DNA of 64,000 nucleotides, from contig CAYOFQ010000001.1 of assembly GCA_964403585.1 (NCBI GenBank), positions 443,364 to 507,363 on the forward strand. The letters are read 5' to 3'. The position numbers and the translations under genes are program-made. Each line of letters begins with the position of its first letter. Within the stretch, counting starts at the first letter, position 1. Positions 1 through 64,000 of the stretch are shown one piece after another. This stretch comes from an uncultured Gammaproteobacteria bacterium. GTDB lineage: Bacteria; Patescibacteriota; Microgenomatia; JALYQM01. The notes below the pieces were generated by a model that saw only the letters and a list, made by a program, of their open reading frames with translations, did not search any database and was not told where the DNA came from.

Positions 1-34
1 AATATACACTCCTATGTGGAGTTGAAATTTTAAC

Positions 35-556
35 ATGCTTGATACCTCACAGGAATTATTTGACATTGTTGACGAAAATGATATGCCCTTAGGCATAGTA
101 AAACCACGTGATCTGGTACATGTGGAGAAGCAGGATTGGCATCGCAGCACCACGATATATATTGTAAATAAAGACAATCAACTTTTATGCCAGCAACGCT
201 CGATGCGCAAAGACGCCAACCCCGGTGACTGGCAATGTTTTTTTGGCGGACACGTGCAGGCCGGGGAAACATATGAACAAAACGCCATTAAAGAGCTGGG
301 CGAAGAAATCGGGTTACAAATTCATAGTTCTGACCTGATCTTCATTGGCAAGGGTAAAGGTGAAAAAGATAAGCATCACGACGCTGCGTACGTTTATGAA
401 TGGAAAGGCAATGAACCAGAGTTGGTATTAAATGATGGAGAAGTCGAGCAAGTAAAATGGATGAGTCTTGATGAATATGCCGAACTGCGTAAAATGCGTG
501 ATAATTCGTATCATTTCAGGGAAATTCTATTAAAGTTTATAAAGCAACGAAAGTAA
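35..556 (+). CDS. Nudix hydrolase
   Basis: Nudix box GGHVQAGETYEQNAIKELGEEIGL (GX5EX7REUXEEXGU pattern) in the translation. Confidence 0.8.
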   Translation: MLDTSQELFDIVDENDMPLGIVKPRDLVHVEKQDWHRSTTIYIVNKDNQLLCQQRSMRKDANPGDWQCFFGGHVQAGETYEQNAIKELGEEIGLQIHSSDLIFIGKGKGEKDKHHDAAYVYEWKGNEPELVLNDGEVEQVKWMSLDEYAELRKMRDNSYHFREILLKFIKQRK

Positions 557-612
557 CCGGCTCAATCATCTCGCTACTTTACTCATGAAAGAGCTGTACT
601 ATAATAAAAAAG

Positions 613-1068
613 ATGATAATATCTGAAGTCTATCACCCCCAAGTAACGACAATCAAACCTGACAACACCATTGCCGAAGCGTTGGAAGGTATTATCGACA
701 GTGTTCATAATGGCTATATCGTCACCGATAATACCGATACTGTCGTCGGTGTTCTTTCGTTACAGGACATTGCCGCTGCTGTAGTCCCCGATGAATTTGA
801 GGAAAATCCAAATCTATCACTCGCGATGTATAAAAAAGGATTTTTCCATGAGCGCTGCCAGGAAATCAAAGGTAAAAAAGTTAAAGAAATAATGCGAACA
901 AATTTTATAAAGGTAACATTAAATACAAACATCTTGGCTGTTACCGCGGACTTCTTAAAAAATGATCTCTACATTGTGCCGGTTATTGATCAAAACAAGC
1001 TTGTTGGAATTGTTACCCGCACTGAAATCAAGAAAGCCCTTGCTCTCGGAATGAGTTTGCGCTCATAA
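613..1068 (+). CDS. CBS-domain pair protein
   Basis: Two CBS-like segments (…IVTDNTDTVVGVLSLQDI… and …IVPVIDQNKLVGIVTRTEI…). Confidence 0.55.
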   Translation: MIISEVYHPQVTTIKPDNTIAEALEGIIDSVHNGYIVTDNTDTVVGVLSLQDIAAAVVPDEFEENPNLSLAMYKKGFFHERCQEIKGKKVKEIMRTNFIKVTLNTNILAVTADFLKNDLYIVPVIDQNKLVGIVTRTEIKKALALGMSLRS

Positions 1069-1075
1069 TATCCTC

Positions 1076-2404
1076 ATGGAACATCTTGCCCTTAATTCAT
1101 TTTCTTTTTTATCAATTTTCGTCTTAGTTGTTGTATATTCCCTCTTGATAACAGAAAGGATAAATAAAGTAATTGTTGCTGTCTTCGGTGCATGTTTCCT
1201 AATTTTTATGCAGGTATTCCGTACAGCTACGCATACTTCTCAGGAGCAGGCCTTCGAGTTTATCAGCGGTAATCTCGATGTTCTTGGATTTGTCATCGGG
1301 ATGATGATTCTTGTGGGTATTGTTCGTGAGTCCGGTTTATTTGAATCAATCGCCATATGGATCGTTAAAAAAGTTAAGGGTAAGCCCATTCCACTTCTTA
1401 TCGCCATGGGCTATTTGACTTTATTTATGACTGCTACACTCTCAAATATTCCGACAGTACTAATTGTTACCCCTATTTTATTAGTTCTAATTAAAGAGCT
1501 GAAACTTCCGCCAATTCCGTACTTTATGGTTCTGGTTACAATGGCTAATATTGGCGGAGCCATGTCACCGATATCCGACCCTACGACATACTATCAGGCT
1601 AAGACCGTAGGATTGAAGTTCTTTGAGGTAGTAGAGAATTCCGGATTGACGGTTATAATTCTCTCGGTAGTATCACTCTGCTATTTTATTCTAATTTTCA
1701 AAAAACAATTGTCTGCAGTACAAATTTCTGAATCTGATGTAGCAATGTTTGATCCGAAAGCTGCCATAAAAAACTATTCCGTACTCAAATACGGAACACC
1801 TGTACTCTTCATAGCAATACTCTTGATGGTACTGAAGGAAACTATCCGCAACTCTTTTAACATAACTTTAGATAACGCAAGCATCGCCCTCTGCGCGGCT
1901 TTCATTGTTATGTTTTTATTCAGACATGAACCAAAAAAAGTATTTTCTCAGCTCATTGACTGGGAAATTATCTTTTTCTTTTCCGGACTATTTATTGTCG
2001 TCGGGGCACTGGAATTTACCAATGTTATCGATCTGCTTGCCCAAACACTGGTGTCGGTAACAGGAGGAAACCTGACCTATTTGCTTGGCTTCCTTTCAAT
2101 CGGCTCCGGACTTATTTCAACGTTCATCGACAACGTCCCGTATAACATTACCATGGTCGGTGCCGTACAACAGATGGCTGCGCAGGGAATTATGGTGTAT
2201 CCGTTATGGTGGGCATTGAATCTGGGCACTTCAATCGGAGGGGCAGGGTCACCTATTGGGGCAGCTTGTAATGTCGTTGCGCTTGGGCAAGGCGAAAAGG
2301 AGGGTATACACATACCATTTATGAAATATCTGATGATCGGGTTACCACTTGTTATGATTAATTCAGTAGTCGCGTTTATCGTAATTTGGCTGCGCTACCT
2401 TTAA
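1076..2404 (+). CDS. Ion-transporter superfamily permease (ArsB/NhaD-like)
   Basis: 442 aa, ~11-12 predicted TM helices; duplicated GxSxIG-type motif (LGTSIGGAGSPIGAA) typical of ArsB/NhaD/CitMHS permeases. Confidence 0.5.
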   Translation: MEHLALNSFSFLSIFVLVVVYSLLITERINKVIVAVFGACFLIFMQVFRTATHTSQEQAFEFISGNLDVLGFVIGMMILVGIVRESGLFESIAIWIVKKVKGKPIPLLIAMGYLTLFMTATLSNIPTVLIVTPILLVLIKELKLPPIPYFMVLVTMANIGGAMSPISDPTTYYQAKTVGLKFFEVVENSGLTVIILSVVSLCYFILIFKKQLSAVQISESDVAMFDPKAAIKNYSVLKYGTPVLFIAILLMVLKETIRNSFNITLDNASIALCAAFIVMFLFRHEPKKVFSQLIDWEIIFFFSGLFIVVGALEFTNVIDLLAQTLVSVTGGNLTYLLGFLSIGSGLISTFIDNVPYNITMVGAVQQMAAQGIMVYPLWWALNLGTSIGGAGSPIGAACNVVALGQGEKEGIHIPFMKYLMIGLPLVMINSVVAFIVIWLRYL

Positions 2405-2407
2405 TTG

Positions 2408-2440
2408 TATAAAAATGCCGGAGCTATGGAGCTCCGGCAT
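2408..2440 (-). terminator. Rho-independent terminator-like hairpin (for 2471..3346 minus gene, possibly bidirectional)
   Basis: Perfect 9-bp stem gccggagct/agctccggc with 4-nt loop; A-run on plus side gives a U-tract for minus-strand transcription. Confidence 0.55.
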
Positions 2441-2470
2441 AAACCAAACCATCATCTCTCACCTAATCCG

Positions 2471-3346
2471 TTAATAGTATCTCCAATTTGAATCCGAGTT
2501 ATCGTATGTATAACAGTCGTCGTAGTTATTGCGAACAGTAAAAAACTTTTTCTGTGGATATTGGTTATAGTTTTTTGTGGCGTAATTATGGGTTGAGCCC
2601 GTATAAACTGGAACTTTTACATAGTAGTACTGCGGAACCAGCCCTCCTACGTTGAACTGATATTTATCATTATCTTTATACGAATAGTGATGTGAATAAT
2701 CTACCGGCTTTACGTATTTCTTCTCATAGTCGTAACTTTTATTGTACGTATAGTTATTCTTGGTGTACTTAGTATTCCAGTTATCATTCTTCACATACGT
2801 GTTTTTTTTATCGTTATCATAATCCTTTTTATCGTTGTGGTAATTGTTAGTGTGGTTGTCATTGTTATAACTTACATGATTATTTGAGGAATGATCTTCT
2901 TTGTGATCATCCTTCTTTTCAACGTAATGCTCATCTTTATTCCTGTCGTTGTAGTCTTCATGATGCTCGTCTTTATGGTTTGAGTCATATTTATCATCAT
3001 GGTCTTTGTCCCAATCCGAGTAACGGGCGCCACCTATATTTACCGGGTAAAAGCTGTTGTTCCCATAGAAATGGTGTAAATCTTTTTCATCATAGTTATC
3101 CTTATTGTACTTTTGGTCATCGTAGTTCCGGTTATCGTAGTTGTGGAAGTTATAGGATGACATAGTTTGATCATGACGATCTTTGTCATAATCGTGTGAA
3201 ACTTTCTCTTGATCATGCCAAGAATAGGTCTGTAATTTGTAATCGTTATCATGGTCATAATCATGATAATCATAGTCGGACGCTGAAACCGCTCGTGGTG
3301 CCGCGAATACCAGGACCACTGCTAAAGCGAGCAGTGCTTTTTTCAT
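2471..3346 (-). CDS. Secreted low-complexity Asp/Tyr/His/Asn/Lys-rich protein
   Basis: N-terminal signal peptide MKKALLALAVVLVFAAPRAVSA; body made of degenerate DYD/HDYD/NYD/KDNYDEKD repeats; antisense ORFs inside are compositional artefacts. Confidence 0.65.
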   Translation of the reverse strand: MKKALLALAVVLVFAAPRAVSASDYDYHDYDHDNDYKLQTYSWHDQEKVSHDYDKDRHDQTMSSYNFHNYDNRNYDDQKYNKDNYDEKDLHHFYGNNSFYPVNIGGARYSDWDKDHDDKYDSNHKDEHHEDYNDRNKDEHYVEKKDDHKEDHSSNNHVSYNNDNHTNNYHNDKKDYDNDKKNTYVKNDNWNTKYTKNNYTYNKSYDYEKKYVKPVDYSHHYSYKDNDKYQFNVGGLVPQYYYVKVPVYTGSTHNYATKNYNQYPQKKFFTVRNNYDDCYTYDNSDSNWRYY

Positions 3347-3480
3347 AAGCCCTCCCTCAGAAAGTTATAATATAATTATAATTTTTACAGTCTATCAGAT
3401 TATAAAGCACCATACAAGAGATATTGCCTTTATAATGGCTAAAAATGCATGTCTTGCGTCCATACTTAATTTACTATTCA

Positions 3481-5238
3481 ATGGATGTAGCTATGCCCGA
3501 TTTTAAACTCAATGAATTGAGAAAATTTTTTCCGTTTCTGGATTGGTTTAATGCGAAAACTAAAAAGGCCCTGGTTCCTGATACTATTGCCGGCATTGTC
3601 GTGGCCTTAATTCTCATTCCGCAATCTATAGCCTATGCGCAGCTGGCCGGACTTCCACCACAAATGGGATTATATGCCGCGTTCGTCGGCCCAATTGTGG
3701 CTGCCTTGTTCGGATCAAGTACCAAGTTGTCTACCGGGCCGGTAGCGGTAATATCACTCATTACTGCCAGTGCCTTTAGCGCGCTTAATATTACCGATAT
3801 ACCAACTATTGTCGAATACACTATTTTTCTCGCCGTTATGGTCGGTTTAATTCAATTACTTTTTGGGCTCTTACGCTTAGGAGTAATCGTTAATTTTATT
3901 TCTCATCCGGTCATGCTTGGTTTCTCTAACGCCGCAGCCATAATCATTGCGACATCCCAGCTGCCAAAAGTATTCGGAGTAAAAGTTGGCAATTTCGAAC
4001 ACCATTACGAAACCATGGCCGATTTTATTACATCGTTGCCAAACTCTTTTCACTTGCTATCCCTGATTTTTGCCGTGTGCGCAATTGGAACAATAATTAT
4101 CTTAAAAAAAATACATCCACTTATCCCGGGTGTACTGATAGTCATGGCGCTGTCCACCATCCTTTCATGGGGAATCGGCTACGAACAGATTGGCGGCAGT
4201 ATTGTCGGAAGTATTCCTCCGGGAATACCTCGTTTATCCTGGGTAAATTTCGATTTATCCGCGGTCCCGGTATTAATCTCGACCGCATTTGTTATTTCCA
4301 TTCTCGGATTTATGGAATCGTTTTCAATCGGTAAGTCCTTGGCCTTAAAGAGCGGAGAAAAAGTAAATGCCAATCAGGAATTTATCGGTCAGGGGCTTGC
4401 CAATATCGCCAGTGCGGCAGTACAGGGATATCCGATCTCCGGGTCATTTTCCCGTTCGGCTGTCAACTTCCAGGCTGGAGCACAAACCGGGATTTCCAGC
4501 GTTGTTGCCGGTCTCTGCGTATTGATAACCCTACTATTCTTCACACCGCTGCTGTATCATTTACCACAATCTGTACTCTCTGCCATTATCATTACGTCGG
4601 TAATAACCCTCATCAATCTTGAGAAATTAAAAGATACCTTCCGGATAATCCGCAGCGACGGACTTATTGCCATAATCACATTTGTAACAACATTATTCTT
4701 TGCCCCGCATTTGGATAAAGGTATTCTAATAGGTATCTCTTTAAGTATGGCCTATTACATCTATACCCGAACCAAGCCCCATATCGGCGTCTTTACTACC
4801 AGTAGATCAGGGAAGTTAATCGAGATTCATGATCATGCCCACAAGCAATGCAATTATATATCGATCCTCAGTTTTGACGGGTCACTATTTTTTGCCAACG
4901 CAGCGTATCTGGAAGGTAAAATCACCAGCATGCTGGCTGTACACAACAAGCATATCCGCTATATAATTCTCGATGCCCAGGGTATCAACTTTCTTGATAC
5001 ATCGGGAATTGAAACACTGGAAAATATTATTAAAAGCCTGCATGAACTAAAAATTGAATTAGTATTTGTTCGGGTAAAAGAAGACATTCTGGCTACTACT
5101 AAAAACACCGAACTGTACTCATTTATAAAACGCCATCAGTTCGAATCCAGAACCAACGCCATTCGGGCAATTTACGCCAAAGCACACTACGAAGTTGAGG
5201 AACCAAGTTGTCCGCTGTACAAGTTACTAGAATCATAA
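3481..5238 (+). CDS. SulP-family anion (sulfate) permease with C-terminal STAS domain
   Basis: Canonical SulP N-terminus …DTIAGIVVALILIPQSIAYAQLAGLPPQMGLYAAF…; C-terminal STAS-like region; start probably MDVAMPDF (3481) rather than 3445. Confidence 0.85.
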   Translation: MDVAMPDFKLNELRKFFPFLDWFNAKTKKALVPDTIAGIVVALILIPQSIAYAQLAGLPPQMGLYAAFVGPIVAALFGSSTKLSTGPVAVISLITASAFSALNITDIPTIVEYTIFLAVMVGLIQLLFGLLRLGVIVNFISHPVMLGFSNAAAIIIATSQLPKVFGVKVGNFEHHYETMADFITSLPNSFHLLSLIFAVCAIGTIIILKKIHPLIPGVLIVMALSTILSWGIGYEQIGGSIVGSIPPGIPRLSWVNFDLSAVPVLISTAFVISILGFMESFSIGKSLALKSGEKVNANQEFIGQGLANIASAAVQGYPISGSFSRSAVNFQAGAQTGISSVVAGLCVLITLLFFTPLLYHLPQSVLSAIIITSVITLINLEKLKDTFRIIRSDGLIAIITFVTTLFFAPHLDKGILIGISLSMAYYIYTRTKPHIGVFTTSRSGKLIEIHDHAHKQCNYISILSFDGSLFFANAAYLEGKITSMLAVHNKHIRYIILDAQGINFLDTSGIETLENIIKSLHELKIELVFVRVKEDILATTKNTELYSFIKRHQFESRTNAIRAIYAKAHYEVEEPSCPLYKLLES

Positions 5239-5239
5239 T

Positions 5240-7012
5240 ATGAAACGAACGTTTGAAATTACTGATGACCTCTTGAGTTGGCGAGATGTATTTAAAGCTG
5301 CCTGGTACTTTTTGGCCGGCGACCGGAAGAAATTCATTCTGCTCATTTCTTTTCTCTCGATAGTGTATTTTTACTACCTCATTCCACCGTATATTCTCGG
5401 ACAAAGTGTCGACTTCTTCACGCACTACCGCCCCGGAGACGATCTGCAGTATTTTTATAATCTCTGTTTATTCCTGGCGGTAAGTACCATCACGGTGTCA
5501 TTTATTCGACTATTCAGTAAAGGGTCGGTGGCGAAAATAAGTGCCAATGCCCGCTACAAAGTTAAAGTATGGGGCTTCGACCGGCTGACCAATTTTTCGT
5601 TGCAGTGGCATGAACAGGAAAACACCGGAAATAAAGTACAGCGGATTCTGACCGGAAGCAAAGCCCTGGAAAACTTGTTCAAATTCCTTTCGAATAATCT
5701 ATTAGTCCTCATTGCGACATTTATCGGAACTGCGGTAACAGCCATTAGCATTAATCCCGGCTTTATTTTCTTCTATCTTCTCTATTTTGCCGTAATTGTG
5801 AGTATTGAAGTTATTTTTGATCGCAAATTAACACTGCTTATGGTCGAGTACAACCGTACTATTGAAAACACCAGCGGCACTGTCTATGAAAGTATGTCCA
5901 ATATGCTGGCGATTAAAGCACTGGGCGCGCAAGCCACCGTAGCACAGGCAGTTCAGGACAAAGAATTAGCCGCTAAATTAGTTACCTATAAGCGTATTCG
6001 ATTAGGTAATCTTAAATGGTCACTCTTCCAAACAGCCAATGGAATATTTTATTCGGTCTATCTATTGATGATGGGCTATGAGATTATCAACGGGCGAATG
6101 AGCCCCGGAAGTATTTTAATTCTCGGGTTATATTTCACAAACTTGCGTGATCGTATCATCGATTTTGCCGAAAGTATCGGTGATCTTCTCGAAATCCGTT
6201 CTGAAATTTCACGCATGATGCCGATTTTCTGGAAGGGGCACCAGTTAACCACCGGCAACAATAAATTTCCGTTCCGATGGAATAAAATTCAACTCAAAAA
6301 CGCGAGCTTTTCGTATAAACAGGACAGCACAACAATTAAGAAAATCAATTTCAGCATTAAACGCAACGAAAAAATCGGTATCGCTGGACCTTCCGGCTCG
6401 GGAAAATCCACTTTGGCAAAATTATTTTTAGGACTCTATCACATTGATTCAGGATCATTTACCGTCGGAACACAGGATTATTATAGTATTGACCATGATG
6501 AGATTATCAGTAACATGACGGTCGTCCTACAGGAATCCGAACTATTTAACTTAACGCTTCGCGAAAATATTACCATGATGCGCGAAGTTGATCAGGATAT
6601 CTTCCTGCAGGCAATCAAAATAGCCCAGTTGGAGGAACTCCTGGCGAGACTGCCCAAAGGGATTGAAACGCAAATCGGCGAAAAAGGGTATGCCTTATCC
6701 GGTGGAGAGCGCCAGCGGGTTGGAATTGCCCGTGCCGTAGTTCGAAATGCACCGGTTATGATTCTCGACGAAGCAACATCGGCGCTGGACAGTACTACAG
6801 AAAAGAAAGTTATGGATGCACTATTGGGGGAATACGGAAATAATAAAACCATGCTGATTATTGCTCATCGCATCGCCACGCTAAAAAATACTGATCGGGT
6901 GTATGTGTTTAATCAGGGAGAGATTGTTGAGAACGGCACCTTTCATGAGCTCGCCAACACCAGCGGGTCACACTTTAAAGCCTTATACGATCTACAAATG
7001 AGAACCGAATAA
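5240..7012 (+). CDS. ABC exporter, fused permease/ATPase (MsbA-like)
   Basis: 6-TM N-domain; Walker A GPSGSGKST, ABC signature LSGGERQRVGIARAV, Walker B ILDEATSALD. Confidence 0.85.
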   Translation: MKRTFEITDDLLSWRDVFKAAWYFLAGDRKKFILLISFLSIVYFYYLIPPYILGQSVDFFTHYRPGDDLQYFYNLCLFLAVSTITVSFIRLFSKGSVAKISANARYKVKVWGFDRLTNFSLQWHEQENTGNKVQRILTGSKALENLFKFLSNNLLVLIATFIGTAVTAISINPGFIFFYLLYFAVIVSIEVIFDRKLTLLMVEYNRTIENTSGTVYESMSNMLAIKALGAQATVAQAVQDKELAAKLVTYKRIRLGNLKWSLFQTANGIFYSVYLLMMGYEIINGRMSPGSILILGLYFTNLRDRIIDFAESIGDLLEIRSEISRMMPIFWKGHQLTTGNNKFPFRWNKIQLKNASFSYKQDSTTIKKINFSIKRNEKIGIAGPSGSGKSTLAKLFLGLYHIDSGSFTVGTQDYYSIDHDEIISNMTVVLQESELFNLTLRENITMMREVDQDIFLQAIKIAQLEELLARLPKGIETQIGEKGYALSGGERQRVGIARAVVRNAPVMILDEATSALDSTTEKKVMDALLGEYGNNKTMLIIAHRIATLKNTDRVYVFNQGEIVENGTFHELANTSGSHFKALYDLQMRTE

Positions 7013-7040
7013 ATGAAGATAACTGGTGTATAATAGAGTG

Positions 7041-8204
7041 ATGAAATTATATAATTCCCTCAGTAACCAGGTTGAAAACTTTATTCCCTTTAACGAAAAA
7101 ATAATAAAAATGTATGTCTGTGGCATAACTCCGTACGACACAACGCACCTTGGGCACGCCTTTTTATATACATTCTTTGACGCGCTCAACAGATATTTTC
7201 GGTATAAAGGGTACCAGGTTACCTATGTTCAGAACGTCACCGACATCGACGACGATATTCTGAAGCGGGCTAAACTGCAAAATAAAGACTGGCAGGAACT
7301 CGGGCAATTCTGGACAGATAAATTTGTTAATGATTTGAAGATGTTGAATATTTTGATGCCCGAGCACTATGTCAAAGCAACCGACTCAATGGAAAAAATT
7401 ATCGAAATGGTAACCGGACTGGTTAAAGAGGGATTGGCATACGAAGTGGACGGAACCGTATTCTTTCGTGTCCAGAAATTTACTCAGTACGGGGCACTTT
7501 CCAAATATACGCCGGAGCAAATGATCCTTCTTTCCAAAGAGCGTGGCGCGAATCCCGATGATCCCCGCAAAGAATATGCCTTGGATTTTATTCTCTGGCA
7601 AAAATCATTGGAAGGGGAGCCAAGCTGGGATTCACCATGGGGAAAAGGTCGTCCCGGATGGCATATCGAATGCTCGGCTATGGTAGGTCAATATCTGGGC
7701 GAACAGATAGATATTCATGGCGGAGGCAGGGATCTTATCTATCCGCACCACGAAAGTGAAATAGCCCAATCCGAAGGCTTTAGCCATAAGCATCCCTATG
7801 TAAAAACATGGATGCACGCGGCAATGTTAATGTATCAGGGTGAAAAAATGTCCAAATCACTTGGAAATTTAATCATGGTTTCAGACTTACTAAAAAAGTA
7901 TGAACCTAACGTGATTCGCTGGGTTCTTTTATCTCACCACTATCGTACTCCATGGGAGTTTTTCAACGATGAATTAGACATGGCCAACCATAACTTAGAT
8001 CAGTTATATCAAAAACTTAAGCAGGCCTCCGGAACGCCAAATCCTCAGATAATGAACCGCTTCGAATCGCTAATGGAAGAAGATGTCCAAACAGAGAAGG
8101 TCCTGGAGTTGCTAAAGAATACTGCTTCCGGTGAAGTAGACAACGAATCTGCACAAGCATTACAGATTATTTATACAACCCTTGGCTTTACTCAACGAGA
8201 TTAA
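7041..8204 (+). CDS. cysS: Cysteine--tRNA ligase (short form)
   Basis: MYVCGITPYD, HIGH-type HLGHA, KMSKSLGN motif; N-terminus aligns with CysRS from MKLYNSL; 388 aa, so the C-terminal anticodon domain is shortened. Confidence 0.8.
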   Translation: MKLYNSLSNQVENFIPFNEKIIKMYVCGITPYDTTHLGHAFLYTFFDALNRYFRYKGYQVTYVQNVTDIDDDILKRAKLQNKDWQELGQFWTDKFVNDLKMLNILMPEHYVKATDSMEKIIEMVTGLVKEGLAYEVDGTVFFRVQKFTQYGALSKYTPEQMILLSKERGANPDDPRKEYALDFILWQKSLEGEPSWDSPWGKGRPGWHIECSAMVGQYLGEQIDIHGGGRDLIYPHHESEIAQSEGFSHKHPYVKTWMHAAMLMYQGEKMSKSLGNLIMVSDLLKKYEPNVIRWVLLSHHYRTPWEFFNDELDMANHNLDQLYQKLKQASGTPNPQIMNRFESLMEEDVQTEKVLELLKNTASGEVDNESAQALQIIYTTLGFTQRD

Positions 8205-8931
8205 AAAATCGAAGTATACCGGTTGCAATACCTTGTGCTGCGGTATCCGACTTTTGAACAATTATTTTTCTGTCTGAAGCATTAGTGAGAAAACCGGTTT
8301 CAATAATAGCTGCAGTCGCCATCGGGTGTATGGCATGATCATACCGTCGATAATTAAAGGCATAGTAGCCGCGCATATTGCGGGTGATTTCCGGGTCCTG
8401 CGCTAACCCGGTCTGTTCACCATACGCATCTTCCAGAGCGGCAACCAGATCCGCAGCTTTGCCGGTTCGGTCAAAGCGGGGAGAGGCTACTTTATACCCG
8501 GAAGCGGAAGTACTGGTACTTCCATCGGCATGTATCGAGAGAAACACATCAGCCCAATAATCCGGTGGTATAGTGGCAGGGAGTATTTCTACTTCCACAC
8601 CATATTCGCGCAATAGTGTCGCGGTAGTTTCAGCGATTGTATAATTGACCTCCCATTCGTTCTTACCGCCGCCACTGGTGCCGGTAGAAGTACGGAGATT
8701 TTGCAACTCCTCGGGCAGCTCTCCTTGCTTCCAGTGCCCTACCTGCAGGCCAACTTTTAACGGACCATCCGGACGCTTCCAGGCGGTAAATTCCGGCAAC
8801 TGTATGAGCGGTTCATTGTCGCTACCTACTGTGGGTGACTCAGGAACAGTAGCAAAATCCTTAATAGGCGAAAGTTGCGCAACAGCAAGTAACCCGAATA
8901 TCAGGATGGTTAACCAAATATATTTCTTCAC
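8188..8931 (-). CDS. N-acetylmuramoyl-L-alanine amidase (Amidase_3 family), secreted
   Basis: Signal peptide; LSIHADGS … AIIETGFLTN motifs typical of MurNAc-LAA (CwlD/AmiC type). Confidence 0.65.
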   Translation of the reverse strand: MKKYIWLTILIFGLLAVAQLSPIKDFATVPESPTVGSDNEPLIQLPEFTAWKRPDGPLKVGLQVGHWKQGELPEELQNLRTSTGTSGGGKNEWEVNYTIAETTATLLREYGVEVEILPATIPPDYWADVFLSIHADGSTSTSASGYKVASPRFDRTGKAADLVAALEDAYGEQTGLAQDPEITRNMRGYYAFNYRRYDHAIHPMATAAIIETGFLTNASDRKIIVQKSDTAAQGIATGILRFFNLVE

Positions 8932-9012
8932 CTGGCTACCTTAGCAGAGTCGGTTGAGAATTACCTGAAGAAGTCTCTTGCAATTACACCGGCGCGGTGA
9001 CATGATTAATAT

Positions 9013-9543
9013 ATGTTTGCCGATAGCCCTACCAGGCACAAATTTCCATTAAGTTATAAAAAAATAACTAAGAAAACCATCACCAGCGTTTTACCGGTAT
9101 TTATTTTGCTGATGTTTATTAATTTTATTGCCATAAGTGTATTTGTGATAGGCCAAGCTTCAGGTAGTTTCAACGCTAATCCACTGATCCTATTTATGAT
9201 GATCGGCAGCGTTTCCCTCCTTGGGTTATATGCTCTAATCCAGTATCTCTATCAAAAAGCATATTTCGACACCTATTATTACGACCTCAATGAACACTTT
9301 ATTGTCATTAAAAAAGGGGTCTTCTTCCCGCGGGAGATCAACATTCCGTATGAAAGAGTACAGGATGTGTATGTTGATCAGGATCTCTTTGATCGGCTGC
9401 TATCTATTTACGATGTGCATCTCTCCAGTGCAACCGTAACTTCAGGTATGCATGCACATATCGACGGCGTAGAAAAGGTACCCGCAGACGGCCTGCGCGA
9501 CGAACTGCTTAATAAAATTCACCAGAAAATAAGCAAAAAATAG
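9013..9543 (+). CDS. Membrane-flanked bacterial PH domain protein (bPH_2/DUF304, YdbS-like)
   Basis: 2 TM helices then …FIVIKKGVFFPREINIPYERVQDVYVDQDLFDRL…. Confidence 0.55.
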   Translation: MFADSPTRHKFPLSYKKITKKTITSVLPVFILLMFINFIAISVFVIGQASGSFNANPLILFMMIGSVSLLGLYALIQYLYQKAYFDTYYYDLNEHFIVIKKGVFFPREINIPYERVQDVYVDQDLFDRLLSIYDVHLSSATVTSGMHAHIDGVEKVPADGLRDELLNKIHQKISKK

Positions 9544-9544
9544 T

Positions 9545-10117
9545 ATGCCAAAATCAGAAAATATTTTTCCTATCCAGCCTATTTGGGCACTCCGAAACGT
9601 TTTCTATACCATTCTGGGGATGCCCCTCCCGCTGCTTTTTATCTGGTTTGCTTTTGGGACGTCAGTCAACGGAAAGGACTGGGGAAAGCCAGTAGGCTAT
9701 CTGCTGATGTTTATCGTATTTACCGTAGTCTCGCTCCCGTTAAATTTTATCTATACAATTCTCAGAATGCTGACCTTTCACTACCTGCTCGAGGAAAGTA
9801 ACTTCATCATTAAGGAAGGCGTTATTTACAAGCAGAACCGTACTATCCCGTATAGCAGTATCCAAACTGTTTCAGTTCACCAGGGACTATTTGAGCGAAT
9901 TGCCCACCTCGCCACACTTCAAATTGAAAACGCCTCCGATGGCGGCGGACAGTATCTGCAATTAAACTATAAGCAACAGCGTTCAATTGAAGGTACTATC
10001 GGATCATACGGGAACATTGTTACGCTACCCGGCTTACATCAGGATGATGCCCAGAAACTAAAAGAGACGCTGTTAAATAAAATTAAAAATACCAGTACTG
10101 TAGAGTTAGGAATCTAA
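9545..10117 (+). CDS. Membrane-flanked bacterial PH domain protein (bPH_2/DUF304), tandem paralog
   Basis: …FIIKEGVIYKQNRTIPYSSIQTVSVHQGLFERI… same motif order as the upstream gene; 2-bp gap between the genes. Confidence 0.55.
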   Translation: MPKSENIFPIQPIWALRNVFYTILGMPLPLLFIWFAFGTSVNGKDWGKPVGYLLMFIVFTVVSLPLNFIYTILRMLTFHYLLEESNFIIKEGVIYKQNRTIPYSSIQTVSVHQGLFERIAHLATLQIENASDGGGQYLQLNYKQQRSIEGTIGSYGNIVTLPGLHQDDAQKLKETLLNKIKNTSTVELGI

Positions 10118-10118
10118 T

Positions 10119-10799
10119 ATGCAACCTGCCAATAACCAGCGCTACACCTTATCGCTTACCACGGTCATACTGATCTTTGTTATCTTTTTCGTCGGCTTTG
10201 TCGGTAGTATTGTCTATGCCGGTTATTATTATCTCTGGCCGAAAGTACTGCAGCTCCGCCAGCAAGCACTGCAAAATCAGCAGGTTACTCCATCCAGTAC
10301 AGCTGACCCTCAGGAACTGGAGCGCGTGCGCAAAAAACAAGCCTTTACTGAGGCCAATAAAAAAATTAACGAACAATGGGAGGCCGAACAATACCGTGAA
10401 GCAACCATCAGTGCCAAATTTTTATTGGAGAATGCTACCAGCAGCGAAGAAATTGCCAATGCACATACCTGGAACGGATATGTATTAACAAAACTGAATA
10501 AACCAAAGGATGCGGAAGCGGAATTTAAAAAGGCTATTGAGCTGAATTCCGAATATACGGAAGCGTATCAGGGGCTCGACCAGATTTACTACAATCGAAA
10601 AGATTACAAGAGTATGTTGGCTAATGCCGATAAAGTACTCAGTTATAATCCAAATAGCAGTACTTTTCATAATGAACGTGGTGTCGCTCTTGATGGTCTC
10701 GGTAGATACAATGAAGCACAGACTGCGTATCGCAAGGCCATCGAATTGGATCCGACCAATGAAGTTGCCAGGGATAATTTGCAACGCTCACAAGAATAG
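10119..10799 (+). CDS. TPR-repeat protein with N-terminal TM anchor
   Basis: TM helix then TPR-like repeats (…AEFKKAIELNSEYTEAYQGL… …AYRKAIELDPTNEVA…). Confidence 0.6.
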   Translation: MQPANNQRYTLSLTTVILIFVIFFVGFVGSIVYAGYYYLWPKVLQLRQQALQNQQVTPSSTADPQELERVRKKQAFTEANKKINEQWEAEQYREATISAKFLLENATSSEEIANAHTWNGYVLTKLNKPKDAEAEFKKAIELNSEYTEAYQGLDQIYYNRKDYKSMLANADKVLSYNPNSSTFHNERGVALDGLGRYNEAQTAYRKAIELDPTNEVARDNLQRSQE

Positions 10800-10803
10800 C
10801 AGT

Positions 10804-11688
10804 TTATTGAGTGCCCAGAGATTCTCTCAAATGCTTTCCCAGGAGCGGATCGTTATAATGTTCACTAACAAAATCAGTTATATAATGACGGTTTTCAATT
10901 TCTTCAATCGTACCTTCACCGGTTATATACCCGAGTTTATGAAGTTCCTTGGGCGCATAGCCGGGAAGAAGATAGGCAATATTCCATGGTATAGTACCGG
11001 GCTTAACTTCGTTGGCACTTTTTGCCAATTCATTCGTACAGTTGCTTGAAAACGAATTGTAAAAGCGGGGGTGAGTTTCTAGTTTTTGCGCACGCTGTGC
11101 CAGTTGCAGGAATAGCCGTTGAGAAGCTTCCGCTGAAAGTACCAAAGGAAACATATACACCCGATCCTTGCTTATTTTAGTCCTCCGAATAAGCGAATCA
11201 CGTTCCGATGCCCATACGTACATCAGTTCAAAATTATTGAATAGTCCACCCACAATATCATATTTTTCCCCTTTCTCACGTCGCGCTTCGACCGAGACCG
11301 TAATAGGTTCGGAATCTTTCATATCAAACATAAAGTGAGTATGTGCAATACCGTCTAGTCCATGAAAACCGTTAAACTTGGATACCAGAAACCACACTCG
11401 GGTTATATTTTTCGCATCATAGGATTTATTGAAGTAATTTTGTTTAAATTCAGTGCCATGTATATATTCCTGATCACGAACGTTAGCAATACTAACTGTA
11501 CTATCTGAAATGGTGAAATGCGGAAGGGTTTGAAAGCCTACCTCCCAGTTTCGTTCATTGCTTGGCTGTTTCACAGCAAATATATAAATTAAAATGACGC
11601 CAATAGTTAAAAGAATAATAAAAGTTGCTCGTTTAATCATAAAAAAGAAAGTAAGAGTACTGCTATAATAATATAAGGTATCCTTCAA
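10804..11688 (-). CDS. Conserved hypothetical membrane-anchored protein (possible DUF4105-like)
   Basis: N-terminal TM; conserved-looking YNSFSSNCTNEL motif; family assignment from memory only. Confidence 0.3.
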   Translation of the reverse strand: MKDTLYYYSSTLTFFFMIKRATFIILLTIGVILIYIFAVKQPSNERNWEVGFQTLPHFTISDSTVSIANVRDQEYIHGTEFKQNYFNKSYDAKNITRVWFLVSKFNGFHGLDGIAHTHFMFDMKDSEPITVSVEARREKGEKYDIVGGLFNNFELMYVWASERDSLIRRTKISKDRVYMFPLVLSAEASQRLFLQLAQRAQKLETHPRFYNSFSSNCTNELAKSANEVKPGTIPWNIAYLLPGYAPKELHKLGYITGEGTIEEIENRHYITDFVSEHYNDPLLGKHLRESLGTQ

Positions 11689-11691
11689 AGT

Positions 11692-12128
11692 ATGAATAAC
11701 CTCTTTCTGAAATCCACTCAGATAAACACACTACTCGGTTCCATGCTCGCAATTGCTGACGAGAATGCGCTGTATCTTCTCGAATTTCTTGATCGTCGGG
11801 GACTGGATAAAGAAGTGAAAAAGTTAGCTACATATGCAACAATAGAATCGGGGGTAACATCAATACACGAATTAATTCAAATAGAGTTATCAGCGTATTT
11901 CGCTGGAAAATCCCGATTGGCGAAACAGTTTCCTACGCTGCACTGGCTAGTAACCTCGCGATGCCAACTGCGTTTCGCGCGGTAGCCTCCGCCAATGGCT
12001 GCAATCAGTTAGCCATTGTCATACCTTGTCATCGGGTGATCAATTCCAACGGTACTCTGGGCGGCTATTCAGGAGGATTAAGTCGTAAAAAATGGCTTCT
12101 TAATCATGAGAGATTTGGAAATGAAAAC
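11692..12128 (+). pseudogene. ogt: Methylated-DNA-protein-cysteine methyltransferase (ogt) disrupted by internal deletion/frameshift
   Basis: Frame A ends …IQIELSAYFAGK… then stops at 11985; an overlapping frame continues KIPIGETVSYAALASNLAMPTAFRAVASANGCNQLAIVIPCHRVINSNGTLGGYSGG (PCHRV active site); the ~25 aa GTPFQ..VW segment between YFAG and IPYGE is missing. Confidence 0.6.
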
Positions 12129-12600
12129 ATATATGAATAAAAATACCTCAGTACATCCTATTCTTCAGTTCCTAGCAGGAATCCTATTCTGCGAGTTAGT
12201 AGGCAATATACCGACACCGCTGACAATTTCCGCTATAGATAATTGGTACGCAACTTTGAACAAACCATTCTTTAATCCACCAAATTGGTTATTTGGCCCA
12301 GTGTGGACAGTATTATTCCTGCTGATGGGTATATCGCTTACTATCGTCTGGCAAAAAAGAGGCGACCTCCGGTGGTTCTGGATTCAGTTAGCACTAAATG
12401 TCGTATGGTCACTGATTTTTTTCGGATTACAAAATCCTGGGATGGCACTAATTGAAATCCTCACCATGTGGCTGACTATCATCATGACCATTCGTTCTTT
12501 CCGGAAACTATCGCGAATCGCCGCATATTTACTTTTGCCATACTTAGGATGGGTCACATTTGCTGCGTTACTCAATGCCGCTATCTGGTGGCTCAATTAG
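12106..12600 (+). CDS. tspO: TspO/MBR tryptophan-rich sensory protein
   Basis: …NPPNWLFGPVWTVLFLLMG… …LALNVVWSLIFFG… five TM helices, Trp-rich. Confidence 0.8.
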   Translation: MRDLEMKTYMNKNTSVHPILQFLAGILFCELVGNIPTPLTISAIDNWYATLNKPFFNPPNWLFGPVWTVLFLLMGISLTIVWQKRGDLRWFWIQLALNVVWSLIFFGLQNPGMALIEILTMWLTIIMTIRSFRKLSRIAAYLLLPYLGWVTFAALLNAAIWWLN

Positions 12601-12655
12601 TTTAGTATTGTCGGTTTTCCTGTACAAGAAGCCATTCGCAGTGTAAAATGCGCCA

Positions 12656-13996
12656 ATGAACGAAGTAGATATCTCAGTCAGGCTTATTGTAGCGTTGGCG
12701 CTCGGTGCCGCTATTGGGCTTGAACGGGAGGTAAATGCCAAAGATTCCTTGGATGAGAATATGAATTTCACTGCCACGCTCGGTCTTAGAACCTTCGCCA
12801 TTACCGCCATCCTTGGAAGTATTGCCGGATTATTAGCGCCGCATTTTATAGCCTTATCGGCAGTATTGACCGGCGGCTTTATAATTCTTCTCCAGCTATA
12901 TTATTTTCTGAGTCATAGTAAAACAAAAGAATTCGGGATAACGACTGAGCTATCCCTGCTTTTCAGTTTCACCATAGGGTTACTTACTGTGTTAAATGTA
13001 CTCCCGATTGAACTGAGTGTGGCCATGACTGCTGTCGCCATAGTGCTTTTATCCAGGAAAGAAAAAATCAAACGAGTCTCACGTACTATTAAGGGGCACG
13101 AGTTAAATGCCTTTACCGCATTTGCCATAATTGCCTTGGTGATTTTGCCATTTTTACCTGATACATCCTTTACTATTTCAAACATTCCTATTCTTAAGAG
13201 CATTGCTGATTCGTTTGGAGCAGGGGATTCTTTTTTAACACAAATTGAGCTCATTAATCCCTTTAAATTATGGTTGATCGTTGCTCTGATTACCGGCATC
13301 GATGTGATCGGGTATATCTTGGAGCGAACACTCGGAAAGAGTAAAGGCTACCTGATGGCCAGCATTGCCGGTGGGTTCATTTCTTCAACCGCAACGACCC
13401 AATCCCTCGCACAGGAAAGTCAGCACACCAGAGGAACCAACACCCTGGTAGGTGCAGCTTTATTTGCTAACATGGCCAGTTTCATTCCTGTTATTGCCCT
13501 GGTGGCTCCTATCAATGCCGCTTTCTTTATCAGGATTTTACCGACTATTTTAATACTGATCATCGCATCCGGATTAATAGGATTTTACTTCATTAGAAAA
13601 GGTGATGGGAAACACAAGCATGATACAGAAAAAACTACTCATGAAACGCAAATCTTCAATTTAGTACCGGCGCTAAAGTTCGCCGGATTCTTTCTGGTCA
13701 TTCGCTTCGTGGCGAAAGTCGCCACCGAATTATTTGGCCGGGCCGGGTTCCTTACCGCTTCGGCTATTGCCGCAACAACCGGAATTGATGCCGCCGTTAT
13801 TTCGACTGCCGAGCTTACCGGCACCACCATCGATATTCATACAGGTGTACTTGCCTTTATCCTTATTAACGCGGTAAATCTTTTGAGCAAAACAGTGTAC
13901 AGTTTTATGCAGGGAACACGGGAGTTTTCTGTGAAGTTAGGCATAAGCATGATCATAATAATTGCTGCAAGTATGATTGGCTTGCTGTTCGTATAG
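12656..13996 (+). CDS. MgtC/SapB family membrane protein with DUF4010-type C-terminal domain
   Basis: N-terminal RLIVALALGAAIGLEREV MgtC signature followed by long polytopic region. Confidence 0.7.
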   Translation: MNEVDISVRLIVALALGAAIGLEREVNAKDSLDENMNFTATLGLRTFAITAILGSIAGLLAPHFIALSAVLTGGFIILLQLYYFLSHSKTKEFGITTELSLLFSFTIGLLTVLNVLPIELSVAMTAVAIVLLSRKEKIKRVSRTIKGHELNAFTAFAIIALVILPFLPDTSFTISNIPILKSIADSFGAGDSFLTQIELINPFKLWLIVALITGIDVIGYILERTLGKSKGYLMASIAGGFISSTATTQSLAQESQHTRGTNTLVGAALFANMASFIPVIALVAPINAAFFIRILPTILILIIASGLIGFYFIRKGDGKHKHDTEKTTHETQIFNLVPALKFAGFFLVIRFVAKVATELFGRAGFLTASAIAATTGIDAAVISTAELTGTTIDIHTGVLAFILINAVNLLSKTVYSFMQGTREFSVKLGISMIIIIAASMIGLLFV

Positions 13997-14008
13997 TATA
14001 ATACTCGT

Positions 14009-14419
14009 ATGTCAGAATTTCACGGCGCCATGGCTATTATTTCGCGAATAAATCTCCAGGGAGAAAAAGAGTATTTACTAGTTTCAACCCATGAAGACCG
14101 GGGAGAGCATACCGGGAAATATTATCCTCCCGGAGGAGGCATTGAGGTTAACGAAACCGAAGAACAGGCCTTAGCAAGGGAATTATGGGAAGAATTGAAA
14201 GTAACGGGCAGACCGGTACACAAAATCGCCAGTATCAAAGGAGATATGGACGGACTGATTCTCCATTTCTGGGAGTATGAATTAAATACCCATGTTATTG
14301 AACTTAAAGTTAATGAACTGGTACATGCCGGCTGGTTCACCGTAAATCAAATGAAAAATCTGCGACTCTATCCGGCCAGCCTAAGAATCTTCAGAGAATT
14401 CTTAGGAGTAGATATCTAA
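14009..14419 (+). CDS. Nudix hydrolase
   Basis: PPGGGIEVNETEEQALARELWEELKV Nudix box. Confidence 0.75.
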   Translation: MSEFHGAMAIISRINLQGEKEYLLVSTHEDRGEHTGKYYPPGGGIEVNETEEQALARELWEELKVTGRPVHKIASIKGDMDGLILHFWEYELNTHVIELKVNELVHAGWFTVNQMKNLRLYPASLRIFREFLGVDI

Positions 14420-14420
14420 A

Positions 14421-15254
14421 TTACTCGGTAAACCGGATCAGAAAAGAGCTTACTGTTATCGTTACTGCTCCGATGATCGTAGGTACGGTAATTGGATCCT
14501 GAAAAAAGACTACGCCAAAAATAAACGAACTGATAATCTCCGTGTATGCCAGAAATGAAGCTGTTGATGCTTTAAGCCGCTTGAGTCCGGAGAAAAAGAG
14601 ATAAAAGCCGATTGCACCAATAAGTATCGCATAAAATGAAAGCACACCACTCTGTTGTATTGAGGGTGGAGGGTTACTAAACAAAAAAGGCAGGAATAAA
14701 AACGCTCCTACAACATTCTGGTAAAAAACCGTCTCACCAACCGGTGATTTTTGTAACTGTTTTTTAAACAGCGGCACTGTTGCCGCATATAAAGCTGCTG
14801 CCAACAGTGAGGCCAGCATTCCTTTCACATCATTACTCTCAAAATGAAATGATTTATTCGAAAACATCAGTACGATACCGACAAACGCAATACCGATAAT
14901 CAGCAATTTTTTATATGTTAACCGTTCCCGAAGATAAATCGCGCTAAAAAGTGTTGTAAATAGCGGCCAGGTATAGAGCATGGTGACGGCATTACCTATT
15001 GAAGTCAAAGAATACCCGAGAAAATATAAATACAGGCGCAATCCGTTAATAGATGAAGCTATCAGGAGTGTTTTGTTCAGGCGGCGCCATAAGTTCCGCC
15101 GCTTCACTGTATAGTAAACAAAAAAGAGCAGTGTCGGGACCATTAACCGGAAAAAAGTTATGGTTGTGGAAGGAACATTGAGCCATTTTACAAAGAGCCC
15201 GGCCGTTCCCCAAATAATCCCCGCGATGATAATCTCCACATACGGGTTGAGCAT
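14421..15254 (-). CDS. EamA/DMT-family transporter
   Basis: 277 aa, ~10 TM, two EamA-like halves. Confidence 0.6.
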   Translation of the reverse strand: MLNPYVEIIIAGIIWGTAGLFVKWLNVPSTTITFFRLMVPTLLFFVYYTVKRRNLWRRLNKTLLIASSINGLRLYLYFLGYSLTSIGNAVTMLYTWPLFTTLFSAIYLRERLTYKKLLIIGIAFVGIVLMFSNKSFHFESNDVKGMLASLLAAALYAATVPLFKKQLQKSPVGETVFYQNVVGAFLFLPFLFSNPPPSIQQSGVLSFYAILIGAIGFYLFFSGLKRLKASTASFLAYTEIISSFIFGVVFFQDPITVPTIIGAVTITVSSFLIRFTE

Positions 15255-15317
15255 CTGATAACTATAGCATTAATAAAGTCCAAGAAAAATGATATAAACA
15301 GAGCAAGGAGTTTTAGT

Positions 15318-15818
15318 ATGCAACAAACATCTCACGATAGCGAAACACCCGCACACGGACAGCAGGTTATAACTGCCTGTGCATTTATACACCATAATTT
15401 TGACGGTATCGAAAAAGTTTTTTTACCGAAGCGGGCTGCCGGCAAAAAATTCCTGCCCGGAGTCTACGAGCTCCCCGGTGGACACATCGATTTCGGTGAA
15501 GATATTATCTCCGGTTTGAAACGTGAGATCAAAGAAGAGTTTGCTATGGGGGTAACGATCGGCGATCCTTTTGGCGTATTTACTTACACAAATGAGGTAA
15601 AAGGATCACATTCCATTGAAGTAATCTATTTTGCTTCCTTCACCGATCCGATTGAAAATATTCGGCTTAATCCCGAAGATCATTCGGAATTTGGCTGGTT
15701 CAGGGAAGATGACCTAACCAAAATGCTGTCTGAAAACAAACAGGAAAGTGACCCGGAATTTGTAATTATCAGAAAAGGCTTTGCGTTATTACAGCACAAC
15801 AGCCCCGACTTTGGATGA
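15318..15818 (+). CDS. Nudix hydrolase
   Basis: LPGGHIDFGEDIISGLKREIKEEFAM Nudix box. Confidence 0.75.
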   Translation: MQQTSHDSETPAHGQQVITACAFIHHNFDGIEKVFLPKRAAGKKFLPGVYELPGGHIDFGEDIISGLKREIKEEFAMGVTIGDPFGVFTYTNEVKGSHSIEVIYFASFTDPIENIRLNPEDHSEFGWFREDDLTKMLSENKQESDPEFVIIRKGFALLQHNSPDFG

Positions 15819-15833
15819 ATAAGCCGGCTAGAC

Positions 15834-16121
15834 TTATTTTGGTAAGCTGAAGTAAAAAACCGAACCTTTACCTTTCTCACTCTCAACCCAAATACGACCG
15901 TTATGGCGTAGCACTATTTCTTTGGCGATATATAAGCCCAGACCTAAACCCGGGTACGTTTTGGCTTTTGGATCGTTAACCTGATACAGCCGTTCAAAAA
16001 CCCGGTCTACTTTATCGTGCTCTATGCCGATACCAAAGTCTTTAACAGCAACCGTAATTTCAGAACCCGCATTACTGAGCGAAATAATAATCTTCTCGGT
16101 ACTGGGAGAATACTTAATGGC
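15834..16121 (-). pseudogene. 3' remnant of a sensor histidine kinase (HATPase_c domain only)
   Basis: Minus-strand frame reads …SNAGSEITVAVKDFGIGIEHDKVDRVFERLYQVNDPKAKTYPGLGLGLYIAKEIVLRHNGRIWVESEKGKGSVFYFSLPK* (G1 DxGxG and G2 GLGLGL boxes); no start codon, in-frame stop at 16122-16124; sensor and HisKA parts absent. Confidence 0.7.
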
Positions 16122-16321
16122 TTAACCGAACTTATCTTATTCAGCTTAATTTTATAGCCTGAATCACTGGCATTCGCTAATTCTCCTCGTATAGATTCCT
16201 CAGTAATGGAAGCGGTGGCAAAATCGACAGTTTGTGTAGCTTGACGATCAGCCGTGCAACCAACCAAGAAGAGTATTAATATAGGCACAAAAAGTGCTTT
16301 TTTAAGTATCTGAATTAACAT
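16022..16321 (-). CDS. Small lipoprotein-like ORF (uncertain; overlaps HK remnant in another frame)
   Basis: Signal peptide plus lipobox LFLVGC; the C-terminal half overlaps the histidine-kinase remnant, so it may be spurious or chimeric. Confidence 0.25.
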   Translation of the reverse strand: MLIQILKKALFVPILILFLVGCTADRQATQTVDFATASITEESIRGELANASDSGYKIKLNKISSVKPLSILPVPRRLLFRSVMRVLKLRLLLKTLVSA

Positions 16322-16444
16322 ATACTATCCTTTTTAAATAACTATAGGTTAATATATATTTTATACTATATATAAGGGATTATCAAGAGTAAATGTTAAG
16401 GATAATATGTTGTAGAAAACTGTAGAAAAATCCATAAATAAGCC

Positions 16445-16669
16445 ATGCTTTCAAGAACTAAGTTCATGGAAATAATGGGAAATAACATCAAAAGCGTACG
16501 TACAAAGAAGCGTATTTCTCAAGAAGAACTTTCAGCACAATGTGGGTTCTCTCGGACCTATATCAATCTCATCGAATCTGCCAAACTTACCCCATCCTGT
16601 TACAACGTATATCGTATTGCTAAGGCTCTCAATATCACAGTTGATGAGCTTTATCCGTCTACTGTCTAA
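16445..16669 (+). CDS. XRE-family HTH transcriptional regulator
   Basis: …ISQEELSAQCGFSRTYINLIESAKLTPSCYNVYRIAKALNITVDELY (HTH_3). Confidence 0.75.
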   Translation: MLSRTKFMEIMGNNIKSVRTKKRISQEELSAQCGFSRTYINLIESAKLTPSCYNVYRIAKALNITVDELYPSTV

Positions 16670-16703
16670 TCCTTGATATAATACAGCGAGAATTGAACGA
16701 AAA

Positions 16704-17072
16704 ATGAATAATTCGAACTTAAAACCATTCACAGTTAGGGATGATCCTCGAAGGCTTAATGGAAGACCAAAAGGAGCAAAAAACCTAAAAACAATCATTC
16801 GAGAGTTAGAGAATGAAGAGTTTGATTGGAATAAAATCCCGCAGCAGAGTAAAGGATTTAGTCACTATCTAAAAAGAGTTGGCTCTCCTTGGCGAGCCAT
16901 AGTAATGCGAGCAATGCTTGATGCCATTAACGGCAACAAAGATGCAAGAGAATGGCTTACAAAAATAGCTTTAGACGATAAAAGTCAAACCGAAATTGAA
17001 ACTCGAGAACCGATTATTATGAGCAATATTGAACCTAGATTCAATAACCTTAGCTGCCCAGATATCGATTAG
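16704..17072 (+). CDS. Hypothetical phage/island protein (GRPKGAKN motif)
   Basis: 122 aa; RRLNGRPKGAKN motif reminiscent of small phage DNA-binding proteins; no firm family. Confidence 0.4.
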   Translation: MNNSNLKPFTVRDDPRRLNGRPKGAKNLKTIIRELENEEFDWNKIPQQSKGFSHYLKRVGSPWRAIVMRAMLDAINGNKDAREWLTKIALDDKSQTEIETREPIIMSNIEPRFNNLSCPDID

Positions 17073-17074
17073 TT

Positions 17075-17821
17075 ATGACTATTCACTTTATCTACAAGAA
17101 AACAACCAAGTGGGGAATCATAACCGAACTCAGATATATAAATAGCTATGGCGAAATTTATGAAATTGATAAACATGCAATCGAAAAAGTAACATTTAAT
17201 TTTTTAAAAGCATTAATTAAAAATAAAAATTTCGTTCAGGAAATACGTAATATAAGAAAAAACTCAGCTATTCCGTTGGACGGATACGATATTTTAAATA
17301 AGCAAAATAACCCTGATGATAATAGGCCAGGCAAGTGGATCTCGGAATTAAGAAAAAAGATTGACGACAAACTTGTTTTAAAGCTAAAAAAAGACTATAG
17401 AATACCAAACATGTTATATTCTACTTTAAAGGATATAATTTTAATGAATATTGTCCACTTACCTCTTCCTAAAATAGCGTTAGATGTTCCATATATCGGT
17501 TATGAAAATGTTAATCCTGATGCAATAAAAATAGTCATTAATACAAAAGTTGATCCTAAAACATTACATAGATTTATAGATGACAATTGGGAGGATATAG
17601 AGCAAGCGCTTAATAAGGAAGAAAGTAGTGAGATTAAAATCTCTGATAAAGCTCTAAAAATTCTCGAAATGAAGGATAAGGGATTAACGTATACGCAAAT
17701 AATGGATAAATTAAACGAATCTGGACAAGGAGAATATTACGACTCTGGATCAGTTAAACAATTGAACTTTAGAACTAACAAGCAAATTAACTCTCTCTCT
17801 AGTAACAAAAAAAAGCGGTAA
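17075..17821 (+). CDS. Hypothetical Lys-rich island protein with C-terminal HTH-like segment
   Basis: Very AT-rich coding; C-terminal …ISDKALKILEMKDKGLTYTQIMDKLNE… resembles resolvase/sigma-type HTH. Confidence 0.4.
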   Translation: MTIHFIYKKTTKWGIITELRYINSYGEIYEIDKHAIEKVTFNFLKALIKNKNFVQEIRNIRKNSAIPLDGYDILNKQNNPDDNRPGKWISELRKKIDDKLVLKLKKDYRIPNMLYSTLKDIILMNIVHLPLPKIALDVPYIGYENVNPDAIKIVINTKVDPKTLHRFIDDNWEDIEQALNKEESSEIKISDKALKILEMKDKGLTYTQIMDKLNESGQGEYYDSGSVKQLNFRTNKQINSLSSNKKKR

Positions 17822-18069
17822 CATTTGTTACACCAACATAAATTACTCCCTTTAAACTTATTCTCAGGTAATGTGTACTGGAATGACAACCCAGCAAGCA
17901 AAAGAATTACTTAACAAAACGGGCGTTACACTTGATGACGAAGAAATAGAAAAAATCATCATTTGTTTCAATCAAATTATTGAAATTGGATTCGAATTGT
18001 ATGAAGCGCAACAAGTTGAAAAAGAATGATTATCTTGTAAATTTCATACCCTCGCTTGATAATGATGCC

Positions 18070-19653
18070 ATGAAAAAATACGCTATTGCGTACATACGAG
18101 TAAGCTCCGAAGAGCAAATCACTAACTTTAGTTTAGAAAATCAAAAAGAGTACTGTGTAAAAGAGGCTCATCGGCAAGGCTTCGAAATAGTGGAAATATT
18201 TAGAGAAGAAGGTGTAAGCGCAAAAGATCTAAATCGTCCTCAAATGATTCGTTTATTTGAATATTGCAGAAAATACAAGGGTAAAATTTCAACATTATTT
18301 ATTTACAAAATCGATCGAATTTCTCGTAATACTTTAGACTTCCTTTCTTTAAAGAAAAGATTAGCGGGATACGGAATAAGGGTCATCCCTGTTACCGAAC
18401 AAACCGAAGATAATCCGGCAGGTGAATTTATAGAAACTATGTTAGCAGCTAATGCCACTATGGATAATGCGACGAAAAGTATTCGTACATTAGATGGTAT
18501 GAAGAAGCGGGTCGAATCTGGATATGCTTTAGGCAGACCTAGAGTAGGTTATATTGTTTCAAATATAGAAGGTGACAAAGCTCATAATCCAGACCCTGAA
18601 CAATTTCATCTAGTTAAAAAGGCATGGATAGAAATGTCGACTGGAACATATACATTAGAATCCATAATTCCAGTAATGCAAAAACTTGGAATAGTAATAA
18701 AAATTGGAAATAGAAGAATACCTATAACTAGGAACCAACAAACACAAAGAATCTTTAGAGACAAATATTATGCAGGGTATGTGGTAAGTAATAAGTTCAA
18801 GATAAATAAAATTGGCAATCACTCGCCCATGATAAGTGAGGAATTATATTATAAAGTTCAAGGAATTATAGATAGGAGATCTTACTCTGCGGGTGTTAGC
18901 CATAATAAGCAAAACGAAGATTTCCCTTTAAGAGGCGTACTATGCGGTGAGTGCGGTAAACCAATGACAGGATCGTGGAGCCGGGGTAGAAAGAATAGGT
19001 ATGCGTACTATTATTGTGGTCAAGGTAGGCACAAGGCTCCATCAATTCCAAAAGATCAATTTGAGAGCGAGTTTGTCGACTGTTTACTGCAAATTCAACC
19101 CAAGAAAGAGTTTATATCTTTATTTAGTGCAATGCTAAAAGAAAAATGGGAAAGTAGATATCAGTATCTAAAGGACTTAAAAAAAGCTGCTGAAAGAGAA
19201 CTTGATGCATTGTATGAAGCACGGAGGAGACTTGTGGAGAAAAACCTGTCAGGCTTATATTCTGATGAAATTTTTCAAGAACAACTTACACTGATAGAAG
19301 ATCAAATATTAGTTAAAAAGATATCAAAATCTGAAACTGAGTTAGACGAGATTGATATAGATACTATTGTAAATTTTATGAATAATTTCTTAGCAAATAT
19401 TCATAAAGCATGGATCGATGGAAACTTATATCAGAAAAGAGTTCTATTCGGTTCTATATTCCCCAAAAACATTACTTACACAAAAGAAGGATATAGAACC
19501 ACGGAAATAGGGCTTCCATTCAGGTTAATCAGTGAATTGGAAGATACTTCTACCTCGTCGTGGGTCAACTGTTGGACAAACTTCGTACCTCCTTCGTACA
19601 GTATACTAGCCTCTATCCAATACCCTCCTACGCCCCAGTTGTATAACACGTAA
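18070..19653 (+). CDS. Large serine recombinase (integrase)
   Basis: MKKYAIAYIRVSSEEQ catalytic Ser motif, …IYKIDRISRN…, recombinase domain, CGECGKPMTG…YYYCG zinc ribbon, C-terminal coiled coil; the ORF extends upstream to 17980 but the catalytic motif favours the 18070 start. Confidence 0.8.
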   Translation: MKKYAIAYIRVSSEEQITNFSLENQKEYCVKEAHRQGFEIVEIFREEGVSAKDLNRPQMIRLFEYCRKYKGKISTLFIYKIDRISRNTLDFLSLKKRLAGYGIRVIPVTEQTEDNPAGEFIETMLAANATMDNATKSIRTLDGMKKRVESGYALGRPRVGYIVSNIEGDKAHNPDPEQFHLVKKAWIEMSTGTYTLESIIPVMQKLGIVIKIGNRRIPITRNQQTQRIFRDKYYAGYVVSNKFKINKIGNHSPMISEELYYKVQGIIDRRSYSAGVSHNKQNEDFPLRGVLCGECGKPMTGSWSRGRKNRYAYYYCGQGRHKAPSIPKDQFESEFVDCLLQIQPKKEFISLFSAMLKEKWESRYQYLKDLKKAAERELDALYEARRRLVEKNLSGLYSDEIFQEQLTLIEDQILVKKISKSETELDEIDIDTIVNFMNNFLANIHKAWIDGNLYQKRVLFGSIFPKNITYTKEGYRTTEIGLPFRLISELEDTSTSSWVNCWTNFVPPSYSILASIQYPPTPQLYNT

Positions 19654-19747
19654 TGCGCTCTCCTGCACAAAAGGGTTAAAGCGGGTGACAATGGATATAT
19701 CAGAAACGCCCTTGTTTGTTGATGCTTTACATAGTATTACAGAGTAA

Positions 19748-21487
19748 ATGAAGCTTCGTCATCTGTCGATTAAAAACTTTAGAGGTATAAAGACGCTCGA
19801 CTGGAATATAGCCGAAAGCTTCGTGTGCCTATTAGGTGCAGGCGATTCGACTAAATCAACCATCTTGCTAGCCATTGAATACGTGCTATACCCTAACTTC
19901 GCACTATATATCCAAGATGCCGATTTCCATAATCAAGAGGTTGACACTCCAATAGTTATCACCGCCACCATAAGTGATATCCCTGATGATCTTACTAACG
20001 AAAAGAAGTTTGGACTAAGATTAAGAGGCTGGAACCCTATTGATTACACTACTCATGATGAGCCCTTTGAAGGAGATGAAAAAGCGCTAACGATACAACT
20101 CCTAGTAAGCAGCACGTTAGAACCACACTGGAGTGTGATTACAGAAAGGCATGCAGAAGGAGCAGCAATATCACACATTGATAGAGAAAAGCTAGGTGCT
20201 TCTCCGATAGGAACATTTCTAGAACGAGATTTATCATGGTCAAGGGGATCACCTTTACTTCGTTTAACAGGTAATCTAGATAATGCGGATCAAATAATGT
20301 TGTCTGCACGAAGAGGCTTAGGTCAGAGCATGCTAGCCAATCAGCAGACGAAAACTTGGGTAGAACAATGTACAAGTATAGGAGAAGTCGCTAAATCTAT
20401 TGGTGTCCACCCTAAAAATAATCTTATACCATCCCTTGATTTTAAGTCACTTTCTAATCTAAACTCAACACTCACACTATATGATGGAAACATACCGACG
20501 CGACAATACGGGCTTGGGAGCAAACGACTTTTAAACATGTCGATTCAACAGCAAAGTGTAAGTAATGGTGCACTGATACTGGTGGATGAGATTGAACATG
20601 GGCTCGAACCGCATAGGTTAAGGCATTTAATAAGGTATCTTAGGAGATCCTTATCCATCGTCGATTCCACTCGTATCGGTCAGGTAATATTCACCACTCA
20701 TTCAAGTACAAGTATAGTTGAGAGCAAGGCTAAAGAGTTACACTGTGTTATAGATAATGAAGGTGAAATAACGATAGTACAAGTCGGACAATCAATTCAA
20801 GATAAGGTTAGGCGGTGTCCAGAAGCACTTCTAGGAAGGAAAATAGTTATAGGTGAAGGTAAAACTGAATTTGGTGTAATCCGAGGGCTTGATATTGCCT
20901 GGGAGGCAGACGGTGATACCTGCTTTGGTACTTTAGGTATTGTTCCAGTAGATGGTGGTGGTTATACAGTAGCGCCATCTATTGCTATTGAGTTCGCTAA
21001 ACTTGGTTATCAAGTAGCTGTAATGGTTGATAGTGATCAGTCTATAAGTGATGAGCATCGAAAAGGTATTGAACTCCATAAAATATGTTTAATAGAGTGG
21101 GAAGATAAAACTAGCATCGAAGAAAGATTCTTCTTAGATATGCCGTGGTCTATGGTAAAAGAAGAACTGAGATACATAATAGAGAATCACCCAGATACGA
21201 ATAGGCTAAGCATTATACAGGCCATTATGGTGCAGCTCAATATAACAGGGTCTCCTAAAGATTGGGATATAGACCTAAATCTATGGATTGATAAAGGAAA
21301 AGAGGAGAATGACTTAAGGATAGCACTCGGTAAAGCCGCACACAAAGGATCTTGGTATAAACACCCAAACACAGGCATAGATTTAAGCCAACCCTTAGGA
21401 CATAAAATTGGATTATCCTTACATGACATGAAGGGAACCGATACTTACAATAAACTACTTAAATTGAAACACTGGTTATATGAGTGA
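19748..21487 (+). CDS. gajA: Gabija GajA-like OLD-family ATPase/TOPRIM nuclease
   Basis: N-terminal MKLRHLSIKNFRGI, P-loop GAGDSTKST, Walker B/LH region LVDEIEHGLEPHRL, C-terminal TOPRIM IVIGEGKTEFGV…VAVMVDSDQ; 579 aa; 8-bp overlap with the downstream helicase gene. Confidence 0.75.
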   Translation: MKLRHLSIKNFRGIKTLDWNIAESFVCLLGAGDSTKSTILLAIEYVLYPNFALYIQDADFHNQEVDTPIVITATISDIPDDLTNEKKFGLRLRGWNPIDYTTHDEPFEGDEKALTIQLLVSSTLEPHWSVITERHAEGAAISHIDREKLGASPIGTFLERDLSWSRGSPLLRLTGNLDNADQIMLSARRGLGQSMLANQQTKTWVEQCTSIGEVAKSIGVHPKNNLIPSLDFKSLSNLNSTLTLYDGNIPTRQYGLGSKRLLNMSIQQQSVSNGALILVDEIEHGLEPHRLRHLIRYLRRSLSIVDSTRIGQVIFTTHSSTSIVESKAKELHCVIDNEGEITIVQVGQSIQDKVRRCPEALLGRKIVIGEGKTEFGVIRGLDIAWEADGDTCFGTLGIVPVDGGGYTVAPSIAIEFAKLGYQVAVMVDSDQSISDEHRKGIELHKICLIEWEDKTSIEERFFLDMPWSMVKEELRYIIENHPDTNRLSIIQAIMVQLNITGSPKDWDIDLNLWIDKGKEENDLRIALGKAAHKGSWYKHPNTGIDLSQPLGHKIGLSLHDMKGTDTYNKLLKLKHWLYE

Positions 21488-22895
21488 AAACAGTATAGAG
21501 ACTATTATTAACGCTAAACGTGCTGCAATAGTAGCACCTGCTGGTTGTGGAAAGACTGAAACAATAGTAAAAGCTGTCGCAATTTCACCAGGAACGCAAC
21601 TTGTACTAACACATACTCATGCTGGTGTCGATTCACTTCAAAATAGGTTTAAAAAACATCAAGTAAATCACGAAAAATACAGGGTAGACACAATAGCAGG
21701 ATTCGTAACACGTTATATAGAAGCATATCCTGTCATGAGTGGCTGGATTGAAGTTAAGGGAGAGAAGAATAACTGGAACTATATGTATGAAGCTATGTCA
21801 CAATTGCTAGTTAATAGCATCATAAGGAAAGTTATACAGCGAACATATCAAGGTATATATATTGATGAATACCAGGATTGCACCTTAAGACAGCATTTTG
21901 TGTGTGATCAACTCGCCAACATCATACCATGCAGAGTCTTCGGAGACCCCTTGCAAGGGATTTTTGATTTTAATGATCAAATAGTCCAATGGGACACACA
22001 TGTATTTTCGTCATTCGACAAACTTGTTGAGTTGCAAACGCCTTGGAGATGGTACAAGTCGACAAATGAACCTGACAAGAGACTCGGGAATTGGCTGCTT
22101 GACTGTAGAGAGCATCTACTAAATGGCTGGCCAATAGACCTACAGCAAGCGCCACGAGATTCAGTTACCTGGGTAGATTCGAGTAAGGATGGGTATCTGT
22201 CTCTTATTCGGCAGTGTCGTCTATTGTTAAATGTTAGTGGGAACGTTATGGTTTTATTGAATCAGGATAAACAGTGCCATAGTCTGGCTCGTAGCCTTAG
22301 TGGAAAGTATCAATCAATGGAAGAAATGGAGTCGAGAGCACTTAAAAAATATAGTAAGCTACTTGATGATACTACGGGCCAAAAGCGGGTTTGTGTCATC
22401 ATAGATTTTGCTGTCGAATGCATGACCGAATCAACAGTATTAAAAAAAATACGCGAAGCTTTTATTGAAGGCAAACAATACAAGCTGCAAAAGAAGTATC
22501 CTCAACTTTTAATCCACCTTGAAGCTGTAATAGCTGCTGACAGCTGGTCGAATGTTCTTGCTGCTATTGATGGAATAGCTGCCTACATTAACGGTAACAT
22601 TTTTCGTAGAGAACTATGGAGTGAAATGAAACGAGCTTTGTTGTATGCAGAACAAAACCAGTCAACAAGCTTGCAGGAGAGTGCAGAATATGTAAGGGGC
22701 AGAACACGACTAATAGGTAGGTACATGCACTCACATATGATGTCACGCACTCTTTTGATTAAAGGACTTGAGTTTGATCATGTTGTTATTGCTGATGCTG
22801 AAAGCATGAATAAAGAAAATTTGTACGTTGCGCTTACACGGCCTAAGCATCAGCTTATAATCTTATCCAAAACTCCTATGCTACAGCCAAGGTAG
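21480..22895 (+). CDS. gajB: Gabija GajB-like UvrD-family helicase
   Basis: Walker A APAGCGKTE, IYIDEYQD (motif II), FGDPLQGIF, C-terminal VALTRPKHQLIILS; 471 aa. Confidence 0.7.
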   Translation: MSENSIETIINAKRAAIVAPAGCGKTETIVKAVAISPGTQLVLTHTHAGVDSLQNRFKKHQVNHEKYRVDTIAGFVTRYIEAYPVMSGWIEVKGEKNNWNYMYEAMSQLLVNSIIRKVIQRTYQGIYIDEYQDCTLRQHFVCDQLANIIPCRVFGDPLQGIFDFNDQIVQWDTHVFSSFDKLVELQTPWRWYKSTNEPDKRLGNWLLDCREHLLNGWPIDLQQAPRDSVTWVDSSKDGYLSLIRQCRLLLNVSGNVMVLLNQDKQCHSLARSLSGKYQSMEEMESRALKKYSKLLDDTTGQKRVCVIIDFAVECMTESTVLKKIREAFIEGKQYKLQKKYPQLLIHLEAVIAADSWSNVLAAIDGIAAYINGNIFRRELWSEMKRALLYAEQNQSTSLQESAEYVRGRTRLIGRYMHSHMMSRTLLIKGLEFDHVVIADAESMNKENLYVALTRPKHQLIILSKTPMLQPR

Positions 22896-23890
22896 TGCGC
22901 AATCTCTATTCCATATCTTCCTATGCTCCAGTGGTATAGCACCACCCCGGTAGACACCCCCAAATATACAAAAACGGGTCAGGCCCCTCGACTTACTATA
23001 TAAAACACAAGCACCCACCCCCGCCTTAAGTACTGGTACCTCTTTAGAAAGACGGTACTATCCACTACCATAATGTTATATTAGGGAGAGGAGTGTCAAA
23101 CGATTGTTTAGATTGGATCAAAATACAGCAGAAGTTATCCTGGGATACCCCGGCTGAGCCCAGAAAAAGAACTGAGTTCAAATACGGGAAAACTTCGGTT
23201 GTTTCTATATCAAACTATATCACATCGAAGTTTGGTATCTTGCGGATAACCAGAGCTTGTTTATCGGTACAGCTGCTAATCAAACCTATGTTCCTTTAGA
23301 TGCGGTGGGATGAAACTCGGGGTTCTGCATTTTTCGCCCGTCCTTAGCTCTGAGTTCTTACAACGTTTTGTTGCGTCCCCGGCATAGCTTTGCCGTAAAG
23401 GCTAACTCAGGTCAGATAGCCACTATCCACTCACAAGATTCAACTCTAACCATCAACTGCTTTTGCAGTATCCCAGTCGGGTGACACTTCTGCCATTATT
23501 CCACTTTGCTAGAGTTGCTGTCGGTCCTGTTTATCCCGTCATGCACCGAATGTTGGACGGATCTAAAGTGCTTGTTTCCGTTTAAGATTTGGGGGCGGTT
23601 GTCGTTATCTGCTATCGGAGAAAAGTCAGGTATCGTCGGGGACAACCATTCATGTTTATGAAGATAACTTAGCATACACTCTGGAAGATGTCAAAATGGG
23701 ATAGTCATAACAAGCGATTGTTGTAGTTTCGGCTTCGTTTTGCCTTCATCAGATAAGGATTCGTTGAACCTTATAACTACCTCCCTACTACCTAGCGCAA
23801 ACATTGTCTTTAAAATCATGGTGCCACAAGGGCGACCACAACTCAAAACTTTGTCTGCGGTAAGCAGTAGGGAGGCAGTCAGATCAAATC

Positions 23891-24337
23891 CTAGCCGCAG
23901 CTCGTGACCTCGACTGTGAAGTCGGTGCCAGGGAGACGGCCACTCGGCGCGGTGAAGGCGACGGAGATACCGTAGTCGTTATCGGAAACGAACGAGATCC
24001 GGTCAGCGGATGCGCCGCGCACGGGGAACGGAGAGTCGAGCTGGTACAGCGGGAAGTCGCTTGTCATGCGCTTGGCCTTCACGCCATTGACGCTGAACGG
24101 TGACAGCCCGGTGTAGTTAGCCATCACTGGCTTAGTGTGGCCGGTGATGAGCACCTCGTCGCCCGTATGAAGTGATTGGTCGATGCGGGGCGCAGCGGCC
24201 GCCGTAGGGTCGTTCGTCAGGGTTGTGATCGTTGTCGGGCAACCGCCACCGCCGTCAGCGAGTGCCGAGGGGGCGAAATACACAGCCGACGCGGCGAGCA
24301 TGGCGATGAGCGACAGGGTTGCGATGAGCTTACGCAT
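23891..24337 (-). CDS. Secreted hypothetical protein, GC-rich xenolog
   Basis: Signal peptide MRKLIATLSLIAMLAASAVYFAPSALA; coding sequence visibly GC-rich relative to flanks. Confidence 0.55.
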   Translation of the reverse strand: MRKLIATLSLIAMLAASAVYFAPSALADGGGGCPTTITTLTNDPTAAAAPRIDQSLHTGDEVLITGHTKPVMANYTGLSPFSVNGVKAKRMTSDFPLYQLDSPFPVRGASADRISFVSDNDYGISVAFTAPSGRLPGTDFTVEVTSCG

Positions 24338-25392
24338 TGTTATCTCCTTGTGGTATTGAACTCAAAGACAGACGTTAGAAAGCAGGAGTGCTTCCTAGTT
24401 GCGGCATACGCAACCTTTCTGACCTATTTTCATAGGCTTTCTCTTTACTATTTGGGACACTTCAGATAGAAACAGAGCAGTTTTTATCTCAAATGTCCCA
24501 ACTAGTTAGGGAGGACTTATCTTCCTATTGCTTACATAGATAGTAGGGAATTGTTGGAGCTTTGAACTTATTATGCTTTACCTCTAAGGCGATGATTGGG
24601 CGTCTATTTGGCTTAGCAAGCTCAAGGCTCCAATTTTCCCTACTAAAATAGTTTTAAGGTACTAGCTTACTTGAAGTAAGCTTAGCTCATAAGAATTATG
24701 CTCAGAGTGAGCCTAGTTGCTTTACGAGCAGCCTATATAATACCACATCTCATCAAAAAATACTATAGGATATAATACATAGAGTATAAAATATACTCAT
24801 TTAAACTATTGATTGTTCGCTATCGGTTACTTGAAGTATTTGCTGTAGCAGGCATTTTGTTCGCTACTAATTGAACTTGTACACGCACTTATGCATGTTG
24901 TGTCACGCTACAACCTTTGTCACACTCATCCACTTTTCTCTTGGCATCACTCAATCACATGTCATAGAGAAGGTTCTTTACGTGTCCTATTTCACGCTTG
25001 CCAATATTATTGCAGCACTTAAAGCTGATCCCCAAGACATTCTTCCGCTCGCGTAGTATTACCTATTGACTATCATCAGTCCTCTTAGTACCCTAGCAAC
25101 AATTAAGAGAAAAAGATCCGGCAAGAGTTACATCTGAATACATTGCGTACTAATTCTTCCTAAACAGCAGAACAACCTAGGCGTCCATACACTTGAACGC
25201 GCGAAGGGGGGAAACCTTAATACCAGTACTGTTTAGTTGCAAGAGGTGTACTTCTCATTAAAAGCATCGCGTTACAGACACGCGTTGGAGAAGTATGCCT
25301 CTTTTTTGTTATTTCCGCCTCACGCCTTACAGTTGTCATGATCCTCCCTAAGTCATTGTGCTGCTTATTTTTATCACTACGAAAGGGCATAT

Positions 25393-25806
25393 ATGAAAAA
25401 TAGTACATGTGTTATTTACCTCAGAACTTCAAATCCAGAAGAGTCGTCATACGACGCTCAACAAAAGATCTGCGAAAAGTATGCTCGAGAGCACAGAATG
25501 TCCGTAAGGGCTGTGTTTAAAGATGAGACATCGACGATAAGAATACAACAAAGCGCAGTGTTTAATGAGATGCTTAAATTCATCGAAGATCACCAGATCG
25601 ACCATATCGTGGTTGCACATGCTGATAGACTAGCGCGTAAGCTGATAGATGCAATATTGCTTGATGAGTTAGTTGCATCAAAGGGAGCCTCCATCAAAGC
25701 TGTGGAACACTTCAAACGATCTGTAAAAGAAAGATATATCGTACATTCGCTGCTTGCAGATTATTATGCAACACAATTACAGGATAGAAACGAGGTGAGC
25801 ATTTAG
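25393..25806 (+). CDS. Serine recombinase catalytic-domain-only protein (truncated resolvase)
   Basis: CVIYLRTSNPEES…HIVVAHADRLAR resolvase N-domain; no DNA-binding domain; 137 aa. Confidence 0.55.
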   Translation: MKNSTCVIYLRTSNPEESSYDAQQKICEKYAREHRMSVRAVFKDETSTIRIQQSAVFNEMLKFIEDHQIDHIVVAHADRLARKLIDAILLDELVASKGASIKAVEHFKRSVKERYIVHSLLADYYATQLQDRNEVSI

Positions 25807-26169
25807 TGTGCTAGTTATGAAGGGGGTCAGAGTAAGCTACTTCTCTGACCCTTATGATCGTACTGTAGCTTTTACTGAAAAAGATAGCCTCTGGCAGTGC
25901 GGATAGTTGATCTTGAAACATAATAAGTCCAAGCGTAACTCGTAACAGTATTAAGCGTGTACTTCTCTTTTCGTTATTTTCAACGCAATAAGGAGTACAT
26001 TACATGTTTACCGACGAAGAGTTATCTCGTTTCCGTGAACTATATCTTCTACATCACGGAACATTATTGTCAGAAGAAGAAGCGTTAGCTATCGCTACAC
26101 CCCTCAGTGAATGCTTTAAGGCCATTGCGAAACCATTTATACGGCCATACAATGCAAAGGAGAAACAAA

Positions 26170-27966
26170 ATGATGAATGAAATAGAACAGCCAGTAGAAT
26201 ATAAACGTCGTTCCAGTGATGACGATCATCAGATCGCAAGCATACCTTCTCAAGAGCGGGCTTTGAGAGACGGTATCCCCAACTATTCAAAGCTTGCATT
26301 TATAAAAAAGTTTGAGGAGAGTAAATCAGCTAAGAAACCAGGTAGACCATTCTTTAATGAGATGGTCGAGTTGCTTGAGTCGGGCAAAGCAAAGAGCATT
26401 GTGGTGTGGCATCTTAACCGCCTTGCACGTAACCCTGTTGATGGTGGACGCATAATCTGGGTAGTACAAAATTACGGTGTAAAGATTCACACGCCAGGCA
26501 AGACGTATACAAAGGACGAGCTTATTCTGTTGTATGTCGAGTTTGGCATGGCTAATCAATTTATCAACGATTTGCAGAAAACAACGAAGCGGGGACTAGA
26601 AGATAAAGTCTTATCAAAGCAAGCACCACAACTCGCTCCAGTAGGATACCTCAACAACACACTAAAGCGGCAAGGGGAACGTGACATTATTTCAGATGAA
26701 AAGCGATTTAATACGGTGAGAAAGATGTGGGACCTACTTCTCTCGGGCAACTACAACCCAAAGCAGATCTTCCTTATTGCAAAGGACGAGTGGTGCTTTA
26801 CTTGTAAAGACGGTCATCCTCTTTCTCGTTCCCGAATTTACGAGATGTTTCGAAACCCTTTCTATATGGGCAGGTTCAAACGGAATGGCGAAGTGCATGA
26901 CGGTACTCATCCACCGATGGTCACACCTCATGAGTTTTCATTAGCACAAAAGATTTTAGATGGTCATGGCAGACCACGAAAACGCACCAGAGAGATTATC
27001 TATAATCCACTTTTAAAATGTACTTGCGGTTCCAGTGTAACAACGGAAGAACGTTACCGTAAAATCTGCCCATCGTGCCATCACAAATACAATGCAGAAG
27101 TACACGCAAAGTGTCCAAAATGCCTTACAAAGGCTCCAGAAAAGACAACCCACTTCGCATACTGTCACTGTGATAGAGGCAGAGATAGCTCATGCACACA
27201 GCCACATATAACGATCAAAGACCTTGAAAAGCAGATTGATGAACTATTATCAACTATCGAGATACATCCAGATTTTGTTAAATGGGCGATGGATCACTTG
27301 CGGAGAGTTAACGCAGAAGAGGGGAGCTTTGTTCAATCAAAGCTCTCTTCTCTCAATGACCGGATCGTAGCTATTACACGACTTGAAACATTGTTGTTTG
27401 AAAAGTGGGCGAGTGAATCAAACGCTGATGGCAGCCTTATCTCTGATGAGCAATATAAAACACGCAAGAACAACTACGCAGACGAAAAGAAAACCTTACA
27501 CGAACAACTTAATGCTACGCATTACAGTCATGACAACTGGCTCGAAACAGCAGAGAAGACTTTTGTGTTTGCACGAAACGCCCGTTACTGGTTTGCACAA
27601 GGAGACAAGATTCAGAAGAGAGCAATCATACAAGCACTTGGTTCGAACCTGATACTAAAAGATCGAAAACTGCATTTAGATCTGCAAAAACCCTTACAGT
27701 ACATCCAAGAAGCGAAGATTCTGATCGAGTCGGCAAATGATAACTTCGGACCCGCAGATAGTGTAGTAATAAAGGGAAAAAAGTCTGATTTAGACTTTGA
27801 AAATCTCGTTGGGGGTGATCGACGGGATTCGAACCCGCAACCAGCAGCTCCACAAACTGCTGCTCTACCATTGAGCTACGACCACCATAAGTTCACAAAA
27901 AGCCCAGATTTCGGGCTGAACTCACGTGAGAGTATAACAAAATTCCGGGCTAAAGTATATATTTGA
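26170..27966 (+). CDS. Large serine recombinase (integrase) adjacent to tRNA-His
   Basis: MMNEIEQPVEYKRRSSDDDHQ…SIPSQERA catalytic region, VVWHLNRLARN, recombinase domain, Cys-rich zinc-ribbon region (CTCGS…CPSCHH…CPKC), C-terminal coiled coil; the ORF has no stop until 27966 and reads through the antisense tRNA-His, so the true C-terminus is probably near 27800; the upstream 26107 start is probably over-called. Confidence 0.75.
   Translation: MMNEIEQPVEYKRRSSDDDHQIASIPSQERALRDGIPNYSKLAFIKKFEESKSAKKPGRPFFNEMVELLESGKAKSIVVWHLNRLARNPVDGGRIIWVVQNYGVKIHTPGKTYTKDELILLYVEFGMANQFINDLQKTTKRGLEDKVLSKQAPQLAPVGYLNNTLKRQGERDIISDEKRFNTVRKMWDLLLSGNYNPKQIFLIAKDEWCFTCKDGHPLSRSRIYEMFRNPFYMGRFKRNGEVHDGTHPPMVTPHEFSLAQKILDGHGRPRKRTREIIYNPLLKCTCGSSVTTEERYRKICPSCHHKYNAEVHAKCPKCLTKAPEKTTHFAYCHCDRGRDSSCTQPHITIKDLEKQIDELLSTIEIHPDFVKWAMDHLRRVNAEEGSFVQSKLSSLNDRIVAITRLETLLFEKWASESNADGSLISDEQYKTRKNNYADEKKTLHEQLNATHYSHDNWLETAEKTFVFARNARYWFAQGDKIQKRAIIQALGSNLILKDRKLHLDLQKPLQYIQEAKILIESANDNFGPADSVVIKGKKSDLDFENLVGGDRRDSNPQPAAPQTAALPLSYDHHKFTKSPDFGLNSRESITKFRAKVYI
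27810..27886 (-). tRNA. tRNA-His (GTG) with encoded G-1 and CCA
   Basis: Minus strand G-GTGGTCG…anticodon loop TTGTGGA (GTG)…T arm GGTTCGAATCC…CGATCAC-C-CCA; full cloverleaf pairs by hand. Confidence 0.85.
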
Positions 27967-27973
27967 CTCTTAT

Positions 27974-28317
27974 TTACACTTTTCCAAACTCCAGTTTATC
28001 CAGCCGTTTCTCAATTCGGCTCAGGGCAGCCTCTGTTTTTTCCTCAGAGTCTTTGGATTCCGGAGCACCTTTATGTACCAAAAAGCTGGTCAGCACGATC
28101 ATACTAAAAAGCTGCAGGAACTCCGACTGCCAGTTTTCAAAGGTCGCGGAAAGAAAAGCCGGAAGAAAGTTGACCAGATTTGCAGCCTGACCATGAGCGT
28201 TTTCATCCTGGGCAAACTCCAGCCATTGAAAGATCGATTGTCCAATCCAGCTCAAAATAAAGAGAGTTCCGAGTACAATACTTAAGCTGTAATCTTTCCA
28301 GAGTTTCTTAAGGTCCA
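27974..28317 (-). CDS. Small membrane protein (hypothetical)
   Basis: Start MDLKKLW preceded by AGGAGGA RBS; two TM helices. Confidence 0.5.
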
Positions 28318-28460
28318 TAATTCCTCCTCTGAGCAGTAAGTACAAAATTTACAATAGTTATAGTAATAGTATAACATAATAGCACAATATTGGTAAATAT
28401 TTAAATAAGCACAAAAAAACGGCCATTGCTGACCGTTTTAGCATTCAATCGTAGTCAAAC

Positions 28461-28709
28461 TTATTCATCGCCTAAATACGCATCTTCGTCCATAGCGGAA
28501 TCGACATCCTCAGGGGAAATTGTCGGCTCAGGAGTTGGGGTTACCACCGGTTGCACTGCTGCTGCCGAAGAGTCTACCTGAGTAAACGGATCTAAGCTAG
28601 GTCCGCCCGGGGTATAAACAGAAATACCAAGTGCCAGAGTGACCGCTGCACACATACCGACCACAAGCAAGTTTGACCAGCCTGGTCGTGAATCAATATT
28701 TTTTGCCAT
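28461..28709 (-). CDS. Small membrane-anchored hypothetical protein
   Basis: 82 aa, one TM helix, Pro/Thr-rich acidic tail. Confidence 0.4.
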   Translation of the reverse strand: MAKNIDSRPGWSNLLVVGMCAAVTLALGISVYTPGGPSLDPFTQVDSSAAAVQPVVTPTPEPTISPEDVDSAMDEDAYLGDE

Positions 28710-28785
28710 AGAGTCTTAGTCCTTTGTATAAAGTACGATATACTACATCTATAATAACGAAAAACATAGGGGGTATGTCAACTGT

Positions 28786-29340
28786 ATGAATTCCGATATC
28801 ACATTTATCACCGGAAATGCCGGAAAAGTTGCCGAACTACAGCATTTACTGCAAGTACCAATACAAAATCAGAAAATTGACCTGCCTGAGTTACAATCCC
28901 TCGATCTCAAAGAAATTTCAACATTCAAAGCCCAGCAAGCATATAAACAAATAGGGCAACCGGTACTTGTTGAAGATGTAGGTTTAGTTTTCCACGCACT
29001 CAACCGGCTGCCCGGTCCGTTTATCAAATGGTTTTTAAAAGAACTTGACTGTGAAGGTATCTGTCGAATGATGCGCAGCTATGAAGACAAACGGGCTACA
29101 GCAATGATCGTGTATACGTTATACGACGGACAGGAGTTTCAGTATTTTGAAGGGAATCTCAACGGCAGTATTGCATCCGAGCCACGCGGTGATAGCGGAT
29201 TCGGTTGGGACCAGGTCTTTATTCCTGACGGCCAAGATAAAACCTATGCCGAAATGTCCAAAGAAGAAAAAGGCTTAATTTCCCATAGATCGATAGCCGT
29301 CAAAAAATTGCAGACTTATCTCATTGGCAAGAGTAACTAA
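28786..29340 (+). CDS. rdgB: dITP/XTP pyrophosphatase (RdgB/Ham1)
   Basis: ITFITGNAGKVAEL N-terminus and overall Ham1 pattern; 184 aa. Confidence 0.75.
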   Translation: MNSDITFITGNAGKVAELQHLLQVPIQNQKIDLPELQSLDLKEISTFKAQQAYKQIGQPVLVEDVGLVFHALNRLPGPFIKWFLKELDCEGICRMMRSYEDKRATAMIVYTLYDGQEFQYFEGNLNGSIASEPRGDSGFGWDQVFIPDGQDKTYAEMSKEEKGLISHRSIAVKKLQTYLIGKSN

Positions 29341-29583
29341 AAGCTTTAGAATAAAAGCTATGTCCAATCGTGGGATTTTGTATGTTATTTTAGCGTTAGT
29401 CGCTTTAGGAGGAATGATCCCTATTATGGGTAAAATTGGGAGCAGCCTCAGCAGTATACCTGCTCCAACTCCGATTGATGTGCCAAATGCCCTGAGAAAA
29501 GTAGATTCAACATACGCATCAGAAAGTGCACGACCGAAGATCGCAACACCTTCACAAAATACAGCACCTCGGCGGTAATACCT

Positions 29584-31122
29584 ATGGTAGAATTGCATTT
29601 AAATCCGCTGTCCGTATACCAAAAAATACGCAGGGGGAAAATCGATACAGATAAAAAAAAGTATATACAACTCTCCGGAGAGTTGTTTAAGCGCGTCCAG
29701 GTTTTGAAAATATTCCCCGATTCAAAAACATTTACCGATAGCATCCCGTTGTATGATCCAAAGATAATTTTAAAAAAGTATGAACAGGAAAAGGGCCGTA
29801 AAGATTTTAATCTCAAAAACTTTATCTTACAAAATTTTCAGATACCCATTGTGTCCGGCGATTTAATTGAAAATGCAGTTCCGGCCAACCGGTCAGTCGA
29901 AGCGTACATAAATTCTTTATGGTCGGTACTCTATCGCAATCCTGATGTCCAAATCCCCAAACACAGTACCTTAATACCGCTACCGTACCCGTATATTGTA
30001 CCGGGTGGACGCTTCCGTGAAATTTTTTACTGGGACAGTTACTTTACTGCGTTGGGGCTGGTGCAATCCAAAATGACCGACATGGTTAAAAACGTGTGTG
30101 ATAATTTTGCGTACCTTATAGAGAATATCGGGCATATCCCCAACGGCAACCGCATCTATTTCGCAACCCGTTCACAACCACCGGTTTTTGCTTTAATGAT
30201 CGATCTGCTTGCCAAACATACCGACAAACAAATAATTCATTCGTATCTGCCCTATGTCGAAAAAGAATACCGGTTTTGGATGTCGAAGCGAATTGTGGAT
30301 TTGGAAGAAAAATTTACTCTCAATAACTACGGTGACGAAGACGATACTCCACGCGAGGAAGCGTATTTGGAAGAACGCCTTAATGCACATAAAGTACCTG
30401 CCGCGAGGAAGCGCAAATATTACCGGAACAACCGTGCCGCTGCCGAGTCCGGATGGGATTTTTCCGGACGCTGGTTTGCCGACCATCAGAACATCTCCAC
30501 CTCAATTACTTCAGAACTGCTTCCGGTTGATCTTAACTGTTTGCTTTATTTGTACGAAAAGCACTTACATGACTGGTACAAACTAATCGGTGAACCAAAG
30601 AAGGCAGAAAAGTTTCTCCGGGCCGGAACTGACCGGGTGATGCTTATTCAAAAATACATGTATAACTCTCGTGAGAAATTCTTCTTTGACTATAATTATG
30701 TCCAGGAAAAACAGAGTATTTATCCGTCTTTGGCCGGAGTATTCCCGCTGTATGCCGGCATTGCTACACAGGAGCAGGCTCAACATGTTGCCGATCGTTT
30801 ACAAAAAGAATTTTTATTCTCCGGCGGGCTGGTAACCTCCACCCGGGACACCGGAGAACAGTGGGATTATCCGAATGGCTGGGCACCGTTACAGTGGATC
30901 GCCATTCAGGGCTTGAAAAAATACGGGTTTATAACTCTGGCTGGAGAAATCAAAGCCCGCTGGCTGAAGAATTGCGAAAACACATTCAAAAACACCGGCA
31001 ACATGTACGAAAAATATAACGTTGTTAAACCCGCTTTTAAGCCGGAAGATGGAGAATACCCGGTACAAACAGGTTTTGGCTGGACAAACGGAGTCTACGT
31101 CGCACTTCTTCACGACAAATAG
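29584..31122 (+). CDS. treA: Alpha,alpha-trehalase (GH37)
   Basis: Trehalase signature 1 PGGRFREIFYWDSYF and signature 2 QWDYPNGWAPLQW. Confidence 0.85.
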   Translation: MVELHLNPLSVYQKIRRGKIDTDKKKYIQLSGELFKRVQVLKIFPDSKTFTDSIPLYDPKIILKKYEQEKGRKDFNLKNFILQNFQIPIVSGDLIENAVPANRSVEAYINSLWSVLYRNPDVQIPKHSTLIPLPYPYIVPGGRFREIFYWDSYFTALGLVQSKMTDMVKNVCDNFAYLIENIGHIPNGNRIYFATRSQPPVFALMIDLLAKHTDKQIIHSYLPYVEKEYRFWMSKRIVDLEEKFTLNNYGDEDDTPREEAYLEERLNAHKVPAARKRKYYRNNRAAAESGWDFSGRWFADHQNISTSITSELLPVDLNCLLYLYEKHLHDWYKLIGEPKKAEKFLRAGTDRVMLIQKYMYNSREKFFFDYNYVQEKQSIYPSLAGVFPLYAGIATQEQAQHVADRLQKEFLFSGGLVTSTRDTGEQWDYPNGWAPLQWIAIQGLKKYGFITLAGEIKARWLKNCENTFKNTGNMYEKYNVVKPAFKPEDGEYPVQTGFGWTNGVYVALLHDK

Positions 31123-31134
31123 TATAATGGATTC

Positions 31135-31734
31135 ATGCTGAAGACGATTGCAATAATTGTTCTGGCGTTTATTTTTCTGGCAGTAATTTCCTACGTCACC
31201 ATGAGGGTAGTCACCGCACCGCACACGTCACCGTCACCACATCCAAGTGGTTCGGTTGTCGATAATCCTACCACCACCCCAATTACCTCGGCGAGTGCAG
31301 TACCATTTGCAAGTTCGGCTTCCGAGCAGCAAACAATTAAAGTATATTTAGTCGCGCTCGAAGACCAAGGTAAAAGTGGACCTAAAATTGGCTGCGGGGA
31401 TAGTATCATAGCGGTTGACCGTACAGTCACTAAAACTCCTGCAGTACTCAAAGCCACGCTTGACGAATTACTGTCACTGAAGAAAGAAAACTATCAACAA
31501 GCAGGATTATATTCGGCCTTCTATAATTCCGACTTGAAAACAGAGAGCGCTGTTATTGTTAACGGCAAAGCTACCGTTAAGCTAACGGGTGTACTTTCAA
31601 TCGGTGGTGTGTGCGATAACCCGCGCGTACAAGAGCAGCTAACGCAGACCATTAAACAATTTCCAACCGTCAAAGAAGCCGAAATTTTCATTAACAACAA
31701 ACCGATCACCGAGCTCCTGTCTGAAAAAGGATAA
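31135..31734 (+). CDS. GerMN-domain lipoprotein-like protein
   Basis: N-terminal TM anchor, Pro/Ser/Thr linker, then …IKVYLVALEDQGKSGPKIGCGDSIIAVDRTV… GerMN-like. Confidence 0.45.
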   Translation: MLKTIAIIVLAFIFLAVISYVTMRVVTAPHTSPSPHPSGSVVDNPTTTPITSASAVPFASSASEQQTIKVYLVALEDQGKSGPKIGCGDSIIAVDRTVTKTPAVLKATLDELLSLKKENYQQAGLYSAFYNSDLKTESAVIVNGKATVKLTGVLSIGGVCDNPRVQEQLTQTIKQFPTVKEAEIFINNKPITELLSEKG

Positions 31735-31737
31735 TCA

Positions 31738-32685
31738 ATGGTTCGTTTGGGCACTACCTTTAGCCAAATTCAATGTAACTATCTTAAACTCGAATACCAG
31801 GAAACACTGGAAAACATACTCACTTTACCCCTCGAGATAATTCGCGTCTGTGCCTATTGGAACGAGATAGAGCCCGAGCAGGGGAAATATAATTTCACGA
31901 TTCTTGACGCTATTATTAACTCAGTGACAGCAGCAGATAAAAAAATAGTTCTCGCCGTAGGCATAAAATCTCCCCGCTGGCCGGAATTTCATTTTCCGGA
32001 ATGGATTAAAAAACAGTGCAATACCAAATTAGCACACGTACCCATGGACACTCAGTCCGAACTTTCATCATCCGCATTTGACTTTATTAAGGCAGTTCTT
32101 GAACGGTACCGGGATAATAGTTCTATCAAATATATTCAGATAGAAAATGAACCGTTTAATAATTTTAGTTTCGCCGGGAATAAATTTATCAGTTATGCAT
32201 TTGTTCGACGGGCGGTGGCGTTAGCCCGGACACTCTGTCCGGAAAAGAGAATACTTCTTACCAATGCCATAAATCTGGAACCATTCGATTGGGCGCAAGC
32301 ATTCTCAAGTCCGTTTGAAAAGAACCTAACGCTGGCAGACGCTATCGGGGTAAATGTGTATACCAAAGTTCCCATAACGCAGACAACGTACGTCCAGCCG
32401 ACGTTTCTCTTCTGGTGGCGCCTATCCCGTTGGCATAAGCAAATGAAGCATTTTGGAATCGAAAGCTGGATTACCGAGGCACAAAGTGAACCATGGGAAC
32501 ACAATTCCGCAGTACACACCGATAAAGTCGAATACCCCAGCGCGTCGCCACAACGCACCAAGGATCTCGTGAGCCGTTTAACAAATATCGGCTATGAGAC
32601 AATATTGCTCTGGGGAAGCGAGTACTGGTACTGGCATAAAAAGCAGGGGAGAACTGCCTGGTGGGAGGCCATCCAAGAATTATGA
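31738..32685 (+). CDS. Glycoside hydrolase, clan GH-A (GH5/GH113-like)
   Basis: YIQIENEP (acid/base NEP) and WITEAQ (nucleophile ITE) spacing typical of (beta/alpha)8 GH-A enzymes. Confidence 0.45.
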   Translation: MVRLGTTFSQIQCNYLKLEYQETLENILTLPLEIIRVCAYWNEIEPEQGKYNFTILDAIINSVTAADKKIVLAVGIKSPRWPEFHFPEWIKKQCNTKLAHVPMDTQSELSSSAFDFIKAVLERYRDNSSIKYIQIENEPFNNFSFAGNKFISYAFVRRAVALARTLCPEKRILLTNAINLEPFDWAQAFSSPFEKNLTLADAIGVNVYTKVPITQTTYVQPTFLFWWRLSRWHKQMKHFGIESWITEAQSEPWEHNSAVHTDKVEYPSASPQRTKDLVSRLTNIGYETILLWGSEYWYWHKKQGRTAWWEAIQEL

Positions 32686-33458
32686 ACCCGGATAAATTTA
32701 TTTACTTTCACAAAAAATTGGGAACGTTTATTTTAATTTTCCTAACAGTCTACTTGTTAACCGGCATCAGCTTGTGGTTATTCTCTATTTACTCTTCGGG
32801 GCATGAAATGCGTAAACCAACCTCACGCTATGTGGACAATCATCGCCAGGAATTACGCAATTCACTCTTTGGGTCCATATTTGCCGATGCCCGGCGCTGT
32901 CCTAATTTCGAAAAAGCAACTGAACAGGAACAATGCGAAAAAGAAATTACCTACCGCATGGCGATCCTAATTAAAGAGGAGGAATTCCTTAATGAGCATA
33001 AATACGGGTGGCCCCACGATCTCTTTTTTGTTAAGCAGGAAGCCACTAATTTTTACCGGCTCGGCTGGGATGGTCATATCGTCAACATTACTGAAACTGT
33101 CGACAAAGACCTGGTAGATAATCGCACCCCGTTTACTTTTCGGGTTCTCGCCCATCAATGCCATATTTTTGATGCAACATTAGATTGGATGCCCGATTGC
33201 CAAATATTCGAAAGAATTGACCTGGGGAATTCTGACACCGGGTATGTTGTGCGCCGGGTCGGCGTGGGTTCAGAAAACTATGACTTTATGTTCTACACCG
33301 TTTTCCCGCCACTTATCGTACTGGCTTTACTCAGAGGAAATTTCGATTCGGTAATACTGCTGATGCTGGCTATTTTTATCATCACCCCGTTGATCATCAC
33401 TACCATCATTATGAAAACACTATCCTGGTATCAGAGGCGAAAAACACACGGTACATAA
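32661..33458 (+). CDS. Hypothetical membrane protein
   Basis: N- and C-terminal TM helices; no recognisable family. Confidence 0.35.
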   Translation: MGGHPRIMNPDKFIYFHKKLGTFILIFLTVYLLTGISLWLFSIYSSGHEMRKPTSRYVDNHRQELRNSLFGSIFADARRCPNFEKATEQEQCEKEITYRMAILIKEEEFLNEHKYGWPHDLFFVKQEATNFYRLGWDGHIVNITETVDKDLVDNRTPFTFRVLAHQCHIFDATLDWMPDCQIFERIDLGNSDTGYVVRRVGVGSENYDFMFYTVFPPLIVLALLRGNFDSVILLMLAIFIITPLIITTIIMKTLSWYQRRKTHGT

Positions 33459-33803
33459 GAACTTTTCTTGTGCTTTTGAATAGTGTATGGTAGGCATATG
33501 GCTGAAAAATCACCGAAGCACTATGTAGAAACCCAGCGTATTGGGGGAACAACAAAAACTGAGCTCAAAAAAGGTGACACTATCCACGTTGCCGGTGGTG
33601 AGTCTGGATTAAGCCATCTCCTGTACAGTAAAGAAATTCGTCGCTTAAATGACGGTTCTGAATATGCTTTTGGTAAATTTCTCGGCTTTCCTACCCACCG
33701 TCGTATTAGTACGGTAGTTAACGGACGTGCCGCTATTCCTGAACTTCGTGCGCCAATGCTTCTTGGCGGAGAACAACATTTCGTTAAAGTTGAAACTGCT
33801 TAA

Positions 33804-34424
33804 TTACGACTCAAATTGAGCAACAACCCTTACAGGAGCAGCTTCGGTCTCATATTTTGCCGGGAGTGCGATTACCGTAAATGGGCCGGCATCGAGCAGC
33901 TTTTCCAGATTCACCAGATTTTCAATAATTAAAACCTCTGCTCCAAGCAAAGCTTTGTGGGTTTCAAACGGATCATGATCCGGACTGGCTGAATCGGAAC
34001 CGACAAGTGAAACACCTGCATCTATTAACCGCTGGGCAAATGCGACAGTCATATCTGGGTAATCCGTAAAATATGCCTCTTCACTGAAGCGCGACGACCA
34101 GCCAGTACATACTAAAACAATATCGCCGGCCTGCAAGGCTACCCCATCTAGCAGATCAACATCGATCATTTTTCTTTCCCGCGCATCGAGGGCAATACCT
34201 CGTCCAAAAAACTTCTCCACCGGCATCTCGTGCATCCGCTTACCATTGGAAATAAAATGAAGCGGTGCATCAAGATGGGTGCCAACATGCATTCCGGTGG
34301 TAACTTCACACCAGGTAAAACCGTCCGCTTCGACTGTATTAACCGTTTTTACAGCAGGCTGGGGATCGCCAGGGTAAACGGCTAATTGGTCATTAAAACT
34401 GCGCGTAAGATCTAAGTAGTGCAT
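33804..34424 (-). CDS. Cyclase-family protein / kynurenine formamidase-like
   Basis: HVGTHLDAPLHF metal-binding motif of the cyclase (KynB) family. Confidence 0.7.
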   Translation of the reverse strand: MHYLDLTRSFNDQLAVYPGDPQPAVKTVNTVEADGFTWCEVTTGMHVGTHLDAPLHFISNGKRMHEMPVEKFFGRGIALDARERKMIDVDLLDGVALQAGDIVLVCTGWSSRFSEEAYFTDYPDMTVAFAQRLIDAGVSLVGSDSASPDHDPFETHKALLGAEVLIIENLVNLEKLLDAGPFTVIALPAKYETEAAPVRVVAQFES

Positions 34425-34427
34425 ATT

Positions 34428-34847
34428 CTATTTTACTTGCATCTCGGGGTAGGAGACACAAGCCTGATTATGATTTTCCCGGATTGTATCAACCGAATAG
34501 CCTTTATTCAATGGACTTACCATCAGAGATACCCGGGTTTTAAGATCACCATGATCACTGCGCACCTGATTCATACAGGTATTAAAAGCCTGAATAGCGT
34601 CATGAGCGCGTGAACATACTTCTATTGATGAATTACTTGTTTCAGACGTTACTGTAGCAATAACTTTACTCTTGGTATAACAATCGGCAATTGCCTGACG
34701 TGCGTCGGCGGTCATTGGCTTGGAGAGGAGATATCCTCCGAGTAAAACTATGATAATGAGTATGATAACGGTAACGGGTTTTGACATAGAGCAGCCTCCT
34801 AGAGTATATTCTATACCGTTAGCTGCCCGGCGCAAGGGTAAAAGCAA
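34428..34847 (-). CDS. Hypothetical membrane-anchored Cys-containing protein
   Basis: TM helix IILIIIVLLGGYLL then periplasmic region with 4 Cys. Confidence 0.35.
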   Translation of the reverse strand: MLLPLRRAANGIEYTLGGCSMSKPVTVIILIIIVLLGGYLLSKPMTADARQAIADCYTKSKVIATVTSETSNSSIEVCSRAHDAIQAFNTCMNQVRSDHGDLKTRVSLMVSPLNKGYSVDTIRENHNQACVSYPEMQVK

Positions 34848-34907
34848 TAAATCAGGTCTTTCTCAGGAAAAACCAGTATAAACTATTGACAGATCATTAC
34901 TATTAAA

Positions 34908-35477
34908 ATGAAAGGAACTATCATGGAAGAAGCATCACAGAATAAACCTGCCGGTACCGAAAAAAAGAAGGGGGGGATGGGACCAATAGTAGCGATTATT
35001 GCGATTCTGGCAATACTTGGAATCGGCTTAGCAGTTATGGGAAGCAAGAACAAAGAAGCGAACGAGGCAAAGCCTTCAAATGGAGATTCTACTATTACTG
35101 AAGAAACTAGCGAACAATCTACACTTCAAAATACTGTCGCGTCAGCAACACCGCAAGCAGAGGTAAACGGAGCCGAAACAGCCACTGCGCAAACAGGTGA
35201 AGCTCAGGTAATTAATGTTGAAGCCGGATCTTTTTATTATAAACCGGACACAATTACCGTTAAAAAAGGTCAAAAAGTTAAAGTTGTTATGAAGTCAGTT
35301 GATATGATGCACGACTTCAACATCGATGAATTGGGTGTTAAAGTACCGATCGCCAAGTCCGGAGAAACCGCCACTGCCGAATTTACCGCCGATAAAGTCG
35401 GAACATTTGAATATTATTGTTCTGTCGGCAAGCACCGCGCCAACGGCCAGGTTGGAAAAATCACTGTAACAGAGTAA
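34908..35477 (+). CDS. Cupredoxin-domain (blue-copper-like) protein, membrane-anchored
   Basis: TM anchor, linker, then …MMHDFNI…FEYYCSVGKHRANGQ… His/Cys/His/Met ligand spacing of plastocyanin/azurin-like fold. Confidence 0.55.
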   Translation: MKGTIMEEASQNKPAGTEKKKGGMGPIVAIIAILAILGIGLAVMGSKNKEANEAKPSNGDSTITEETSEQSTLQNTVASATPQAEVNGAETATAQTGEAQVINVEAGSFYYKPDTITVKKGQKVKVVMKSVDMMHDFNIDELGVKVPIAKSGETATAEFTADKVGTFEYYCSVGKHRANGQVGKITVTE

Positions 35478-35497
35478 TAAAAAACAAATGTTAATCC

Positions 35498-35528
35498 AAG
35501 GAGGGCTCATCAGAGCCCTCTAGTATTT
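35498..35528. terminator. Hairpin between convergent genes (bidirectional terminator candidate)
   Basis: gagggctc-atca-gagccctc perfect 8-bp stem, T-rich on plus side. Confidence 0.45.
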
Positions 35529-36093
35529 AGAAAATTGAGGAAACCTCGAGCAGAAAAAATATGCCCAGACAGTTGAGTACGAATGACAACGCAATAAATT
35601 TATAGGTATTCATTTTTGCTATACCCATCAAACTTACACCTATCTCATCAGGCAGCGGTGAAGCTATGATCAGTGCCCCAATCAGCGGAAGTGTCCACAT
35701 CGTGTACCGGGTGTGTAGTATACGGTTAATATGTCGACCGCCGAAACGAAAATAAAGATAACTCAGTTCGTCCATTATTGAATATTTCACAAAACGAAAG
35801 ATAAGCAGATCTCCTAGCACGCTGCCCAAGCCTGCCAATAGTGTCATCTCCCAAATGGAATGCTGCTCAGATAAAATAAGTAAAATGACAACAGCCGGTG
35901 CAACCGTAAACGTCGAAACAAACAACATCCCTGCAATAACTATGCCGAAATGTCCATATTCTCCGAATGAAAGCAGAAAGTCATGAAAAAACTGAAAACG
36001 TGAGAGCAATAAAGCCAGCACAATGCTCGCAGCGAGAAGCATACAGTTCTTACATTCTCCTAAACTCATTTTCCGGTTGCGAGCCATACTCAA
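35527..36093 (-). CDS. DedA/TVP38-family membrane protein
   Basis: …GRHINRILH… and …SPLPDEIGVSLMGIAKMN… DedA-like motifs; 4-5 TM. Confidence 0.5.
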   Translation of the reverse strand: MSMARNRKMSLGECKNCMLLAASIVLALLLSRFQFFHDFLLSFGEYGHFGIVIAGMLFVSTFTVAPAVVILLILSEQHSIWEMTLLAGLGSVLGDLLIFRFVKYSIMDELSYLYFRFGGRHINRILHTRYTMWTLPLIGALIIASPLPDEIGVSLMGIAKMNTYKFIALSFVLNCLGIFFLLEVSSIF

Positions 36094-36183
36094 AGTATAG
36101 CAGAGACAACACTCACTTGCAGCAATAAAAAAGCAGTGATACTGTGGAGTTACTAATAGTAATTCTAATTTAAAAGGAGTTTT

Positions 36184-36750
36184 ATGGCAGACATTGCAAC
36201 ATCCATGCGCGATGCCTTGAATTCAGTCGTTGCCAGTACCGGCGACGTAGTTGAAACAGCACGCGACGTAACCAAGGATAATATCAAAGGAGTTTTAAAA
36301 GCCACCGGAGATGTCGCCGCGACCACCGTTGATACCGTCGCGGATGTCGTGGAATCGGGTATCAAAGGCGTTGCCGAAACCGGAGTATCTGTTGCACAGG
36401 GAATAACCGGTATGGTCTCCGGTGCCGTCGATGGTGCGCGGGACATTGGTAAAGACGTTGGAAAAACTGCCGAGGGTGCCGCCCGCGGAGTTATCAAAGG
36501 AATTCACAATGTTGGTGGTGACCTTGGCGAAGCCGCTGTTTCTTCAGTGCAGGGAATTATTAAGTCCGCTGCCGACGTTGGTGCAGATACCGGCGAGCTT
36601 GCTAAAAGTGCAGTACTTGGAACTATTCATGCTGCCGATGAAATTGGCTCAGAAGCAGGTAGTGTTGTCCGAAAAGCTTTGTTAAGCACCGCTGCGCTTC
36701 CACACGATATTATTGATGCCATGTTGCATGGGGTAAAAGAAGAAAAATAA
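36184..36750 (+). CDS. Repeat protein built from ~11-residue amphipathic repeats (LEA/apolipoprotein-like)
   Basis: Tandem variants of G-D-V-x-E-T-A-R-D-V / G-V-A-E-T-G-V-S-V / D-V-G-K-T-A-E-G-A; no TM, no Cys. Confidence 0.55.
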   Translation: MADIATSMRDALNSVVASTGDVVETARDVTKDNIKGVLKATGDVAATTVDTVADVVESGIKGVAETGVSVAQGITGMVSGAVDGARDIGKDVGKTAEGAARGVIKGIHNVGGDLGEAAVSSVQGIIKSAADVGADTGELAKSAVLGTIHAADEIGSEAGSVVRKALLSTAALPHDIIDAMLHGVKEEK

Positions 36751-36802
36751 TTTTTTTACTCGGTGAACGAAAATAACGCTTCCTAAAAAGAGGCGCGTTT
36801 TT

Positions 36803-37209
36803 TTACGAGTTAAATACCTGATAGTCACCACTCTCCAGATACCGGTTTATATACTCATCGCGCTGTATCGAAGGGTTTATCTCGACTAATTTGCGGAGCA
36901 AGCTTAAACTGACCACACTTGGCTTTCGTTCGATGACCAGCTTGTCCATTATGCTTGTGGGGGATGAATCGTATTCATGACCACCGGCGAAAGCCGGTTC
37001 ACGAAAGAATACCATTTATTATTATACCGGGCGTCAAAAGAATATGCCGCGCCATTCTTGCCTACATTCACATAGGTTCTCCGGATTTCGGTAATTTGAG
37101 CAACCGGGATGGCAGTTATTGAAAACCATCCGGTTACATAAAGAGTAGTTCCCTCCAACCAGGCCAAGGGACCAAAAGTTTGATGTTTAATTGCTTCAAA
37201 AAATGACAT
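36803..37209 (-). pseudogene. Hypothetical gene split by frameshift (two overlapping ORFs 36949..37209 and 36803..37015)
   Basis: Two same-strand ORFs overlap by ~65 nt in different frames; consistent with a frameshift or sequencing error. Confidence 0.35.
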
Positions 37210-37359
37210 TAATGAAATTATACGCTAATTCTAATGGAGAAAAAGTCCCTAAAAACAAGATCTACCCGGCAGGAACGGGTTTAAGGAAAGCCATTCCTTC
37301 TATCATCGGGAAAATCACAGCTCAGAGGTATATACCCTATAGCGTAGTATTATAATATT

Positions 37360-39831
37360 ATGTATAATGCAGTTCACATGAGACGTGGCGAAGAAATTTT
37401 TGATCCAGGGCGACTTGAAATAAACCGGCAGCTGGCAATAAGTAGATTACTCCGTGCCTTAGATACCCCACATGAACGAGCATTGCGCGAACACCAACAT
37501 ACCATGCTGGAAAAACTCCACGCCTTCTTTTCTGGATCAACAGATGGCGAACCGAATACCTCGGGGTATATAAGCGCAGCTATGGGCGTCGGTAAATCTG
37601 CAGTTATGGTAACCGTTGCCGAAATTCTCGGCATGCGTACTGTTGTGCTTTCTAATAATCGAAGAGTATCAGACCAAAATAGAGCAGCCGCAGAATTCTT
37701 CACTCCTAAAATGCGAGTTAGTTCATTCGATGGACGTAAACAAGATCTGAGCGGCCAAACAATATTTTCCATTTATCCGTCAATGCTTAGTGAACTTAAG
37801 AGGAAGAGAGTAAACGGTATACGGTCACCATTTGAAGACATGGAGTTGGTGATAAGTGACGAAGTGGATACAGGACAAGGTGAAGAAACCTTCCAGATAT
37901 TCCGTGAGCTATTCCCAAATGCGTTATTTATCGGTTGTACGGCAACTCCATTCTTTGAACAAATTGAATACTATATAAGAAAAGGACTCATTAACCCAAA
38001 AGAGCGATGGGTAGGAATGTTCCGTAATGAAATCCACGAGCTTACTTTAGAAGAAGCCTGGCTACGCGAGATTCTTGCTCCGGTTGAAATTCACTTGCTG
38101 CGTACCTATACCGAAATCCCAGAGTTGGATGTATTAGGCAATGGAGAATATTCCCAACCACAGCTCGAGCTTTCTGTCGATACAACTTCACGTAACGCGA
38201 GACTAGACGCTATTATGTTAGGAATCTCTGCAATTCCTGATACTGTAAATGTTGGCCCATTAGCATTAAAAGAGCTGCGAGAATTGCATCAACGTGTGGA
38301 TGGAGAACCGACTTTGATTCATTCGGTATCGATTGGACATGCTGAAAGAGTCGCCCGACGATTACGACAAGCTGGACTGCGAGTTGGCACGATCCACAGT
38401 AAGATTACTGATGATGCAGATAGACCAATCCGAGACGAGGATAGAAACGAAGTTATTGACGAACGAATCGCCAATTTCGAAGCAGGGAAAATTCAGGTGC
38501 TCACTGGCGTTAACATGTTAGGGCGAGGCATTGATGTTCCGTCAGCTCGCGTAGCTATTCATACCAAGCCAAGATTGTCCGCGCGGGCTTTGATTCAGGA
38601 ATTTGGTCGAATCACCAGACCTTCACCTGAAACAGGAAAATTAATGGGTTTTGCAATCCAATTTGTAGACCAGTGGAGTATGTTAGCGCAATCGGGACTG
38701 TTGATACCTAACGTTATAAAACTGGATTTCATTGAAACTCATAAACAAAGATATTCTTCTCTTCGGAGGAAAGTAGAACCAGGAGAAAAAATACCAGTGG
38801 ATGCGACGAAAAGAAATTATGTCGAAGTAACGGGAGTACATGTCGAATCCTTATTGGGGGAGGTAGAGATTATTGAAACGGTCCGTAATAGATTTTTTAA
38901 TGCCACTCCGGAGGAAATAAATCGTGCGATACACCATATATATACTATCAATGCAGAAAAAGACCCTGATTGTGGCATATATGTCCTTACTAAAAAAGTT
39001 CTCCGCCAACTTCCAAGTAAAATTCCAGTCGAAGTCACCGATCGACTATTGAAAGTTATCAAGGACAATCGTGAAACATTACGAACTATGGATGGTGATA
39101 CTGACCTTAGCGGTCGTTCAAGAGCACAAATCCAAGGCGAAATAGATGAAGCCACTCGCGCAGTTATTGGGGTTAACTTACGAGCAGTTATGACCGTTGC
39201 TGATTACTTTGAGGAACTGCCTGCCGAAGACTATGATGATATTTTTATGACTGCCCTGAGTGCTATGGATGGTGTGATTAAAGGGAGTTACTCAAGCATT
39301 AGCAGCACAATAAACGGTCAAGCCAAAGAGCGAGTTCGTGAATACCTTGCCATGAAGGAAAACGTCCCGGAGTTTGTTGTCGAATATGCTAAGTTTCGGC
39401 TCATAATTGAAGAAGTCGGTAAGTTAGTTGAGGATGACACCTTAGAAGGAGAACGCCTCGACCGACGTAAAATTGAAATTGTTATGAAAACTGGTATTAG
39501 TCTTGATCATCTTGAAGATTATATTTCGTACCTCGTCAAAATGCAGTTTGCAATAACAAAATCGTATCAACAGGAGGGGAACGAAGGAGAGGAAGTCCGT
39601 AACGAATTAATACGTGCAGATATTGATTGGGCCCTCTCTAAATGTACTGAAACCGAACAAAAAGTGTTGAAGTTACGATTCGGACTTGATGATGGGCACC
39701 AACGAACACTAGAAGAAGTTGGGAAAGAATTTGGTGTTACCCGCGAGCGTATTCGCCAAATTGAAGTGAAGGTGTTACGTAAGCTCAGACATCCACAATT
39801 CAAACGTCGATTACACCCGCATATTGAATAA
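37360..39831 (+). CDS. SF2 helicase fused to sigma-70-family C-terminal module (degenerate region 2, region 3-like, canonical region 4.2)
   Basis: Helicase motifs [38 protein letters not shown]; C-terminus …[46 protein letters not shown] is near-identical in pattern to RpoD region 4.2; upstream [12 protein letters not shown]…[19 protein letters not shown] aligns by eye to regions 2.1-2.2 without the conserved Y/WW. Confidence 0.7.
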
Positions 39832-39914
39832 GGCGTGTGATTTATGTCACCGTAAATAGCGCTCTTAAGTTGCAGAATAGTGTATACTACTAAGTATTAG
39901 CATTACCTATTCTT

Positions 39915-40721
39915 ATGAATTTCCCACCATATTCACAGTTACTAGATATGTCAGGCAAGACAGCCATTGTTACCGGAGCAGTTGGCATTGGTTTTGGTAT
40001 TGCCTATCGGCTGGCCGAAGCCGGAGCCAATGTGATGGTCGCCAGTTATATCGAATCCGAAGTAAATGAAACGGTAGCTCAGTTATCCGGTAAAGGATGG
40101 AAGGTGAGCGGCGTCGTCGTGGATGTATCCCGCGAAGACGAGGTGAAGAAAATGGTCGAAAAAACCAAAGAACTATTTGAGGGCGTCGATATTCTCGTTA
40201 ACAACGCGGGAATCTATCCGTCGATCCCTGTCTCACAGATGCGCCTCGAGGATTTTGAAAAAGTAATTTCAGTAAATTTAAAAGGTGTTTTCCTGACGAC
40301 AAAATATGTTTGCGAGCAGATGATTGCACAGGGCCGCGGAGGGAAGATAATCAACATTACTTCAATCGATGCCCTGCATCCTTCATCCGTTGGGCTGGCG
40401 CATTATGATGCATCCAAACATGGAGTGTGGGGATTTACTAAAAACGTGGCGTTAGAATTGGCTCAGCATAAAATTTGGGTAAATGCGATCGCCCCGGGCG
40501 GTGTAATTACGCCCGGAGTACAAAAATTACAACAGGATATGCCGGTTGACCCAGCGATTGACCACCAAAAAGTTATGGAGGCATTTATGCAAAAAATTCC
40601 GATGCATCGTATGGGAGAACCGGATGATATAGGTAAAGTTGCGTTATTCCTGGCCTCGGAAATGGCATCGTATATCACAGGAACTCAAATTGTCGTAGAC
40701 GGTGGAGTTCTACTCTCATAA
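39915..40721 (+). CDS. SDR-family oxidoreductase (FabG-like)
   Basis: TGAVGIGFGIA Rossmann motif, NNAG, YDASKHG (YxxxK) catalytic motif. Confidence 0.8.
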   Translation: MNFPPYSQLLDMSGKTAIVTGAVGIGFGIAYRLAEAGANVMVASYIESEVNETVAQLSGKGWKVSGVVVDVSREDEVKKMVEKTKELFEGVDILVNNAGIYPSIPVSQMRLEDFEKVISVNLKGVFLTTKYVCEQMIAQGRGGKIINITSIDALHPSSVGLAHYDASKHGVWGFTKNVALELAQHKIWVNAIAPGGVITPGVQKLQQDMPVDPAIDHQKVMEAFMQKIPMHRMGEPDDIGKVALFLASEMASYITGTQIVVDGGVLLS

Positions 40722-41683
40722 CCAAATCGAATCAGCATTTGGGGGACATATTCTGATTCAGTGATATCCTGGATTTTTGCCCGGAAATAAGGAACTTCTA
40801 TCCCGGAAGTCATCGGATGGAAAGCAATTCCCATTGAAACAGCAGCCAGGCAGATAACTTGAAATGCCACGCCAACTGAGATCCAGTCGCTCGGTGTGTC
40901 ATCCCGGGAGGAAAGTACTCCTATTAACGGCGACTTTTGTATCAGCATGCGATCGAGATACGCTTTATCCTCACCAAAGTTATATGACTTGAATAACGAG
41001 TAAAATAGTGCGGATATAGGCGAAATATTGAGATCTGAAATCAGAAGTCCGGCAGCATCCGGATCGGTCTTTATCCATGAAGAGAGCTCTCTTCTAAAAG
41101 CGTTACTGCCAAATTGCTCTTCTTCTGATTCGAAAGTAATTTGTGAAAGATAGTCTCTGGTGTATTCATCATCAGTCAGATAGAGGGAGATATCTTCAAT
41201 CCAGCGCACAGAATTACCAAGATCTTGCATATCTTCAGAATGTATTTTGTCGGCAGGAAATTCCTGCCGGTTCACATGTCTTTTCCAGATGCTATGAAAA
41301 AGTGCGCCCGGATAGACATATTTAGGTTCGCGGTATAAACTGAAGTCAATTGTACACAGTAAACCGTGTAATGGCTCATTAGTGAAGATACAGGTCGAAT
41401 AATATAGTCCATAGTATTCTGCCGCAATCTCCAGATTAGCTAAGACACAGCCAATGCTAATGTACATTTCCCGGTTATAGGGATCGATATGGTCAAGCCG
41501 GCGTGAGAAGTCTAAATATATCCGGATTTGACTGTCCGTTACTTTGAATTTCCACGGACGGGTATTTAATCGGGAAGGAGCCAGCTCGGCAAATTTGAGT
41601 AAAAACTGTAATTTTTCCTGTAGTGTTTTACACTCAAAATAATGCCGATGATCCACTAAATGGGATGTGGAGGGTTTGTGCAT
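40685..41683 (-). CDS. Nitroreductase-family protein (Acg-like two-domain form)
   Basis: APSRLNTRPWKF (PSxxNxQPW nitroreductase motif); 332 aa double-lobed length. Confidence 0.5.
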   Translation of the reverse strand: MHKPSTSHLVDHRHYFECKTLQEKLQFLLKFAELAPSRLNTRPWKFKVTDSQIRIYLDFSRRLDHIDPYNREMYISIGCVLANLEIAAEYYGLYYSTCIFTNEPLHGLLCTIDFSLYREPKYVYPGALFHSIWKRHVNRQEFPADKIHSEDMQDLGNSVRWIEDISLYLTDDEYTRDYLSQITFESEEEQFGSNAFRRELSSWIKTDPDAAGLLISDLNISPISALFYSLFKSYNFGEDKAYLDRMLIQKSPLIGVLSSRDDTPSDWISVGVAFQVICLAAVSMGIAFHPMTSGIEVPYFRAKIQDITESEYVPQMLIRFGYESRTPPSTTI

Positions 41684-41747
41684 ATGTCCTCCTTTTGCCC
41701 GGCTGGTATAATTGACTTAATTTTATAGGATAAATTACGAATATGCA

Positions 41748-42428
41748 GTGATAGCAATCACGAAAATATATATGACTGATATAACGATTCAAAACAAGAC
41801 AGAGACATTCTTCGCCAATTATAAGCAATTCCAATACAAAAAAGGTGAGCTGCTGATTACCCCCGAGAAAGGTAATATCAATGCTTTTTATCTTAAAACC
41901 GGGTCGGTAAAAATGTATGCACTATCCGAAGAAGGTGAAGAGCTCATTTTACAGGTTTTCCGTCCGGGAGCATTTTTCCCGTTTATGATTTTTATGGCCG
42001 ATGTCAAAAATTCATATTACTTTCAAACTATGGAAAGTACGGAAGTATATGTTGCTCCGTTACCGCAAGTACTGGAGTTTGTCAAAAATGAGCCTGAAAT
42101 TCTCTATGATCTGGCAAACAGGTTTGCTCATGCCATAGTCGGGTTAACCACCCGTCTGGAAGGAATGGTTTTCCAGGGTGCATATCACAAAATCATATCA
42201 CTGTTCCTGTACCTGGTGGATAAGTTTGGCAAAGAAGAAAGCGGCGGCCGAACCATACCCTTACTGCTCAATCATCAGGATATTGCATCCTGGGTTGGAA
42301 TCCGTCGCGAAACAGCCAGCAGGCAACTTGAGATACTCAAAAAAACCGGATTAGTGATTGTCAAAGATCAGTATTATTATGTTCCTGAACCGGAGAAGCT
42401 CCGGCAAGAGCTGGGTCGGGAAGTTTAG
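41748..42428 (+). CDS. Crp/Fnr-family transcriptional regulator
   Basis: N-terminal cNMP-binding beta-roll, C-terminal HTH …HQDIASWVGIRRETASRQLEILKKTGLV…. Confidence 0.75.
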   Translation: MIAITKIYMTDITIQNKTETFFANYKQFQYKKGELLITPEKGNINAFYLKTGSVKMYALSEEGEELILQVFRPGAFFPFMIFMADVKNSYYFQTMESTEVYVAPLPQVLEFVKNEPEILYDLANRFAHAIVGLTTRLEGMVFQGAYHKIISLFLYLVDKFGKEESGGRTIPLLLNHQDIASWVGIRRETASRQLEILKKTGLVIVKDQYYYVPEPEKLRQELGREV

Positions 42429-42479
42429 TCAGTGATATGGATCACTGTTATGGAGTAGTAATAAGACTAAAATTTTACC

Positions 42480-43499
42480 ATGCCTTTAATGACAGCAGTC
42501 ATGAAAACTGCCCCCACCCCCGGTGTCACCATCAGTAAAATCCCTGTTCCCGAACCCGAAACTGACGAAATACTGGTTGAAGTAGTTTGCAGCTCCCTCT
42601 GTGGCACGGATGTCGGAATATATGATTGGATGCCCTGGGCTCAGTCGCATATTATCCCGCCTATAGTTATCGGACATGAAGTCGTCGGCAGGGTTGTTTC
42701 GGTTAACAGCGAACAACCGCATCAATTTAAACCGGGAGACTATATTTCTTCCGAGACGCATATTTATTGCGGAAAATGTACTGAATGCCGCAACGGACAG
42801 CAGCATATTTGTGCGAATTTACAATTATTTGGTATCGGCCGCAACGGCGGATTCGCTGATTTCGCAACCATTCCGCTCCGAACCGCCTGGAAAAATTCCT
42901 CTTCACTGCCAGCTGAATTAATGAGTATTCAGGAACCACTTGGTAATGCTGTACATGTCTTAACCAAAGCCGAAATCTCGGGTAAACGGGTTTTGGTACT
43001 CGGGCTTGGTCCGGTTGGACTCTGTGCTAGTGCGATTGCGCATCTGTATGGAGCTAAACAAGTGGTAGCAATTGAAAAATCCGAGTACCGTAGAAATCTT
43101 GCTCAACAGCTGGGGATCAGAAAAATCTTCAGTGATTATCGTCCGGAATTTACCAACGAGTTTGATGTCGTACTCGAAATGAGCGGGAATCAGTCGATGA
43201 TTACGCATGGATTTGAAGCTCTCTCACCGGGAGGAACTTTTATCGCATTTGGCATTCCGAAAGAAAAGGTGTATCTTGAGTGGGGTGAGGCTCTGATCAA
43301 TAAAGAAACAACCATTAAGTCGGTTTTTGGTCGAAAAATTTGGGATACCTGGCACGAAGTACAAAAAATTCTGCTCAACCCGAACGTTGATCTGCAGCCA
43401 TTAATTACCCACAGCTACAGTCTGAATGAATTTGAAGACGCAGTGCAGAAAATGAAAAGCGGGGAGTGTGGAAAGATTATTTTATATCCGGAGAAATAA
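42480..43499 (+). CDS. tdh: L-threonine 3-dehydrogenase (Zn-dependent MDR)
   Basis: CGTDVGIYDWMPWAQSHIIPPIVIGHEVVGRV matches the TDH N-terminus; GLGPVGL NAD motif; followed by kbl. Confidence 0.8.
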   Translation: MPLMTAVMKTAPTPGVTISKIPVPEPETDEILVEVVCSSLCGTDVGIYDWMPWAQSHIIPPIVIGHEVVGRVVSVNSEQPHQFKPGDYISSETHIYCGKCTECRNGQQHICANLQLFGIGRNGGFADFATIPLRTAWKNSSSLPAELMSIQEPLGNAVHVLTKAEISGKRVLVLGLGPVGLCASAIAHLYGAKQVVAIEKSEYRRNLAQQLGIRKIFSDYRPEFTNEFDVVLEMSGNQSMITHGFEALSPGGTFIAFGIPKEKVYLEWGEALINKETTIKSVFGRKIWDTWHEVQKILLNPNVDLQPLITHSYSLNEFEDAVQKMKSGECGKIILYPEK

Positions 43500-43500
43500 C

Positions 43501-44640
43501 ATGGCTTTTATTTTAGACTCAGAACAGGGCGCATACGTCGTTATTGATGGCAAAAAATATCTCAATCTCTGCTCAAATAATTATCTTGGACTCGCTAGCG
43601 ATCCGCGGATAAAACAGGCGGCGATCAAAGCCATAGAGAAATATGGTGTCGGCACAACGTCGGTCCGTTCATTGATTGGCACACATCAGTTGCATCTCGA
43701 CCTTGAAGCCAAGCTGGCACAATTCAAGAAAGCCGAAGATTCGTTAGTGCTAACCGGAGGGTACATTACCAATTTGGCAGTGATGCAAACACTCCTTGGT
43801 AAAGAGGACATTGTCATCTCTGATGAATACAACCATGCGTCAATAATTGATGCCATCCGGCTTTCCCAGGTAGGTAATAAATTTATTTACAAGCACAACG
43901 ATATTGCGAACCTGCGTTCCCTACTACCAAAGATCAAAGAAATCAGTTCGACAAAAAAAACTGATGGTCAGGATCGTGTCATCGTTCTGGTGAGCGACGG
44001 CGTATTTTCGATGGACGGCGATCTGGCAAAATTACCTGAACTGGTCACCATAGCCAAAGAACTGGGCGCCATATTGGTGATAGATGATGCGCATGGAGAA
44101 GGAGTACTCGGTGATCACGGCCGCGGAATCGTTGACCATTTTGGCCTGCATGGCGAGGTAGATATCGAAGTAGGAACGCTTTCTAAAGCCTTTGGGGTTA
44201 TGGGCGGTTTTATTGCCGGTAAAAAGGAGCTCATTACACGCTTCCGGACTAAAGCCCGGCAATTTATGTTTACCAACGCCTTATCAATCCCGGACACTGC
44301 TGCATTGCTCGAATCCGTGATTGTACAGGAGGAATCAGATGAGCGGTTACAAAAATTATGGGAAAATGCCCGTCGATTGAAACAGGGGCTCAAAGACCGT
44401 GAGATAGATATCGGTCACTCCGAAACACCAATTACTCCGGTGATGATCGGCGATGAAGACAAAGCCAAAGATTTTTCTCAGGACTTATTTGCTAAAGGTA
44501 TTTTGGCCACGGCGATCGTTTTCCCGATGGTCGAGAAAGCTAAAGCCCGTCTCCGTTTAATTCCATCTAGTCTCCATTCGGTCGAAGATATCGATACGGC
44601 AGTCGAAGCGATAGGAGAATTATGGCAAACAAGATTGTAA
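43501..44640 (+). CDS. kbl: 2-amino-3-ketobutyrate CoA ligase (glycine C-acetyltransferase)
   Basis: PLP-dependent AOS family; GTLSKAFGVMGGFIAG Lys motif; conserved tdh-kbl pairing. Confidence 0.8.
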   Translation: MAFILDSEQGAYVVIDGKKYLNLCSNNYLGLASDPRIKQAAIKAIEKYGVGTTSVRSLIGTHQLHLDLEAKLAQFKKAEDSLVLTGGYITNLAVMQTLLGKEDIVISDEYNHASIIDAIRLSQVGNKFIYKHNDIANLRSLLPKIKEISSTKKTDGQDRVIVLVSDGVFSMDGDLAKLPELVTIAKELGAILVIDDAHGEGVLGDHGRGIVDHFGLHGEVDIEVGTLSKAFGVMGGFIAGKKELITRFRTKARQFMFTNALSIPDTAALLESVIVQEESDERLQKLWENARRLKQGLKDREIDIGHSETPITPVMIGDEDKAKDFSQDLFAKGILATAIVFPMVEKAKARLRLIPSSLHSVEDIDTAVEAIGELWQTRL

Positions 44641-45749
44641 TTTCAGTTACATCAACTATATACGGTTCGGTTATGAAGCCGCTGCTTTTTCGGATTGATC
44701 CCGAAAAAGTGCACGAACATATGACCGGGTTCGGTGAACTCCTGGGCGAGTCATCTTTTGCTAAAAAAAGTTTCTCGACACTTTTTCGAAAGGAGTATCC
44801 CCGTCTAAAACAAGCCGTTGATGGTATTGAATTTACCAGTCCAATCGGGCTTTCCGCCGGTTTTGATTACGACGCCCGGCTGACCCAGATCACCGATGCC
44901 ATTGGATTTGGATTCCATACCGTCGGGACAATTACGCGGCATCCATATCAGGGAAATACCCGACCAATTCTGGGACGATTGCCAAAGTCCCGTTCTTTAA
45001 TGGTCAATAAGGGATTTAAAAATAGTGGAATTGAGAATATTGTCCGGAAGTTAAGTTCAAAGAAATTTGGTCTCCCAATCGGCTTGAGCATTGGTCGAAC
45101 CAACTCAACACAATTGACCACGCATGAAGAATGCATGAGCGATATTATCTCTTCATTTGTTATTGCCGAAGGTTCGGAAGTGCCGCACGCGTATTATGAA
45201 TTGAATATTAGTTGTCCTAATTTACTTACTCCAATCTCTTTTTATGAGCCAAAACCGCTGAATGAGTTATTACAACACGTGGACGTACTTCAATTGAGCC
45301 GCCCGTTATATATTAAGATGCCCATCGAGTGTTCCGACGATGTTACCATGGCCATGCTTAAGGTGATTGCACAACACCGGGTTCAGGGGGTAATATTCGG
45401 CAATCTGCAAAAAAACCGCCGGGACTCCGGACTTAACCAACAGGAAGTAGCCCAGTTTACCGCCGGTAACTTTAGCGGCAAGCCAACGGAAAAACGTTCG
45501 AACGAATTAATTGCCCTTACTTTCAGGAATTTCCCAGCCAGGTTTACTATTATTGGCACAGGTGGTGTTTTTTCAGCCGAAGATGCGTACCGGAAAATTA
45601 AATTGGGAGCTTCTTTGGTACAATTAATTACGGGAATGATTTATAAAGGCCCGCAGTTAATTGCTCAGATCAACGAAGGCCTGGACCGGTTATTACAAAA
45701 AGATCAGTATGATCATATCAGTCAGGCAATAGGAGTAGACACTAAATAA
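44622..45749 (+). CDS. pyrD: Dihydroorotate dehydrogenase (quinone), class 2
   Basis: …LFRIDPEKVHE… N-terminal extension, GFGFHTVGTITRHPYQGNTRPILGRLP, MVNKGFKNSGIE, C-terminal GASLVQLITGMIYKGP; true start probably MKPLLF (~44673). Confidence 0.8.
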   Translation: MANKIVISVTSTIYGSVMKPLLFRIDPEKVHEHMTGFGELLGESSFAKKSFSTLFRKEYPRLKQAVDGIEFTSPIGLSAGFDYDARLTQITDAIGFGFHTVGTITRHPYQGNTRPILGRLPKSRSLMVNKGFKNSGIENIVRKLSSKKFGLPIGLSIGRTNSTQLTTHEECMSDIISSFVIAEGSEVPHAYYELNISCPNLLTPISFYEPKPLNELLQHVDVLQLSRPLYIKMPIECSDDVTMAMLKVIAQHRVQGVIFGNLQKNRRDSGLNQQEVAQFTAGNFSGKPTEKRSNELIALTFRNFPARFTIIGTGGVFSAEDAYRKIKLGASLVQLITGMIYKGPQLIAQINEGLDRLLQKDQYDHISQAIGVDTK

Positions 45750-46219
45750 TGACCGAATCTTTAGCATACAAACTGTCGTTGTTTTTCTCTCTGGTAGGTC
45801 TTGGGGTTGCCGGATACTTATTGTATGTGTATACCTTCGGACTACCACTTCCCTGCAGCAGCTCGGGATGCGAGGTTGTGCGCTTTAGTAAATATTCGAA
45901 AATATTCGGAGTTACGGTTCCACTATACGGCGTTATGTTTTATCTTGGCATACTTGGTATAAGTGGTCTGGCCTTAGTAAAGAAGCCGTACGCCAAACCA
46001 TTATTGCTGCTCGGTACTACAACCGGATTCCTGTTTTCACTCTACTTTACCGGCCTGGAATTATTTGTAATCAAGGCCATCTGCAACTGGTGTGTTGTTT
46101 CAGCAATAATTTCGACCATTTTATACGGCATAGCACTTTCCCTGCTAGACTGGAAACAGGGCTTGTTCTCTAATTATAAGAATGCAGTGAGCTCAATCCT
46201 GGCGACACGAAAATTCTAG
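45749..46219 (+). CDS. Vitamin K epoxide reductase (VKOR) family protein
   Basis: Loop Cys pair CSSSGCEV and active-site CNWC in the last TM helix. Confidence 0.7.
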   Translation: MTESLAYKLSLFFSLVGLGVAGYLLYVYTFGLPLPCSSSGCEVVRFSKYSKIFGVTVPLYGVMFYLGILGISGLALVKKPYAKPLLLLGTTTGFLFSLYFTGLELFVIKAICNWCVVSAIISTILYGIALSLLDWKQGLFSNYKNAVSSILATRKF

Positions 46220-46257
46220 CTTGCATTCATCACCCGATACTTTAAAATCAGGATACT

Positions 46258-47325
46258 ATGCTAAAAGACCGTCGGATTCTGTTTCTTCTAATTATATTGA
46301 CCGTAATTGCCGGAGCACTTGGGTATCTGCGGTTCTTTTCCTCGGCTCGGGAAGACTCCTTCCAACAGGTAAACTTTCAAAAAGCCTCACTAACATATCC
46401 AAAAAATCTTTTTCCGAAGTCAGCTCAAGTAAGCCTTAGCTTGGGATTGGATTATAATCATGCTCCCGCTGGATATGAACCCTATAAAGACTACCTTTTG
46501 CGCATAAGCCAGCCGGAGCTCAATCGAGGGGACTCGCGACCGTTAGGCTTGAAACTTGATATTAACTATTCCGACGTTGATTTAACAACCTGTGAAATCT
46601 CCGACCGTGAATTTAAAATTTTTCAATACACCACCGACGGCAAAAGTGTTGAACTTCCTACTACCATAAACCACGAAAGTCGAGTCGCTACTGCCACCAT
46701 TAATGCGCTACCTTTTGAAGAAGCTAATCCCAACGCCGACCGATTTGATCGTTCCGCTTATTTTACCCTCGCCAACAAGCAAAACCGCTTTATTACCGGA
46801 GGGTGCGGAGACACAGCTACCATATATTTGAATAACGGTAAAATCTATCAGGCGAATGCGGGTTTTGCGCTTAAATATGACTCCAAAGAAAATGTCTATG
46901 CAACTAATATGCGTGGTTTTGAAAACATCGGACTGCAATATCCGTATACTATTCAAGGTAAACCCTATGAGCTGCTTGCCGACACCTATTCGTCAATCAC
47001 ACCATTTTCACAAGTGGAAGATTTAATGTACAGCGATGGAATTTTGGAAGTTAAAAAAGTAATCGTTAAAGACGGAGAAAAAGTAACCGCCCGTGCCGGA
47101 GGTTCTCTGCCGTTTACACTCATTTTGGAACTTGAGGCACCCGAATACAAAGCCATTCGTGCTGTACGCCAGGGACAATTTGCCGAATCGCGCAAAGAAA
47201 CAATTATTTATGCACTCGAAACCCGCTTTGCGACAGATACAGATAGTAAAAGTTATGATGAAATAAAGAAATATCTCACTGATCAGATCACGACCATGGA
47301 ATTGTTGCAGCCAAAAGCATTTTAA
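46258..47325 (+). CDS. Hypothetical TM-anchored extracytoplasmic protein
   Basis: N-terminal TM, 355 aa, no recognised family. Confidence 0.4.
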   Translation: MLKDRRILFLLIILTVIAGALGYLRFFSSAREDSFQQVNFQKASLTYPKNLFPKSAQVSLSLGLDYNHAPAGYEPYKDYLLRISQPELNRGDSRPLGLKLDINYSDVDLTTCEISDREFKIFQYTTDGKSVELPTTINHESRVATATINALPFEEANPNADRFDRSAYFTLANKQNRFITGGCGDTATIYLNNGKIYQANAGFALKYDSKENVYATNMRGFENIGLQYPYTIQGKPYELLADTYSSITPFSQVEDLMYSDGILEVKKVIVKDGEKVTARAGGSLPFTLILELEAPEYKAIRAVRQGQFAESRKETIIYALETRFATDTDSKSYDEIKKYLTDQITTMELLQPKAF

Positions 47326-47349
47326 AGTGCTATCATAAATTAAACATTT

Positions 47350-48027
47350 ATGAAAAAACTTGACGGCAATATACTCAACGCTCCTTTTTTTATTCCGTTC
47401 CTGATCGCGTTCATTTTACTGGCCTATCTTGGCTTAACATCCATTAAACTTCCCTCCCGAACGCCCAATCTGCCTGGGTATCCCAAAATACTATTCAATC
47501 AAAAGGCCAAGTTCTTTCAGGACACCAATTATCCCAGCCAGTTTGCCAACGTCTCTCAAAATAGTCTAATTGGATTAAAATGTGCCCCCGCAACAAGTTA
47601 TGATCAGAAAAATCCGGATAAACTGTTTGACGCCGTACTCGCCGGAACGCACCAGGATCAGTATGGTCATGCCATTGATGTCTGGAATGTAACTTCATTC
47701 CAAAAATGTGATGCTGCTAATGGATCCAGAATCGTCTTATTTACCGTATTAGCCGATGATTGGGTCGAGTTTTTTGATGTGGGAATTGTTGCCGACGACA
47801 AAACAATCCGTCCGCTAGTATATATTCGCAATAATAACAATGAGTCCAAATGCTTCAACCCGATGTACTACACAAACGATAAGAAATTGTATTTTCAGTG
47901 TAATCACCATTCACCGGTTGAAGACGGATCTAAGATTTTGGAAGCTAATCTCAGCAGCGGAACTATGAAAGTAGTTTATGCGTGTAGTGATAATGCTAAA
48001 TACGGCGTGAGATGCCCGGAGGAATAA
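47350..48027 (+). CDS. Hypothetical Cys-rich extracytoplasmic protein
   Basis: N-terminal TM/signal; 8 Cys in the exported part. Confidence 0.4.
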   Translation: MKKLDGNILNAPFFIPFLIAFILLAYLGLTSIKLPSRTPNLPGYPKILFNQKAKFFQDTNYPSQFANVSQNSLIGLKCAPATSYDQKNPDKLFDAVLAGTHQDQYGHAIDVWNVTSFQKCDAANGSRIVLFTVLADDWVEFFDVGIVADDKTIRPLVYIRNNNNESKCFNPMYYTNDKKLYFQCNHHSPVEDGSKILEANLSSGTMKVVYACSDNAKYGVRCPEE

Positions 48028-48052
48028 AAATACTTAAATTTTAAGAGACACT

Positions 48053-49087
48053 TCAAGTAGTACGAAGCTCTTTTATCATGTTCCAAACTTCTGGGTGGTC
48101 TTGATCTTTATTATCAGGAATTCTTAATAGCTTGACATAGGTCCCCTTGCCAACATGATTATCAATAGACCGAGCTAGTTGGGGGACCAATGACGTGTCT
48201 CGACGAGCTGCTTGAACGTTTTGTACGAACTCCTCGCGCTCTTTGTCTGAGTAGAATCTCAATACTGATTCAAATAAACTGCCCGCCAAAGCAGTACGCG
48301 ATATAAGTGTTAATCTAAGATTCTTATGAACGGGGTCTTCGTAAACTACTTGTGCGTACTTTGGTTCAATTAAGATACTTTCCCCAAATAAATTATTAGG
48401 GGCAGAAAATGAAAGGAACCCATGAGGATTAGGTCGCTTATCAAGTTGTTTATAGATAAGTAAGTTTCGCTCCGCAAGCTTATCAGCTAAGAAAGCAGTG
48501 CCCACAACTTCGCGAAATTCTGTCTGCATATACGCCACAAATCCTTCTTCGAGTACCCATGGGCTTAGTGGGGAATTTGGGTTAAGGATTTCAAATCCTT
48601 GTCTGGAATAAATATTTGTCACCTTATTTTCTCTTATACTGTACACATTGGCAAAATGGCTTTCACCCGTCAAATGAAGACTCTCATGAAATCCACGGGA
48701 GACTAATTCAAGCACTGTATCTTGATACGGATCTGCCACTACACCGGCACCATGAATGTACCCAGCGTACCCTTTCTCAACTTTCTTGAATGGATGACGC
48801 ATTGCGGCAGTAAATTGATCCTGATCATCTTTAAAAAGAATAACAGGTGCTTGAACCTCGTCCAACGGAATATGAAAACGCTCAGCAATAAACGGCGTGA
48901 TCATAGCTAATGCTCGCTGTATATTTTCTGGTAACTTATGAGTATGATCGTACTGTTTTAGAATCTCACGATCAGCAGACGCAGACACGATTGTAACGGC
49001 ACCTTCCGCGATAAAGCGTGGATTATCATGATGAATTGGATGTATACGAAACTCTGGTCGGGATGAAAAATCGGATTCTTCTGTCAT
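48053..49087 (-). CDS. Hypothetical protein
   Basis: 344 aa, no recognised family. Confidence 0.4.
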   Translation of the reverse strand: MTEESDFSSRPEFRIHPIHHDNPRFIAEGAVTIVSASADREILKQYDHTHKLPENIQRALAMITPFIAERFHIPLDEVQAPVILFKDDQDQFTAAMRHPFKKVEKGYAGYIHGAGVVADPYQDTVLELVSRGFHESLHLTGESHFANVYSIRENKVTNIYSRQGFEILNPNSPLSPWVLEEGFVAYMQTEFREVVGTAFLADKLAERNLLIYKQLDKRPNPHGFLSFSAPNNLFGESILIEPKYAQVVYEDPVHKNLRLTLISRTALAGSLFESVLRFYSDKEREEFVQNVQAARRDTSLVPQLARSIDNHVGKGTYVKLLRIPDNKDQDHPEVWNMIKELRTT

Positions 49088-49321
49088 ACGGACAGTATAT
49101 CAAGTTTCACGAAACACAACCCGGGAATAACAGCACAACATAGCTCAAAAAGTAAAAACAATCTCTCGCATCACTGCAAGAAAAGCTTCACTGTTCTGAT
49201 CTCGTGTACCGTTTATTGTGTTCCGTTTTCCGTAGGGAGGGCACGCGAAGCGCGGCGTGTGTGCATCGCGCACCCTCCCTGCTTACATGCCTATGGCTCC
49301 GTCATCGGTCGCGTGGTTTGA

Positions 49322-50317
49322 TTATCGTTTCTCGTAGGTGACCGTCTCGTCGTCGTCGAAGGGAGCCCCGCCGCCCGCATCGAACTCGCGCTTGAGTTCC
49401 TCGATACGAGCGATCGCGCCCTTGATCAGCTGCTTGGGATCAGCGCCGATCAAGTTGATGCCGGGTATCAACCCCAGCACCAGGCCACTAATCATATCGA
49501 TCAGCTCTTGGTCGGTCACCCCTGCCGCAAGCATGCCGAGCAGCTCGAAGAGGCCGGCCATCATGAGCGAATCCGCGCTCGTGCCACCCATGTTCTCAAG
49601 GGTTAGCATAAGGTTGGTATTGCCTTTGAACGACGTAAGGGCGAGCACGATCCGCCGATCTGTTCCCAGCCGCGGCTGCATGGCCCACGTCCTCGTTTCC
49701 GCACCGAGAACACTGTCCCCGATCCGGAGGCGGTAGTCATACGCGTTCTCGCTACCGTCGACGAGGCTTCCAGTCCAGCGCGCGATGCGCCTAAGATGAG
49801 AGGATTGCTGGCCGAACAGGTCATGGGTATCGTCCGCGAGGAGCATGAGCGCGAACTCGATCGGGTGCATATTCTGCACCTGCTTGAGGTCGCGCTGTGC
49901 TCCCGCCAGTTCGGCAGTAATCTCTTCAACCTGCGCCTCCAAGCCGGGCACGCGGTTTGCCTCCGAACGGGCTTCTTCCAGCAACATAGTCGTCGATTGG
50001 TGAGCTTCGATCGCAGCCGTATGGGTGGCTTGCAGCTGTTCTAGCTCTTGGGCCAGTTGCTGACGTAGCTCCTCAGCTTCCCGAGCTGCGGTGTCCGCCT
50101 GCTCAATTCGCTGGTTCAACTCCTGGTTGGTGGCCGTGAGCTGAGCGTTCGCTGTGGCCAGCTGCTCATTCGTGGTGGCGAGCTGCGCCTCGGCGGTAAC
50201 AGCCGCATCCAGCAGCTGCCGCAGCTTGAGAACCATCCCTTTCAGGGTGTCACGCTGTCTCCACAGCGGCCCTCCTAGTGCGTCGATATTCGTATTCCGT
50301 ACGTCAAGTTCTGACAT
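49322..50317 (-). CDS. GC-rich coiled-coil protein (xenolog-like), unknown function
   Basis: N-terminal heptad-rich LATTNEQLATANAQLTATNQELNQ… coiled coil; coding region visibly GC-rich with multi-frame shadow ORFs typical of high-GC DNA. Confidence 0.5.
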   Translation of the reverse strand: MSELDVRNTNIDALGGPLWRQRDTLKGMVLKLRQLLDAAVTAEAQLATTNEQLATANAQLTATNQELNQRIEQADTAAREAEELRQQLAQELEQLQATHTAAIEAHQSTTMLLEEARSEANRVPGLEAQVEEITAELAGAQRDLKQVQNMHPIEFALMLLADDTHDLFGQQSSHLRRIARWTGSLVDGSENAYDYRLRIGDSVLGAETRTWAMQPRLGTDRRIVLALTSFKGNTNLMLTLENMGGTSADSLMMAGLFELLGMLAAGVTDQELIDMISGLVLGLIPGINLIGADPKQLIKGAIARIEELKREFDAGGGAPFDDDETVTYEKR

Positions 50318-50695
50318 GATCCGTGTCCTTGTCTACTATTCGATTCTTCCGTCATACTCATGCGTGTCCTTACGTAAAAGCCCTACGTTCGTACGTCCTT
50401 CTAGGGGAGTTTCCTCCTTCCTAGCTAGTCGCGGATCCAATGCACTTCTCAAGAGAAGTACTTTCTAAGCTCAAAACTCTAGCCTACAAAGTACCTCTCT
50501 TGAAAGTTTGGAAAATAAAACACAATAAATTCCCGGGTTGTTAAAGAACAAAATGGGCATGTTGCCCATCGTCGCTGCGATACATGATTCCCGTAGGAAA
50601 CCGTTCGCAAAGACGCAGTATTTTATATCATAATCTTAATCGATAGTCAATACTATAGGATAGGTTTGTTGATATTTAACAATTGAATTATTGAC

Positions 50696-52099
50696 ATGAA
50701 TCACGGTAAGATGCCTTCATCAATAATGCCTATGAAAAATGAACGAGCACGTAATTTAAATACCAAGAAAGCGGTCGATGGCGATTGTGTCATCTACTGG
50801 ATGTCCCGCGATCAGCGGGTAGAAGATAACTGGGCACTGCTTTATGCGCAGGAACTGGCTCAAGAGCAAAATATTCCGTTGATGGTTGTGTTTGCACTTT
50901 CGCACAATTTCCTTGGCGCCACTCTTAGACAGTATGATTTTATGCTACACGGACTGGCAGAAGTGAGAGAAAAATTAAACTGGAATAATATTCCGTTCCT
51001 GCTGCTGCAAAGTGAAAAAAAAGTTCCCGAGATGATCCTTGATAGCATTAATCAATACCACCCCGCGGCAGTAGTCACCGATTTTTCACCATTAAAAATA
51101 GGGAGACAATGGCGGGAATATGTAGCCCAACAAAGTTCAGTACCAGTGTTCGAAGTCGACAGCCATAATATTATTCCAGCTTGGATCACCAGCAGTAAAC
51201 AGGAATTTGCAGCGCATACTATCCGGCTGAAGATATATAAACTGCTCAACACTTATCTTGAACAATTTCCAAAGCTGCAGAAACAGGAAAAACCTCCCAT
51301 TACCTCAACCGAATGGTCAATAGAGAATGTCCTCGAAGCTCTTACGATTGATACAACAGTTCCTGCAGTCGATTGGATTACTCCGGGAGAGAGCGCTGCT
51401 CTTGATGTTTTGGATAACTTTATCACATACAGGCTTCAACGATATAATAATCAACGTAACGATCCGAATGAAAACGCACTTTCAAATCTTTCACCGTATC
51501 TCCATTTCGGTCAAATTAGTGCCCAAAGAATAGCTCTCGAGATCGTGGATGCCACCGGCAAAGGGCTCCAGCCAAAGCTGATAATGATCGAGTCAAGCGC
51601 CGAAGCCTTTTTGGAAGAACTTATCGTCAGACGGGAATTAGCAGATAACTATTGCTTGTATAATTCCAATTACGACTCCATACAGGGTGCCCCGGAATGG
51701 GGTATAAAAACGTTACATGAACATAGAGAAGATGTCAGGGAAATCCACTATTCACTTGCGCAACTGGAACAGGGGGCCACCCACGATACTATTTGGAACA
51801 CTGCGCAGAGAGAGATGGTTAATAAAGGTAAAATGCACGGATATATGCGCATGTATTGGGCTAAGAAATTACTGGAGTGGACCGAATCCCCGGAGCAGGC
51901 AATCGAATATGCTGTATACCTCAATGATAAATATGAGCTGGATGGACGCGATCCGAACGGCTATGTTGGAATATTATGGTCAATCGCCGGGTTGCATGAT
52001 CGCCCGTGGTTTGAGCGGGCTATATTTGGTAAAGTAAGATATATGTCTGCAAACGGATTAAAGACTAAATTTGATACCGAAAAATACAGCACGCGATGA
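50696..52099 (+). CDS. phr: Class II CPD photolyase
   Basis: VIYWMSRDQRVEDNWALLYAQ N-terminal motif characteristic of class II photolyases; C-terminal FAD-binding region. Confidence 0.7.
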   Translation: MNHGKMPSSIMPMKNERARNLNTKKAVDGDCVIYWMSRDQRVEDNWALLYAQELAQEQNIPLMVVFALSHNFLGATLRQYDFMLHGLAEVREKLNWNNIPFLLLQSEKKVPEMILDSINQYHPAAVVTDFSPLKIGRQWREYVAQQSSVPVFEVDSHNIIPAWITSSKQEFAAHTIRLKIYKLLNTYLEQFPKLQKQEKPPITSTEWSIENVLEALTIDTTVPAVDWITPGESAALDVLDNFITYRLQRYNNQRNDPNENALSNLSPYLHFGQISAQRIALEIVDATGKGLQPKLIMIESSAEAFLEELIVRRELADNYCLYNSNYDSIQGAPEWGIKTLHEHREDVREIHYSLAQLEQGATHDTIWNTAQREMVNKGKMHGYMRMYWAKKLLEWTESPEQAIEYAVYLNDKYELDGRDPNGYVGILWSIAGLHDRPWFERAIFGKVRYMSANGLKTKFDTEKYSTR

Positions 52100-52344
52100 C
52101 TTTTATTTCTATAATCCTCATAATAATTGGAATTTTTAACCTCGCAAACGGCCTTTCCGGCATTATTTTCAGGGTTTGTATCAGTTCCCGGCTATGTGGC
52201 ACTCTCTTTCCGATTTCAGCGATCCGATCCGCTTCGTTCGCGGAAAAGAGGCCCAATCTATGGGCATAGCCTACCTGATTTTAGGCATCGTTCCTGTATA
52301 TATCGGAATAGTATTTTGGAGTCGAATACTTTAAGGATATTAGT

Positions 52345-52773
52345 ATGAGTGATTACAATCCGAATTATGTTGAAGTAAAGTCATATGCCTTAGTCGGGCA
52401 AAAGGCCATTCTCACCAATGCCGAAAACAAAATTTTGCTTTTGCACCGCTCAGACAAAATGGGGCCGGAAATGAAGTGGTCACTGCCCGGTGGAGCCATC
52501 GAACGTGGGGAAGATCCATTGGGAGCGATGCTCAGAGAAATTGCCGAGGAAACGCAAATGGAGGTTCAGGACGTGCGTCCTTTTACCTCACGTTCCTATT
52601 TCAGCAACCAGGATGATTTTGTAATCATCATCGGCTATGTCGGAAAAGCAATCTCCGAAAATCCCACCTTGGATTGGGAACATACGGAATATAAATGGGT
52701 AACTAAAGCCGAAGCACTGGGAATGGATTTAACGCATGACGCAAGATTTTTTATTGAAAATATAAAAAGTTAG
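52345..52773 (+). CDS. Nudix hydrolase
   Basis: LPGGAIERGEDPLGAMLREIAEETQM Nudix box. Confidence 0.75.
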   Translation: MSDYNPNYVEVKSYALVGQKAILTNAENKILLLHRSDKMGPEMKWSLPGGAIERGEDPLGAMLREIAEETQMEVQDVRPFTSRSYFSNQDDFVIIIGYVGKAISENPTLDWEHTEYKWVTKAEALGMDLTHDARFFIENIKS

Positions 52774-52907
52774 AACAAGGGGCATCGGGGGCACAAAAAG
52801 TTTGAAATCTGAACGTACAATCAACATATCGCTAAAAGCGACACACTGAAGACTTTCAGAGACATTCCCTCGGTGTTATTCCCCCGATGCTCCTGCACGA
52901 CACGAAC

Positions 52908-53603
52908 TTACGGCTGTAGTAGCAAAACCAAGGTGACGATCGCGACTACGACCAATACCAGGTAGATAGTGATCGAGGCCAACGCCGATATCCGGGATAA
53001 TGATTTGTCCTGGCGGTTGCCCTCGACGTTTGCGACGCCGAGAATGAGCTGTACACCCATCAGGTATACGAACACCCACCAGGGCACCACACTGAGCCAG
53101 TAGAGCGCAATGATTGCCGAAATCGAGAAGATGGTCAGCAAGCAAGATAATGGTCGGTTACTGCCGATTAAAGCACGCAGAACACGTCCACCGTCAAGCG
53201 GGCTGATTGGAATCAAATTCAATAACACGAGTTGGGCATTGAGAGTGCCCACCATAATACTGAGTTTGTTCCACTCCGCGATTTCCGACAGGCGAATGCA
53301 CACCAGGCACACGAGAATGTTCATAAATGTACCGGCCAAAGAGAAGGCGAGATCCTCACCACGAGTAATCTCGTACATTACCTCCTCAGCTTTCTCAGGC
53401 ACCACAACAGCGCCCAGCGGCGGCACAAAGATCATCCACGCCTTGTATCTGAAGGCTCGTAACACTAGCCAATGGCCAAGCTCATGAATGAAGAGCGTCG
53501 CAACAATGACGTTGGCCATAACAGGATCACCAGTCAGGTACCTGAACACCAGAATTGAGAGTGCGGCCGACGCGATCGCGGTGAAGGATTTTTTAAGGTG
53601 CAT
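52908..53603 (-). CDS. M50 (site-2 protease-like) metallopeptidase, GC-richer paralog
   Basis: HELGHW HExxH motif in TM helix, LIPISPLDGGRVL motif; start MHLKK (53603); alternative upstream start at 53672. Confidence 0.6.
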   Translation of the reverse strand: MHLKKSFTAIASAALSILVFRYLTGDPVMANVIVATLFIHELGHWLVLRAFRYKAWMIFVPPLGAVVVPEKAEEVMYEITRGEDLAFSLAGTFMNILVCLVCIRLSEIAEWNKLSIMVGTLNAQLVLLNLIPISPLDGGRVLRALIGSNRPLSCLLTIFSISAIIALYWLSVVPWWVFVYLMGVQLILGVANVEGNRQDKSLSRISALASITIYLVLVVVAIVTLVLLLQP

Positions 53604-53896
53604 CTGTCCCTCGCTACTAAAAACGGTTAATACTTGGTGGTGATACTTACTACCTAAACAACTATGTAGCAAATATCACCACCAAAAGTTCGTGAAATTA
53701 AAGTGCAGGTTGAGCTGAAACGAGCACAAAGTACTGATTGCAGCTGGGGGTATTATAGCACAAAATAGGTATAAAGTAAAATACTATAGGTTAGTAAGTG
53801 AGGCGCAAAATTAACCAATCATTTTGAGAAAAAGGCTTAATAAGAATAAAAACGTTAAAATAAGCAAATTAAGGGGCAGTTCCCTGCTTTTAGCCA

Positions 53897-53931
53897 CAAA
53901 AAAAGAGCTTAATTCCGTAAGCTCTTTTCTC
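53897..53931 (-). terminator. Rho-independent terminator after tRNA-Thr/tRNA-Tyr operon
   Basis: aagagctta-attccg-taagctctt perfect 9-bp stem flanked by A-run/T-run; U-tract on the minus strand just 3' of tRNA-Tyr. Confidence 0.65.
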
Positions 53932-53933
53932 TG

Positions 53934-54018
53934 TGCAGAGGGAAGGATTCGAACCTTCGTAGACAGTTAAGTCGACAGATTTACAGTCTGTTCCGATTGG
54001 CCACTCCGGCACCTCTGC
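53934..54018 (-). tRNA. tRNA-Tyr (GTA), class II long variable arm, CCA not encoded
   Basis: GCAGAGG-TG-CCG…anticodon stem ACAGA/TCTGT loop CTGTAAA; long variable arm; T arm GAAGGTTCGAATCCTTC; acceptor CCTCTGC-A. Confidence 0.8.
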
Positions 54019-54092
54019 GAATTTCCTTTGCTTAACACAAAGGAAATTCGTCCCCAAACGAAGTGCAGGGGACTTCCTTAATGTATTAAGCC

Positions 54093-54167
54093 TGGAGCCG
54101 ACTGCCAGATTCGGACTGGCGACCCACAGTTTACAAAACTGTTGCTCTACCGCTGAGCTAAGTCGGC
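54093..54167 (-). tRNA. tRNA-Thr (TGT)
   Basis: GCCGACT…D arm TAGCTCAGCGGTAGAGC…anticodon stem ACAGT/ACTGT loop TTTGTAA…AGTCGGC-T-CCA. Confidence 0.8.
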
Positions 54168-54178
54168 TAATTTTTGTA

Positions 54179-54604
54179 TTATACCGTTTCTTCTTCGCTT
54201 ATTAAACTATCAGTTAAGGCCAGAACTGCGTGTACTAATTCTCCCGGCCCGGATATTTCCCATTGCACGGCAATTCTTTCCAGTTCTCTGTTCGCTTCAA
54301 CGGCCGCTTTTTTTAAGTCATCTTCTTGCTTTGTTCCGTGGTTCTTCCCGGTCAACGGATCATACATATGCGGAGGACGGTCTAATGCCACCTGATTCGC
54401 ATACGCTAACCCGATTATTCCACTTCGACTGAGCCGTCGCAGAAAATACCGTTGGGAAACACTATCACCAAATCGATCGCCCGGAAGAATAACCCCATCA
54501 AACAACTGCCTGCACACTTTCCGTGCATTTTTAGCCGTCTCTTCAGAACTGATTCTGCTGACTGCTGCTTCAAACACTCTCGGCAACCGTTGTTCTACAG
54601 CCAT
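54179..54604 (-). CDS. Hypothetical protein
   Basis: 141 aa; no confident family assignment. Confidence 0.35.
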   Translation of the reverse strand: MAVEQRLPRVFEAAVSRISSEETAKNARKVCRQLFDGVILPGDRFGDSVSQRYFLRRLSRSGIIGLAYANQVALDRPPHMYDPLTGKNHGTKQEDDLKKAAVEANRELERIAVQWEISGPGELVHAVLALTDSLISEEETV

Positions 54605-54918
54605 ATCTGAGCTCTACGATTCTACAAAAAATCTCCTGCTCGCGCAAGGAGATGACCTGAGAATTGTATATATACCCACCGATAGCGTGAACTCCTTTTA
54701 AACTTTTCCTGAAATGAATCAGGTGGGCGGCAGGGTACAACCGAACAAAATGTCAAGAAATACACCACACCATGCCCAAGTTTAAAAACTTGTAGAGAAA
54801 AATTTATCCAGAGCCTTATACGCGTACCGGTGGGCAAAACGAATAGTGACTTTCATCAATATTCATGATCATCATACGGGAAATATAGCTACCTGTCAAG
54901 ATTCTTATAGTAATGATA

Positions 54919-55545
54919 TCAAATATTAAAGCCTAAAATACCCATTATCGTATCAATAATCGGCCCGATAATTCCGGGAATTAAACTGCTGCCGGATATA
55001 ACTAAAAATAGCAGAATGTACACACCGTACAGATCCAAAAATTGCCAGATCGGAGCCAGGCTGGCCGGTAATACTCCTCGGTAGATTTTTGAACCGTCCA
55101 AAGGAGGAATCGGCAAAAGGTTAAAAACAGCTAATGACACGTTTACTGAGCCGATTAAGTATAGAATTGCGGGTAAAATGCCCGATTGCGGGATAAAACG
55201 AAAAATAGTTCCGACTATCGCTGCCACCAGAATATTCGAGGCAGGGCCGGCCAGAGCGATAATAGCGTTATCTTTGGCTTCATCTCTCAAATTGAACGAG
55301 TCTACCGGTACGGGTTTCCCCCAACCGAAACCGGCTAAGAGGAACATAATACTGCCCCAAACATCCAGATGCCGGCGCGGATCAAGAGATTTACGCCCTA
55401 AAAGCCGTGCCGTCGGATCTCCAAGCTCATCCGCCGACCAGGCATGGGCAAATTCGTGTACGGTTACCGCCAGCACTATCGCTGCCAGGAAAATAACTAC
55501 CTCAATGGGGTCGTTTAAAAGTTGCTGAATATACATAGGCCTCAT
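54919..55545 (-). CDS. M50-family (site-2 protease-like) metallopeptidase
   Basis: HEFAHAW HExxH in TM, LLPIPPLDGSKI motif. Confidence 0.65.
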   Translation of the reverse strand: MRPMYIQQLLNDPIEVVIFLAAIVLAVTVHEFAHAWSADELGDPTARLLGRKSLDPRRHLDVWGSIMFLLAGFGWGKPVPVDSFNLRDEAKDNAIIALAGPASNILVAAIVGTIFRFIPQSGILPAILYLIGSVNVSLAVFNLLPIPPLDGSKIYRGVLPASLAPIWQFLDLYGVYILLFLVISGSSLIPGIIGPIIDTIMGILGFNI

Positions 55546-55629
55546 TTCTAGCGCGTTAATGCTTGACGCTCAACGCTTTTTTGTGGTAAACTTCCTAAGA
55601 TTATACCAGTAATTTGAGAGAGAAAATAT

Positions 55630-55878
55630 ATGAGAACTTGTGACTTAAGCGGAAAATCAACCAAAGTTGGCGTGTCAGGACGACACAGACACTCAGGTGC
55701 ATGGGCGATGAAAGCTCCTTCATCTCAAAAAGTCTGGTATCCTAATCTTCACTCAACATCAGTCAAAATCGATGGTGTTACCAAGCGACTCAAGGTCAGC
55801 ACCAAAGCTCTTCGAGCTCTTAAGGCTAATGGCGGTACATTTACCCGCGCTGAAGCTAAAGCGCTTGGCTTGATATAA
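55630..55878 (+). CDS. rpmB: 50S ribosomal protein L28
   Basis: MRTCDLSGK… N-terminus and conserved PNLHS motif; 82 aa basic protein. Confidence 0.7.
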   Translation: MRTCDLSGKSTKVGVSGRHRHSGAWAMKAPSSQKVWYPNLHSTSVKIDGVTKRLKVSTKALRALKANGGTFTRAEAKALGLI

Positions 55879-55900
55879 AATTGCTGCTAGACTGAGTATC

Positions 55901-56452
55901 ATGTCAGATAATCCGTTCAAACTAATCTCCACTGAAATAAAATATCAGAACCGATGGATCTCTGTTCGAGAGGATAAAGTTATTCGTCCCGGCGGTTCCG
56001 AAGGGATCTTCGGCATCGTAACCATGTTACCGGGCTCTACCGTACTGGCAATTAATGACAAAAAACAAATAATTCTAACACGGGAATTCAAATATGGAGC
56101 AGACCAGTATTCTAGCGAGGTTATTAGCGGTGGTATAAGCGAGGGAGAAACACCACTTGATGCCGCCAAACGGGAACTGGAAGAAGAAGTTGGATATACA
56201 GCGGAAAAATGGATCGATGCCGGAGTAGTAAACCCGTTCCCCACCGTCGTAAATTCGCCAAATTATATGTTTATTGCTATGAACCTCGTTAAATCTACAG
56301 AAAATCCGGATGAAGGCGAAGTAATTACTCATCGCTGGATTGCACTTGATGAGGCGTATAAAATGGTATTATCCAGTGAAATTATTCATGCAGCAAGCGC
56401 AATGCTCATTTACCGTGCACATATCCTCGATGCTGAAAAGAAACTTTTTTAA
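55901..56452 (+). CDS. Nudix hydrolase (ADP-ribose pyrophosphatase-like)
   Basis: ISGGISEGETPLDAAKRELEEEVGY Nudix box. Confidence 0.75.
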   Translation: MSDNPFKLISTEIKYQNRWISVREDKVIRPGGSEGIFGIVTMLPGSTVLAINDKKQIILTREFKYGADQYSSEVISGGISEGETPLDAAKRELEEEVGYTAEKWIDAGVVNPFPTVVNSPNYMFIAMNLVKSTENPDEGEVITHRWIALDEAYKMVLSSEIIHAASAMLIYRAHILDAEKKLF

Positions 56453-56465
56453 GCGTAACCAGGAA

Positions 56466-57416
56466 TTAACCAAGATTGATACTACTGAATGATGTTTTCG
56501 TCTCACTTTCAATTTGTACTTCATCAAGCACTAATTGTTCACCATTGAGAAACACACTGATCACTTTCATTCGTTTTTTTGTTACGCCATCCCAATTTTC
56601 CCGCCCGTGAGGCGGCATTCCCAAAGCTATTCGCATATCGTCAGGTAGGTGGATCTTTCCATCCTGTTCCTCCCAAACTTCTGTCCAGGTTCCCGGCCAG
56701 GGGGCAAAAGCGCGTACCATCCGTTCAATCTGCCCGGCAGATTGTGACCAATCAATTTTCCCGTTGTCGCGGGATAAAAGGGGAGTGTTTGTCGCTTGCG
56801 TATGATCCTGCGGTTGCGGAACCAGCTTCCCGTCTAAATAATCAGGGAGCACCTTCATCAACAGTTCGGTTCCAATCTTGAATCCTTTAACATAATATGT
56901 ATCAGGTGTTTCATTTGGTGCCACGTCAAATTTCTCCTGTGCTAAGACCGGGCCGGTATCCTGACTGGCTTCCAGCAGCATAATTGATACACCGCTTACC
57001 GTTTCTCCGTTATAAATAACCATCTGCCCCGGCGTTGCCCCACGATATTTTGGCAATAAACTGGGATGAGTATTCACAATTCCTTGCGGAAAAATATCAA
57101 TAACTGCTTGCGTCAAAATCCGTCCATAATAAACCAGCACGCCAAAATCAGGTTTCAACTCCTTAAGATGGTGAACATTATTATTTTCACCGAGCCCCTC
57201 ATCAATCTTTTTCCAGGATTTTGCCGGAATAATTTCAATATTCTTTTCCTTCGCCCACACACTCACCGGTGTAGGTGTAATAATTTGTTTCCGGCCAACC
57301 GGTTTATCCGGCTGCGTCACGACAGCCACAATTTCGTATAACTGATCGGCATATAAGGCGTCGAGTGCCGGTAGACTATGCTGAGATGATCCAAAAAAAA
57401 CAACGCGGTATTTCAT
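56466..57416 (-). CDS. fmt: Methionyl-tRNA formyltransferase
   Basis: MKYRVVFFGS…VTQPDKPVGRKQ…VNTHPSLLPKYRG (SLLP motif). Confidence 0.85.
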   Translation of the reverse strand: MKYRVVFFGSSQHSLPALDALYADQLYEIVAVVTQPDKPVGRKQIITPTPVSVWAKEKNIEIIPAKSWKKIDEGLGENNNVHHLKELKPDFGVLVYYGRILTQAVIDIFPQGIVNTHPSLLPKYRGATPGQMVIYNGETVSGVSIMLLEASQDTGPVLAQEKFDVAPNETPDTYYVKGFKIGTELLMKVLPDYLDGKLVPQPQDHTQATNTPLLSRDNGKIDWSQSAGQIERMVRAFAPWPGTWTEVWEEQDGKIHLPDDMRIALGMPPHGRENWDGVTKKRMKVISVFLNGEQLVLDEVQIESETKTSFSSINLG

Positions 57417-57417
57417 A

Positions 57418-58020
57418 TTACTGGGCAAACATCCTCTCCTTTTCAGTTTCTAATAACGACAACAGACTATCCAATAACCCTGCGTCATCAAGTGTATCAG
57501 AATGCAGTGGTGCGAGTTTTGAGTTAAGCCAGGCTAACCATTTTTCCTGCGTTATTGCGTGCTTAATATAGTACTGGTCAGTATTGTCAGTTAATTGATT
57601 GAGCATTGGCATAATTTTATCAAACGTTGCGACCAGCCGGCTTTCTTTATCTTCCTTCTGTTCGTAGGTACGGATGAGGTCAGTCATCTCCGGGAATTCG
57701 GTAAACTCGGCAGCGATGCGCTCCAGTGAACGCTCCTCGCGCTCTTTTTTCGAAGCCTTTAGTTCTTCCGATGAAGTAAGCCCGGGAGTATCCCCGGCAT
57801 AGGTTTCGACGAGGTCATGCACTAACGCGTACCTGATTACTAAATCCAAATCGTAGGCTAATTTTTGTGTCGAAATTACATACCAGCATAAAAGCGCCAG
57901 TTGATAACTGTGCTCCATATCGCTTTCCATACGGTCATCATGCACCACATGAACATCCCGGGCAATTGAACGGAATTTTTGTGTAAATCGGATAAAAGTT
58001 ACTACCGGCTGTATATCCAT
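57418..58020 (-). CDS. HD-domain phosphohydrolase (YfbR-like 5'-deoxynucleotidase family)
   Basis: …HSYQLALL… His…HD LVHDLVETYAGDTP motif. Confidence 0.6.
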   Translation of the reverse strand: MDIQPVVTFIRFTQKFRSIARDVHVVHDDRMESDMEHSYQLALLCWYVISTQKLAYDLDLVIRYALVHDLVETYAGDTPGLTSSEELKASKKEREERSLERIAAEFTEFPEMTDLIRTYEQKEDKESRLVATFDKIMPMLNQLTDNTDQYYIKHAITQEKWLAWLNSKLAPLHSDTLDDAGLLDSLLSLLETEKERMFAQ

Positions 58021-58021
58021 A

Positions 58022-58630
58022 TTAGCGGGGAAAAAAATGTTCCTTATGTTCGGTCATAAATCTGAAATAATCATTCCACAGCTGTTGCTCTAGATTTGAG
58101 GGATTGACCAGCTTTTTACCTTTAAATGCAAACCATTCCACCCACTGATCATAGCTAAAACCCCGGTCATGATAATACAGCTCCCCTGAAAGGTAGCAAT
58201 TCAAATCGGTAATAACCTTATCCAGAATATAAACAAATCTACTTTCCGGGTCACATTTTTCTTCATATGTTTCCATGGCAGCTGTCATATCTTTAAAATC
58301 AGGAAATTCCTTACTTAACCGCTGCAGGGCGGCTTCTTCCCGTTGATCTTTAGTGGCTCGCATGGCATTATTTTTCTGTGCGTCAGAAGTAAACGGCGCC
58401 GTATCGCCGGCATATACCTCAACCAGATCATGGATCAGCGCATATTTAAGCAGCTTCTCTTTATTCAGAGTCTCATCTAATTGTTCAGCCATATACCAGG
58501 CAACAATAGCCAGCTGATAGCTGTGTTCACTATCATTTTCGTGCCGTTTCAGGTCGTAAGATTTTGGATCACGTTCCACTGCATTAAATTGATGCGAAAG
58601 CTTAATTATGGGAATCAGTGAGTCAATCAT
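58022..58630 (-). CDS. HD-domain phosphohydrolase, tandem paralog
   Basis: …HSYQLAIV… and ALIHDLVEVYAGDTAP; same architecture as the neighbour. Confidence 0.6.
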   Translation of the reverse strand: MIDSLIPIIKLSHQFNAVERDPKSYDLKRHENDSEHSYQLAIVAWYMAEQLDETLNKEKLLKYALIHDLVEVYAGDTAPFTSDAQKNNAMRATKDQREEAALQRLSKEFPDFKDMTAAMETYEEKCDPESRFVYILDKVITDLNCYLSGELYYHDRGFSYDQWVEWFAFKGKKLVNPSNLEQQLWNDYFRFMTEHKEHFFPR

Positions 58631-58634
58631 TGCG

Positions 58635-59192
58635 TTACACCTCTTTCATCAGCGATTGTAAACTTATCTCTTCCAGCTCATCATCTTCGTTAACAACGTA
58701 CAGTTTGCCTTTTTGAGCCAGGACATGATCGGTAAAGAGCACTCCATTCAGATGGTCAAGTTCATGCTGGAAGTAGCGGGAAAACGGCTCCTTCATCTTC
58801 CGGCGGTGTTTTTTTCCTTTGAGGTCCATATATTCAACCTCCACACTGTCCGGACGAATGACCACTCCGTAAATATTGGGTATGGAAAGACACCCTTCTA
58901 AAAAGGTATCACCTTTACGGGTAAATCCTGTCGTCAGCGTTTCACTTGCCAGCACAATCGTCGGGTTTATGTAGACTTCGTAGTTTTCCTTGCCTTCCCG
59001 TAATATAAACATCCGCTCGGATACACCAATTTGCGGGGCCGCAATGCCTACACCCTCAACTTTACTGTGCGTTAGGGCGTACCACAGCTCATCAGCCAGT
59101 TGCCTGGTCTCTTTGGTAATCTTGCCAATTTCTTTTGCGACTTGGCGCAAAGTTGGATATGGTACAGTTACAATTTTCTTCATATTAGGCAC
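58635..59192 (-). CDS. def: Peptide deformylase
   Basis: GVGIAAPQIG, EGCLSIP, HELDHLNG — the three Def motifs. Confidence 0.9.
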   Translation of the reverse strand: MPNMKKIVTVPYPTLRQVAKEIGKITKETRQLADELWYALTHSKVEGVGIAAPQIGVSERMFILREGKENYEVYINPTIVLASETLTTGFTRKGDTFLEGCLSIPNIYGVVIRPDSVEVEYMDLKGKKHRRKMKEPFSRYFQHELDHLNGVLFTDHVLAQKGKLYVVNEDDELEEISLQSLMKEV

Positions 59193-61179
59193 TACTTACG
59201 GGATCTACATCAATTGTCCAGTCATTCGGAACTATCGCTACTAGTTTATCAAGATCTACCTTATTTCCTTTTAATAACAACTGATAATACCACTTATTCC
59301 GCAACCGAGGAATAATTCCGGTTGTTGGTCCAAGTATTTCGACTGCCTCGGTCAGGCCTAACTCCTTTGCTGTAGACTCAAGTTTTTTAGCCAAAACCTC
59401 GGCCTTATACTCGGCCTTTTCCTGTTTCTCATCACAGTATACCAGCTGAACTAAATCAGAGAAAGGGGGATACAGAAGGGACTTTCTAAAGCCAATCTCC
59501 TTAGTGAAAAAATCAGTGTAGTCATGCATAGCCGCTGCTGTCACTGCATAATGATCAGGATTATAGCTTTGCAAAATAACGTTACCTTGTTTCTCCGCCC
59601 TTCCGGCTCGACCGGCCACCTGCGTAATGAGCGAAAAACTGTTTTCTGCCGAAGAGTAGTTTGGCATATGCAAAGCAGTATCGGCATTCACTATTCCAAC
59701 CAGAGTTACATTGGGAATATCCCACCCTTTGGTAATCATTTGCGTGCCAATCAAAATGTCTGCCTCATGCTTAAGGAAACTGTGGTAAATCCGTTCATGA
59801 CTGCCTTTCGTAGTGGTGGTATCCCGATCCATGCGCAGAATTCTGACCTGCGGCATAATCTTTTTAATATCCTGCTCCACACGTTCCGTCCCTGATCCCA
59901 GAGGTTTTATATATAAACTCTCACATTCAGGGCATTGCAATACCATTTTTGTCTGGTAATCACAGTGATGGCACACGAGCATATTTGAAAACTCACCCAG
60001 AAGCTCCCTATGGAGAGTCAAGGCAATTGAACAGCGGGGGCATTCGGCTGTCCATCCACACATGCGACACATGAGCGAGCTGGCCACCCCGCGCTTATTC
60101 AAAAACAGCAGCGCCTGATCTCCTTTGGTCATCGCCTGCTTGAGTGCTAGTTCCAGATCATCTGATAATGTCGAGAAATTACGTTTCTTTAACTCCTCCC
60201 GCATATCCACTATCTTGACCTTCGGGAGCGAGGCATTTAATGCACGTTCCGAAAGCGTCAGCAGTTTCCAGTGTGGAGCACCGCTTTGGGGCTTAAAGTA
60301 GTCCTCAATCCTTGGCGTTGCGCTTCCCAGAATTAAAGGGATGCTCCGCACTTCCGCCATCTGTTGCGCCGTGCGTACCGCGTGATACCGTGGACTGGCT
60401 TCCTGCTTAAACGAATGGTCATGCGCTTCATCGATAATCACTAAGCCGAGATTGTGAAATGGTGCAAACAGCGCCGAACGGGAACCAATAACAATAGGCC
60501 GTTCACCGGTAATACAGCCGAGAAATGCGGCAAAACGCTCTCCGTCTGAAACTTGACTATTCAGTACTGAAGTTTTGCCGGGAAAGCGTTGCTCGACACG
60601 TTTAATTGTTTGAGGGGTGAGCGCAATTTCCGGAACAAGGTAAACAACCTGTTTGCCTGCCGCAAGGACCTGCTCCATAATTTGCAGATAAACTTCAGTT
60701 TTTCCGCTTCCCGTTACTCCATGCAACAGATAGGTCGCATGAGAATCTAGCGATGAAGTAATAACATCGAAGGCTGTTTGCTGTTCCGGAGTAAGCACCA
60801 CCGGCGCTCTGGCTAACTCAGCTTCGGCGGTTTTTTTCTGTTTGGGCAGCCGCACTTTTTTACGAAAAATCATCACCGTTTCAATACAATCACGAAGTGA
60901 CTCATGATAATATTCCGCCATCCAGGTAGCCGTTTCAATGAGCTCCGGGGTTAAAACCGGTGACTCATAAATAAGCTCGGAAATAGGCTTCGTCGCAAAC
61001 TCCGGAGCAGTATCGTGGAGTTTTATCACTACACCACGGATTTCTTTTTTCCCGTACGGTACCGCAACCAGTGAGCCTGGCTGAATCAGATGAGCTGCTT
61101 CAAACTCAGGCATGGCATAGGTAAAAACAGATTTTTTGGGATCACCATTAGTTAAGGCAACAATGTCGGCATACTTCAT
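59185..61179 (-). CDS. priA: Primosomal protein N' (PriA helicase)
   Basis: Walker A GVTGSGKTEVYL, DEAH-like IIDEAHD, Cys-rich zinc-binding insert (CRMCGWTAECPRC…CHHCDY…CPEC). Confidence 0.85.
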   Translation of the reverse strand: MKYADIVALTNGDPKKSVFTYAMPEFEAAHLIQPGSLVAVPYGKKEIRGVVIKLHDTAPEFATKPISELIYESPVLTPELIETATWMAEYYHESLRDCIETVMIFRKKVRLPKQKKTAEAELARAPVVLTPEQQTAFDVITSSLDSHATYLLHGVTGSGKTEVYLQIMEQVLAAGKQVVYLVPEIALTPQTIKRVEQRFPGKTSVLNSQVSDGERFAAFLGCITGERPIVIGSRSALFAPFHNLGLVIIDEAHDHSFKQEASPRYHAVRTAQQMAEVRSIPLILGSATPRIEDYFKPQSGAPHWKLLTLSERALNASLPKVKIVDMREELKKRNFSTLSDDLELALKQAMTKGDQALLFLNKRGVASSLMCRMCGWTAECPRCSIALTLHRELLGEFSNMLVCHHCDYQTKMVLQCPECESLYIKPLGSGTERVEQDIKKIMPQVRILRMDRDTTTTKGSHERIYHSFLKHEADILIGTQMITKGWDIPNVTLVGIVNADTALHMPNYSSAENSFSLITQVAGRAGRAEKQGNVILQSYNPDHYAVTAAAMHDYTDFFTKEIGFRKSLLYPPFSDLVQLVYCDEKQEKAEYKAEVLAKKLESTAKELGLTEAVEILGPTTGIIPRLRNKWYYQLLLKGNKVDLDKLVAIVPNDWTIDVDPVSSA

Positions 61180-61181
61180 TC

Positions 61182-63572
61182 CTACTCAAACCCTTTCTTA
61201 TAGTCCTCATTACCCGGATCCAGCTGCGAAGCTTTGTAGCGATATTCATTGGCCCTGGTCTTGTCATCGGCAGTAGTAGTTTTTTTATACCGGGCAAAAT
61301 AGAGATTACCAAGCCGGTTCCATCCCTCGGCCAGATCCGGTTTCCACTTCGTTGACTGATCAACAATTTTTATGGCGGTATCAAGATCATCCAGCCGCTC
61401 GTAATAGTTTGAGAGTACCAGAAGTGTGCTCACATCCGTCGGGGCGAGTGTCCGGGTCCGGTCAGCTGCTTTCTTTAAATCATCACCGTATTCCTTAAGG
61501 TCAAAGAAAGTCAGGTTATAGTATGTGTCGGCTAATTTTTTCCAGTACAGCACATTCCCCGGACTGATATCTACCGATGCTTTAGAGTTCATTTCTGCCA
61601 GCGACGCAATATCGGCTGCACTCGAGGCGTCATTTTCTTTCATCAGCGAGTAGACCATTTCACCTTCGGTCCACCCGATCTCCGAGTAGTAATAAGGCTC
61701 ATCCTTCCGCAATTCCAGCGCTGTGGCAAATTCTTTGTGTGCCTGGCCGATCTGACCTTGTCTATTGAGTAACCGGGCCTCGGCAAAATGAATATCGGCG
61801 AACCAGTAATTAACAAGCGAACTTAATAAATACATACCGGCGAAAACAATCAGACCATAAAATCCAATATGAATCCAATCCAGTGTTTTGTCCTGAGGGG
61901 TAACTCTCGCAAGAACTGCCTGAAATCGTGTTAACAACCCAAAGGAGAATCGTTCTCGGAAGGCCACAATCGACAAAAATCCCGGAAACAGGAAGAAGAA
62001 GAGCGCAACATTGACTACCGAAAATCCAAAAAAGTTGGTGATCAATATCGTAATGAATCCGGCTAATAACCCGGCGGTAATCAAAAAACTGTAATACGGC
62101 TTTTCCAGATGTGCGTGCTGTGCAAGGTCATTTTTGAGTTGTTTTTTAGCCCTTTCAACTTTTACTTCTAATTTCTCAACCGGTGCAGCCCAGACCTGAC
62201 CCGCATGGTTACGGAAACTGTGCCAGCCTTCTTTGGCAATGGAAAATAAATATACAAGATATACGATAATTCCAAAAATACCGGTTGTGGCCAGAATATT
62301 AAAGTACTCGTTATGTGCTTTATTATAAAGAAAGTCCCACTCGGTAGTTTGCAAAAGCTCGATTGGACGGTACTGATAAAACGAATACGCAAAGCTTTCT
62401 ACACCTGAACCAAGTACCGGATAGCGTTTAAATATTTCCCACGCACCTTTCCAGACAATAAATCGTATATTCCCTGTTTCTGTACCACCCGCGTCCTGTG
62501 GAATTGCCTGAACCACTGCTGCCGGCGCGCCGGGCGCCGACCCGGTTACACCAAGCCGAAAAGCATCAGCTGAAGAATAAAGCACACCAACGAGGAGCAC
62601 GATGCCAAACAGGAGTGAAGCCCAAATACGATTCTGGCGGTGGGAGCGATATATCACTGCAATTCCCGCCAGAAGCAGCGCTACATGTGACGCAACGATG
62701 GCAAGCTGCGGAAATTTATAATACACATATATATACAGTAAGACGAGTACAATAAACGCTGCTGCTACTTGGATAAAACGGACAGCAGTAGTAAACCGCT
62801 GAGCTACTACCATTGCCGCAAAAAATCCCATTCCTACTACGAGAGCCAATAGTCCGGAGCGTGATGCGGTAAATAAGAAGCTGACGAATAAAGAAAGTGT
62901 CGAAATTAAATACCAGGCTTTAACAAACCACCTTGACTCAAAGAGAAAGTAACTGATACTTAACGGGATCAGGGCGACCAGAAATGCAGCCAGCCAGTTC
63001 GGCTGGCCTAAAGAAGAAAATACCCGTGCCTGGACATTTTGAACCCAAAAATCTTTATCAACGCCGTAATGTTGGGCAATACCGTACCAGGAAACTAATG
63101 TGGCGGAAATTAAGGCAGTATTCACAAAGCGGTGAACATATTTTCGTTCATAGAAATTACTTACCAGTGCCCAGTATAAAACCGCATACGAAATACTTGA
63201 AAGTAATCCACCATGGAAACGCGAGTAATATCCCCATAACGACGTATGAAAATCAATCGAAAAGATTGTCGACAGAACTTGTGAAAGAAGAAAAAGCGAT
63301 AAGGGATAATCCAGAAATGTTTTACGGAAGATAATCTTCTTATCTTCAATACACCGGATGAGCCACAATACCAATACAACAATACTAATGCCGTAGACAA
63401 AAAACATTTTGTTAAATTCAAACAATTCAAATGTTTGCGGGTCGATACCAAATATAATCCACGGAATCGGGAAATAATGAGTAAATGGATAAAACAACAG
63501 CGGCGATATAAAAAACAGCAATAAGTACGTGCAATACAATGCTTTGTGCACATAGTGGGATACGGTATTCAT
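61182..63572 (-). CDS. O-antigen ligase (Wzy_C)-domain polytopic membrane protein with C-terminal TPR repeats
   Basis: ~12 TM helices with central Wzy_C-like loop, C-terminal TPR-like repeats. Confidence 0.6.
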   Translation of the reverse strand: MNTVSHYVHKALYCTYLLLFFISPLLFYPFTHYFPIPWIIFGIDPQTFELFEFNKMFFVYGISIVVLVLWLIRCIEDKKIIFRKTFLDYPLSLFLLSQVLSTIFSIDFHTSLWGYYSRFHGGLLSSISYAVLYWALVSNFYERKYVHRFVNTALISATLVSWYGIAQHYGVDKDFWVQNVQARVFSSLGQPNWLAAFLVALIPLSISYFLFESRWFVKAWYLISTLSLFVSFLFTASRSGLLALVVGMGFFAAMVVAQRFTTAVRFIQVAAAFIVLVLLYIYVYYKFPQLAIVASHVALLLAGIAVIYRSHRQNRIWASLLFGIVLLVGVLYSSADAFRLGVTGSAPGAPAAVVQAIPQDAGGTETGNIRFIVWKGAWEIFKRYPVLGSGVESFAYSFYQYRPIELLQTTEWDFLYNKAHNEYFNILATTGIFGIIVYLVYLFSIAKEGWHSFRNHAGQVWAAPVEKLEVKVERAKKQLKNDLAQHAHLEKPYYSFLITAGLLAGFITILITNFFGFSVVNVALFFFLFPGFLSIVAFRERFSFGLLTRFQAVLARVTPQDKTLDWIHIGFYGLIVFAGMYLLSSLVNYWFADIHFAEARLLNRQGQIGQAHKEFATALELRKDEPYYYSEIGWTEGEMVYSLMKENDASSAADIASLAEMNSKASVDISPGNVLYWKKLADTYYNLTFFDLKEYGDDLKKAADRTRTLAPTDVSTLLVLSNYYERLDDLDTAIKIVDQSTKWKPDLAEGWNRLGNLYFARYKKTTTADDKTRANEYRYKASQLDPGNEDYKKGFE

Positions 63573-63638
63573 ACCGAGAGTATATCAGACAATCTTCAAC
63601 TTTTGAAATTTAACTCCGAGCAGTATATACTGCCACCT

Positions 63639-64000
63639 ATGTTCGATAGATTTTGGAATACCGTGTCGTTTGATATTGGAATTGATTTGGGAACAGCGAA
63701 TACTCTTGTTTTTGTCAAAGGCAAAGGAATTGTTTCCCGGGAACCTTCAATCGTAGCTCAGCACAAAAAAACGAAGCAAATAATTGCACTTGGTTCGCAG
63801 GCCAAGAAAATGCTTGGCAAAACTCCTTCATCAATACAAGCGGTGCAGCCGCTAAAAAGTGGTGTTATTTCAGATTTTGATGTTGCGCAGGAAATGCTTC
63901 GTTCTTTAATTAAAAAAGTTCACGAAGGTGGTGCCGGGTATTTGCCGCGTATACCCCGTCCGCGGGTTGTTATCGGTATACCTGCCGGAGTTACCGAAGT
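63639..64000 (+). CDS. mreB: Rod shape-determining protein MreB (5' partial, runs off window)
   Basis: MFDRFWNTVSFDIGIDLGTANTLVFVKGKGIV…PRVVIGIPAGVTEV actin-fold phosphate-1 motif. Confidence 0.8.
   Translation, partial: MFDRFWNTVSFDIGIDLGTANTLVFVKGKGIVSREPSIVAQHKKTKQIIALGSQAKKMLGKTPSSIQAVQPLKSGVISDFDVAQEMLRSLIKKVHEGGAGYLPRIPRPRVVIGIPAGVTE

What the first reader, a model, noticed from the sequence alone, without database searches (positions are those of the whole stretch)
15834..27886. Composite ~11.7-kb integrative island abutting tRNA-His that has deleted most of a histidine-kinase gene
The far end is a start-less 3' fragment of a sensor kinase (HATPase_c only, 15834..16121). Next comes an AT-rich joint with a TGTAGAAAA direct repeat upstream of an XRE repressor. 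Then follow two AT-rich hypothetical genes, serine recombinase 1, Gabija, about 1 kb without ORFs, a GC-rich secreted-protein gene, another ~1 kb without ORFs, a catalytic-domain-only resolvase, and serine recombinase 2. The 3' end of recombinase 2 runs antisense through tRNA-His(GTG), whose 3' end is at 27810. Two independent large serine recombinases suggest tandem or nested insertions at the same tRNA hotspot.
Basis: partly seen in the sequence, partly recalled or inferred. Interest (0 to 1): 0.6.

Follow-up and report, generated by a model that had tools for sequence, protein, structure and literature searches.

The report
Two serine-recombinase islands stacked at tRNA-His
Two mobile DNA islands, one carrying the Gabija anti-phage system, sit one behind the other at the end of a tRNA-His gene; each was put there by a large serine recombinase, a type of enzyme once thought not to target tRNA genes, whose own gene reads backwards into the tRNA.

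Summary

- **Older element E1 (16122-19565, 3.4 kb, 34% GC).** It carries XRE, three small genes and recombinase LSR1. It has no recognisable left attachment site.
- **Younger element E2 (19566-27816, 8,251 bp).** It carries GajA/GajB, a scrambled cargo stretch, a small catalytic-domain-only resolvase, a 58-aa ORF and recombinase LSR2. It inserted between LSR1 and tRNA-His.
- **Evidence for the order.** Deleting E2 in silico restores, without gaps, the LSR1/tRNA-His junction seen in a related genome (L083). A second genome (L081) carries an E2-type element alone, with the same left arm.
- **Crossover.** attL and attR share only GGGT, which is tRNA positions 71-74. That fits serine-recombinase chemistry and explains why there is no tRNA direct repeat.
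- **Family pattern.** Both recombinase ORFs end inside antisense tRNA. Of 77 informative LSR2 relatives, 54 overlap an antisense tRNA, and the tRNA type tracks recombinase relatedness.
- **Histidine kinase.** The fragment is real (HATPase_c positions 17-108 of 111). That the island caused the truncation is plausible but not shown.

This is an ordinary defence island whose integrase type is unusual for a tRNA target.

The parts
15834..16121 (-). 3' fragment of a sensor histidine-kinase gene (pseudogene). It begins inside the N-box at '..AIKYSP' and keeps the native stop codon.
   Evidence: HATPase_c profile positions 17-108 of 111, E 4e-22. A stop codon lies directly upstream and there is no HisKA part. 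GC is 0.42, like the chromosome.
16122..19565 (+). E1: the older, probably immobilised element driven by LSR1 (3,444 bp, 33.8% GC). Its right end is fused to the left arm of E2. No left attachment site can be recognised.
   Evidence: GC drops at 16122. L083 9906-11496 matches window 17975-19565 and then runs straight into tRNA-His. The only TGGGT in 15800-16700 lies inside the XRE ORF.
16125..16321 (-). 5' part of a lipoprotein-like ORF (MLIQ..LFLVGC..). It runs out of frame into the kinase fragment, so its 3' end is truncated at the junction near 16122.
   Evidence: ORF 16022..16321 and the junction sequence. No family match.
16411..16429 (+). Two copies of TGTAGAAAA, 10 bp apart, 16 bp upstream of the XRE start. 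Possibly an operator; not an attachment site.
   Evidence: These are the only two copies in the window, but the count is not significant.
16445..16669 (+). XRE-family HTH regulator of E1.
   Evidence: HTH_3, E 7.8e-12. PADLOC 'control protein', E 1.6e-14.
16704..17821 (+). Two E1 genes of unknown function, 122 aa and 248 aa.
   Evidence: Only sub-threshold hits, to DUF5681 and RepL. Nothing in PHROGs, NCBIfam or PADLOC.
17871..18029 (+). 52-aa ORF that overlaps the LSR1 start. Small ORFs occupy the same position in L083 (48 aa) and L085 (52 aa).
   Evidence: tblastx L083 9814-10086 against window 17883-18155, 46%. Alignment A4.
18001..19653 (+). LSR1, a large serine recombinase. Native coding sequence ends at about 19565 (..TSTSSWV). 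The last 29 codons are read from the left arm of E2.
   Evidence: Resolvase, Recombinase and Zn_ribbon_recom domains. P0121 is 100% identical over 18001-19650. Removing E2 in silico restores the family C-terminus ..SSWVIDGIRTRNQQLHKLLLYH*.
19562..19565 (.). attL core of E2 (GGGT). It is followed by the conserved P' arm CAACTGTTGGACAAACTTCGTACC, which runs to about 19590.
   Evidence: Homology with L081 starts sharply here. The same arm is found in L081, L107 and L109.
19566..27816 (+). E2: the younger element driven by LSR2 (8,251 bp, 42.4% GC) and carrying Gabija.
   Evidence: It is an insertion relative to L083. Both its ends are shared with L081. Both attachment sites are intact.
19748..21487 (+). 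GajA (ATPase plus TOPRIM nuclease of the Gabija system).
   Evidence: PADLOC GajA, 8.2e-157, residues 1-578 against profile positions 1-568 of 570. AAA_15 and AAA_21.
21480..22895 (+). GajB (UvrD-like helicase of the Gabija system).
   Evidence: PADLOC GajB, 6.3e-139, full length.
22896..25206 (.). Variable, scrambled cargo stretch of E2 with no homology to L081 4756-9022. It holds two ORF-poor blocks, a long hairpin (23776-23879), the GC-rich 148-aa ORF (23891..24337, - strand) and the 3' remnant of E2's XRE gene (24985-25047, + strand).
   Evidence: Homology blocks. ORF list. Residues 50-70 of the L082 HTH protein match 24985-25047 at 71%. Hairpin energy -68.4 kcal/mol, z -9.7. GC 0.633 for the ORF.
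25393..25806 (+). 137-aa serine-recombinase catalytic domain with no DNA-binding domain. The catalytic motifs YLRTS and DRLAR are present. It is an accessory partner of LSR2.
   Evidence: Resolvase, E 3.3e-16. 78% identical to L081 9212..9625. A 28% identical version with degenerate motifs sits at the same place in L082. Absent from more distant relatives.
26004..26180 (+). 58-aa ORF that overlaps the LSR2 start. Conserved in L081, L082, L084, L105 and L106. A candidate regulator or directionality factor.
   Evidence: 81%, 80% and 40% identity to the L081, L082 and L084 ORFs. Detected in 5 loci. Alignment A4.
26170..27966 (+). LSR2, a large serine recombinase. The element-derived part ends at 27816. 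From there the ORF is the antisense reading of tRNA-His and its upstream flank.
   Evidence: Resolvase and Recombinase domains. Invariant cysteine clusters in alignment A2. 91% and 81% identical relatives have the same tRNA overlap.
27813..27816 (.). attR core of E2 (GGGT), which corresponds to tRNA-His positions 74-71.
   Evidence: attL/attR/attB comparison.
27810..27886 (-). tRNA-His(GTG), intact. This is the integration target; its 3' trailer now comes from E2.
   Evidence: ARAGORN. Rfam. Cloverleaf fold. The native 3' end reads TGGGTGATCG in L001 and L083 but TTGGGGGTGATCG in the window, L081 and L082.

Best explanation
The region is a tandem array of two unrelated integrative elements. 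Each was inserted by its own large serine recombinase (LSR) into the 3' end of the single tRNA-His gene.

**Order of events**
- E1 (XRE, three small genes, LSR1) arrived first. Its recombinase gene then ran across its right attachment site into the antisense tRNA, as in the related genome L083.
- E2 (left arm, GajA/GajB, cargo, small resolvase, 58-aa ORF, LSR2) later recombined its attP with the same tRNA positions. It landed between LSR1 and the tRNA.

**Consequences of the second insertion**
- The crossover lies within GGGT, which is tRNA positions 71-74.
- The end of the incoming LSR2 gene replaces the tRNA's discriminator base and trailer, so the mature tRNA is unchanged.
- The insertion swapped the last codons of LSR1 for sequence from E2's left arm. 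It also destroyed E1's right attachment site, so E1 could only excise after E2 leaves.
- E1 also lacks a recognisable left attachment site. This is most simply explained by a later deletion whose other end lies inside the neighbouring histidine-kinase gene.

**Shown:** the anatomy, both E2 junctions, the insertion relative to L083, the conserved left arm, and the family-wide overlap with tRNA genes.

**Inferred:** the exact crossover dinucleotide, the order of events, whether E2 can still move, the roles of the 137-aa resolvase and the ~50-aa ORFs, and the cause of the kinase truncation.
For: 1. **E2 is an insertion.** L083 comes from a related genome with the same right-flank gene order (Ham1, trehalase and onward). 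Its LSR1 homologue (72% aa) is joined directly to tRNA-His: L083 9906-11496 matches window 17975-19565, and L083 11485-11570 matches window 27805-27890. Deleting window 19566-27816 gives a gap-free alignment across that junction (144 of 182 identical). It also restores the LSR1 family C-terminus.
2. **E2 exists on its own elsewhere.** L081 has an E2-type element alone. Homology with the window begins exactly at 19560-19562 (TGGGTCA..) and ends in the tRNA.
3. **The left arm is conserved.** The arm ending ..AAACTTCGTACC follows the core in four independent elements whose LSRs are 44-81% identical.
4. **The attachment sites fit a conservative exchange.** attL and attR share only GGGT. The number of G's also fits: attB has 3, attP 5, attL 3 and attR 5.
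5. **LSR2 relatives sit on tRNA genes.** Of 77 informative LSR2-family loci, 54 have a tRNA gene on the opposite strand overlapped by the end of the ORF. The tRNA type tracks LSR relatedness: 38 of 54 nearest neighbours agree, against 0.21 expected.
6. **LSR1 relatives do the same.** Many of their C-termini (about 35 of the top 120) read ..SSWVxDGxRTRD.., and 13 run on to LHK.., the antisense of tRNA-His. This was checked on DNA in L083 and L085, and in five distant viral contigs.
7. **Composition.** E1 is 33.8% GC against 42-44% in the flanks.
8. **The site varies between relatives.** A third related genome (L001) keeps the gene order up to the tRNA 3' end and has different genes beyond it.
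Against: - No excised circle or free attP junction was found: the exact-pattern scan of metagenome contigs gave 0 hits.
- No strain with an empty site is available.
- E1's left attachment site and left arm could not be identified in the window or in L083. E1's left limit is therefore defined only by composition and by the truncated genes.
- The left half of the site E2 used is the end of the LSR1 gene, not native chromosome. LSR2 must tolerate a non-native left half-site, and this is untested.
- E2's XRE regulator is a pseudogene, so E2 may no longer be regulated or mobile.
- LSR1 differs from its L083 homologue about as much as the neighbouring chromosomal genes do. E1 may therefore be an old, vertically inherited fixture rather than a recent arrival.
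Confidence: 0.85

Rival explanations
1. A single composite element. The whole 11.7 kb, with two recombinases, was acquired in one integration event and moves as one unit, as some elements use two co-operating serine recombinases (for example CcrA/CcrB).
For: The two LSR genes point the same way, and only one tRNA is involved. A two-recombinase module does exist inside E2, made of the 137-aa resolvase and LSR2.
Against: L083 carries LSR1 alone, fused to tRNA-His. L081, L082, L107 and L109 carry LSR2-type elements alone, and in the three where the left end is on the contig (L081, L107, L109) they have their own left arm. The internal junction at 19562 has the exact form of an LSR2-family attL. 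GC content differs sharply between the two parts. LSR1 and LSR2 are only 23% identical.
Confidence: 0.06
2. A conserved chromosomal backbone. The recombinases are domesticated or decayed residents and nothing here is an island. The tRNA overlap is an annotation accident caused by the lack of stop codons in antisense tRNA sequence.
For: LSR1 differs from its L083 homologue (about 69-72% identity) by about as much as the flanking housekeeping genes do (57-77%). No free form was found. E2's XRE is dead.
Against: E2 is absent from L083 at exactly the core. An E2-type element is present in an independent assembly with different cargo. Of 77 informative relatives, 54 abut different tRNA genes in a pattern that follows LSR relatedness, which chance read-through cannot produce. 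The region beyond the tRNA 3' end differs in all three related genomes.
Confidence: 0.04
3. An assembly artefact. The window comes from a metagenome-type contig, and the E1/E2 junction is a chimeric join between two populations that carry different elements at tRNA-His.
For: The attL junction at 19562 is seen only in this window. The two elements share a similar short sequence at their recombinase ends: CTCGTCGTGGGT against CTCGTTGGGGGT.
Against: The shared stretch is about 5-10 bp, far below assembler k-mer sizes. The join has precisely the B-core-P' structure expected from recombination, including the G count. The contig is 1.57 Mb, and the LSR1 protein is on record from both NCBI and Logan.
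Confidence: 0.03

Closest known systems
Dehalococcoides ssrA-specific genomic islands (DsiB/DsiA integration module; PMC3146451)
   Same: - A large serine recombinase of about 540 aa is co-transcribed with a smaller serine-recombinase protein that has only the catalytic domain and no DNA-binding domain.
- The recombinase gene lies next to the attachment site.
- The target is the 3' part of a single-copy stable-RNA gene.
- Several islands accumulate in tandem downstream of the target.
- They are mobilisable islands without conjugation or phage genes.
   Different: - The target there is the tmRNA gene (T-loop), not a tRNA.
- Those islands are flanked by a 20-bp direct repeat of ssrA; here only 4 bp are shared.
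- Their integration module has six genes (RecF-, ParB- and Mom-like genes) that are absent here.
- Sequence homology between LSR1/LSR2 and DsiB was not tested.
- The small partner is not general in the LSR2 family.
SCC elements with CcrA/CcrB or CcrC (staphylococcal cassette chromosome)
   Same: - Large serine recombinases insert cargo islands at the extreme 3' end of a conserved housekeeping gene, preserving its function.
- Tandem or composite cassettes occur.
- NCBIfam gives weak, far sub-threshold similarity to the CcrA, CcrB and CcrC models.
   Different: - The target there is a protein-coding gene (rlmH/orfX).
- CcrA and CcrB are both full-length recombinases.
- The scores here (19-81 bits) are far below the curated cut-offs (700-900 bits), so these proteins are not members.
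Classical tRNA-gene genomic islands (Islander/TIGER type)
   Same: - Site-specific insertion into the 3' part of a tRNA gene.
- The tRNA is restored by element sequence.
- The integrase gene sits next to the attachment site.
- Cargo includes defence genes, and tandem arrays form at hotspots.
   Different: - Those use tyrosine integrases and leave a displaced tRNA fragment as a direct repeat.
[quoted passage not shown]
- Here the integrases are LSRs, there is no displaced tRNA fragment, and the crossover is at positions 71-74.
Ralstonia phage phiRSM resolvase-like integrase (Askora et al. 2011, cited as reference 22 in PMC7192596)
   Same: It is a serine-family recombinase that carries out integration and excision. 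From my own recollection, not checked here, its target is a tRNA-Ser gene.
   Different: It is a small resolvase-type enzyme of a filamentous phage, not a large serine recombinase with recombinase and zinc-ribbon domains. It is a single example rather than a broad clade.
Gabija defence system (GajA/GajB)
   Same: Full-length matches to both PADLOC models, with the two genes adjacent and overlapping.
   Different: Nothing unusual. It is the cargo, not the mobility mechanism.

Membership tests
Large serine recombinase (serine integrase) | N-terminal resolvase catalytic domain with the Arg/Ser nucleophile motif | tested here: met
   PF00239 scores: LSR1 8.6e-32, LSR2 2.8e-15. LSR1 has YIRVSSEEQ and LSR2 has YKRRSSDDDHQ. 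Y11, R13, S15 and Q21 are invariant in alignment A2.
Large serine recombinase (serine integrase) | C-terminal Recombinase domain plus a zinc-ribbon domain | tested here: met
   LSR1 matches PF07508 and PF13408. LSR2 matches PF07508 only, but eight invariant cysteines sit in the expected place (C284 to C342). Many LSR2-family hits carry precomputed PF13408.
Large serine recombinase (serine integrase) | Short crossover core with no long direct repeats flanking the element | tested here: met
   attL and attR share only GGGT. No tRNA-derived repeat is present.
Large serine recombinase (serine integrase) | Demonstrated attP x attB recombination and excision | not testable with these tools
   The only proxy was a search for the free attP junction in metagenome contigs, which gave 0 hits.
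Tyrosine-integrase tRNA island (Islander type) | Tyrosine recombinase integrase on board | tested here: not met
   No phage-integrase domain was found in any ORF of 16122-27966. Both integrases belong to the serine family.
Tyrosine-integrase tRNA island (Islander type) | Displaced tRNA fragment (a direct repeat of the tRNA 3' part) at the far end | tested here: not met
   The best match of the tRNA region elsewhere in 15000-29000 is 10-14 nt, at chance level.
Gabija | Adjacent GajA (ATPase-TOPRIM) and GajB (UvrD-like helicase) | tested here: met
   PADLOC GajA 8.2e-157 and GajB 6.3e-139, both full length, with the genes overlapping by 8 nt.
Two-recombinase integration module (CcrAB / DsiAB type) | An LSR with a co-oriented upstream second serine-recombinase protein | tested here: inconclusive
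   Present in the window and in L081 (78% identical). L082 has a version with degenerate catalytic motifs (28% identical). It is absent from 80 more distant relatives. Whether LSR2 needs it is unknown.
Two-recombinase integration module (CcrAB / DsiAB type) | Sequence membership in the CcrA/CcrB/CcrC equivalog families | tested here: not met
   NCBIfam scores are 19-81 bits against curated cut-offs of 700-900 bits.
Two-component sensor histidine kinase (intact gene) | HisKA/H-box domain plus a complete HATPase_c domain and a start codon | tested here: not met
   Only HATPase_c positions 17-108 of 111 are present. There is a stop codon directly upstream, and no kinase-like reading frame in any frame upstream.

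The most novel reading that the evidence does not exclude
LSR1 and LSR2 may represent large clades of serine integrases that have had little description and that specialise in the 3' ends of tRNA genes (His, Asn, Gly, Tyr, Ser, Gln and others). In these clades the attP core sits in the last conserved codons of the integrase gene. Integration then replaces the enzyme's C-terminal tail and its stop codon with host (antisense tRNA) sequence, and points integrase transcription into the tRNA. That swap could act as a built-in switch, distinguishing the integrated from the excised state for directionality or expression control. It could also let successive elements stack at one tRNA, because only the tRNA-side half-site needs to be native.
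Probability: 0.25. Interest if true: 0.7.

Novelty: new variant of a known kind. Interest (0 to 1): 0.55.

Why it matters
**For this window.** It turns a vague "island" into two elements defined to the base pair. It gives the likely order of insertion, the attachment sites, and a testable prediction that E2 must leave before E1 can.

**More generally.**
- The tools that map tRNA-borne islands look for a tyrosine integrase plus a displaced tRNA fragment. Elements like these have neither, so such tools would miss them or draw their limits wrongly.
- The data here show the association is systematic: 54 of 77 informative relatives overlap an antisense tRNA, and the tRNA type follows recombinase relatedness. 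Two LSR lineages that are only 23% identical both do it.
- Serine integrases are prized genome-engineering tools because they need no host factors. A natural clade whose targets are universally conserved tRNA 3' ends, with identifiable attP arms, would be a useful source of integrases with predictable landing sites in uncultured or hard-to-engineer bacteria.
- The case also documents Gabija being carried on such a small element.

Tried and rejected
- **tRNA direct repeats.** None exists. The true internal junction was found by comparison with other genomes instead.
- **Exact-protein look-ups.** Look-ups for the flanking genes, P0121 and P0180 returned nothing. The source record and organism name therefore stay unknown. 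The nearest labelled relative is a MAG filed as 'uncultured Gammaproteobacteria'.
- **Genome-collection scan with the trehalase.** It gave only one syntenic relative (L001), and that genome has different genes at the site, so no empty site was obtained.
- **Left attachment site of E1.** I searched for core-plus-arm similarity among the window, L083 and L085. Only 9-12-nt chance matches turned up.
- **Histidine-kinase homologues.** The search returned only short fragments at 63% identity or less, with no genomic context. It was uninformative about whether the gene is native.
- **Free attP search.** Zero hits in metagenome contigs.
- **Viral contigs.** There are no LSR2 relatives, and LSR1 relatives reach only 31% identity. 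This argues against a phage identity.
- **Rfam on 15000-29000.** Only the tRNA reached threshold.
- **TGTAGAAAA repeat as an attachment site.** Rejected. It has two copies only, is not significant, and sits at the XRE promoter.
- **Small resolvase as a decayed third recombinase.** Rejected. The gene is intact, its catalytic motifs are present, and it is conserved in L081.
- **Defence cargo as a family trait.** Not supported. L107 and L109 carry peptidoglycan-binding proteins and unknowns.

Full report
**1.

- tRNA-His(GTG) is at 27810..27886 on the - strand (Rfam). It still folds as a cloverleaf with the histidine-specific 8-bp acceptor stem.
- The minus-strand reading 16121->15834 is the C-terminal part of a histidine-kinase ATPase domain: HATPase_c profile positions 17-108 of 111, E 4e-22. 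It begins inside the N-box, a stop codon lies directly upstream, and there is no HisKA part.
- From about residue 568 the LSR2 ORF is the antisense translation of the tRNA (..GGDRRDSNPQPAAPQTAALPLSYDHH..).

**2. Boundaries from comparison with other genomes**

Three public loci decide the structure.

- **L083.** This 99-kb contig comes from a related organism. Ham1, trehalase and the following genes are in the same order, at 57-77% protein identity.
  - It has an LSR1 homologue (72% aa) whose ORF runs directly into tRNA-His. L083 9906-11496 matches window 17975-19565, and L083 11485-11570 matches window 27805-27890.
  - Removing window 19566-27816 (8,251 bp) in silico gives a gap-free alignment across that junction, 144 of 182 identical.
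  - The same deletion restores an LSR1 C-terminus (..STSSWVIDGIRTRNQQLHKLLLYH*) that matches the family consensus.
- **L081.** This is an independent assembly whose LSR is 81% identical to LSR2.
  - It shares two blocks with the window. The first is Gabija together with the sequence upstream of it. That block starts sharply at window 19560-19562, inside the annotated LSR1 ORF.
  - The second block is the small resolvase, the 54-aa ORF, the LSR and tRNA-His. The middle differs between the two.
- **L082.** Its LSR is 91% identical to LSR2 and it shows the same right end.

So E2 is 19566-27816, and E1 lies to its left.

**3. Attachment sites**

| Site | Sequence |
|---|---|
| attL of E2 | ..CTACCTCGTCGT\|GGGT\|CAACTGTTGGACAAACTTCGTACC.. 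|
| attR of E2 | ..GAAAATCTCGTTGG\|GGGT\|GATCGACGGGATTCGAACC.. |

- The two sites share only GGGT.
- The arm after the attL core is conserved in L081, and also in two elements whose LSRs are only 44-46% identical to LSR2. These are L107 and L109, where it reads GGGTGACTGGGCG.A..AACTTCGTACC. This gives element sizes of 8.3, 10.2, 7.8 and 9.4 kb.
- The native antisense 3' end of the tRNA reads TGGGTGATCG (L001, L083). After an E2-type insertion it reads TTGGGGGTGATCG (window, L081, L082).
- The count of G's (attB 3, attP 5, attL 3, attR 5) is what a conservative exchange within GGGT predicts. GGGT corresponds to tRNA positions 74-71.
- The mature tRNA through C73 is unchanged. Only the trailer is replaced.
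- No tRNA-derived direct repeat exists anywhere in the island. That is expected for serine recombinases and contrasts with tyrosine-integrase islands.

**4. The tRNA overlap is a property of both recombinase families**

- *LSR2 family, protein level.*
  - More than 1,400 homologues were found.
  - Of the best 120, 29 end exactly in WG[GDE].
  - At least 12 run on as ..WGDRRDSNP..PQ..ALPLSYDHH. This is antisense tRNA-His: TGG is antisense CCA, and CCA-CAA is antisense to the GTG anticodon loop.
- *LSR2 family, DNA level.*
  - L081, L082 and L084 all carry the overlap.
  - A metagenome scan with a family alignment returned 80 further loci at 33-48% identity.
  - Together with the window and these three loci, that makes 84 loci, of which 77 have sequence beyond the ORF.
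  - In 54 of the 77, a tRNA gene on the opposite strand is overlapped by the ORF end: His 14, Asn 19, Gly 6, Ser 5, Tyr 4, Gln 3, and Lys, Trp and Leu 1 each.
  - Seven more have only a T-arm-like motif, and 16 have nothing.
  - The nearest tRNA-associated relative has the same tRNA type in 38 of 54 cases, against 0.21 expected by chance.
- *LSR1 family.*
  - LSR1 is only 23% identical to LSR2.
  - About 35 of its top 120 homologues end ..SSWVxDGxRTRD.., and 13 run on to LHK..LY.LSYGH. This is tRNA-His antisense in another reading frame.
  - The overlap is confirmed on DNA in L083 and L085.
  - It is also seen in five distant IMG/VR contigs, at tRNA-Val, His and Asp.
- *Same genome.* Another LSR of the LSR1 family (P0180), elsewhere on the same 1.57-Mb contig, also ends in an antisense-tRNA-like string.

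**5. E1 and the histidine kinase**

- E1 (16122-19565) is 33.8% GC, against 42-44% in the flanks.
- Its right attachment site was converted into E2's attL. The last 29 codons of the annotated LSR1 ORF are therefore E2 sequence.
- I could not find a left attachment site. The only TGGGT in 15800-16700 lies inside the well-conserved XRE coding sequence. No arm is shared with L083 or L085.
- At about 16122 two minus-strand genes are both cut. A lipoprotein-like ORF loses its 3' end, and the kinase loses everything upstream of the N-box.
- The simplest reading is one deletion that removed E1's left end, the native tRNA trailer and the 5' part of the kinase. That would leave E1 fixed in place.
- This is inference. 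No empty-site relative and no close full-length kinase were found.
- LSR1 differs from its L083 homologue about as much as the neighbouring housekeeping genes do. E1 may therefore be old.

**6. Inside E2**

- Gabija sits next to attL, as in L081.
- The stretch 22896-25206 has no counterpart in L081. It contains:
  - a 104-nt near-perfect hairpin at 23776-23879, with folding energy -68.4 kcal/mol and z -9.7 for the enclosing 131 nt;
  - the GC-rich 148-aa ORF, with no family match in Pfam, PHROGs, NCBIfam or PADLOC;
  - only the last 21 or so codons of the XRE regulator that L081, L082 and L084 keep intact.
- The 137-aa resolvase-domain protein is intact, with the YLRTS and DRLAR motifs, and is 78% identical in L081. 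In L082 the same position holds a 28% identical version with degenerate motifs. More distant relatives lack it.
- It is therefore a lineage-specific accessory. It recalls DsiA of the Dehalococcoides ssrA islands, but it is neither a relic nor a family-wide cofactor.
- An ORF of about 50 aa overlaps the recombinase start in both families. It is a candidate directionality factor or regulator. This is inference only.

**7. How it most likely works**

- In the circular form, the attP core lies in the last codons of the recombinase gene.
- The free-form LSR2 would be 575 aa, ending ..LVGGQLLDKLRTSFVQYTSLYPIPSYAPVV*.
- The LSR pairs attP with the acceptor/discriminator end of tRNA-His and exchanges strands within GGGT.
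- The end of the recombinase gene rebuilds the tRNA 3' end. The ORF then acquires a host-encoded tail and stop codon.
- The tRNA-side half-site is regenerated by each insertion. A second element with the same target can therefore insert between the first element and the tRNA, which produces the stack seen here.
- E2 keeps both attachment sites and all three genes of its recombination module, so excision is conceivable. E1 cannot excise while E2 is in place, and probably not at all.

**8. Comparison with what is known**

- The closest described system is the family of Dehalococcoides ssrA-specific islands. They have an LSR (DsiB) plus a small catalytic-only partner (DsiA), form tandem arrays, and target the tmRNA gene (PMC3146451).
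- SCC elements (CcrAB) are functionally similar, but sequence membership fails the curated thresholds.
- The phiRSM resolvase-like integrase is a small-recombinase precedent (reference 22 in PMC7192596). That its target is a tRNA gene is my recollection and was not checked.
- Six full-text searches found no description of LSR clades that target tRNA genes. The library is incomplete, however, and large island and LSR catalogues may already contain such elements.

**9. Verdict**

- The finding is real, and its main interpretation (tandem insertions at a tRNA hotspot) is right.
- As an island it is ordinary: a small defence-carrying element next to an older remnant.
- What lifts it is the integrase type and the family-wide architecture in which the recombinase ORF overlaps the tRNA.
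- I rate it a new variant of a known kind, with interest 0.55.

Noticed in passing
window 23765-23895: A 104-nt near-perfect inverted repeat lies directly downstream of the GC-rich 148-aa ORF. The enclosing 131 nt folds at -68.4 kcal/mol (z -9.7; 0 of 200 shuffles fold as well). There is no second copy in the window and no Rfam match. It is too long for an ordinary terminator.
   Followed up: partly
window 23891-24337 (-): The 148-aa ORF starts with a signal-peptide-like sequence and is 63% GC, while its immediate flanks are 36-47% and the genome about 42-44%. It has no match in Pfam, PHROGs, NCBIfam or PADLOC. Its origin and function are unknown.
   Followed up: partly
L001 4808-8411 (next to tRNA-His at 8610-8682): In the related genome L001 the same tRNA-His flank holds an AAA ATPase gene followed by an 862-aa S8 subtilase gene, with no recombinase. 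This may be another cargo module, perhaps a conflict system, at the same hotspot.
   Followed up: no
L001 8683-8800 and L083 11566-11670: A conserved element of about 110 nt lies just upstream of the tRNA-His 5' end in both relatives. It begins with a 15-nt copy of the tRNA-His 5' end (GGTGGTCGTAGCC..). It is absent from the window, which has a terminator hairpin and an extra 123-aa ORF there. There is no Rfam hit and the predicted fold is weak (z -2.3).
   Followed up: partly
same genome, outside the window (protein P0180): A third recombinase of the LSR1 family (40% identical to LSR1) is recorded on the same 1.57-Mb contig. It ends in ..AGDETRTRDLLLGKETLYH, which looks like antisense tRNA. 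This genome probably has at least one more island of this kind at a tRNA gene.
   Followed up: partly
LSR2 family alignment A2 (window 26170-27966, residues 82-89): The motif LNRLARNP is invariant in 20 family members. An asparagine stands where, from my own knowledge, serine recombinases usually have the aspartate of the D-R-x-x-R motif. The stand-alone 137-aa resolvase keeps the canonical DRLAR.
   Followed up: no
L082 1506-1922 against window 25393-25806: The LSRs of L082 and the window are 91% identical. The small resolvase-like genes just upstream are only 28% identical, and the L082 copy lacks the Arg/Ser and DRxxR motifs. This slot seems to be swapped or to evolve very fast.
   Followed up: partly
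window 27887-28740: Between tRNA-His and the Ham1 gene the window has about 850 bp, including a 123-aa minus-strand ORF (27974..28345) with its own terminator-like hairpin (27917-27901). L083 lacks this stretch, so the 5' side of the tRNA also varies between relatives.
   Followed up: no

What the first reader, a model, noticed from the sequence alone, without database searches (positions are those of the whole stretch)
19748..22895. Complete Gabija (GajA OLD-ATPase/TOPRIM + GajB UvrD helicase) anti-phage system as island cargo
A 579-aa protein with an OLD-family ATPase N-domain (IKNFRGI, GAGDSTKST P-loop, LVDEIEHGLEPH) and C-terminal TOPRIM (IVIGEGKTEFGV, VMVDSDQ) overlaps by 8 bp a 471-aa UvrD-like helicase (APAGCGKTE, IDEYQD, VALTRPKHQLIILS). 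This is the two-gene Gabija architecture (class 2 OLD nuclease with partner helicase). It sits next to a large serine recombinase and an XRE regulator inside a tRNA-associated island, so it looks like horizontally acquired defense. Defense islands are little documented in small-genome, host-dependent lineages.
Basis: partly seen in the sequence, partly recalled or inferred. Interest (0 to 1): 0.6.

Follow-up and report, generated by a model that had tools for sequence, protein, structure and literature searches.

The report
Divergent two-gene Gabija defence operon
The two overlapping genes are an intact Gabija-type anti-phage system (an OLD-family ATPase-nuclease plus a UvrD-like helicase) of a widespread but experimentally untested clade, sitting in a recombinase-rich variable region next to a tRNA gene; this is a correct but ordinary finding.

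Summary
ORFs 19748-21487 (579 aa) and 21480-22895 (471 aa) overlap by 8 bp and carry every quoted motif.

The pair is very far from characterised Gabija (about 15% identity; single-sequence search fails). RefSeq calls plasmid members only "ATP-binding protein".

The context claim needs correcting. The adjacent XRE and 557-aa serine recombinase form a separate 3.3-kb low-GC insertion about 190 bp upstream of gajA. A syntenic relative has gajAB without them. The shared frame is NUDIX, gajAB, small resolvase plus ~600-aa serine recombinase (ORF 619 aa), and tRNA-His.

Host dependence is not shown. The genome contig is 1.57 Mb and the nearest named relatives are Chloroflexota.

Verdict: new member of a known kind, low interest.

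The parts
19748..21487 (+). gajA-like gene: class 2 OLD-family nuclease, 579 aa. ABC ATPase with P-loop G30..K36 S37 T38, signature G255-L-G257-S, Walker B D280 E281, H-loop H318. Toprim with E370, G405, D428-x-D430, followed by a C-terminal helical region 457-578.
21480..22895 (+). gajB-like gene: SF1A UvrD/Rep/PcrA-type helicase, 471 aa. Walker A A21-G-C-G-K25-T26, LTHTHAG (41-49), DEYQDC (129-134), GDPLQ (155-159), KGLEFD (428-433), YVALTR (449-454).
   Evidence: PADLOC GajB PDLC04173 E=6.3e-139, residues 7-470 on profile 4-469/471. Pfam UvrD-helicase and Viral_helicase1 pass their cut-offs; UvrD_C_2 scores 24.8 bits, below its 27.4-bit cut-off. Profile against PDB: BcGajB 5e-11, then UvrD 1e-5. 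AF2 pLDDT 93.8. Foldseek: UvrD 2e-15, BcGajB 1.7e-12. Motif columns invariant in 40 homologues.
21480..21487 (+). 8-bp overlap ATGAGTGA (gajB start codon and gajA stop codon), suggesting translational coupling and a single operon.
   Evidence: Related loci show zero to small gaps or overlaps between the tblastn matches of A and B. The Klebsiella plasmid homologue pair overlaps by 4 bp.
19558..19747 (+). Conserved upstream leader or promoter region of gajA, shared with the syntenic relative L001. Its left edge marks the right junction of the inserted XRE-LSR element.
   Evidence: blastn similarity between window and L001 begins at 19561. The three-way alignment shows window/L001 identity from about 19558 to the ATG. 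The sigma-70 promoter scan was not informative.
16300..19557 (+). Context, not part of the system: about 3.3-kb low-GC (0.33) insertion with XRE HTH (16445..16669), two unknown ORFs (16704..17072, 17075..17821) and a large serine recombinase (17980..19653, whose last ~32 codons run into the flank). The left limit is approximate.
   Evidence: Pfam HTH_3, Resolvase/Recombinase/Zn_ribbon_recom. PHROG phrog_95 integrase 2.8e-79. GC 0.334 against 0.429 for the window. No counterpart in L001.
25393..27966 (+). Context: small resolvase-domain protein (25393..25806) and a second large serine recombinase (ORF 26107..27966, likely start about 26170). These are conserved with L001 (73-81% aa) and abut or overlap tRNA-His. 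This is the probable integrase end of the variable region that holds gajAB.
   Evidence: Pfam Resolvase/Recombinase. tblastn and blastn against L001. PHROG integrase.
27810..27886 (-). tRNA-His(GTG), lying wholly inside the 3' end of the serine recombinase ORF on the opposite strand. It is the right-hand landmark of the variable region.
   Evidence: ARAGORN. Rfam tRNA 67.6 bits. Sequence.

Best explanation
This is an intact two-gene Gabija (class 2 OLD nuclease + UvrD-like helicase) anti-phage operon of a divergent, widespread clade.

Shown here:
- Protein A is an ABC-ATPase/Toprim OLD-family protein with all nucleotide-binding and metal-binding residues intact.
- Protein B is an SF1A helicase with all ATPase and helicase motifs intact.
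- The two genes overlap.
- They are inherited together across many phyla and on conjugative plasmids.

Inferred by analogy with B. cereus Gabija (PMC10781630, PMC8136825, PMC10568477):
- GajA and GajB assemble into a hetero-oligomer (4:4 in B. cereus).
- The GajA Toprim site cuts DNA by two-metal catalysis.
- Cutting is held off by nucleotide binding to the ABC ATPase at normal NTP levels.
- Cutting is released when phage replication and transcription deplete nucleotides.
- The outcome is destruction of phage (and host) DNA and abortive infection.

The operon sits in a variable, recombinase-rich region between a NUDIX gene and tRNA-His and was most likely acquired horizontally with that region. 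The neighbouring XRE + serine recombinase block is a later, separate insertion.
For: - PADLOC end-to-end GajA/GajB matches.
- Family profiles reach BcGajA (2e-13, through the Toprim motifs) and BcGajB (5e-11, best PDB hit).
- Catalytic residues E370, G405 and D428/D430 map to BcGajA E379, G409 and D432/D434. They are invariant in 45 homologues, as are K36, D280/E281 and H318.
- In GajB, G22, G24, K25 and T26 of the P-loop, the DEYQD box, and Y449, V450, T453 and R454 of motif VI are invariant in 40 homologues.
- gajB lies immediately downstream in 78 of 82 loci. Three exceptions are contig ends and one is a truncated gajA.
- The clade is in 541 GTDB species representatives and on 307 plasmids, 193 of them conjugative.
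- Mobility: GC is 0.398 against 0.429 for the window. There are three serine-recombinase genes and a tRNA in 12 kb. The 61%-identical L002 system sits in a different chromosomal context but with the same accessory module as L001.
Against: - No member of this clade is known to me to have been tested for phage defence.
- Identity to BcGajA/GajB is only about 15% in structural alignments, and single-sequence phmmer finds no GajA in the PDB.
- By sequence profile and Foldseek, protein A is no closer to BcGajA than to class 1 Thermus OLD or to PtuA.
- The P-loop is non-canonical: Thr replaces the second Gly in 36 of 45 members.
- Class 2 OLDs from Burkholderia and Xanthomonas are reported as non-specific nucleases that ATP does not affect (PMC10568477). 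Nucleotide gating and sequence specificity may therefore not carry over to this clade.
- Complex formation was not modelled.
Confidence: 0.85

Rival explanations
1. A distinct OLD-helicase system that shares the Gabija gene architecture but works differently from B. cereus Gabija. Examples would be a constitutive or differently triggered non-specific nuclease as reported for BpOLD/XccOLD, a different oligomeric state, or anti-plasmid rather than anti-phage activity. It would then deserve its own subtype.
For: - Extreme divergence from BcGajA.
- Clade-specific P-loop GxGDS-T-KST.
- Clade-specific helicase signatures LTHTHAG and DEYQDC.
- The family profile does not reach the BpOLD/XccOLD fragments at E<=1, so this is a separate lineage of class 2 OLDs.
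- PMC10568477 reports biochemical differences among class 2 OLDs.
- Frequent carriage on conjugative plasmids and none in phage records.
Against: - All catalytic and nucleotide-binding residues are conserved as in Gabija.
- PADLOC already files the clade under Gabija.
- The review defines every OLD with a UvrD-like partner as GajA (PMC10568477).
Confidence: 0.12
2. A class 1 (stand-alone) OLD nuclease or generic ABC ATPase that merely happens to lie beside an unrelated housekeeping UvrD/PcrA-type repair helicase.
For: - By sequence profile and Foldseek the top PDB hit of protein A is class 1 Thermus OLD.
- Pfam sees only AAA_15/AAA_21 and no Toprim in the window protein.
Against: - The helicase follows directly in 78 of 82 loci across phyla, usually overlapping or within tens of bp.
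- At 471 aa it is far shorter than housekeeping UvrD/PcrA (about 650-750 aa), and it is closest to GajB.
- Toprim is present by structure, with invariant E, G and DxD.
- The C-terminal region matches the class 2 BpOLD fragment.
Confidence: 0.02
3. A non-defence role, such as DNA repair or replication or maintenance of the mobile element, as recently proposed for the archaeal OLD-family ATPase Cran1 in cell-cycle progression.
For: OLD-family proteins can have non-defence roles (PMC12796447, abstract seen). No defence assay exists for this clade.
Against: - Patchy distribution: 541 of 185,579 species representatives.
- Location in a recombinase-rich variable region and on plasmids between IS elements and a TIR protein.
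- Different genomic contexts in close relatives.
- All of this is typical of defence cargo and not of core functions.
Confidence: 0.03

Closest known systems
Gabija of Bacillus cereus VD045 (GajA/GajB; PDB 8SM3, 8U7I, 8J4T)
   Same: - Two-gene operon in the order OLD nuclease then UvrD-like helicase.
- Similar sizes: 579/471 aa here against 578/494 aa.
- ABC ATPase + Toprim with E, G and DxD catalytic residues at equivalent positions.
- Helicase with Walker A and DEXQD box.
   Different: - Only about 15% identity in structural alignment.
- phmmer finds no GajA and only a marginal GajB match (E=1.7e-3).
- The P-loop has Thr instead of the second Gly.
- The insert in the ATPase (dimerisation region, residues about 90-250) is modelled with lower confidence and may differ.
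- No evidence here for a 4:4 complex, site-specific nicking or ATP inhibition.
Class 2 OLD nucleases of Burkholderia pseudomallei and Xanthomonas campestris (PDB 6NK8 and related)
   Different: The family profile does not detect these fragments by sequence (E>0.7), so this is a separate lineage. Those enzymes are reported as non-specific and ATP-insensitive (PMC10568477), which shows that class 2 biochemistry is not uniform.
Class 1 OLD (Thermus scotoductus OLD, PDB 6P74; phage P2 Old)
   Same: Same ABC ATPase + Toprim fold. Top hit by profile (6e-14) and Foldseek (1.6e-16).
   Different: Class 1 enzymes are stand-alone. Here a helicase partner is strictly conserved. The region from the Toprim Glu to the C-terminus is about 210 aa, as in BcGajA (about 200 aa), which fits the longer class 2 type described in PMC10568477.
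Uncharacterised 'ATP-binding protein' + 'UvrD-helicase domain-containing protein' pairs on Klebsiella and other enterobacterial conjugative plasmids (e.g. pBM343.1, NZ_CP063940.1)
   Same: Same clade. About 31% identity over the full length for both proteins, the same motifs (CLIGPGDSxKST, DExExGLEP, EGxTE, DSD; AGCGKT, DEYQDC), overlapping genes, and a mobile context.
   Different: Canonical Gly before the P-loop Lys. The helicase lacks exact THTHAG and YVAxTR strings. The carrier is a plasmid rather than a chromosomal region.

Membership tests
OLD-family nuclease | N-terminal ABC ATPase with Walker A Lys, signature motif, Walker B Asp-Glu and H-loop His | tested here: met
OLD-family nuclease | C-terminal Toprim domain with invariant Glu, Gly and DxD metal-binding residues | tested here: met
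Class 2 OLD = Gabija GajA | [quoted passage not shown] | tested here: met
   8-bp overlap in the window. Partner directly downstream in 78 of 82 related loci and on a Klebsiella plasmid.
Class 2 OLD = Gabija GajA | Extra helical insert in or after the Toprim domain, making class 2 about 50 aa longer than class 1 | tested here: inconclusive
   Helical region 457-578 follows the Toprim core. The span from the Glu to the C-terminus is about 210 aa, like BcGajA. 164 of 204 residues of the class 2 BpOLD fragment superpose. The insert itself was not mapped residue by residue because model coordinates could not be inspected.
Gabija GajB | SF1A helicase with Walker A GK[ST], DEXQD box and motifs III, V and VI | tested here: met
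   AGCGKT, DEYQD, GDPLQ, KGLEFD and YVALTR; their core residues are invariant or nearly invariant in 40 homologues. Foldseek UvrD 2e-15 and BcGajB 1.7e-12. Profile best PDB hit is BcGajB at 5e-11.
Gabija system (PADLOC definition) | Both proteins match GajA and GajB HMMs and are adjacent | tested here: met
   PDLC04168 E=8.2e-157 and PDLC04173 E=6.3e-139, both covering essentially the whole protein and profile. DefenseFinder models were not available.
Gabija system (functional definition) | GajA-GajB hetero-oligomer (4:4 in B. cereus) | not testable with these tools
   No multimer prediction was available. It needs co-purification or AF-Multimer.
Gabija system (functional definition) | Protects against phage; nuclease gated by nucleotide concentration | not testable with these tools
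   Requires plaque assays and biochemistry. No literature on this clade was found.
tRNA-associated integrative island | Integrase next to a tRNA gene, with defined att or direct-repeat boundaries and an empty site in relatives | tested here: inconclusive
   A serine recombinase overlaps tRNA-His and the content varies against L001. No repeat of the tRNA exists and no convincing flanking repeats were found. No close relative with an empty site was found.

The most novel reading that the evidence does not exclude
This clade is a third, uncharacterised lineage of class 2 OLD/helicase systems. Its marks are the P-loop GxGDS-T-KST and the helicase signatures LTHTHAG and DEYQDC. It occurs in at least 541 species representatives and on at least 307 plasmids, including Klebsiella conjugative plasmids. 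Its triggering and nuclease behaviour may differ from B. cereus Gabija, for example no ATP gating, a different oligomer, or anti-plasmid activity. In that case 'Gabija' as currently annotated would lump mechanistically different systems together.
Probability: 0.15. Interest if true: 0.45.

Novelty: new member of a known kind. Interest (0 to 1): 0.25.

Why it matters
Gabija is one of the commonest bacterial defence systems, reported in about 8.5-15% of genomes (PMC10568477). One more instance is not news.

Three smaller points have some value:
- This clade is invisible to single-sequence comparison with the characterised B. cereus proteins, and RefSeq labels it only as 'ATP-binding protein' and 'UvrD-helicase domain-containing protein', even on clinical Klebsiella plasmids. 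A tested representative would anchor the annotation of several hundred loci.
- The host is an unnamed small-genome bacterium (1.57-Mb contig) whose nearest named relatives are Chloroflexota. This adds a data point on defence content in poorly sampled lineages.
- The locus shows nested mobile elements: a minimal XRE + serine-integrase element landed just upstream of a defence operon. This shows how such variable regions are built up.

Tried and rejected
- phmmer of single proteins against PDB: nothing for A and a marginal hit for B. Family profiles were needed.
- NCBIfam: no family reaches its cut-off for either protein.
- The look-up of encoding contigs for the window's own GajA: not on record.
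- The listing of cluster members: no names or accessions, so the organism was not identified.
- PriA search for taxonomy: the closest hits are unnamed 'bacterium' MAGs, and named hits (Chloroflexota) appear only at about 45% identity.
- Empty-site test with trehalase as anchor in metagenome contigs: best hits are 48% identity or less, so no close relative was found and there is no empty site to compare.
- Direct and inverted repeat search, and a search for a second tRNA-His fragment to delimit the island: only short matches at chance level.
- Sigma-70 promoter and terminator scan around the operon: counts are at shuffle expectation and uninformative.
- PADLOC, Pfam and PHROGs on the other island ORFs (122 aa, 248 aa, 148 aa): no hits, so there is no further recognisable defence gene in the window's island.
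- Phage records: no homologue.
- Literature on the origin of PADLOC models PDLC04168-04173: not found.
- Rejected: the 'class 1 OLD plus coincidental helicase' reading, and the idea that Gabija is cargo of the adjacent 557-aa recombinase.
Full report
**1. Observation**

The six-frame ORF list contains exactly the two ORFs described: 19748..21487 (+, 579 aa) and 21480..22895 (+, 471 aa). They overlap by 8 bp, ATGAGTGA, which holds the gajB start and the gajA stop. Both ORFs have thousands of full-length homologues, so they are real genes.

**2. What the proteins are**

PADLOC-DB matches protein A to GajA model PDLC04168 (E=8.2e-157; residues 1-578 on profile 1-568 of 570). It matches protein B to GajB model PDLC04173 (E=6.3e-139; residues 7-470 on profile 4-469 of 471). 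Older GajA/GajB models, Old, AriA and PtuA give only partial, much weaker hits.

Pfam sees AAA_15/AAA_21 in A but no Toprim. In B it sees UvrD-helicase and Viral_helicase1 above their cut-offs and UvrD_C_2 just below its cut-off. NCBIfam has no family for either protein.

Single-sequence phmmer against all PDB chains finds nothing for A and only a marginal BcGajB hit for B (E=1.7e-3). The pair is therefore very distant from the characterised system.

A 45-sequence family profile (A1) reaches Thermus OLD 6P74 (6e-14), PtuA (7e-14) and B. cereus GajA (2.3e-13). The GajA alignment runs from the ATPase C-lobe through the Toprim motifs. A 40-sequence profile of B (A2) has BcGajB as its best PDB hit (5e-11), ahead of UvrD (1e-5).

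**3. Structure**

The model of B (pLDDT 93.8) hits UvrD, Rep, PcrA and AdnB, and also BcGajB (1.7e-12).

**4. Catalytic residues**

PMC10781630 defines the BcGajA Toprim site as E379, G409 and D432/D434. Counting along the alignment, these correspond to window E370, G405 (in the GGG run 403-405) and D428/D430.

These residues are invariant in all 45 family members. So are K36 (P-loop), G255/G257 (signature), D280/E281 (Walker B) and H318 (H-loop), plus further residues E458, R460, D464 and K538.

One clade peculiarity is the P-loop G-x-G-D-S-T-K-S-T. Thr occupies the position of the canonical second Gly in 36 of 45 sequences, and Gly occupies it in only 3.

In B, G22, G24, K25 and T26 (within AGCGKT), L41 and L43 to G49 (within LTHTHAG), DEYQDC, D156 and Q159 (within GDPLQ), K428 and G429 (within KGLEFD), and Y449, V450, T453 and R454 (within YVALTR) are invariant; most remaining motif positions are nearly invariant. 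Both proteins therefore look catalytically competent.

**5. Linkage and distribution**

A pattern scan of 185,579 GTDB species representatives found 541 loci encoding a relative of A. They span Chloroflexota, Proteobacteria, Planctomycetota, Acidobacteriota, Verrucomicrobiota, Firmicutes, Cyanobacteria and Actinomycetota.

In 78 of the 82 loci held, a homologue of B lies immediately downstream on the same strand. Three of the four exceptions are contig ends, and one (L066) has a truncated gajA.

The clade is also on 307 plasmid records: 186 from Klebsiella, 193 predicted conjugative, at 31-36% identity. There it is annotated only as 'ATP-binding protein' or 'AAA family ATPase'. In K. pneumoniae pBM343.1 the pair (575 + 471 aa, 4-bp overlap) lies between IS elements and a TIR-domain gene and shares the clade motifs. 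No phage record carries it.

[quoted passage not shown] By that definition, and by PADLOC's, this is Gabija.

**6. Context**

The two closest homologues (63% and 61% identity) come from MAGs GCA_964525495.1 (L001) and GCA_964535655.1 (L002).

L001 is syntenic with the window at three blocks:
- NUDIX: window 15330-15761, 72% nt.
- gajAB with about 190 bp of upstream sequence: window 19561-22894, 65.5% nt.
- The small resolvase plus the ~600-aa serine recombinase (619-aa ORF) up to tRNA-His: window 25207-27889, 78% nt; recombinase 80-81% aa.

The window's XRE, 122-aa ORF, 248-aa ORF and 557-aa serine recombinase block (about 16.3-19.56 kb, GC 0.334) has no counterpart in L001. The window/L001 alignment upstream of gajA starts at about 19558, inside the last 32 codons of that recombinase ORF. 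This block is therefore a separate small integrative element that landed about 190 bp upstream of gajA. Gabija is not its cargo.

L001 and L002 share a module downstream of gajB: a 536/540-aa gene (50% identity), a 208-aa gene (81%) and an HTH gene (89%), followed by a serine recombinase. Their outer flanks differ, which indicates that the whole module is mobile. In the window only a roughly 50-codon remnant of the 208-aa gene survives (24845-24999, minus strand), so the stretch 22.9-25.4 kb has been remodelled.

gajAB has GC 0.398 against 0.429 for the window. No att-like repeats or second tRNA-His fragment were found, as is usual for serine recombinases. No close relative with an empty site could be retrieved. 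Horizontal acquisition is thus well supported, but the island limits remain undefined.

**7. Host**

The exact proteins occur on one NCBI contig of 1,573,555 bp. PriA's closest relatives (60-84% identity) are unnamed 'bacterium' MAGs. Named hits, at about 42-48%, are Chloroflexota (Anaerolineae, Dehalococcoidia). The nearest GajA relatives outside the immediate group are also largely from Chloroflexota.

The window encodes dihydroorotate dehydrogenase, an aminotransferase, dehydrogenases, photolyase, trehalase, glycosidases and several transporters. A small genome is supported. Host dependence is not.

**8. Mechanism**

Shown: an intact ABC ATPase + Toprim nuclease and an intact SF1A helicase, encoded as one overlapping unit and strictly co-inherited.

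Inferred from B. cereus work (PMC10781630, PMC8136825, PMC10568477): a GajA-GajB hetero-oligomer, two-metal DNA cleavage by Toprim, nuclease held inactive by nucleotide binding and released on nucleotide depletion during phage infection, and an abortive outcome.

Because BpOLD and XccOLD behave differently from BcGajA in vitro (PMC10568477), and because this clade has a variant P-loop, the gating step is the least secure inference.

**9. Verdict**

The system is a new member of a known kind, from a divergent clade that PADLOC already models but that (as far as I could find) nobody has characterised.

Corrections: the adjacent XRE/recombinase is an independent insertion, and the 'host-dependent lineage' framing is unsupported.

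Interest is low (0.25). The modest upside is that this under-annotated clade, which is also present on clinical Klebsiella plasmids, might differ mechanistically from canonical Gabija.

Noticed in passing
window 16300-19557: Minimal low-GC (0.33) integrative element: XRE HTH, two ORFs without any family hit (122 and 248 aa; weak sub-threshold DUF5681 and RepL hits) and a 557-aa large serine recombinase. The last ~32 codons of the recombinase ORF lie in flank DNA shared with L001, so the att junction lies inside the 3' end of the recombinase ORF.
   Followed up: partly
window 26107-27966 and 27810-27886: The second large serine recombinase ORF runs antisense across the entire tRNA-His gene and ends 80 bp beyond it. 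The same arrangement is seen in the relative L001 (18357-20252). A 137-aa resolvase-domain-only protein (25393..25806) and a conserved 54-codon ORF precede it.
   Followed up: partly
window 37360-39831: 823-aa protein that fuses an SNF2/ResIII-type helicase (ResIII, Helicase_C, SWI2_SNF2) to a C-terminal sigma-70 region 4 domain. It gives weak partial PADLOC hits to MzaA, PbeA and DpdF. This is an unusual architecture whose function was not examined.
   Followed up: no
L001 13229-14839 (-) and L002 13228-14850 (-): Conserved 536/540-aa gene directly downstream of gajB in both closest relatives (50% identity). It has no Pfam, PADLOC or PHROG hit and is absent from the window. By eye, the strings DYDLDCCQLLLAAKEL and CHDGFLL recall family-A DNA polymerase motifs A and C. 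This is untested.
   Followed up: partly
L001 7277-9764: The relative carries an additional AriA/PtuA-like ABC ATPase (482 aa; PADLOC AriA 5e-35, PtuA 7e-29) and a 310-aa partner with no hits, just upstream of its gajA. This suggests that the same locus accumulates defence genes in related genomes.
   Followed up: partly
window 22896-25392: About 2.5 kb after gajB with a higher GC (0.46) and almost no long ORFs. The exceptions are a 148-aa gene at 23891..24337 (-) that looks secreted by eye (N-terminal signal-like sequence, untested) and has no family hit, a ~50-codon remnant of the 208-aa gene of L001/L002 (24845-24999, -), and a 35-nt imperfect inverted repeat at 23776-23879.
   Followed up: partly
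window 48000-51000: Local GC peak (0.49-0.52 against about 0.43) covering two minus-strand ORFs (48053..49087, 49322..50317) with no Pfam hit. It may be another acquired segment.
   Followed up: no

Follow-up and report, generated by a model that had tools for sequence, protein, structure and literature searches.

A GC-rich orphan gene behind a folded AT-rich leader in the integrative/defence island of a Patescibacteria-like bacterium

What is the origin of a short GC-rich gene that lies in DNA of much lower GC content, and does its composition mark a transfer from a high-GC donor? The gene considered here (gene 1) lies at 23891..24337 on the minus strand of a 64-kb stretch of DNA (the window, 64,000 nt), exactly where a sequence-only reading had placed an ORF for a 148-aa precursor. 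Its GC content is 0.633 (GC1 0.577, GC2 0.537, GC3 0.785), against 0.429 for the window and 0.35 to 0.43 for the neighboring genes. The claim that it is unusually GC-rich is borne out: GC3 lies at z=+7.1 relative to the bulk (0.414 +/- 0.052, maximum 0.492; 63 nonoverlapping ORFs), the synonymous-codon log-likelihood under host usage at z=-6.9, and the tetranucleotide distance at z=4.9, second among 450-nt windows, with gene 2 (see below) first. Recoding of the protein with host codon usage still gives a GC content of 0.506, so that protein composition and synonymous sites both contribute; the GARP/FYMINK ratio of the protein ranks 4 of 63, a GC-type amino acid composition. A GC-rich run that the earlier reading quoted is present at 24243-24275, with its first two letters differing. 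A two-change-point likelihood fit located the GC-rich segment at 23894-24323, within the coding sequence (CDS). The flanks, at 0.44 and 0.38, are lower in GC than the gene, as had been stated, but they are host-typical and not especially AT-rich. The GC-rich segment thus ends abruptly at the CDS, with no donor-type flank, whereas a random foreign fragment would be expected to look different.

Gene 1 is a genuine protein-coding gene: the order GC3>GC1>GC2 and a dN/dS of 0.18 against its only homologue demonstrate coding constraint. That homologue is a protein with 74% identity from an unrelated run (ERR8482628, locus L002), and its gene is also GC-rich, lies in low-GC flanks, and follows the same AT-rich leader. 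About 145 nt of the proximal leader are 85% identical between the two loci, while only 41% of fourfold synonymous sites are. The dS between the two copies is ~1.07, which indicates that a GC-rich CDS behind an AT-rich leader predates the split from L002 and is not recent; judged by this divergence, the chimeric architecture is old. Homology between the two loci ends at the stop codon and the 3' context differs, a pattern that a cassette within a variable region would produce.

We consider the chances somewhat better than even (roughly 55%) that the CDS was acquired in ancient times from an unsampled GC-rich source and kept as a moron-like accessory cassette. Acquisition would have preceded the divergence from the organism of L002; if decay toward host composition has been under way since, the fourfold sites would have started from a GC of about 0.9. 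The acquired CDS, the only part of the unit with a foreign composition, would have been placed behind a resident-type AT-rich leader, and purifying selection may then have preserved it among the accessory genes of a variable integrative/defence island. Foreign ancestry would be the simplest cause of the composition. Of the earlier claim of foreign acquisition, the outlier composition stands; the donor does not, since a homologue from a GC-rich organism was found in none of the collections searched, and the dS speaks against a recent arrival.

These searches were extensive. No homologue of gene 1 was detected in GC-rich organisms among 5.8 billion protein clusters and 1.84 billion representatives (exhaustive scan), and none in 185,579 species-representative genomes or in the viral, phage, and plasmid collections IMG/VR, INPHARED, and PLSDB. 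An exhaustive HMMER search returned two weak multi-repeat matches to Bacteroidota SprB/Ig-repeat adhesins, which we judged to be compositional. The genomes in which the gene was not found include the three closest relatives, metagenome-assembled genomes with 78%, 78%, and 64% PriA identity, so that its distribution appears to be patchy and accessory. With no homologue in GC-rich organisms, the case for a horizontal origin is one of composition and distribution. PriA similarity, with the closest sequences found among deep Patescibacteria-like lineages, places the source organism there.

The gene is part of a unit of ~1 kb (23756-24769, minus strand) in which a promoter-like 11-mer would be followed by a folded AT-rich leader of 421 nt, a ribosome binding site, the GC-rich CDS, and a large 3' hairpin. 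The 11-mer, CCTATAGTATT (24759..24769, minus strand), contains a TATAGT box resembling a -10 element and may act as a promoter or operator; a promoter scan upstream from gene 1 returned TTTATA-17-TATAGT, with a weak -35 element. The distal leader (24531..24758, minus strand) is highly structured (z=-4.2 and -5.1), and the proximal leader (24338..24530, minus strand) folds into four hairpins (z=-5.6). Structure stops at the 11-mer, with z=+0.4 to +1.4 in the upstream region 24770-25169. The Shine-Dalgarno motif AAGGAG, read from the sequence, lies 6 nt upstream from the ATG (24344..24349, minus strand). Starting from the stop codon, a near-perfect hairpin of 137 nt (inverted repeat I1; 23756..23892, minus strand; z=-8.15) is a putative terminator or 3' stabilizer without a U-tract, and it is not conserved in L002. 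The combination of a -10-like element, structure beginning after it, a ribosome binding site, and a 3' hairpin suggests that the unit is autonomous. The CDS itself has no excess mRNA structure over synonymous shuffles (z=-0.4), and selection for a specific mRNA fold within it is therefore unsupported. The proximal leader occurs once in the window, and the conserved leader was absent from metagenome contigs (two patterns) and viral contigs (one pattern). It matched no Rfam family; a permissive scan gave only a spurious miRNA (E=0.15), and a scan at gathering thresholds gave only three tRNAs.

Gene 1 probably encodes a secreted protein. By rule-based inspection, its N terminus consists of MRK, a 19-residue hydrophobic core (LIATLSLIAMLAASAVYFA), and PSALA|D, which agrees with a Sec/signal peptidase I substrate in its charged n-region, h-region, and AxA at -3/-1; the cleavage motif is kept in the L002 homologue (ASA|D). 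The signal peptide would comprise aa 1-27 (nt 24257-24337, minus strand), with Sec export and cleavage after Ala27 predicted. A bacterial lipoprotein was rejected: the LPAM_1 match was far below threshold (E 0.28), and the lipobox [LVI][ASTVI][GAS]C is absent, Cys33 being preceded by G-G-G. The mature protein (121 aa, 12.6 kDa, pI 4.8) is acidic and all-beta, and a moderately confident AF2 model (pLDDT 66) has eight strands, consistent with a beta-sandwich whose termini could be stapled by Cys33, near the mature N terminus, and Cys147, near the C terminus. No family was assigned in Pfam, NCBIfam, PADLOC, or PHROGs or among PDB sequences, and Foldseek with the model gave no match at E<=1e-3. 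Similarity scores to GOLD-like domains, carbohydrate-binding modules (CBMs), PirA, prophage XepA/YomS, and Ena/DUF3992 were generic for the fold class. An identity as an Ena/DUF3992 disulfide-linked appendage subunit was rejected, with neither a DUF3992 sequence-family match nor a specific structural match, and small jelly-roll or beta-sandwich extracellular proteins likewise gave no sequence-family match. The product is most probably an extracellular, nonenzymatic binding or surface-modifying protein, which might, for example, keep out phage or competitors or mediate attachment.

As the earlier reading held, gene 1 lies in an island. This integrative/defence island spans approximately 16022..27886, a left boundary drawn from a drop in GC and from gene content only, and carries an ORF for a lipoprotein (16022-16321, minus strand), an XRE helix-turn-helix regulator (16445-16669), serine recombinases (17980-19653; 25393-25806, truncated; 26107-27966), a Gabija system (GajA, 19748-21487; GajB, 21480-22895), and a linked tRNA-His (27810-27886, minus strand). 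Gene 1 is convergent with GajB and divergent from the recombinase genes. All recombinases in the window are serine-type Resolvase-domain proteins. Genes for capsid, tail, terminase, or lysis proteins were not found in the island, its ORFs of unassigned function have no PHROGs matches, and no direct repeat of tRNA-His marking the other end was detected. GC varies from 0.30 to 0.63 across the island, and this mosaic composition, together with the genes present, suggests that DNA from several sources accreted there.

Two further GC-rich genes, also pointed out by the sequence-only reading, bear on the origin of gene 1. Gene 2 (49322..50317, minus strand; GC 0.60, GC3 0.72, z=+6.0) encodes a 331-aa orphan protein with an N-terminal coiled coil, which matches only itself in the database apart from weak profile matches of the coiled-coil type. 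Gene 3 (52908..53603, minus strand; 231 aa from the ATG at 53603) lies in a longest ORF that extends to 53672 (52908-53672, minus strand; GC3 0.62, z=+3.9); its product matches Pfam Peptidase_M50 at 1.7e-15, has an HELGH motif, and resembles M50-family intramembrane metalloproteases, with a best non-self homologue of 33% identity. For neither gene was a close homologue or a donor found. What is new here is that all three GC-rich genes share CCTATAGTATT, long structured leaders, and large 3' hairpins. The second copy of the 11-mer (50649..50659, minus strand) lies 331 nt upstream from the gene 2 ATG, in an extended match, TATCCTATAGTATT, identical to that of gene 1; the third (53780..53790, minus strand) lies upstream from gene 3. 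The gene 2 leader folds at z=-5.6 (50318-50617), and that of gene 3 (53604-53779) at z=-4.3 and -4.4. A GC-rich 3' hairpin of gene 2 (49234..49280, minus strand) lies inside the GC-rich segment 49230-50285 and has the motif TAGGGAGG in common with the gene 1 hairpin. No other noncoding DNA in the window is as structured as the flanks of the three genes; beyond an 11- to 14-mer, their leaders and hairpins have no common sequence.

The copy number of CCTATAGTATT was dropped as evidence because 62 other 11-mers also occur at least three times, and it was replaced by a test of intergenic triples: among 3,276 such triples, the one preceding genes 1, 2, and 3 is the only one that shares an 11-mer. 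A shared 11-mer and structured untranslated regions would not be predicted by simple independent transfers; they point to a common regulatory or architectural logic. CCTATAGTATT was absent from the relatives' loci that were compared. A generic promoter was rejected as an explanation, because the CC and ATT flanks are missing at ordinary -10 boxes, which lie 12 to 60 nt from start codons. Read on the plus strand as AATACTATAGG, the site presumably resembles a promoter of a T7-like single-subunit RNA polymerase. This reading was also rejected: such a promoter would point away from all three genes, only 11 to 14 nt are conserved, and there is no such polymerase in the window. A variant of the motif at 16341-16348 precedes the low-GC lipoprotein ORF of the island, so that GC-rich genes are not alone in having it.

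The common architecture raises the possibility that genes 1 to 3 are a resident, lineage-specific, coregulated set in which GC-richness is actively maintained. GC-rich codons could serve very stable mRNAs or a translation gated by rare GC-ending codons, the latter in a genome that could have a reduced tRNA set. Besides the identical 11-mer, with its distinctive flanks, and the exceptional structure around the three genes, the behavior of gene 1 over time is in keeping with maintenance: GC3 is 0.74 to 0.79 in both copies despite a dS of ~1.07, the GC/AT differences between them are symmetric (22 versus 16), and the GC-rich segment coincides with the CDS. At 71 shared fourfold sites, decay from a GC4 of 0.92 (lnL -182.24) and a stationary GC4 of 0.70 (lnL -182.51) fit equally well, so that the two are indistinguishable and GC-richness may have been maintained. 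The CDSs of genes 2 and 3 have a modest excess of structure (z=-2.9 and -3.2), but that of gene 1 has none. Against maintenance, neither the closest relatives nor any database yielded the genes, unlike a conserved regulon; the motif variant also precedes a low-GC ORF; only three genes in 64 kb make up the sample; and we know of no mechanism that would hold individual genes at a GC3 of ~0.78 when the genome is at 43% GC. We regard this explanation as unlikely. We are similarly doubtful of a broader formulation, in which the three genes would not be unrelated transfers but instances of one undescribed unit type of a Patescibacteria-like lineage, with a common promoter or operator, a very long folded leader, and a large 3' hairpin, either a mobile single-gene cassette or a "GC-coded" regulon whose CDS GC-richness is maintained and whose expression could be gated at the level of mRNA stability or codons.

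A less probable explanation still is that the three units are copies of an undescribed mobile single-gene cassette, with a cargo CDS set between the motif plus folded leader on one side and a large hairpin on the other, that inserted at different chromosomal sites; integron cassettes and cargo-carrying MITEs would be loose parallels. The same architecture does occur at three loci, one in the island and two elsewhere, one of these beside tRNA-Tyr and tRNA-Thr; TAGGGAGG is common to two of the hairpins; the gene 1 block has different 3' contexts in two genomes; and a 14/16 inverted repeat (23860-23875 / 24520-24535) brackets the gene 1 CDS and proximal leader. Against this, the leaders and hairpins have no sequence in common beyond 11 to 14 nt, and the 3' hairpin is missing in L002. 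A candidate shared terminal motif, CCTCCCTNNTGCTTAC, was not above chance (with mismatches allowed, 6 found versus 3.1 expected), no target-site duplications were identified, and neither an integron integrase nor a transposase adjoins the units, only serine recombinases being present near gene 1.

The earlier reading suggested acquisition from a high-GC donor, for example, an actinobacterial host if the organism is an episymbiont, which is taken here as a recent, direct transfer. A GC3 of 0.78 and a codon choice typical of a genome with ~60 to 65% GC are what such a donor would leave, the organism is Patescibacteria-like by PriA similarity, and some Saccharibacteria, within the Patescibacteria, live on Actinobacteria. 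All collections searched nevertheless lacked an actinobacterial or other GC-rich homologue; the sole relative of gene 1, at a dS of ~1.07, lies in low-GC DNA behind the same leader; donor-type flanking DNA is absent; and genes 2 and 3 have no donors either. The best match to gene 1 thus belongs to the organism's own kind, contrary to the proposal, and we consider a recent transfer very improbable. An artefact, either an assembly chimera with a read from a GC-rich organism or a noncoding GC-rich patch with a chance ORF, might be suspected from the abrupt GC step at the ORF ends and the orphan protein, but it can practically be dismissed, because an independent Logan assembly of SRR16481187 (L001) reproduces both junctions exactly, the unrelated run shows the same architecture, and the gene is under coding constraint.

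The preferred reading, an ancient acquisition kept as an accessory cassette, invites comparison with phage morons, among whose products small exported proteins are common. Gene 1 is likewise a single accessory gene that would make up a unit of its own within an integrated mobile element, with a GC content sharply unlike that of its neighbors, a predicted promoter, a 3' hairpin, and a small product predicted to be exported. Morons are defined by a difference in GC content together with a promoter and terminator of their own; an example is gene 15 of HK97, whose product, gp15, acts for the host cell (Cumby, Davidson and Maxwell 2012, PMC3594210). Gene 1 differs in that structural and lysis genes of phages are missing from its island, which therefore cannot be called a prophage with confidence, in its exceptionally long, folded leader, and in having sister units outside the island that carry the same 11-mer.

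Orphan genes of tRNA-linked islands are a second point of reference. At face value, an orphan gene of foreign composition is an ordinary thing to meet in a genomic island, and gene 1 resembles such genes in its GC3 and codon usage, the recombinases and adjoining tRNA, its apparently patchy distribution, and the lack of an assignable function. It differs from them in that the CDS, and nothing outside it, has a foreign composition, conservation of the adjacent AT-rich leader exceeds that of the gene, GC3 is ~0.75 in two copies at a dS of ~1, and very large databases hold no donor lineage. Lawrence and Ochman reportedly provided the classical amelioration framework for such compositionally atypical acquired genes; for gene 1, composition alone can establish neither date nor source. 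Our results remove an attractive story that lacked support: nothing found here points to a transfer from an actinobacterial host to an episymbiont.

Like an integron cassette (ORF plus attC), gene 1 is an ORF followed by a long imperfect palindrome of 100 to 140 nt, found in different contexts; a promoter-like element and a long leader, both present in the gene 1 unit, are however normally missing from integron cassettes. An attC site was rejected as an identity for the 3' hairpin, since the window contains no IntI tyrosine recombinase and the hairpin has no paired R''/R' core sites (RYYYAAC ... GTTRRRY); the lone GTTGAAC in it, at 23763-23769, is expected by chance. If the association of the 11-mer, leader, and hairpin with GC-rich genes holds genome-wide, a poorly known bacterial lineage would have either an expression system dedicated to genes of foreign type or a new cassette type, and a structured leader, conserved but unclassified, would become available for study.

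The 148-aa open reading frame (ORF) at 23891-24337 on the minus strand (gene 1) was found at exactly the position reported by the sequence-only reading, with a GC content of 0.633 (GC1, 0.577; GC2, 0.537; GC3, 0.785) against 0.429 for the window. Relative to 63 non-overlapping ORFs of the window, with bulk GC3 computed without the three GC-rich genes (0.414 ± 0.052; maximum, 0.492), the z score of its GC3 was +7.1, and that of its synonymous-codon log-likelihood under host usage was −6.9. When the protein was recoded with host codon usage, GC fell to 0.506; amino acid composition and synonymous sites thus both raise the GC content of the gene, which ranked fourth of the 63 ORFs in GARP/FYMINK. 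The two other genes said to share this look are true outliers as well: gene 2 at 49322–50317(−) (GC3, 0.72; z = +6.0) and gene 3 at 52908–53672(−) (GC3, 0.62; z = +3.9). Tetranucleotide usage deviated more at gene 2 (z, up to 5.4) and gene 1 (z, 4.9) than anywhere else in the window. A two-change-point likelihood fit placed the GC-rich segment at 23894–24323, within the gene 1 coding sequence (CDS); the flanks have GC contents of 0.44 and 0.38, and no donor-type DNA surrounds the segment. Bulk genes of the host have about 50% GC at fourfold-degenerate sites against an overall GC3 of 0.41, so low host GC3 comes mostly from twofold codon families, a gap relevant to any amelioration modelling.

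Gene 1 is real. GC3 > GC1 > GC2 is the signature expected of a true frame, an independently made Logan assembly from a different run (contig L001) contains both junctions without a base difference, and a third run shows the same architecture around a 74%-identical protein (contig L002), the only homologue, with a dN/dS of 0.18 (dN, 0.19; dS, 1.07). Independent assemblies and coding constraint together exclude a chimera and a chance ORF. The N terminus (MRK, a 19-residue hydrophobic core, and PSALA↓D) is, judged by inspection, a putative Sec/signal peptidase I pattern, and the AxA motif is kept in the homologue (ASA↓D). A lipobox was rejected because Cys33 is preceded by G-G-G. The mature protein has 121 aa (12.6 kDa; pI 4.8), is rich in T/G/S/D/P/A, and carries one Cys at each end.

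We favour, with a probability of about 0.55, a reading in which gene 1 would be the cargo carried by a self-contained, moron-like accessory unit: an unsampled GC-rich source would have supplied its CDS in the distant past, purifying selection would now keep it inside a variable island, and its product would be an exported small β-sandwich working at or outside the envelope. The published definition of morons (PMC3594210) asks for a GC difference, which the gene 1 unit displays; its own promoter and terminator are predicted only. The definition also places morons in phage genomes, and since none was recognized around gene 1, we call the unit moron-like rather than a moron. As a foreign-looking orphan in an island, gene 1 is an ordinary kind of feature. 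The one unexpected link, of possible genome-wide relevance, is the association of genes 1 to 3 with a shared 11-mer and structured flanks.

This promoter- or operator-like element, CCTATAGTATT, has three exact copies in the window, all on the minus strand and each upstream of one GC-rich minus-strand gene (24759–24769, gene 1; 50649–50659, gene 2; 53780–53790, gene 3); genes 1 and 2 have the 14-mer TATCCTATAGTATT in common. Copy number is no evidence here, since 62 other 11-mers also occur at least three times in the window, and a positional test was used instead: among the 3,276 possible triples of the 28 intergenic regions measuring 60 nt or more, no triple other than the 5′ regions of genes 1 to 3 had an 11-mer in common. 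A TATAGT −10-like box forms part of the element; its distance to the start codon is 430 nt in gene 1, 340 nt in gene 2, and 116 nt in gene 3. Ordinary −10 boxes here (TATAAT, TATACT, TATAGT, often TGn-extended) have no CC and ATT flanks and are found at 12–60 nt from start codons. Its 8-mer core has two extra copies, one inside a CDS and one 25 nt upstream of the island's low-GC lipoprotein ORF at 16022-16321(-), where the sequence is TAACCTATAGTTAT, a close variant of the 11-mer; the motif is thus not exclusive to GC-rich genes. At gene 3, the 11-mer is followed 22 nt downstream by a canonical extended −10 box, TGTGCTATAAT. The longest ORF of this gene (254 aa; region 53604-53672(-)) starts inside a 21-bp perfect hairpin of the leader, and the ATG at 53603 (231 aa, the database protein) is the more plausible start.

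The leaders, the noncoding DNA between 11-mer and start codon, were folded against shuffled controls. In the gene 1 leader, the z score was −5.6 for the proximal part, with its four hairpins, and between −4.2 and −5.1 for the distal part; the leaders of genes 2 and 3 gave −5.6 and −4.3 to −4.4, with control intergenic regions mostly between −2 and +1. Just upstream of gene 1's 11-mer the z score was +0.4 to +1.4, so that structure starts where the putative transcript starts. Directly after the gene 1 stop codon lies a 137-nt near-perfect hairpin (z = −8.2), and a 47-nt GC-rich hairpin 3′ of gene 2 is part of that gene's GC-rich segment. In the two leader sequences, window and L002, changes fall mainly in loops or linkers or are wobble compatible, with one disruptive stem change; a pair of sequences is too small a set to prove covariation. 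The leader matched no Rfam family, and no further copies were found in metagenome or viral contigs.

These shared features are the ground for the main rival, in which the three units follow a common logic and GC-richness is maintained rather than inherited. GC-rich boundaries exactly at the CDS, persistence of high GC3 over a dS of about 1, the 11-mer, and the structured untranslated regions argue for it, against an orphan, patchy distribution, a small sample, and a gene 1 without CDS-level structure: compared with synonymous shuffles, the gene 1 CDS showed no excess folding (z = −0.4), and genes 2 and 3 showed a modest excess (−2.9 and −3.2; controls, −2.3 to +2.1). We regard this explanation as doubtful overall, unlikely in its regulon form, and decidedly improbable in its cassette-type variant.

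Several smaller features mark the DNA around gene 1. The proximal leader at 24338-24530(-), matching L002 1-180, has four hairpins and is better conserved than the CDS, although conservation is lost in the 30 nt adjoining the main ATG. Within this leader, a short upstream ORF begins with MKIG(Q/W)KGCV, with a perfect AAGGAG before the L002 copy, whose frame is shifted after codon 9 by a 1-nt indel, so that its conservation looks nucleic acid level rather than peptide level. TAGGGAGG occurs five times against about one expected (at 23780, 23868, 24507, 25343, and 49233), four times inside 1.6 kb around gene 1 and once in the 3′ hairpin of gene 2; an extended motif was not above chance with mismatches allowed. 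Gene 1 and its proximal leader stand between the arms of a 14/16 inverted repeat (23860-23875 / 24520-24535), and these repeats could reflect 5′-3′ UTR pairing or cassette ends.

The age of the arrangement bears on the preferred reading of an old acquisition. Over about 145 nt of the AT-rich leader (GC, 0.40), the window and L002 show 85% identity, against 41% at fourfold synonymous sites of the CDS. The homologue is also GC-rich (GC, 0.618; GC3, 0.743) among neighbours with GC3 of 0.34–0.37. Homology ends at the stop codon, beyond which lie the hairpin and a convergent GajB gene in the window versus a DUF4145 gene in L002. Since both copies join a conserved AT-rich leader to a GC-rich CDS, the chimera predates their divergence at dS ≈ 1.07, contrary to a recent acquisition. 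On 71 shared fourfold sites, decay from an ancestral GC4 of 0.92 toward the host value of 0.50 (lnL, −182.24) fitted about as well as stationarity at 0.70 (−182.51).

The closest PriA proteins belong to MAGs at 78%, 78%, and 64% identity, followed at about 42% by Saccharibacteria, Parcubacteria, and other Patescibacteria; loci from the three closest relatives have a GC of 0.40–0.41. Gene 1 defines a new protein family with two members, itself and P0002, among 5.8 billion protein clusters; exhaustive HMMER against 1.84 billion representatives added two weak matches to repetitive SprB/Ig adhesins, which we regard as compositional. No relative was found in 185,579 species-representative genomes or in IMG/VR, INPHARED phages, or PLSDB plasmids. 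Gene 2 matched only itself, the best non-self match of gene 3 had 33% identity, and in all collections searched no GC-rich donor, actinobacterial or other, could be named for the three genes. Best matches of gene 1 thus fall to the organism's own kind, the outcome that the sequence-only reading had itself named as counting against foreign origin; its observation of GC-rich genes held, and its interpretation only in part, with compositional and codon outliers on one side and no homologue from any GC-rich organism in these collections on the other. Recent transfer from an actinobacterial host, for which no positive evidence emerged, is very improbable.

The surroundings of gene 1 form an integrative/defence island adjoining tRNA-His (27810–27886), with serine recombinases at 17980–19653, 25393–25806(+) (truncated), and 26107–27966(+) (large) and a complete Gabija pair at 19748-22895(+) (GajA, 579 aa, PADLOC E 8e-157; GajB, 471 aa, E 6e-139). 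The GajA and GajB genes share 8 nt and run convergently to gene 1. Domain and PHROGs annotation revealed no phage structural genes. DUF4145 domains are often near restriction or abortive-infection genes, and directly downstream of the gene 1 homologue (L002 674-985) is a DUF4145 protein (E 6e-12); with Gabija here, both family copies thus sit beside defence-type genes. GC in the island ranges from 0.30 (17075–17821) to 0.63 in gene 1, so that DNA from several sources must have collected there. The stretch at 16700-19650 (GC, 0.30-0.36; gene GC3 z, −2.1 to −2.6) holds a serine recombinase and two ORFs (122 and 248 aa) without family match, and together with gene 1 brings the number of distinct compositions in this mosaic island to at least three. 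At its left end, a small lipoprotein ORF (16022-16321(-); lipobox LVGC) is divergent from an XRE/Cro-type HTH ORF (16445-16669; HTH_3, E 8e-12).

The 137-aa ORF at 25393-25806(+), directly upstream of the large recombinase, has an N-terminal resolvase catalytic domain only and is probably a truncated recombinase or a small resolvase/invertase. The large recombinase ORF (26107-27966(+)) runs through the antisense of tRNA-His (27810-27886(-)), its last ~50 codons being the tRNA complement and DNA beyond, which suggests an attachment site inside its 3′ end; a search for a direct repeat of tRNA-His that would mark the opposite end of the island found none. On either side of gene 1 (22896-23890 and 24338-25392), about 1 kb lacks convincing ORFs, which is unusual in an otherwise tightly packed genome; beyond the leader and hairpin, these stretches may hold pseudogene remnants or small RNAs. 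Elsewhere in the window, an 823-aa sigma-70 family protein (37360-39831(+)) matches RpoD models only in its C-terminal ~140 residues and has a very long N-terminal extension.
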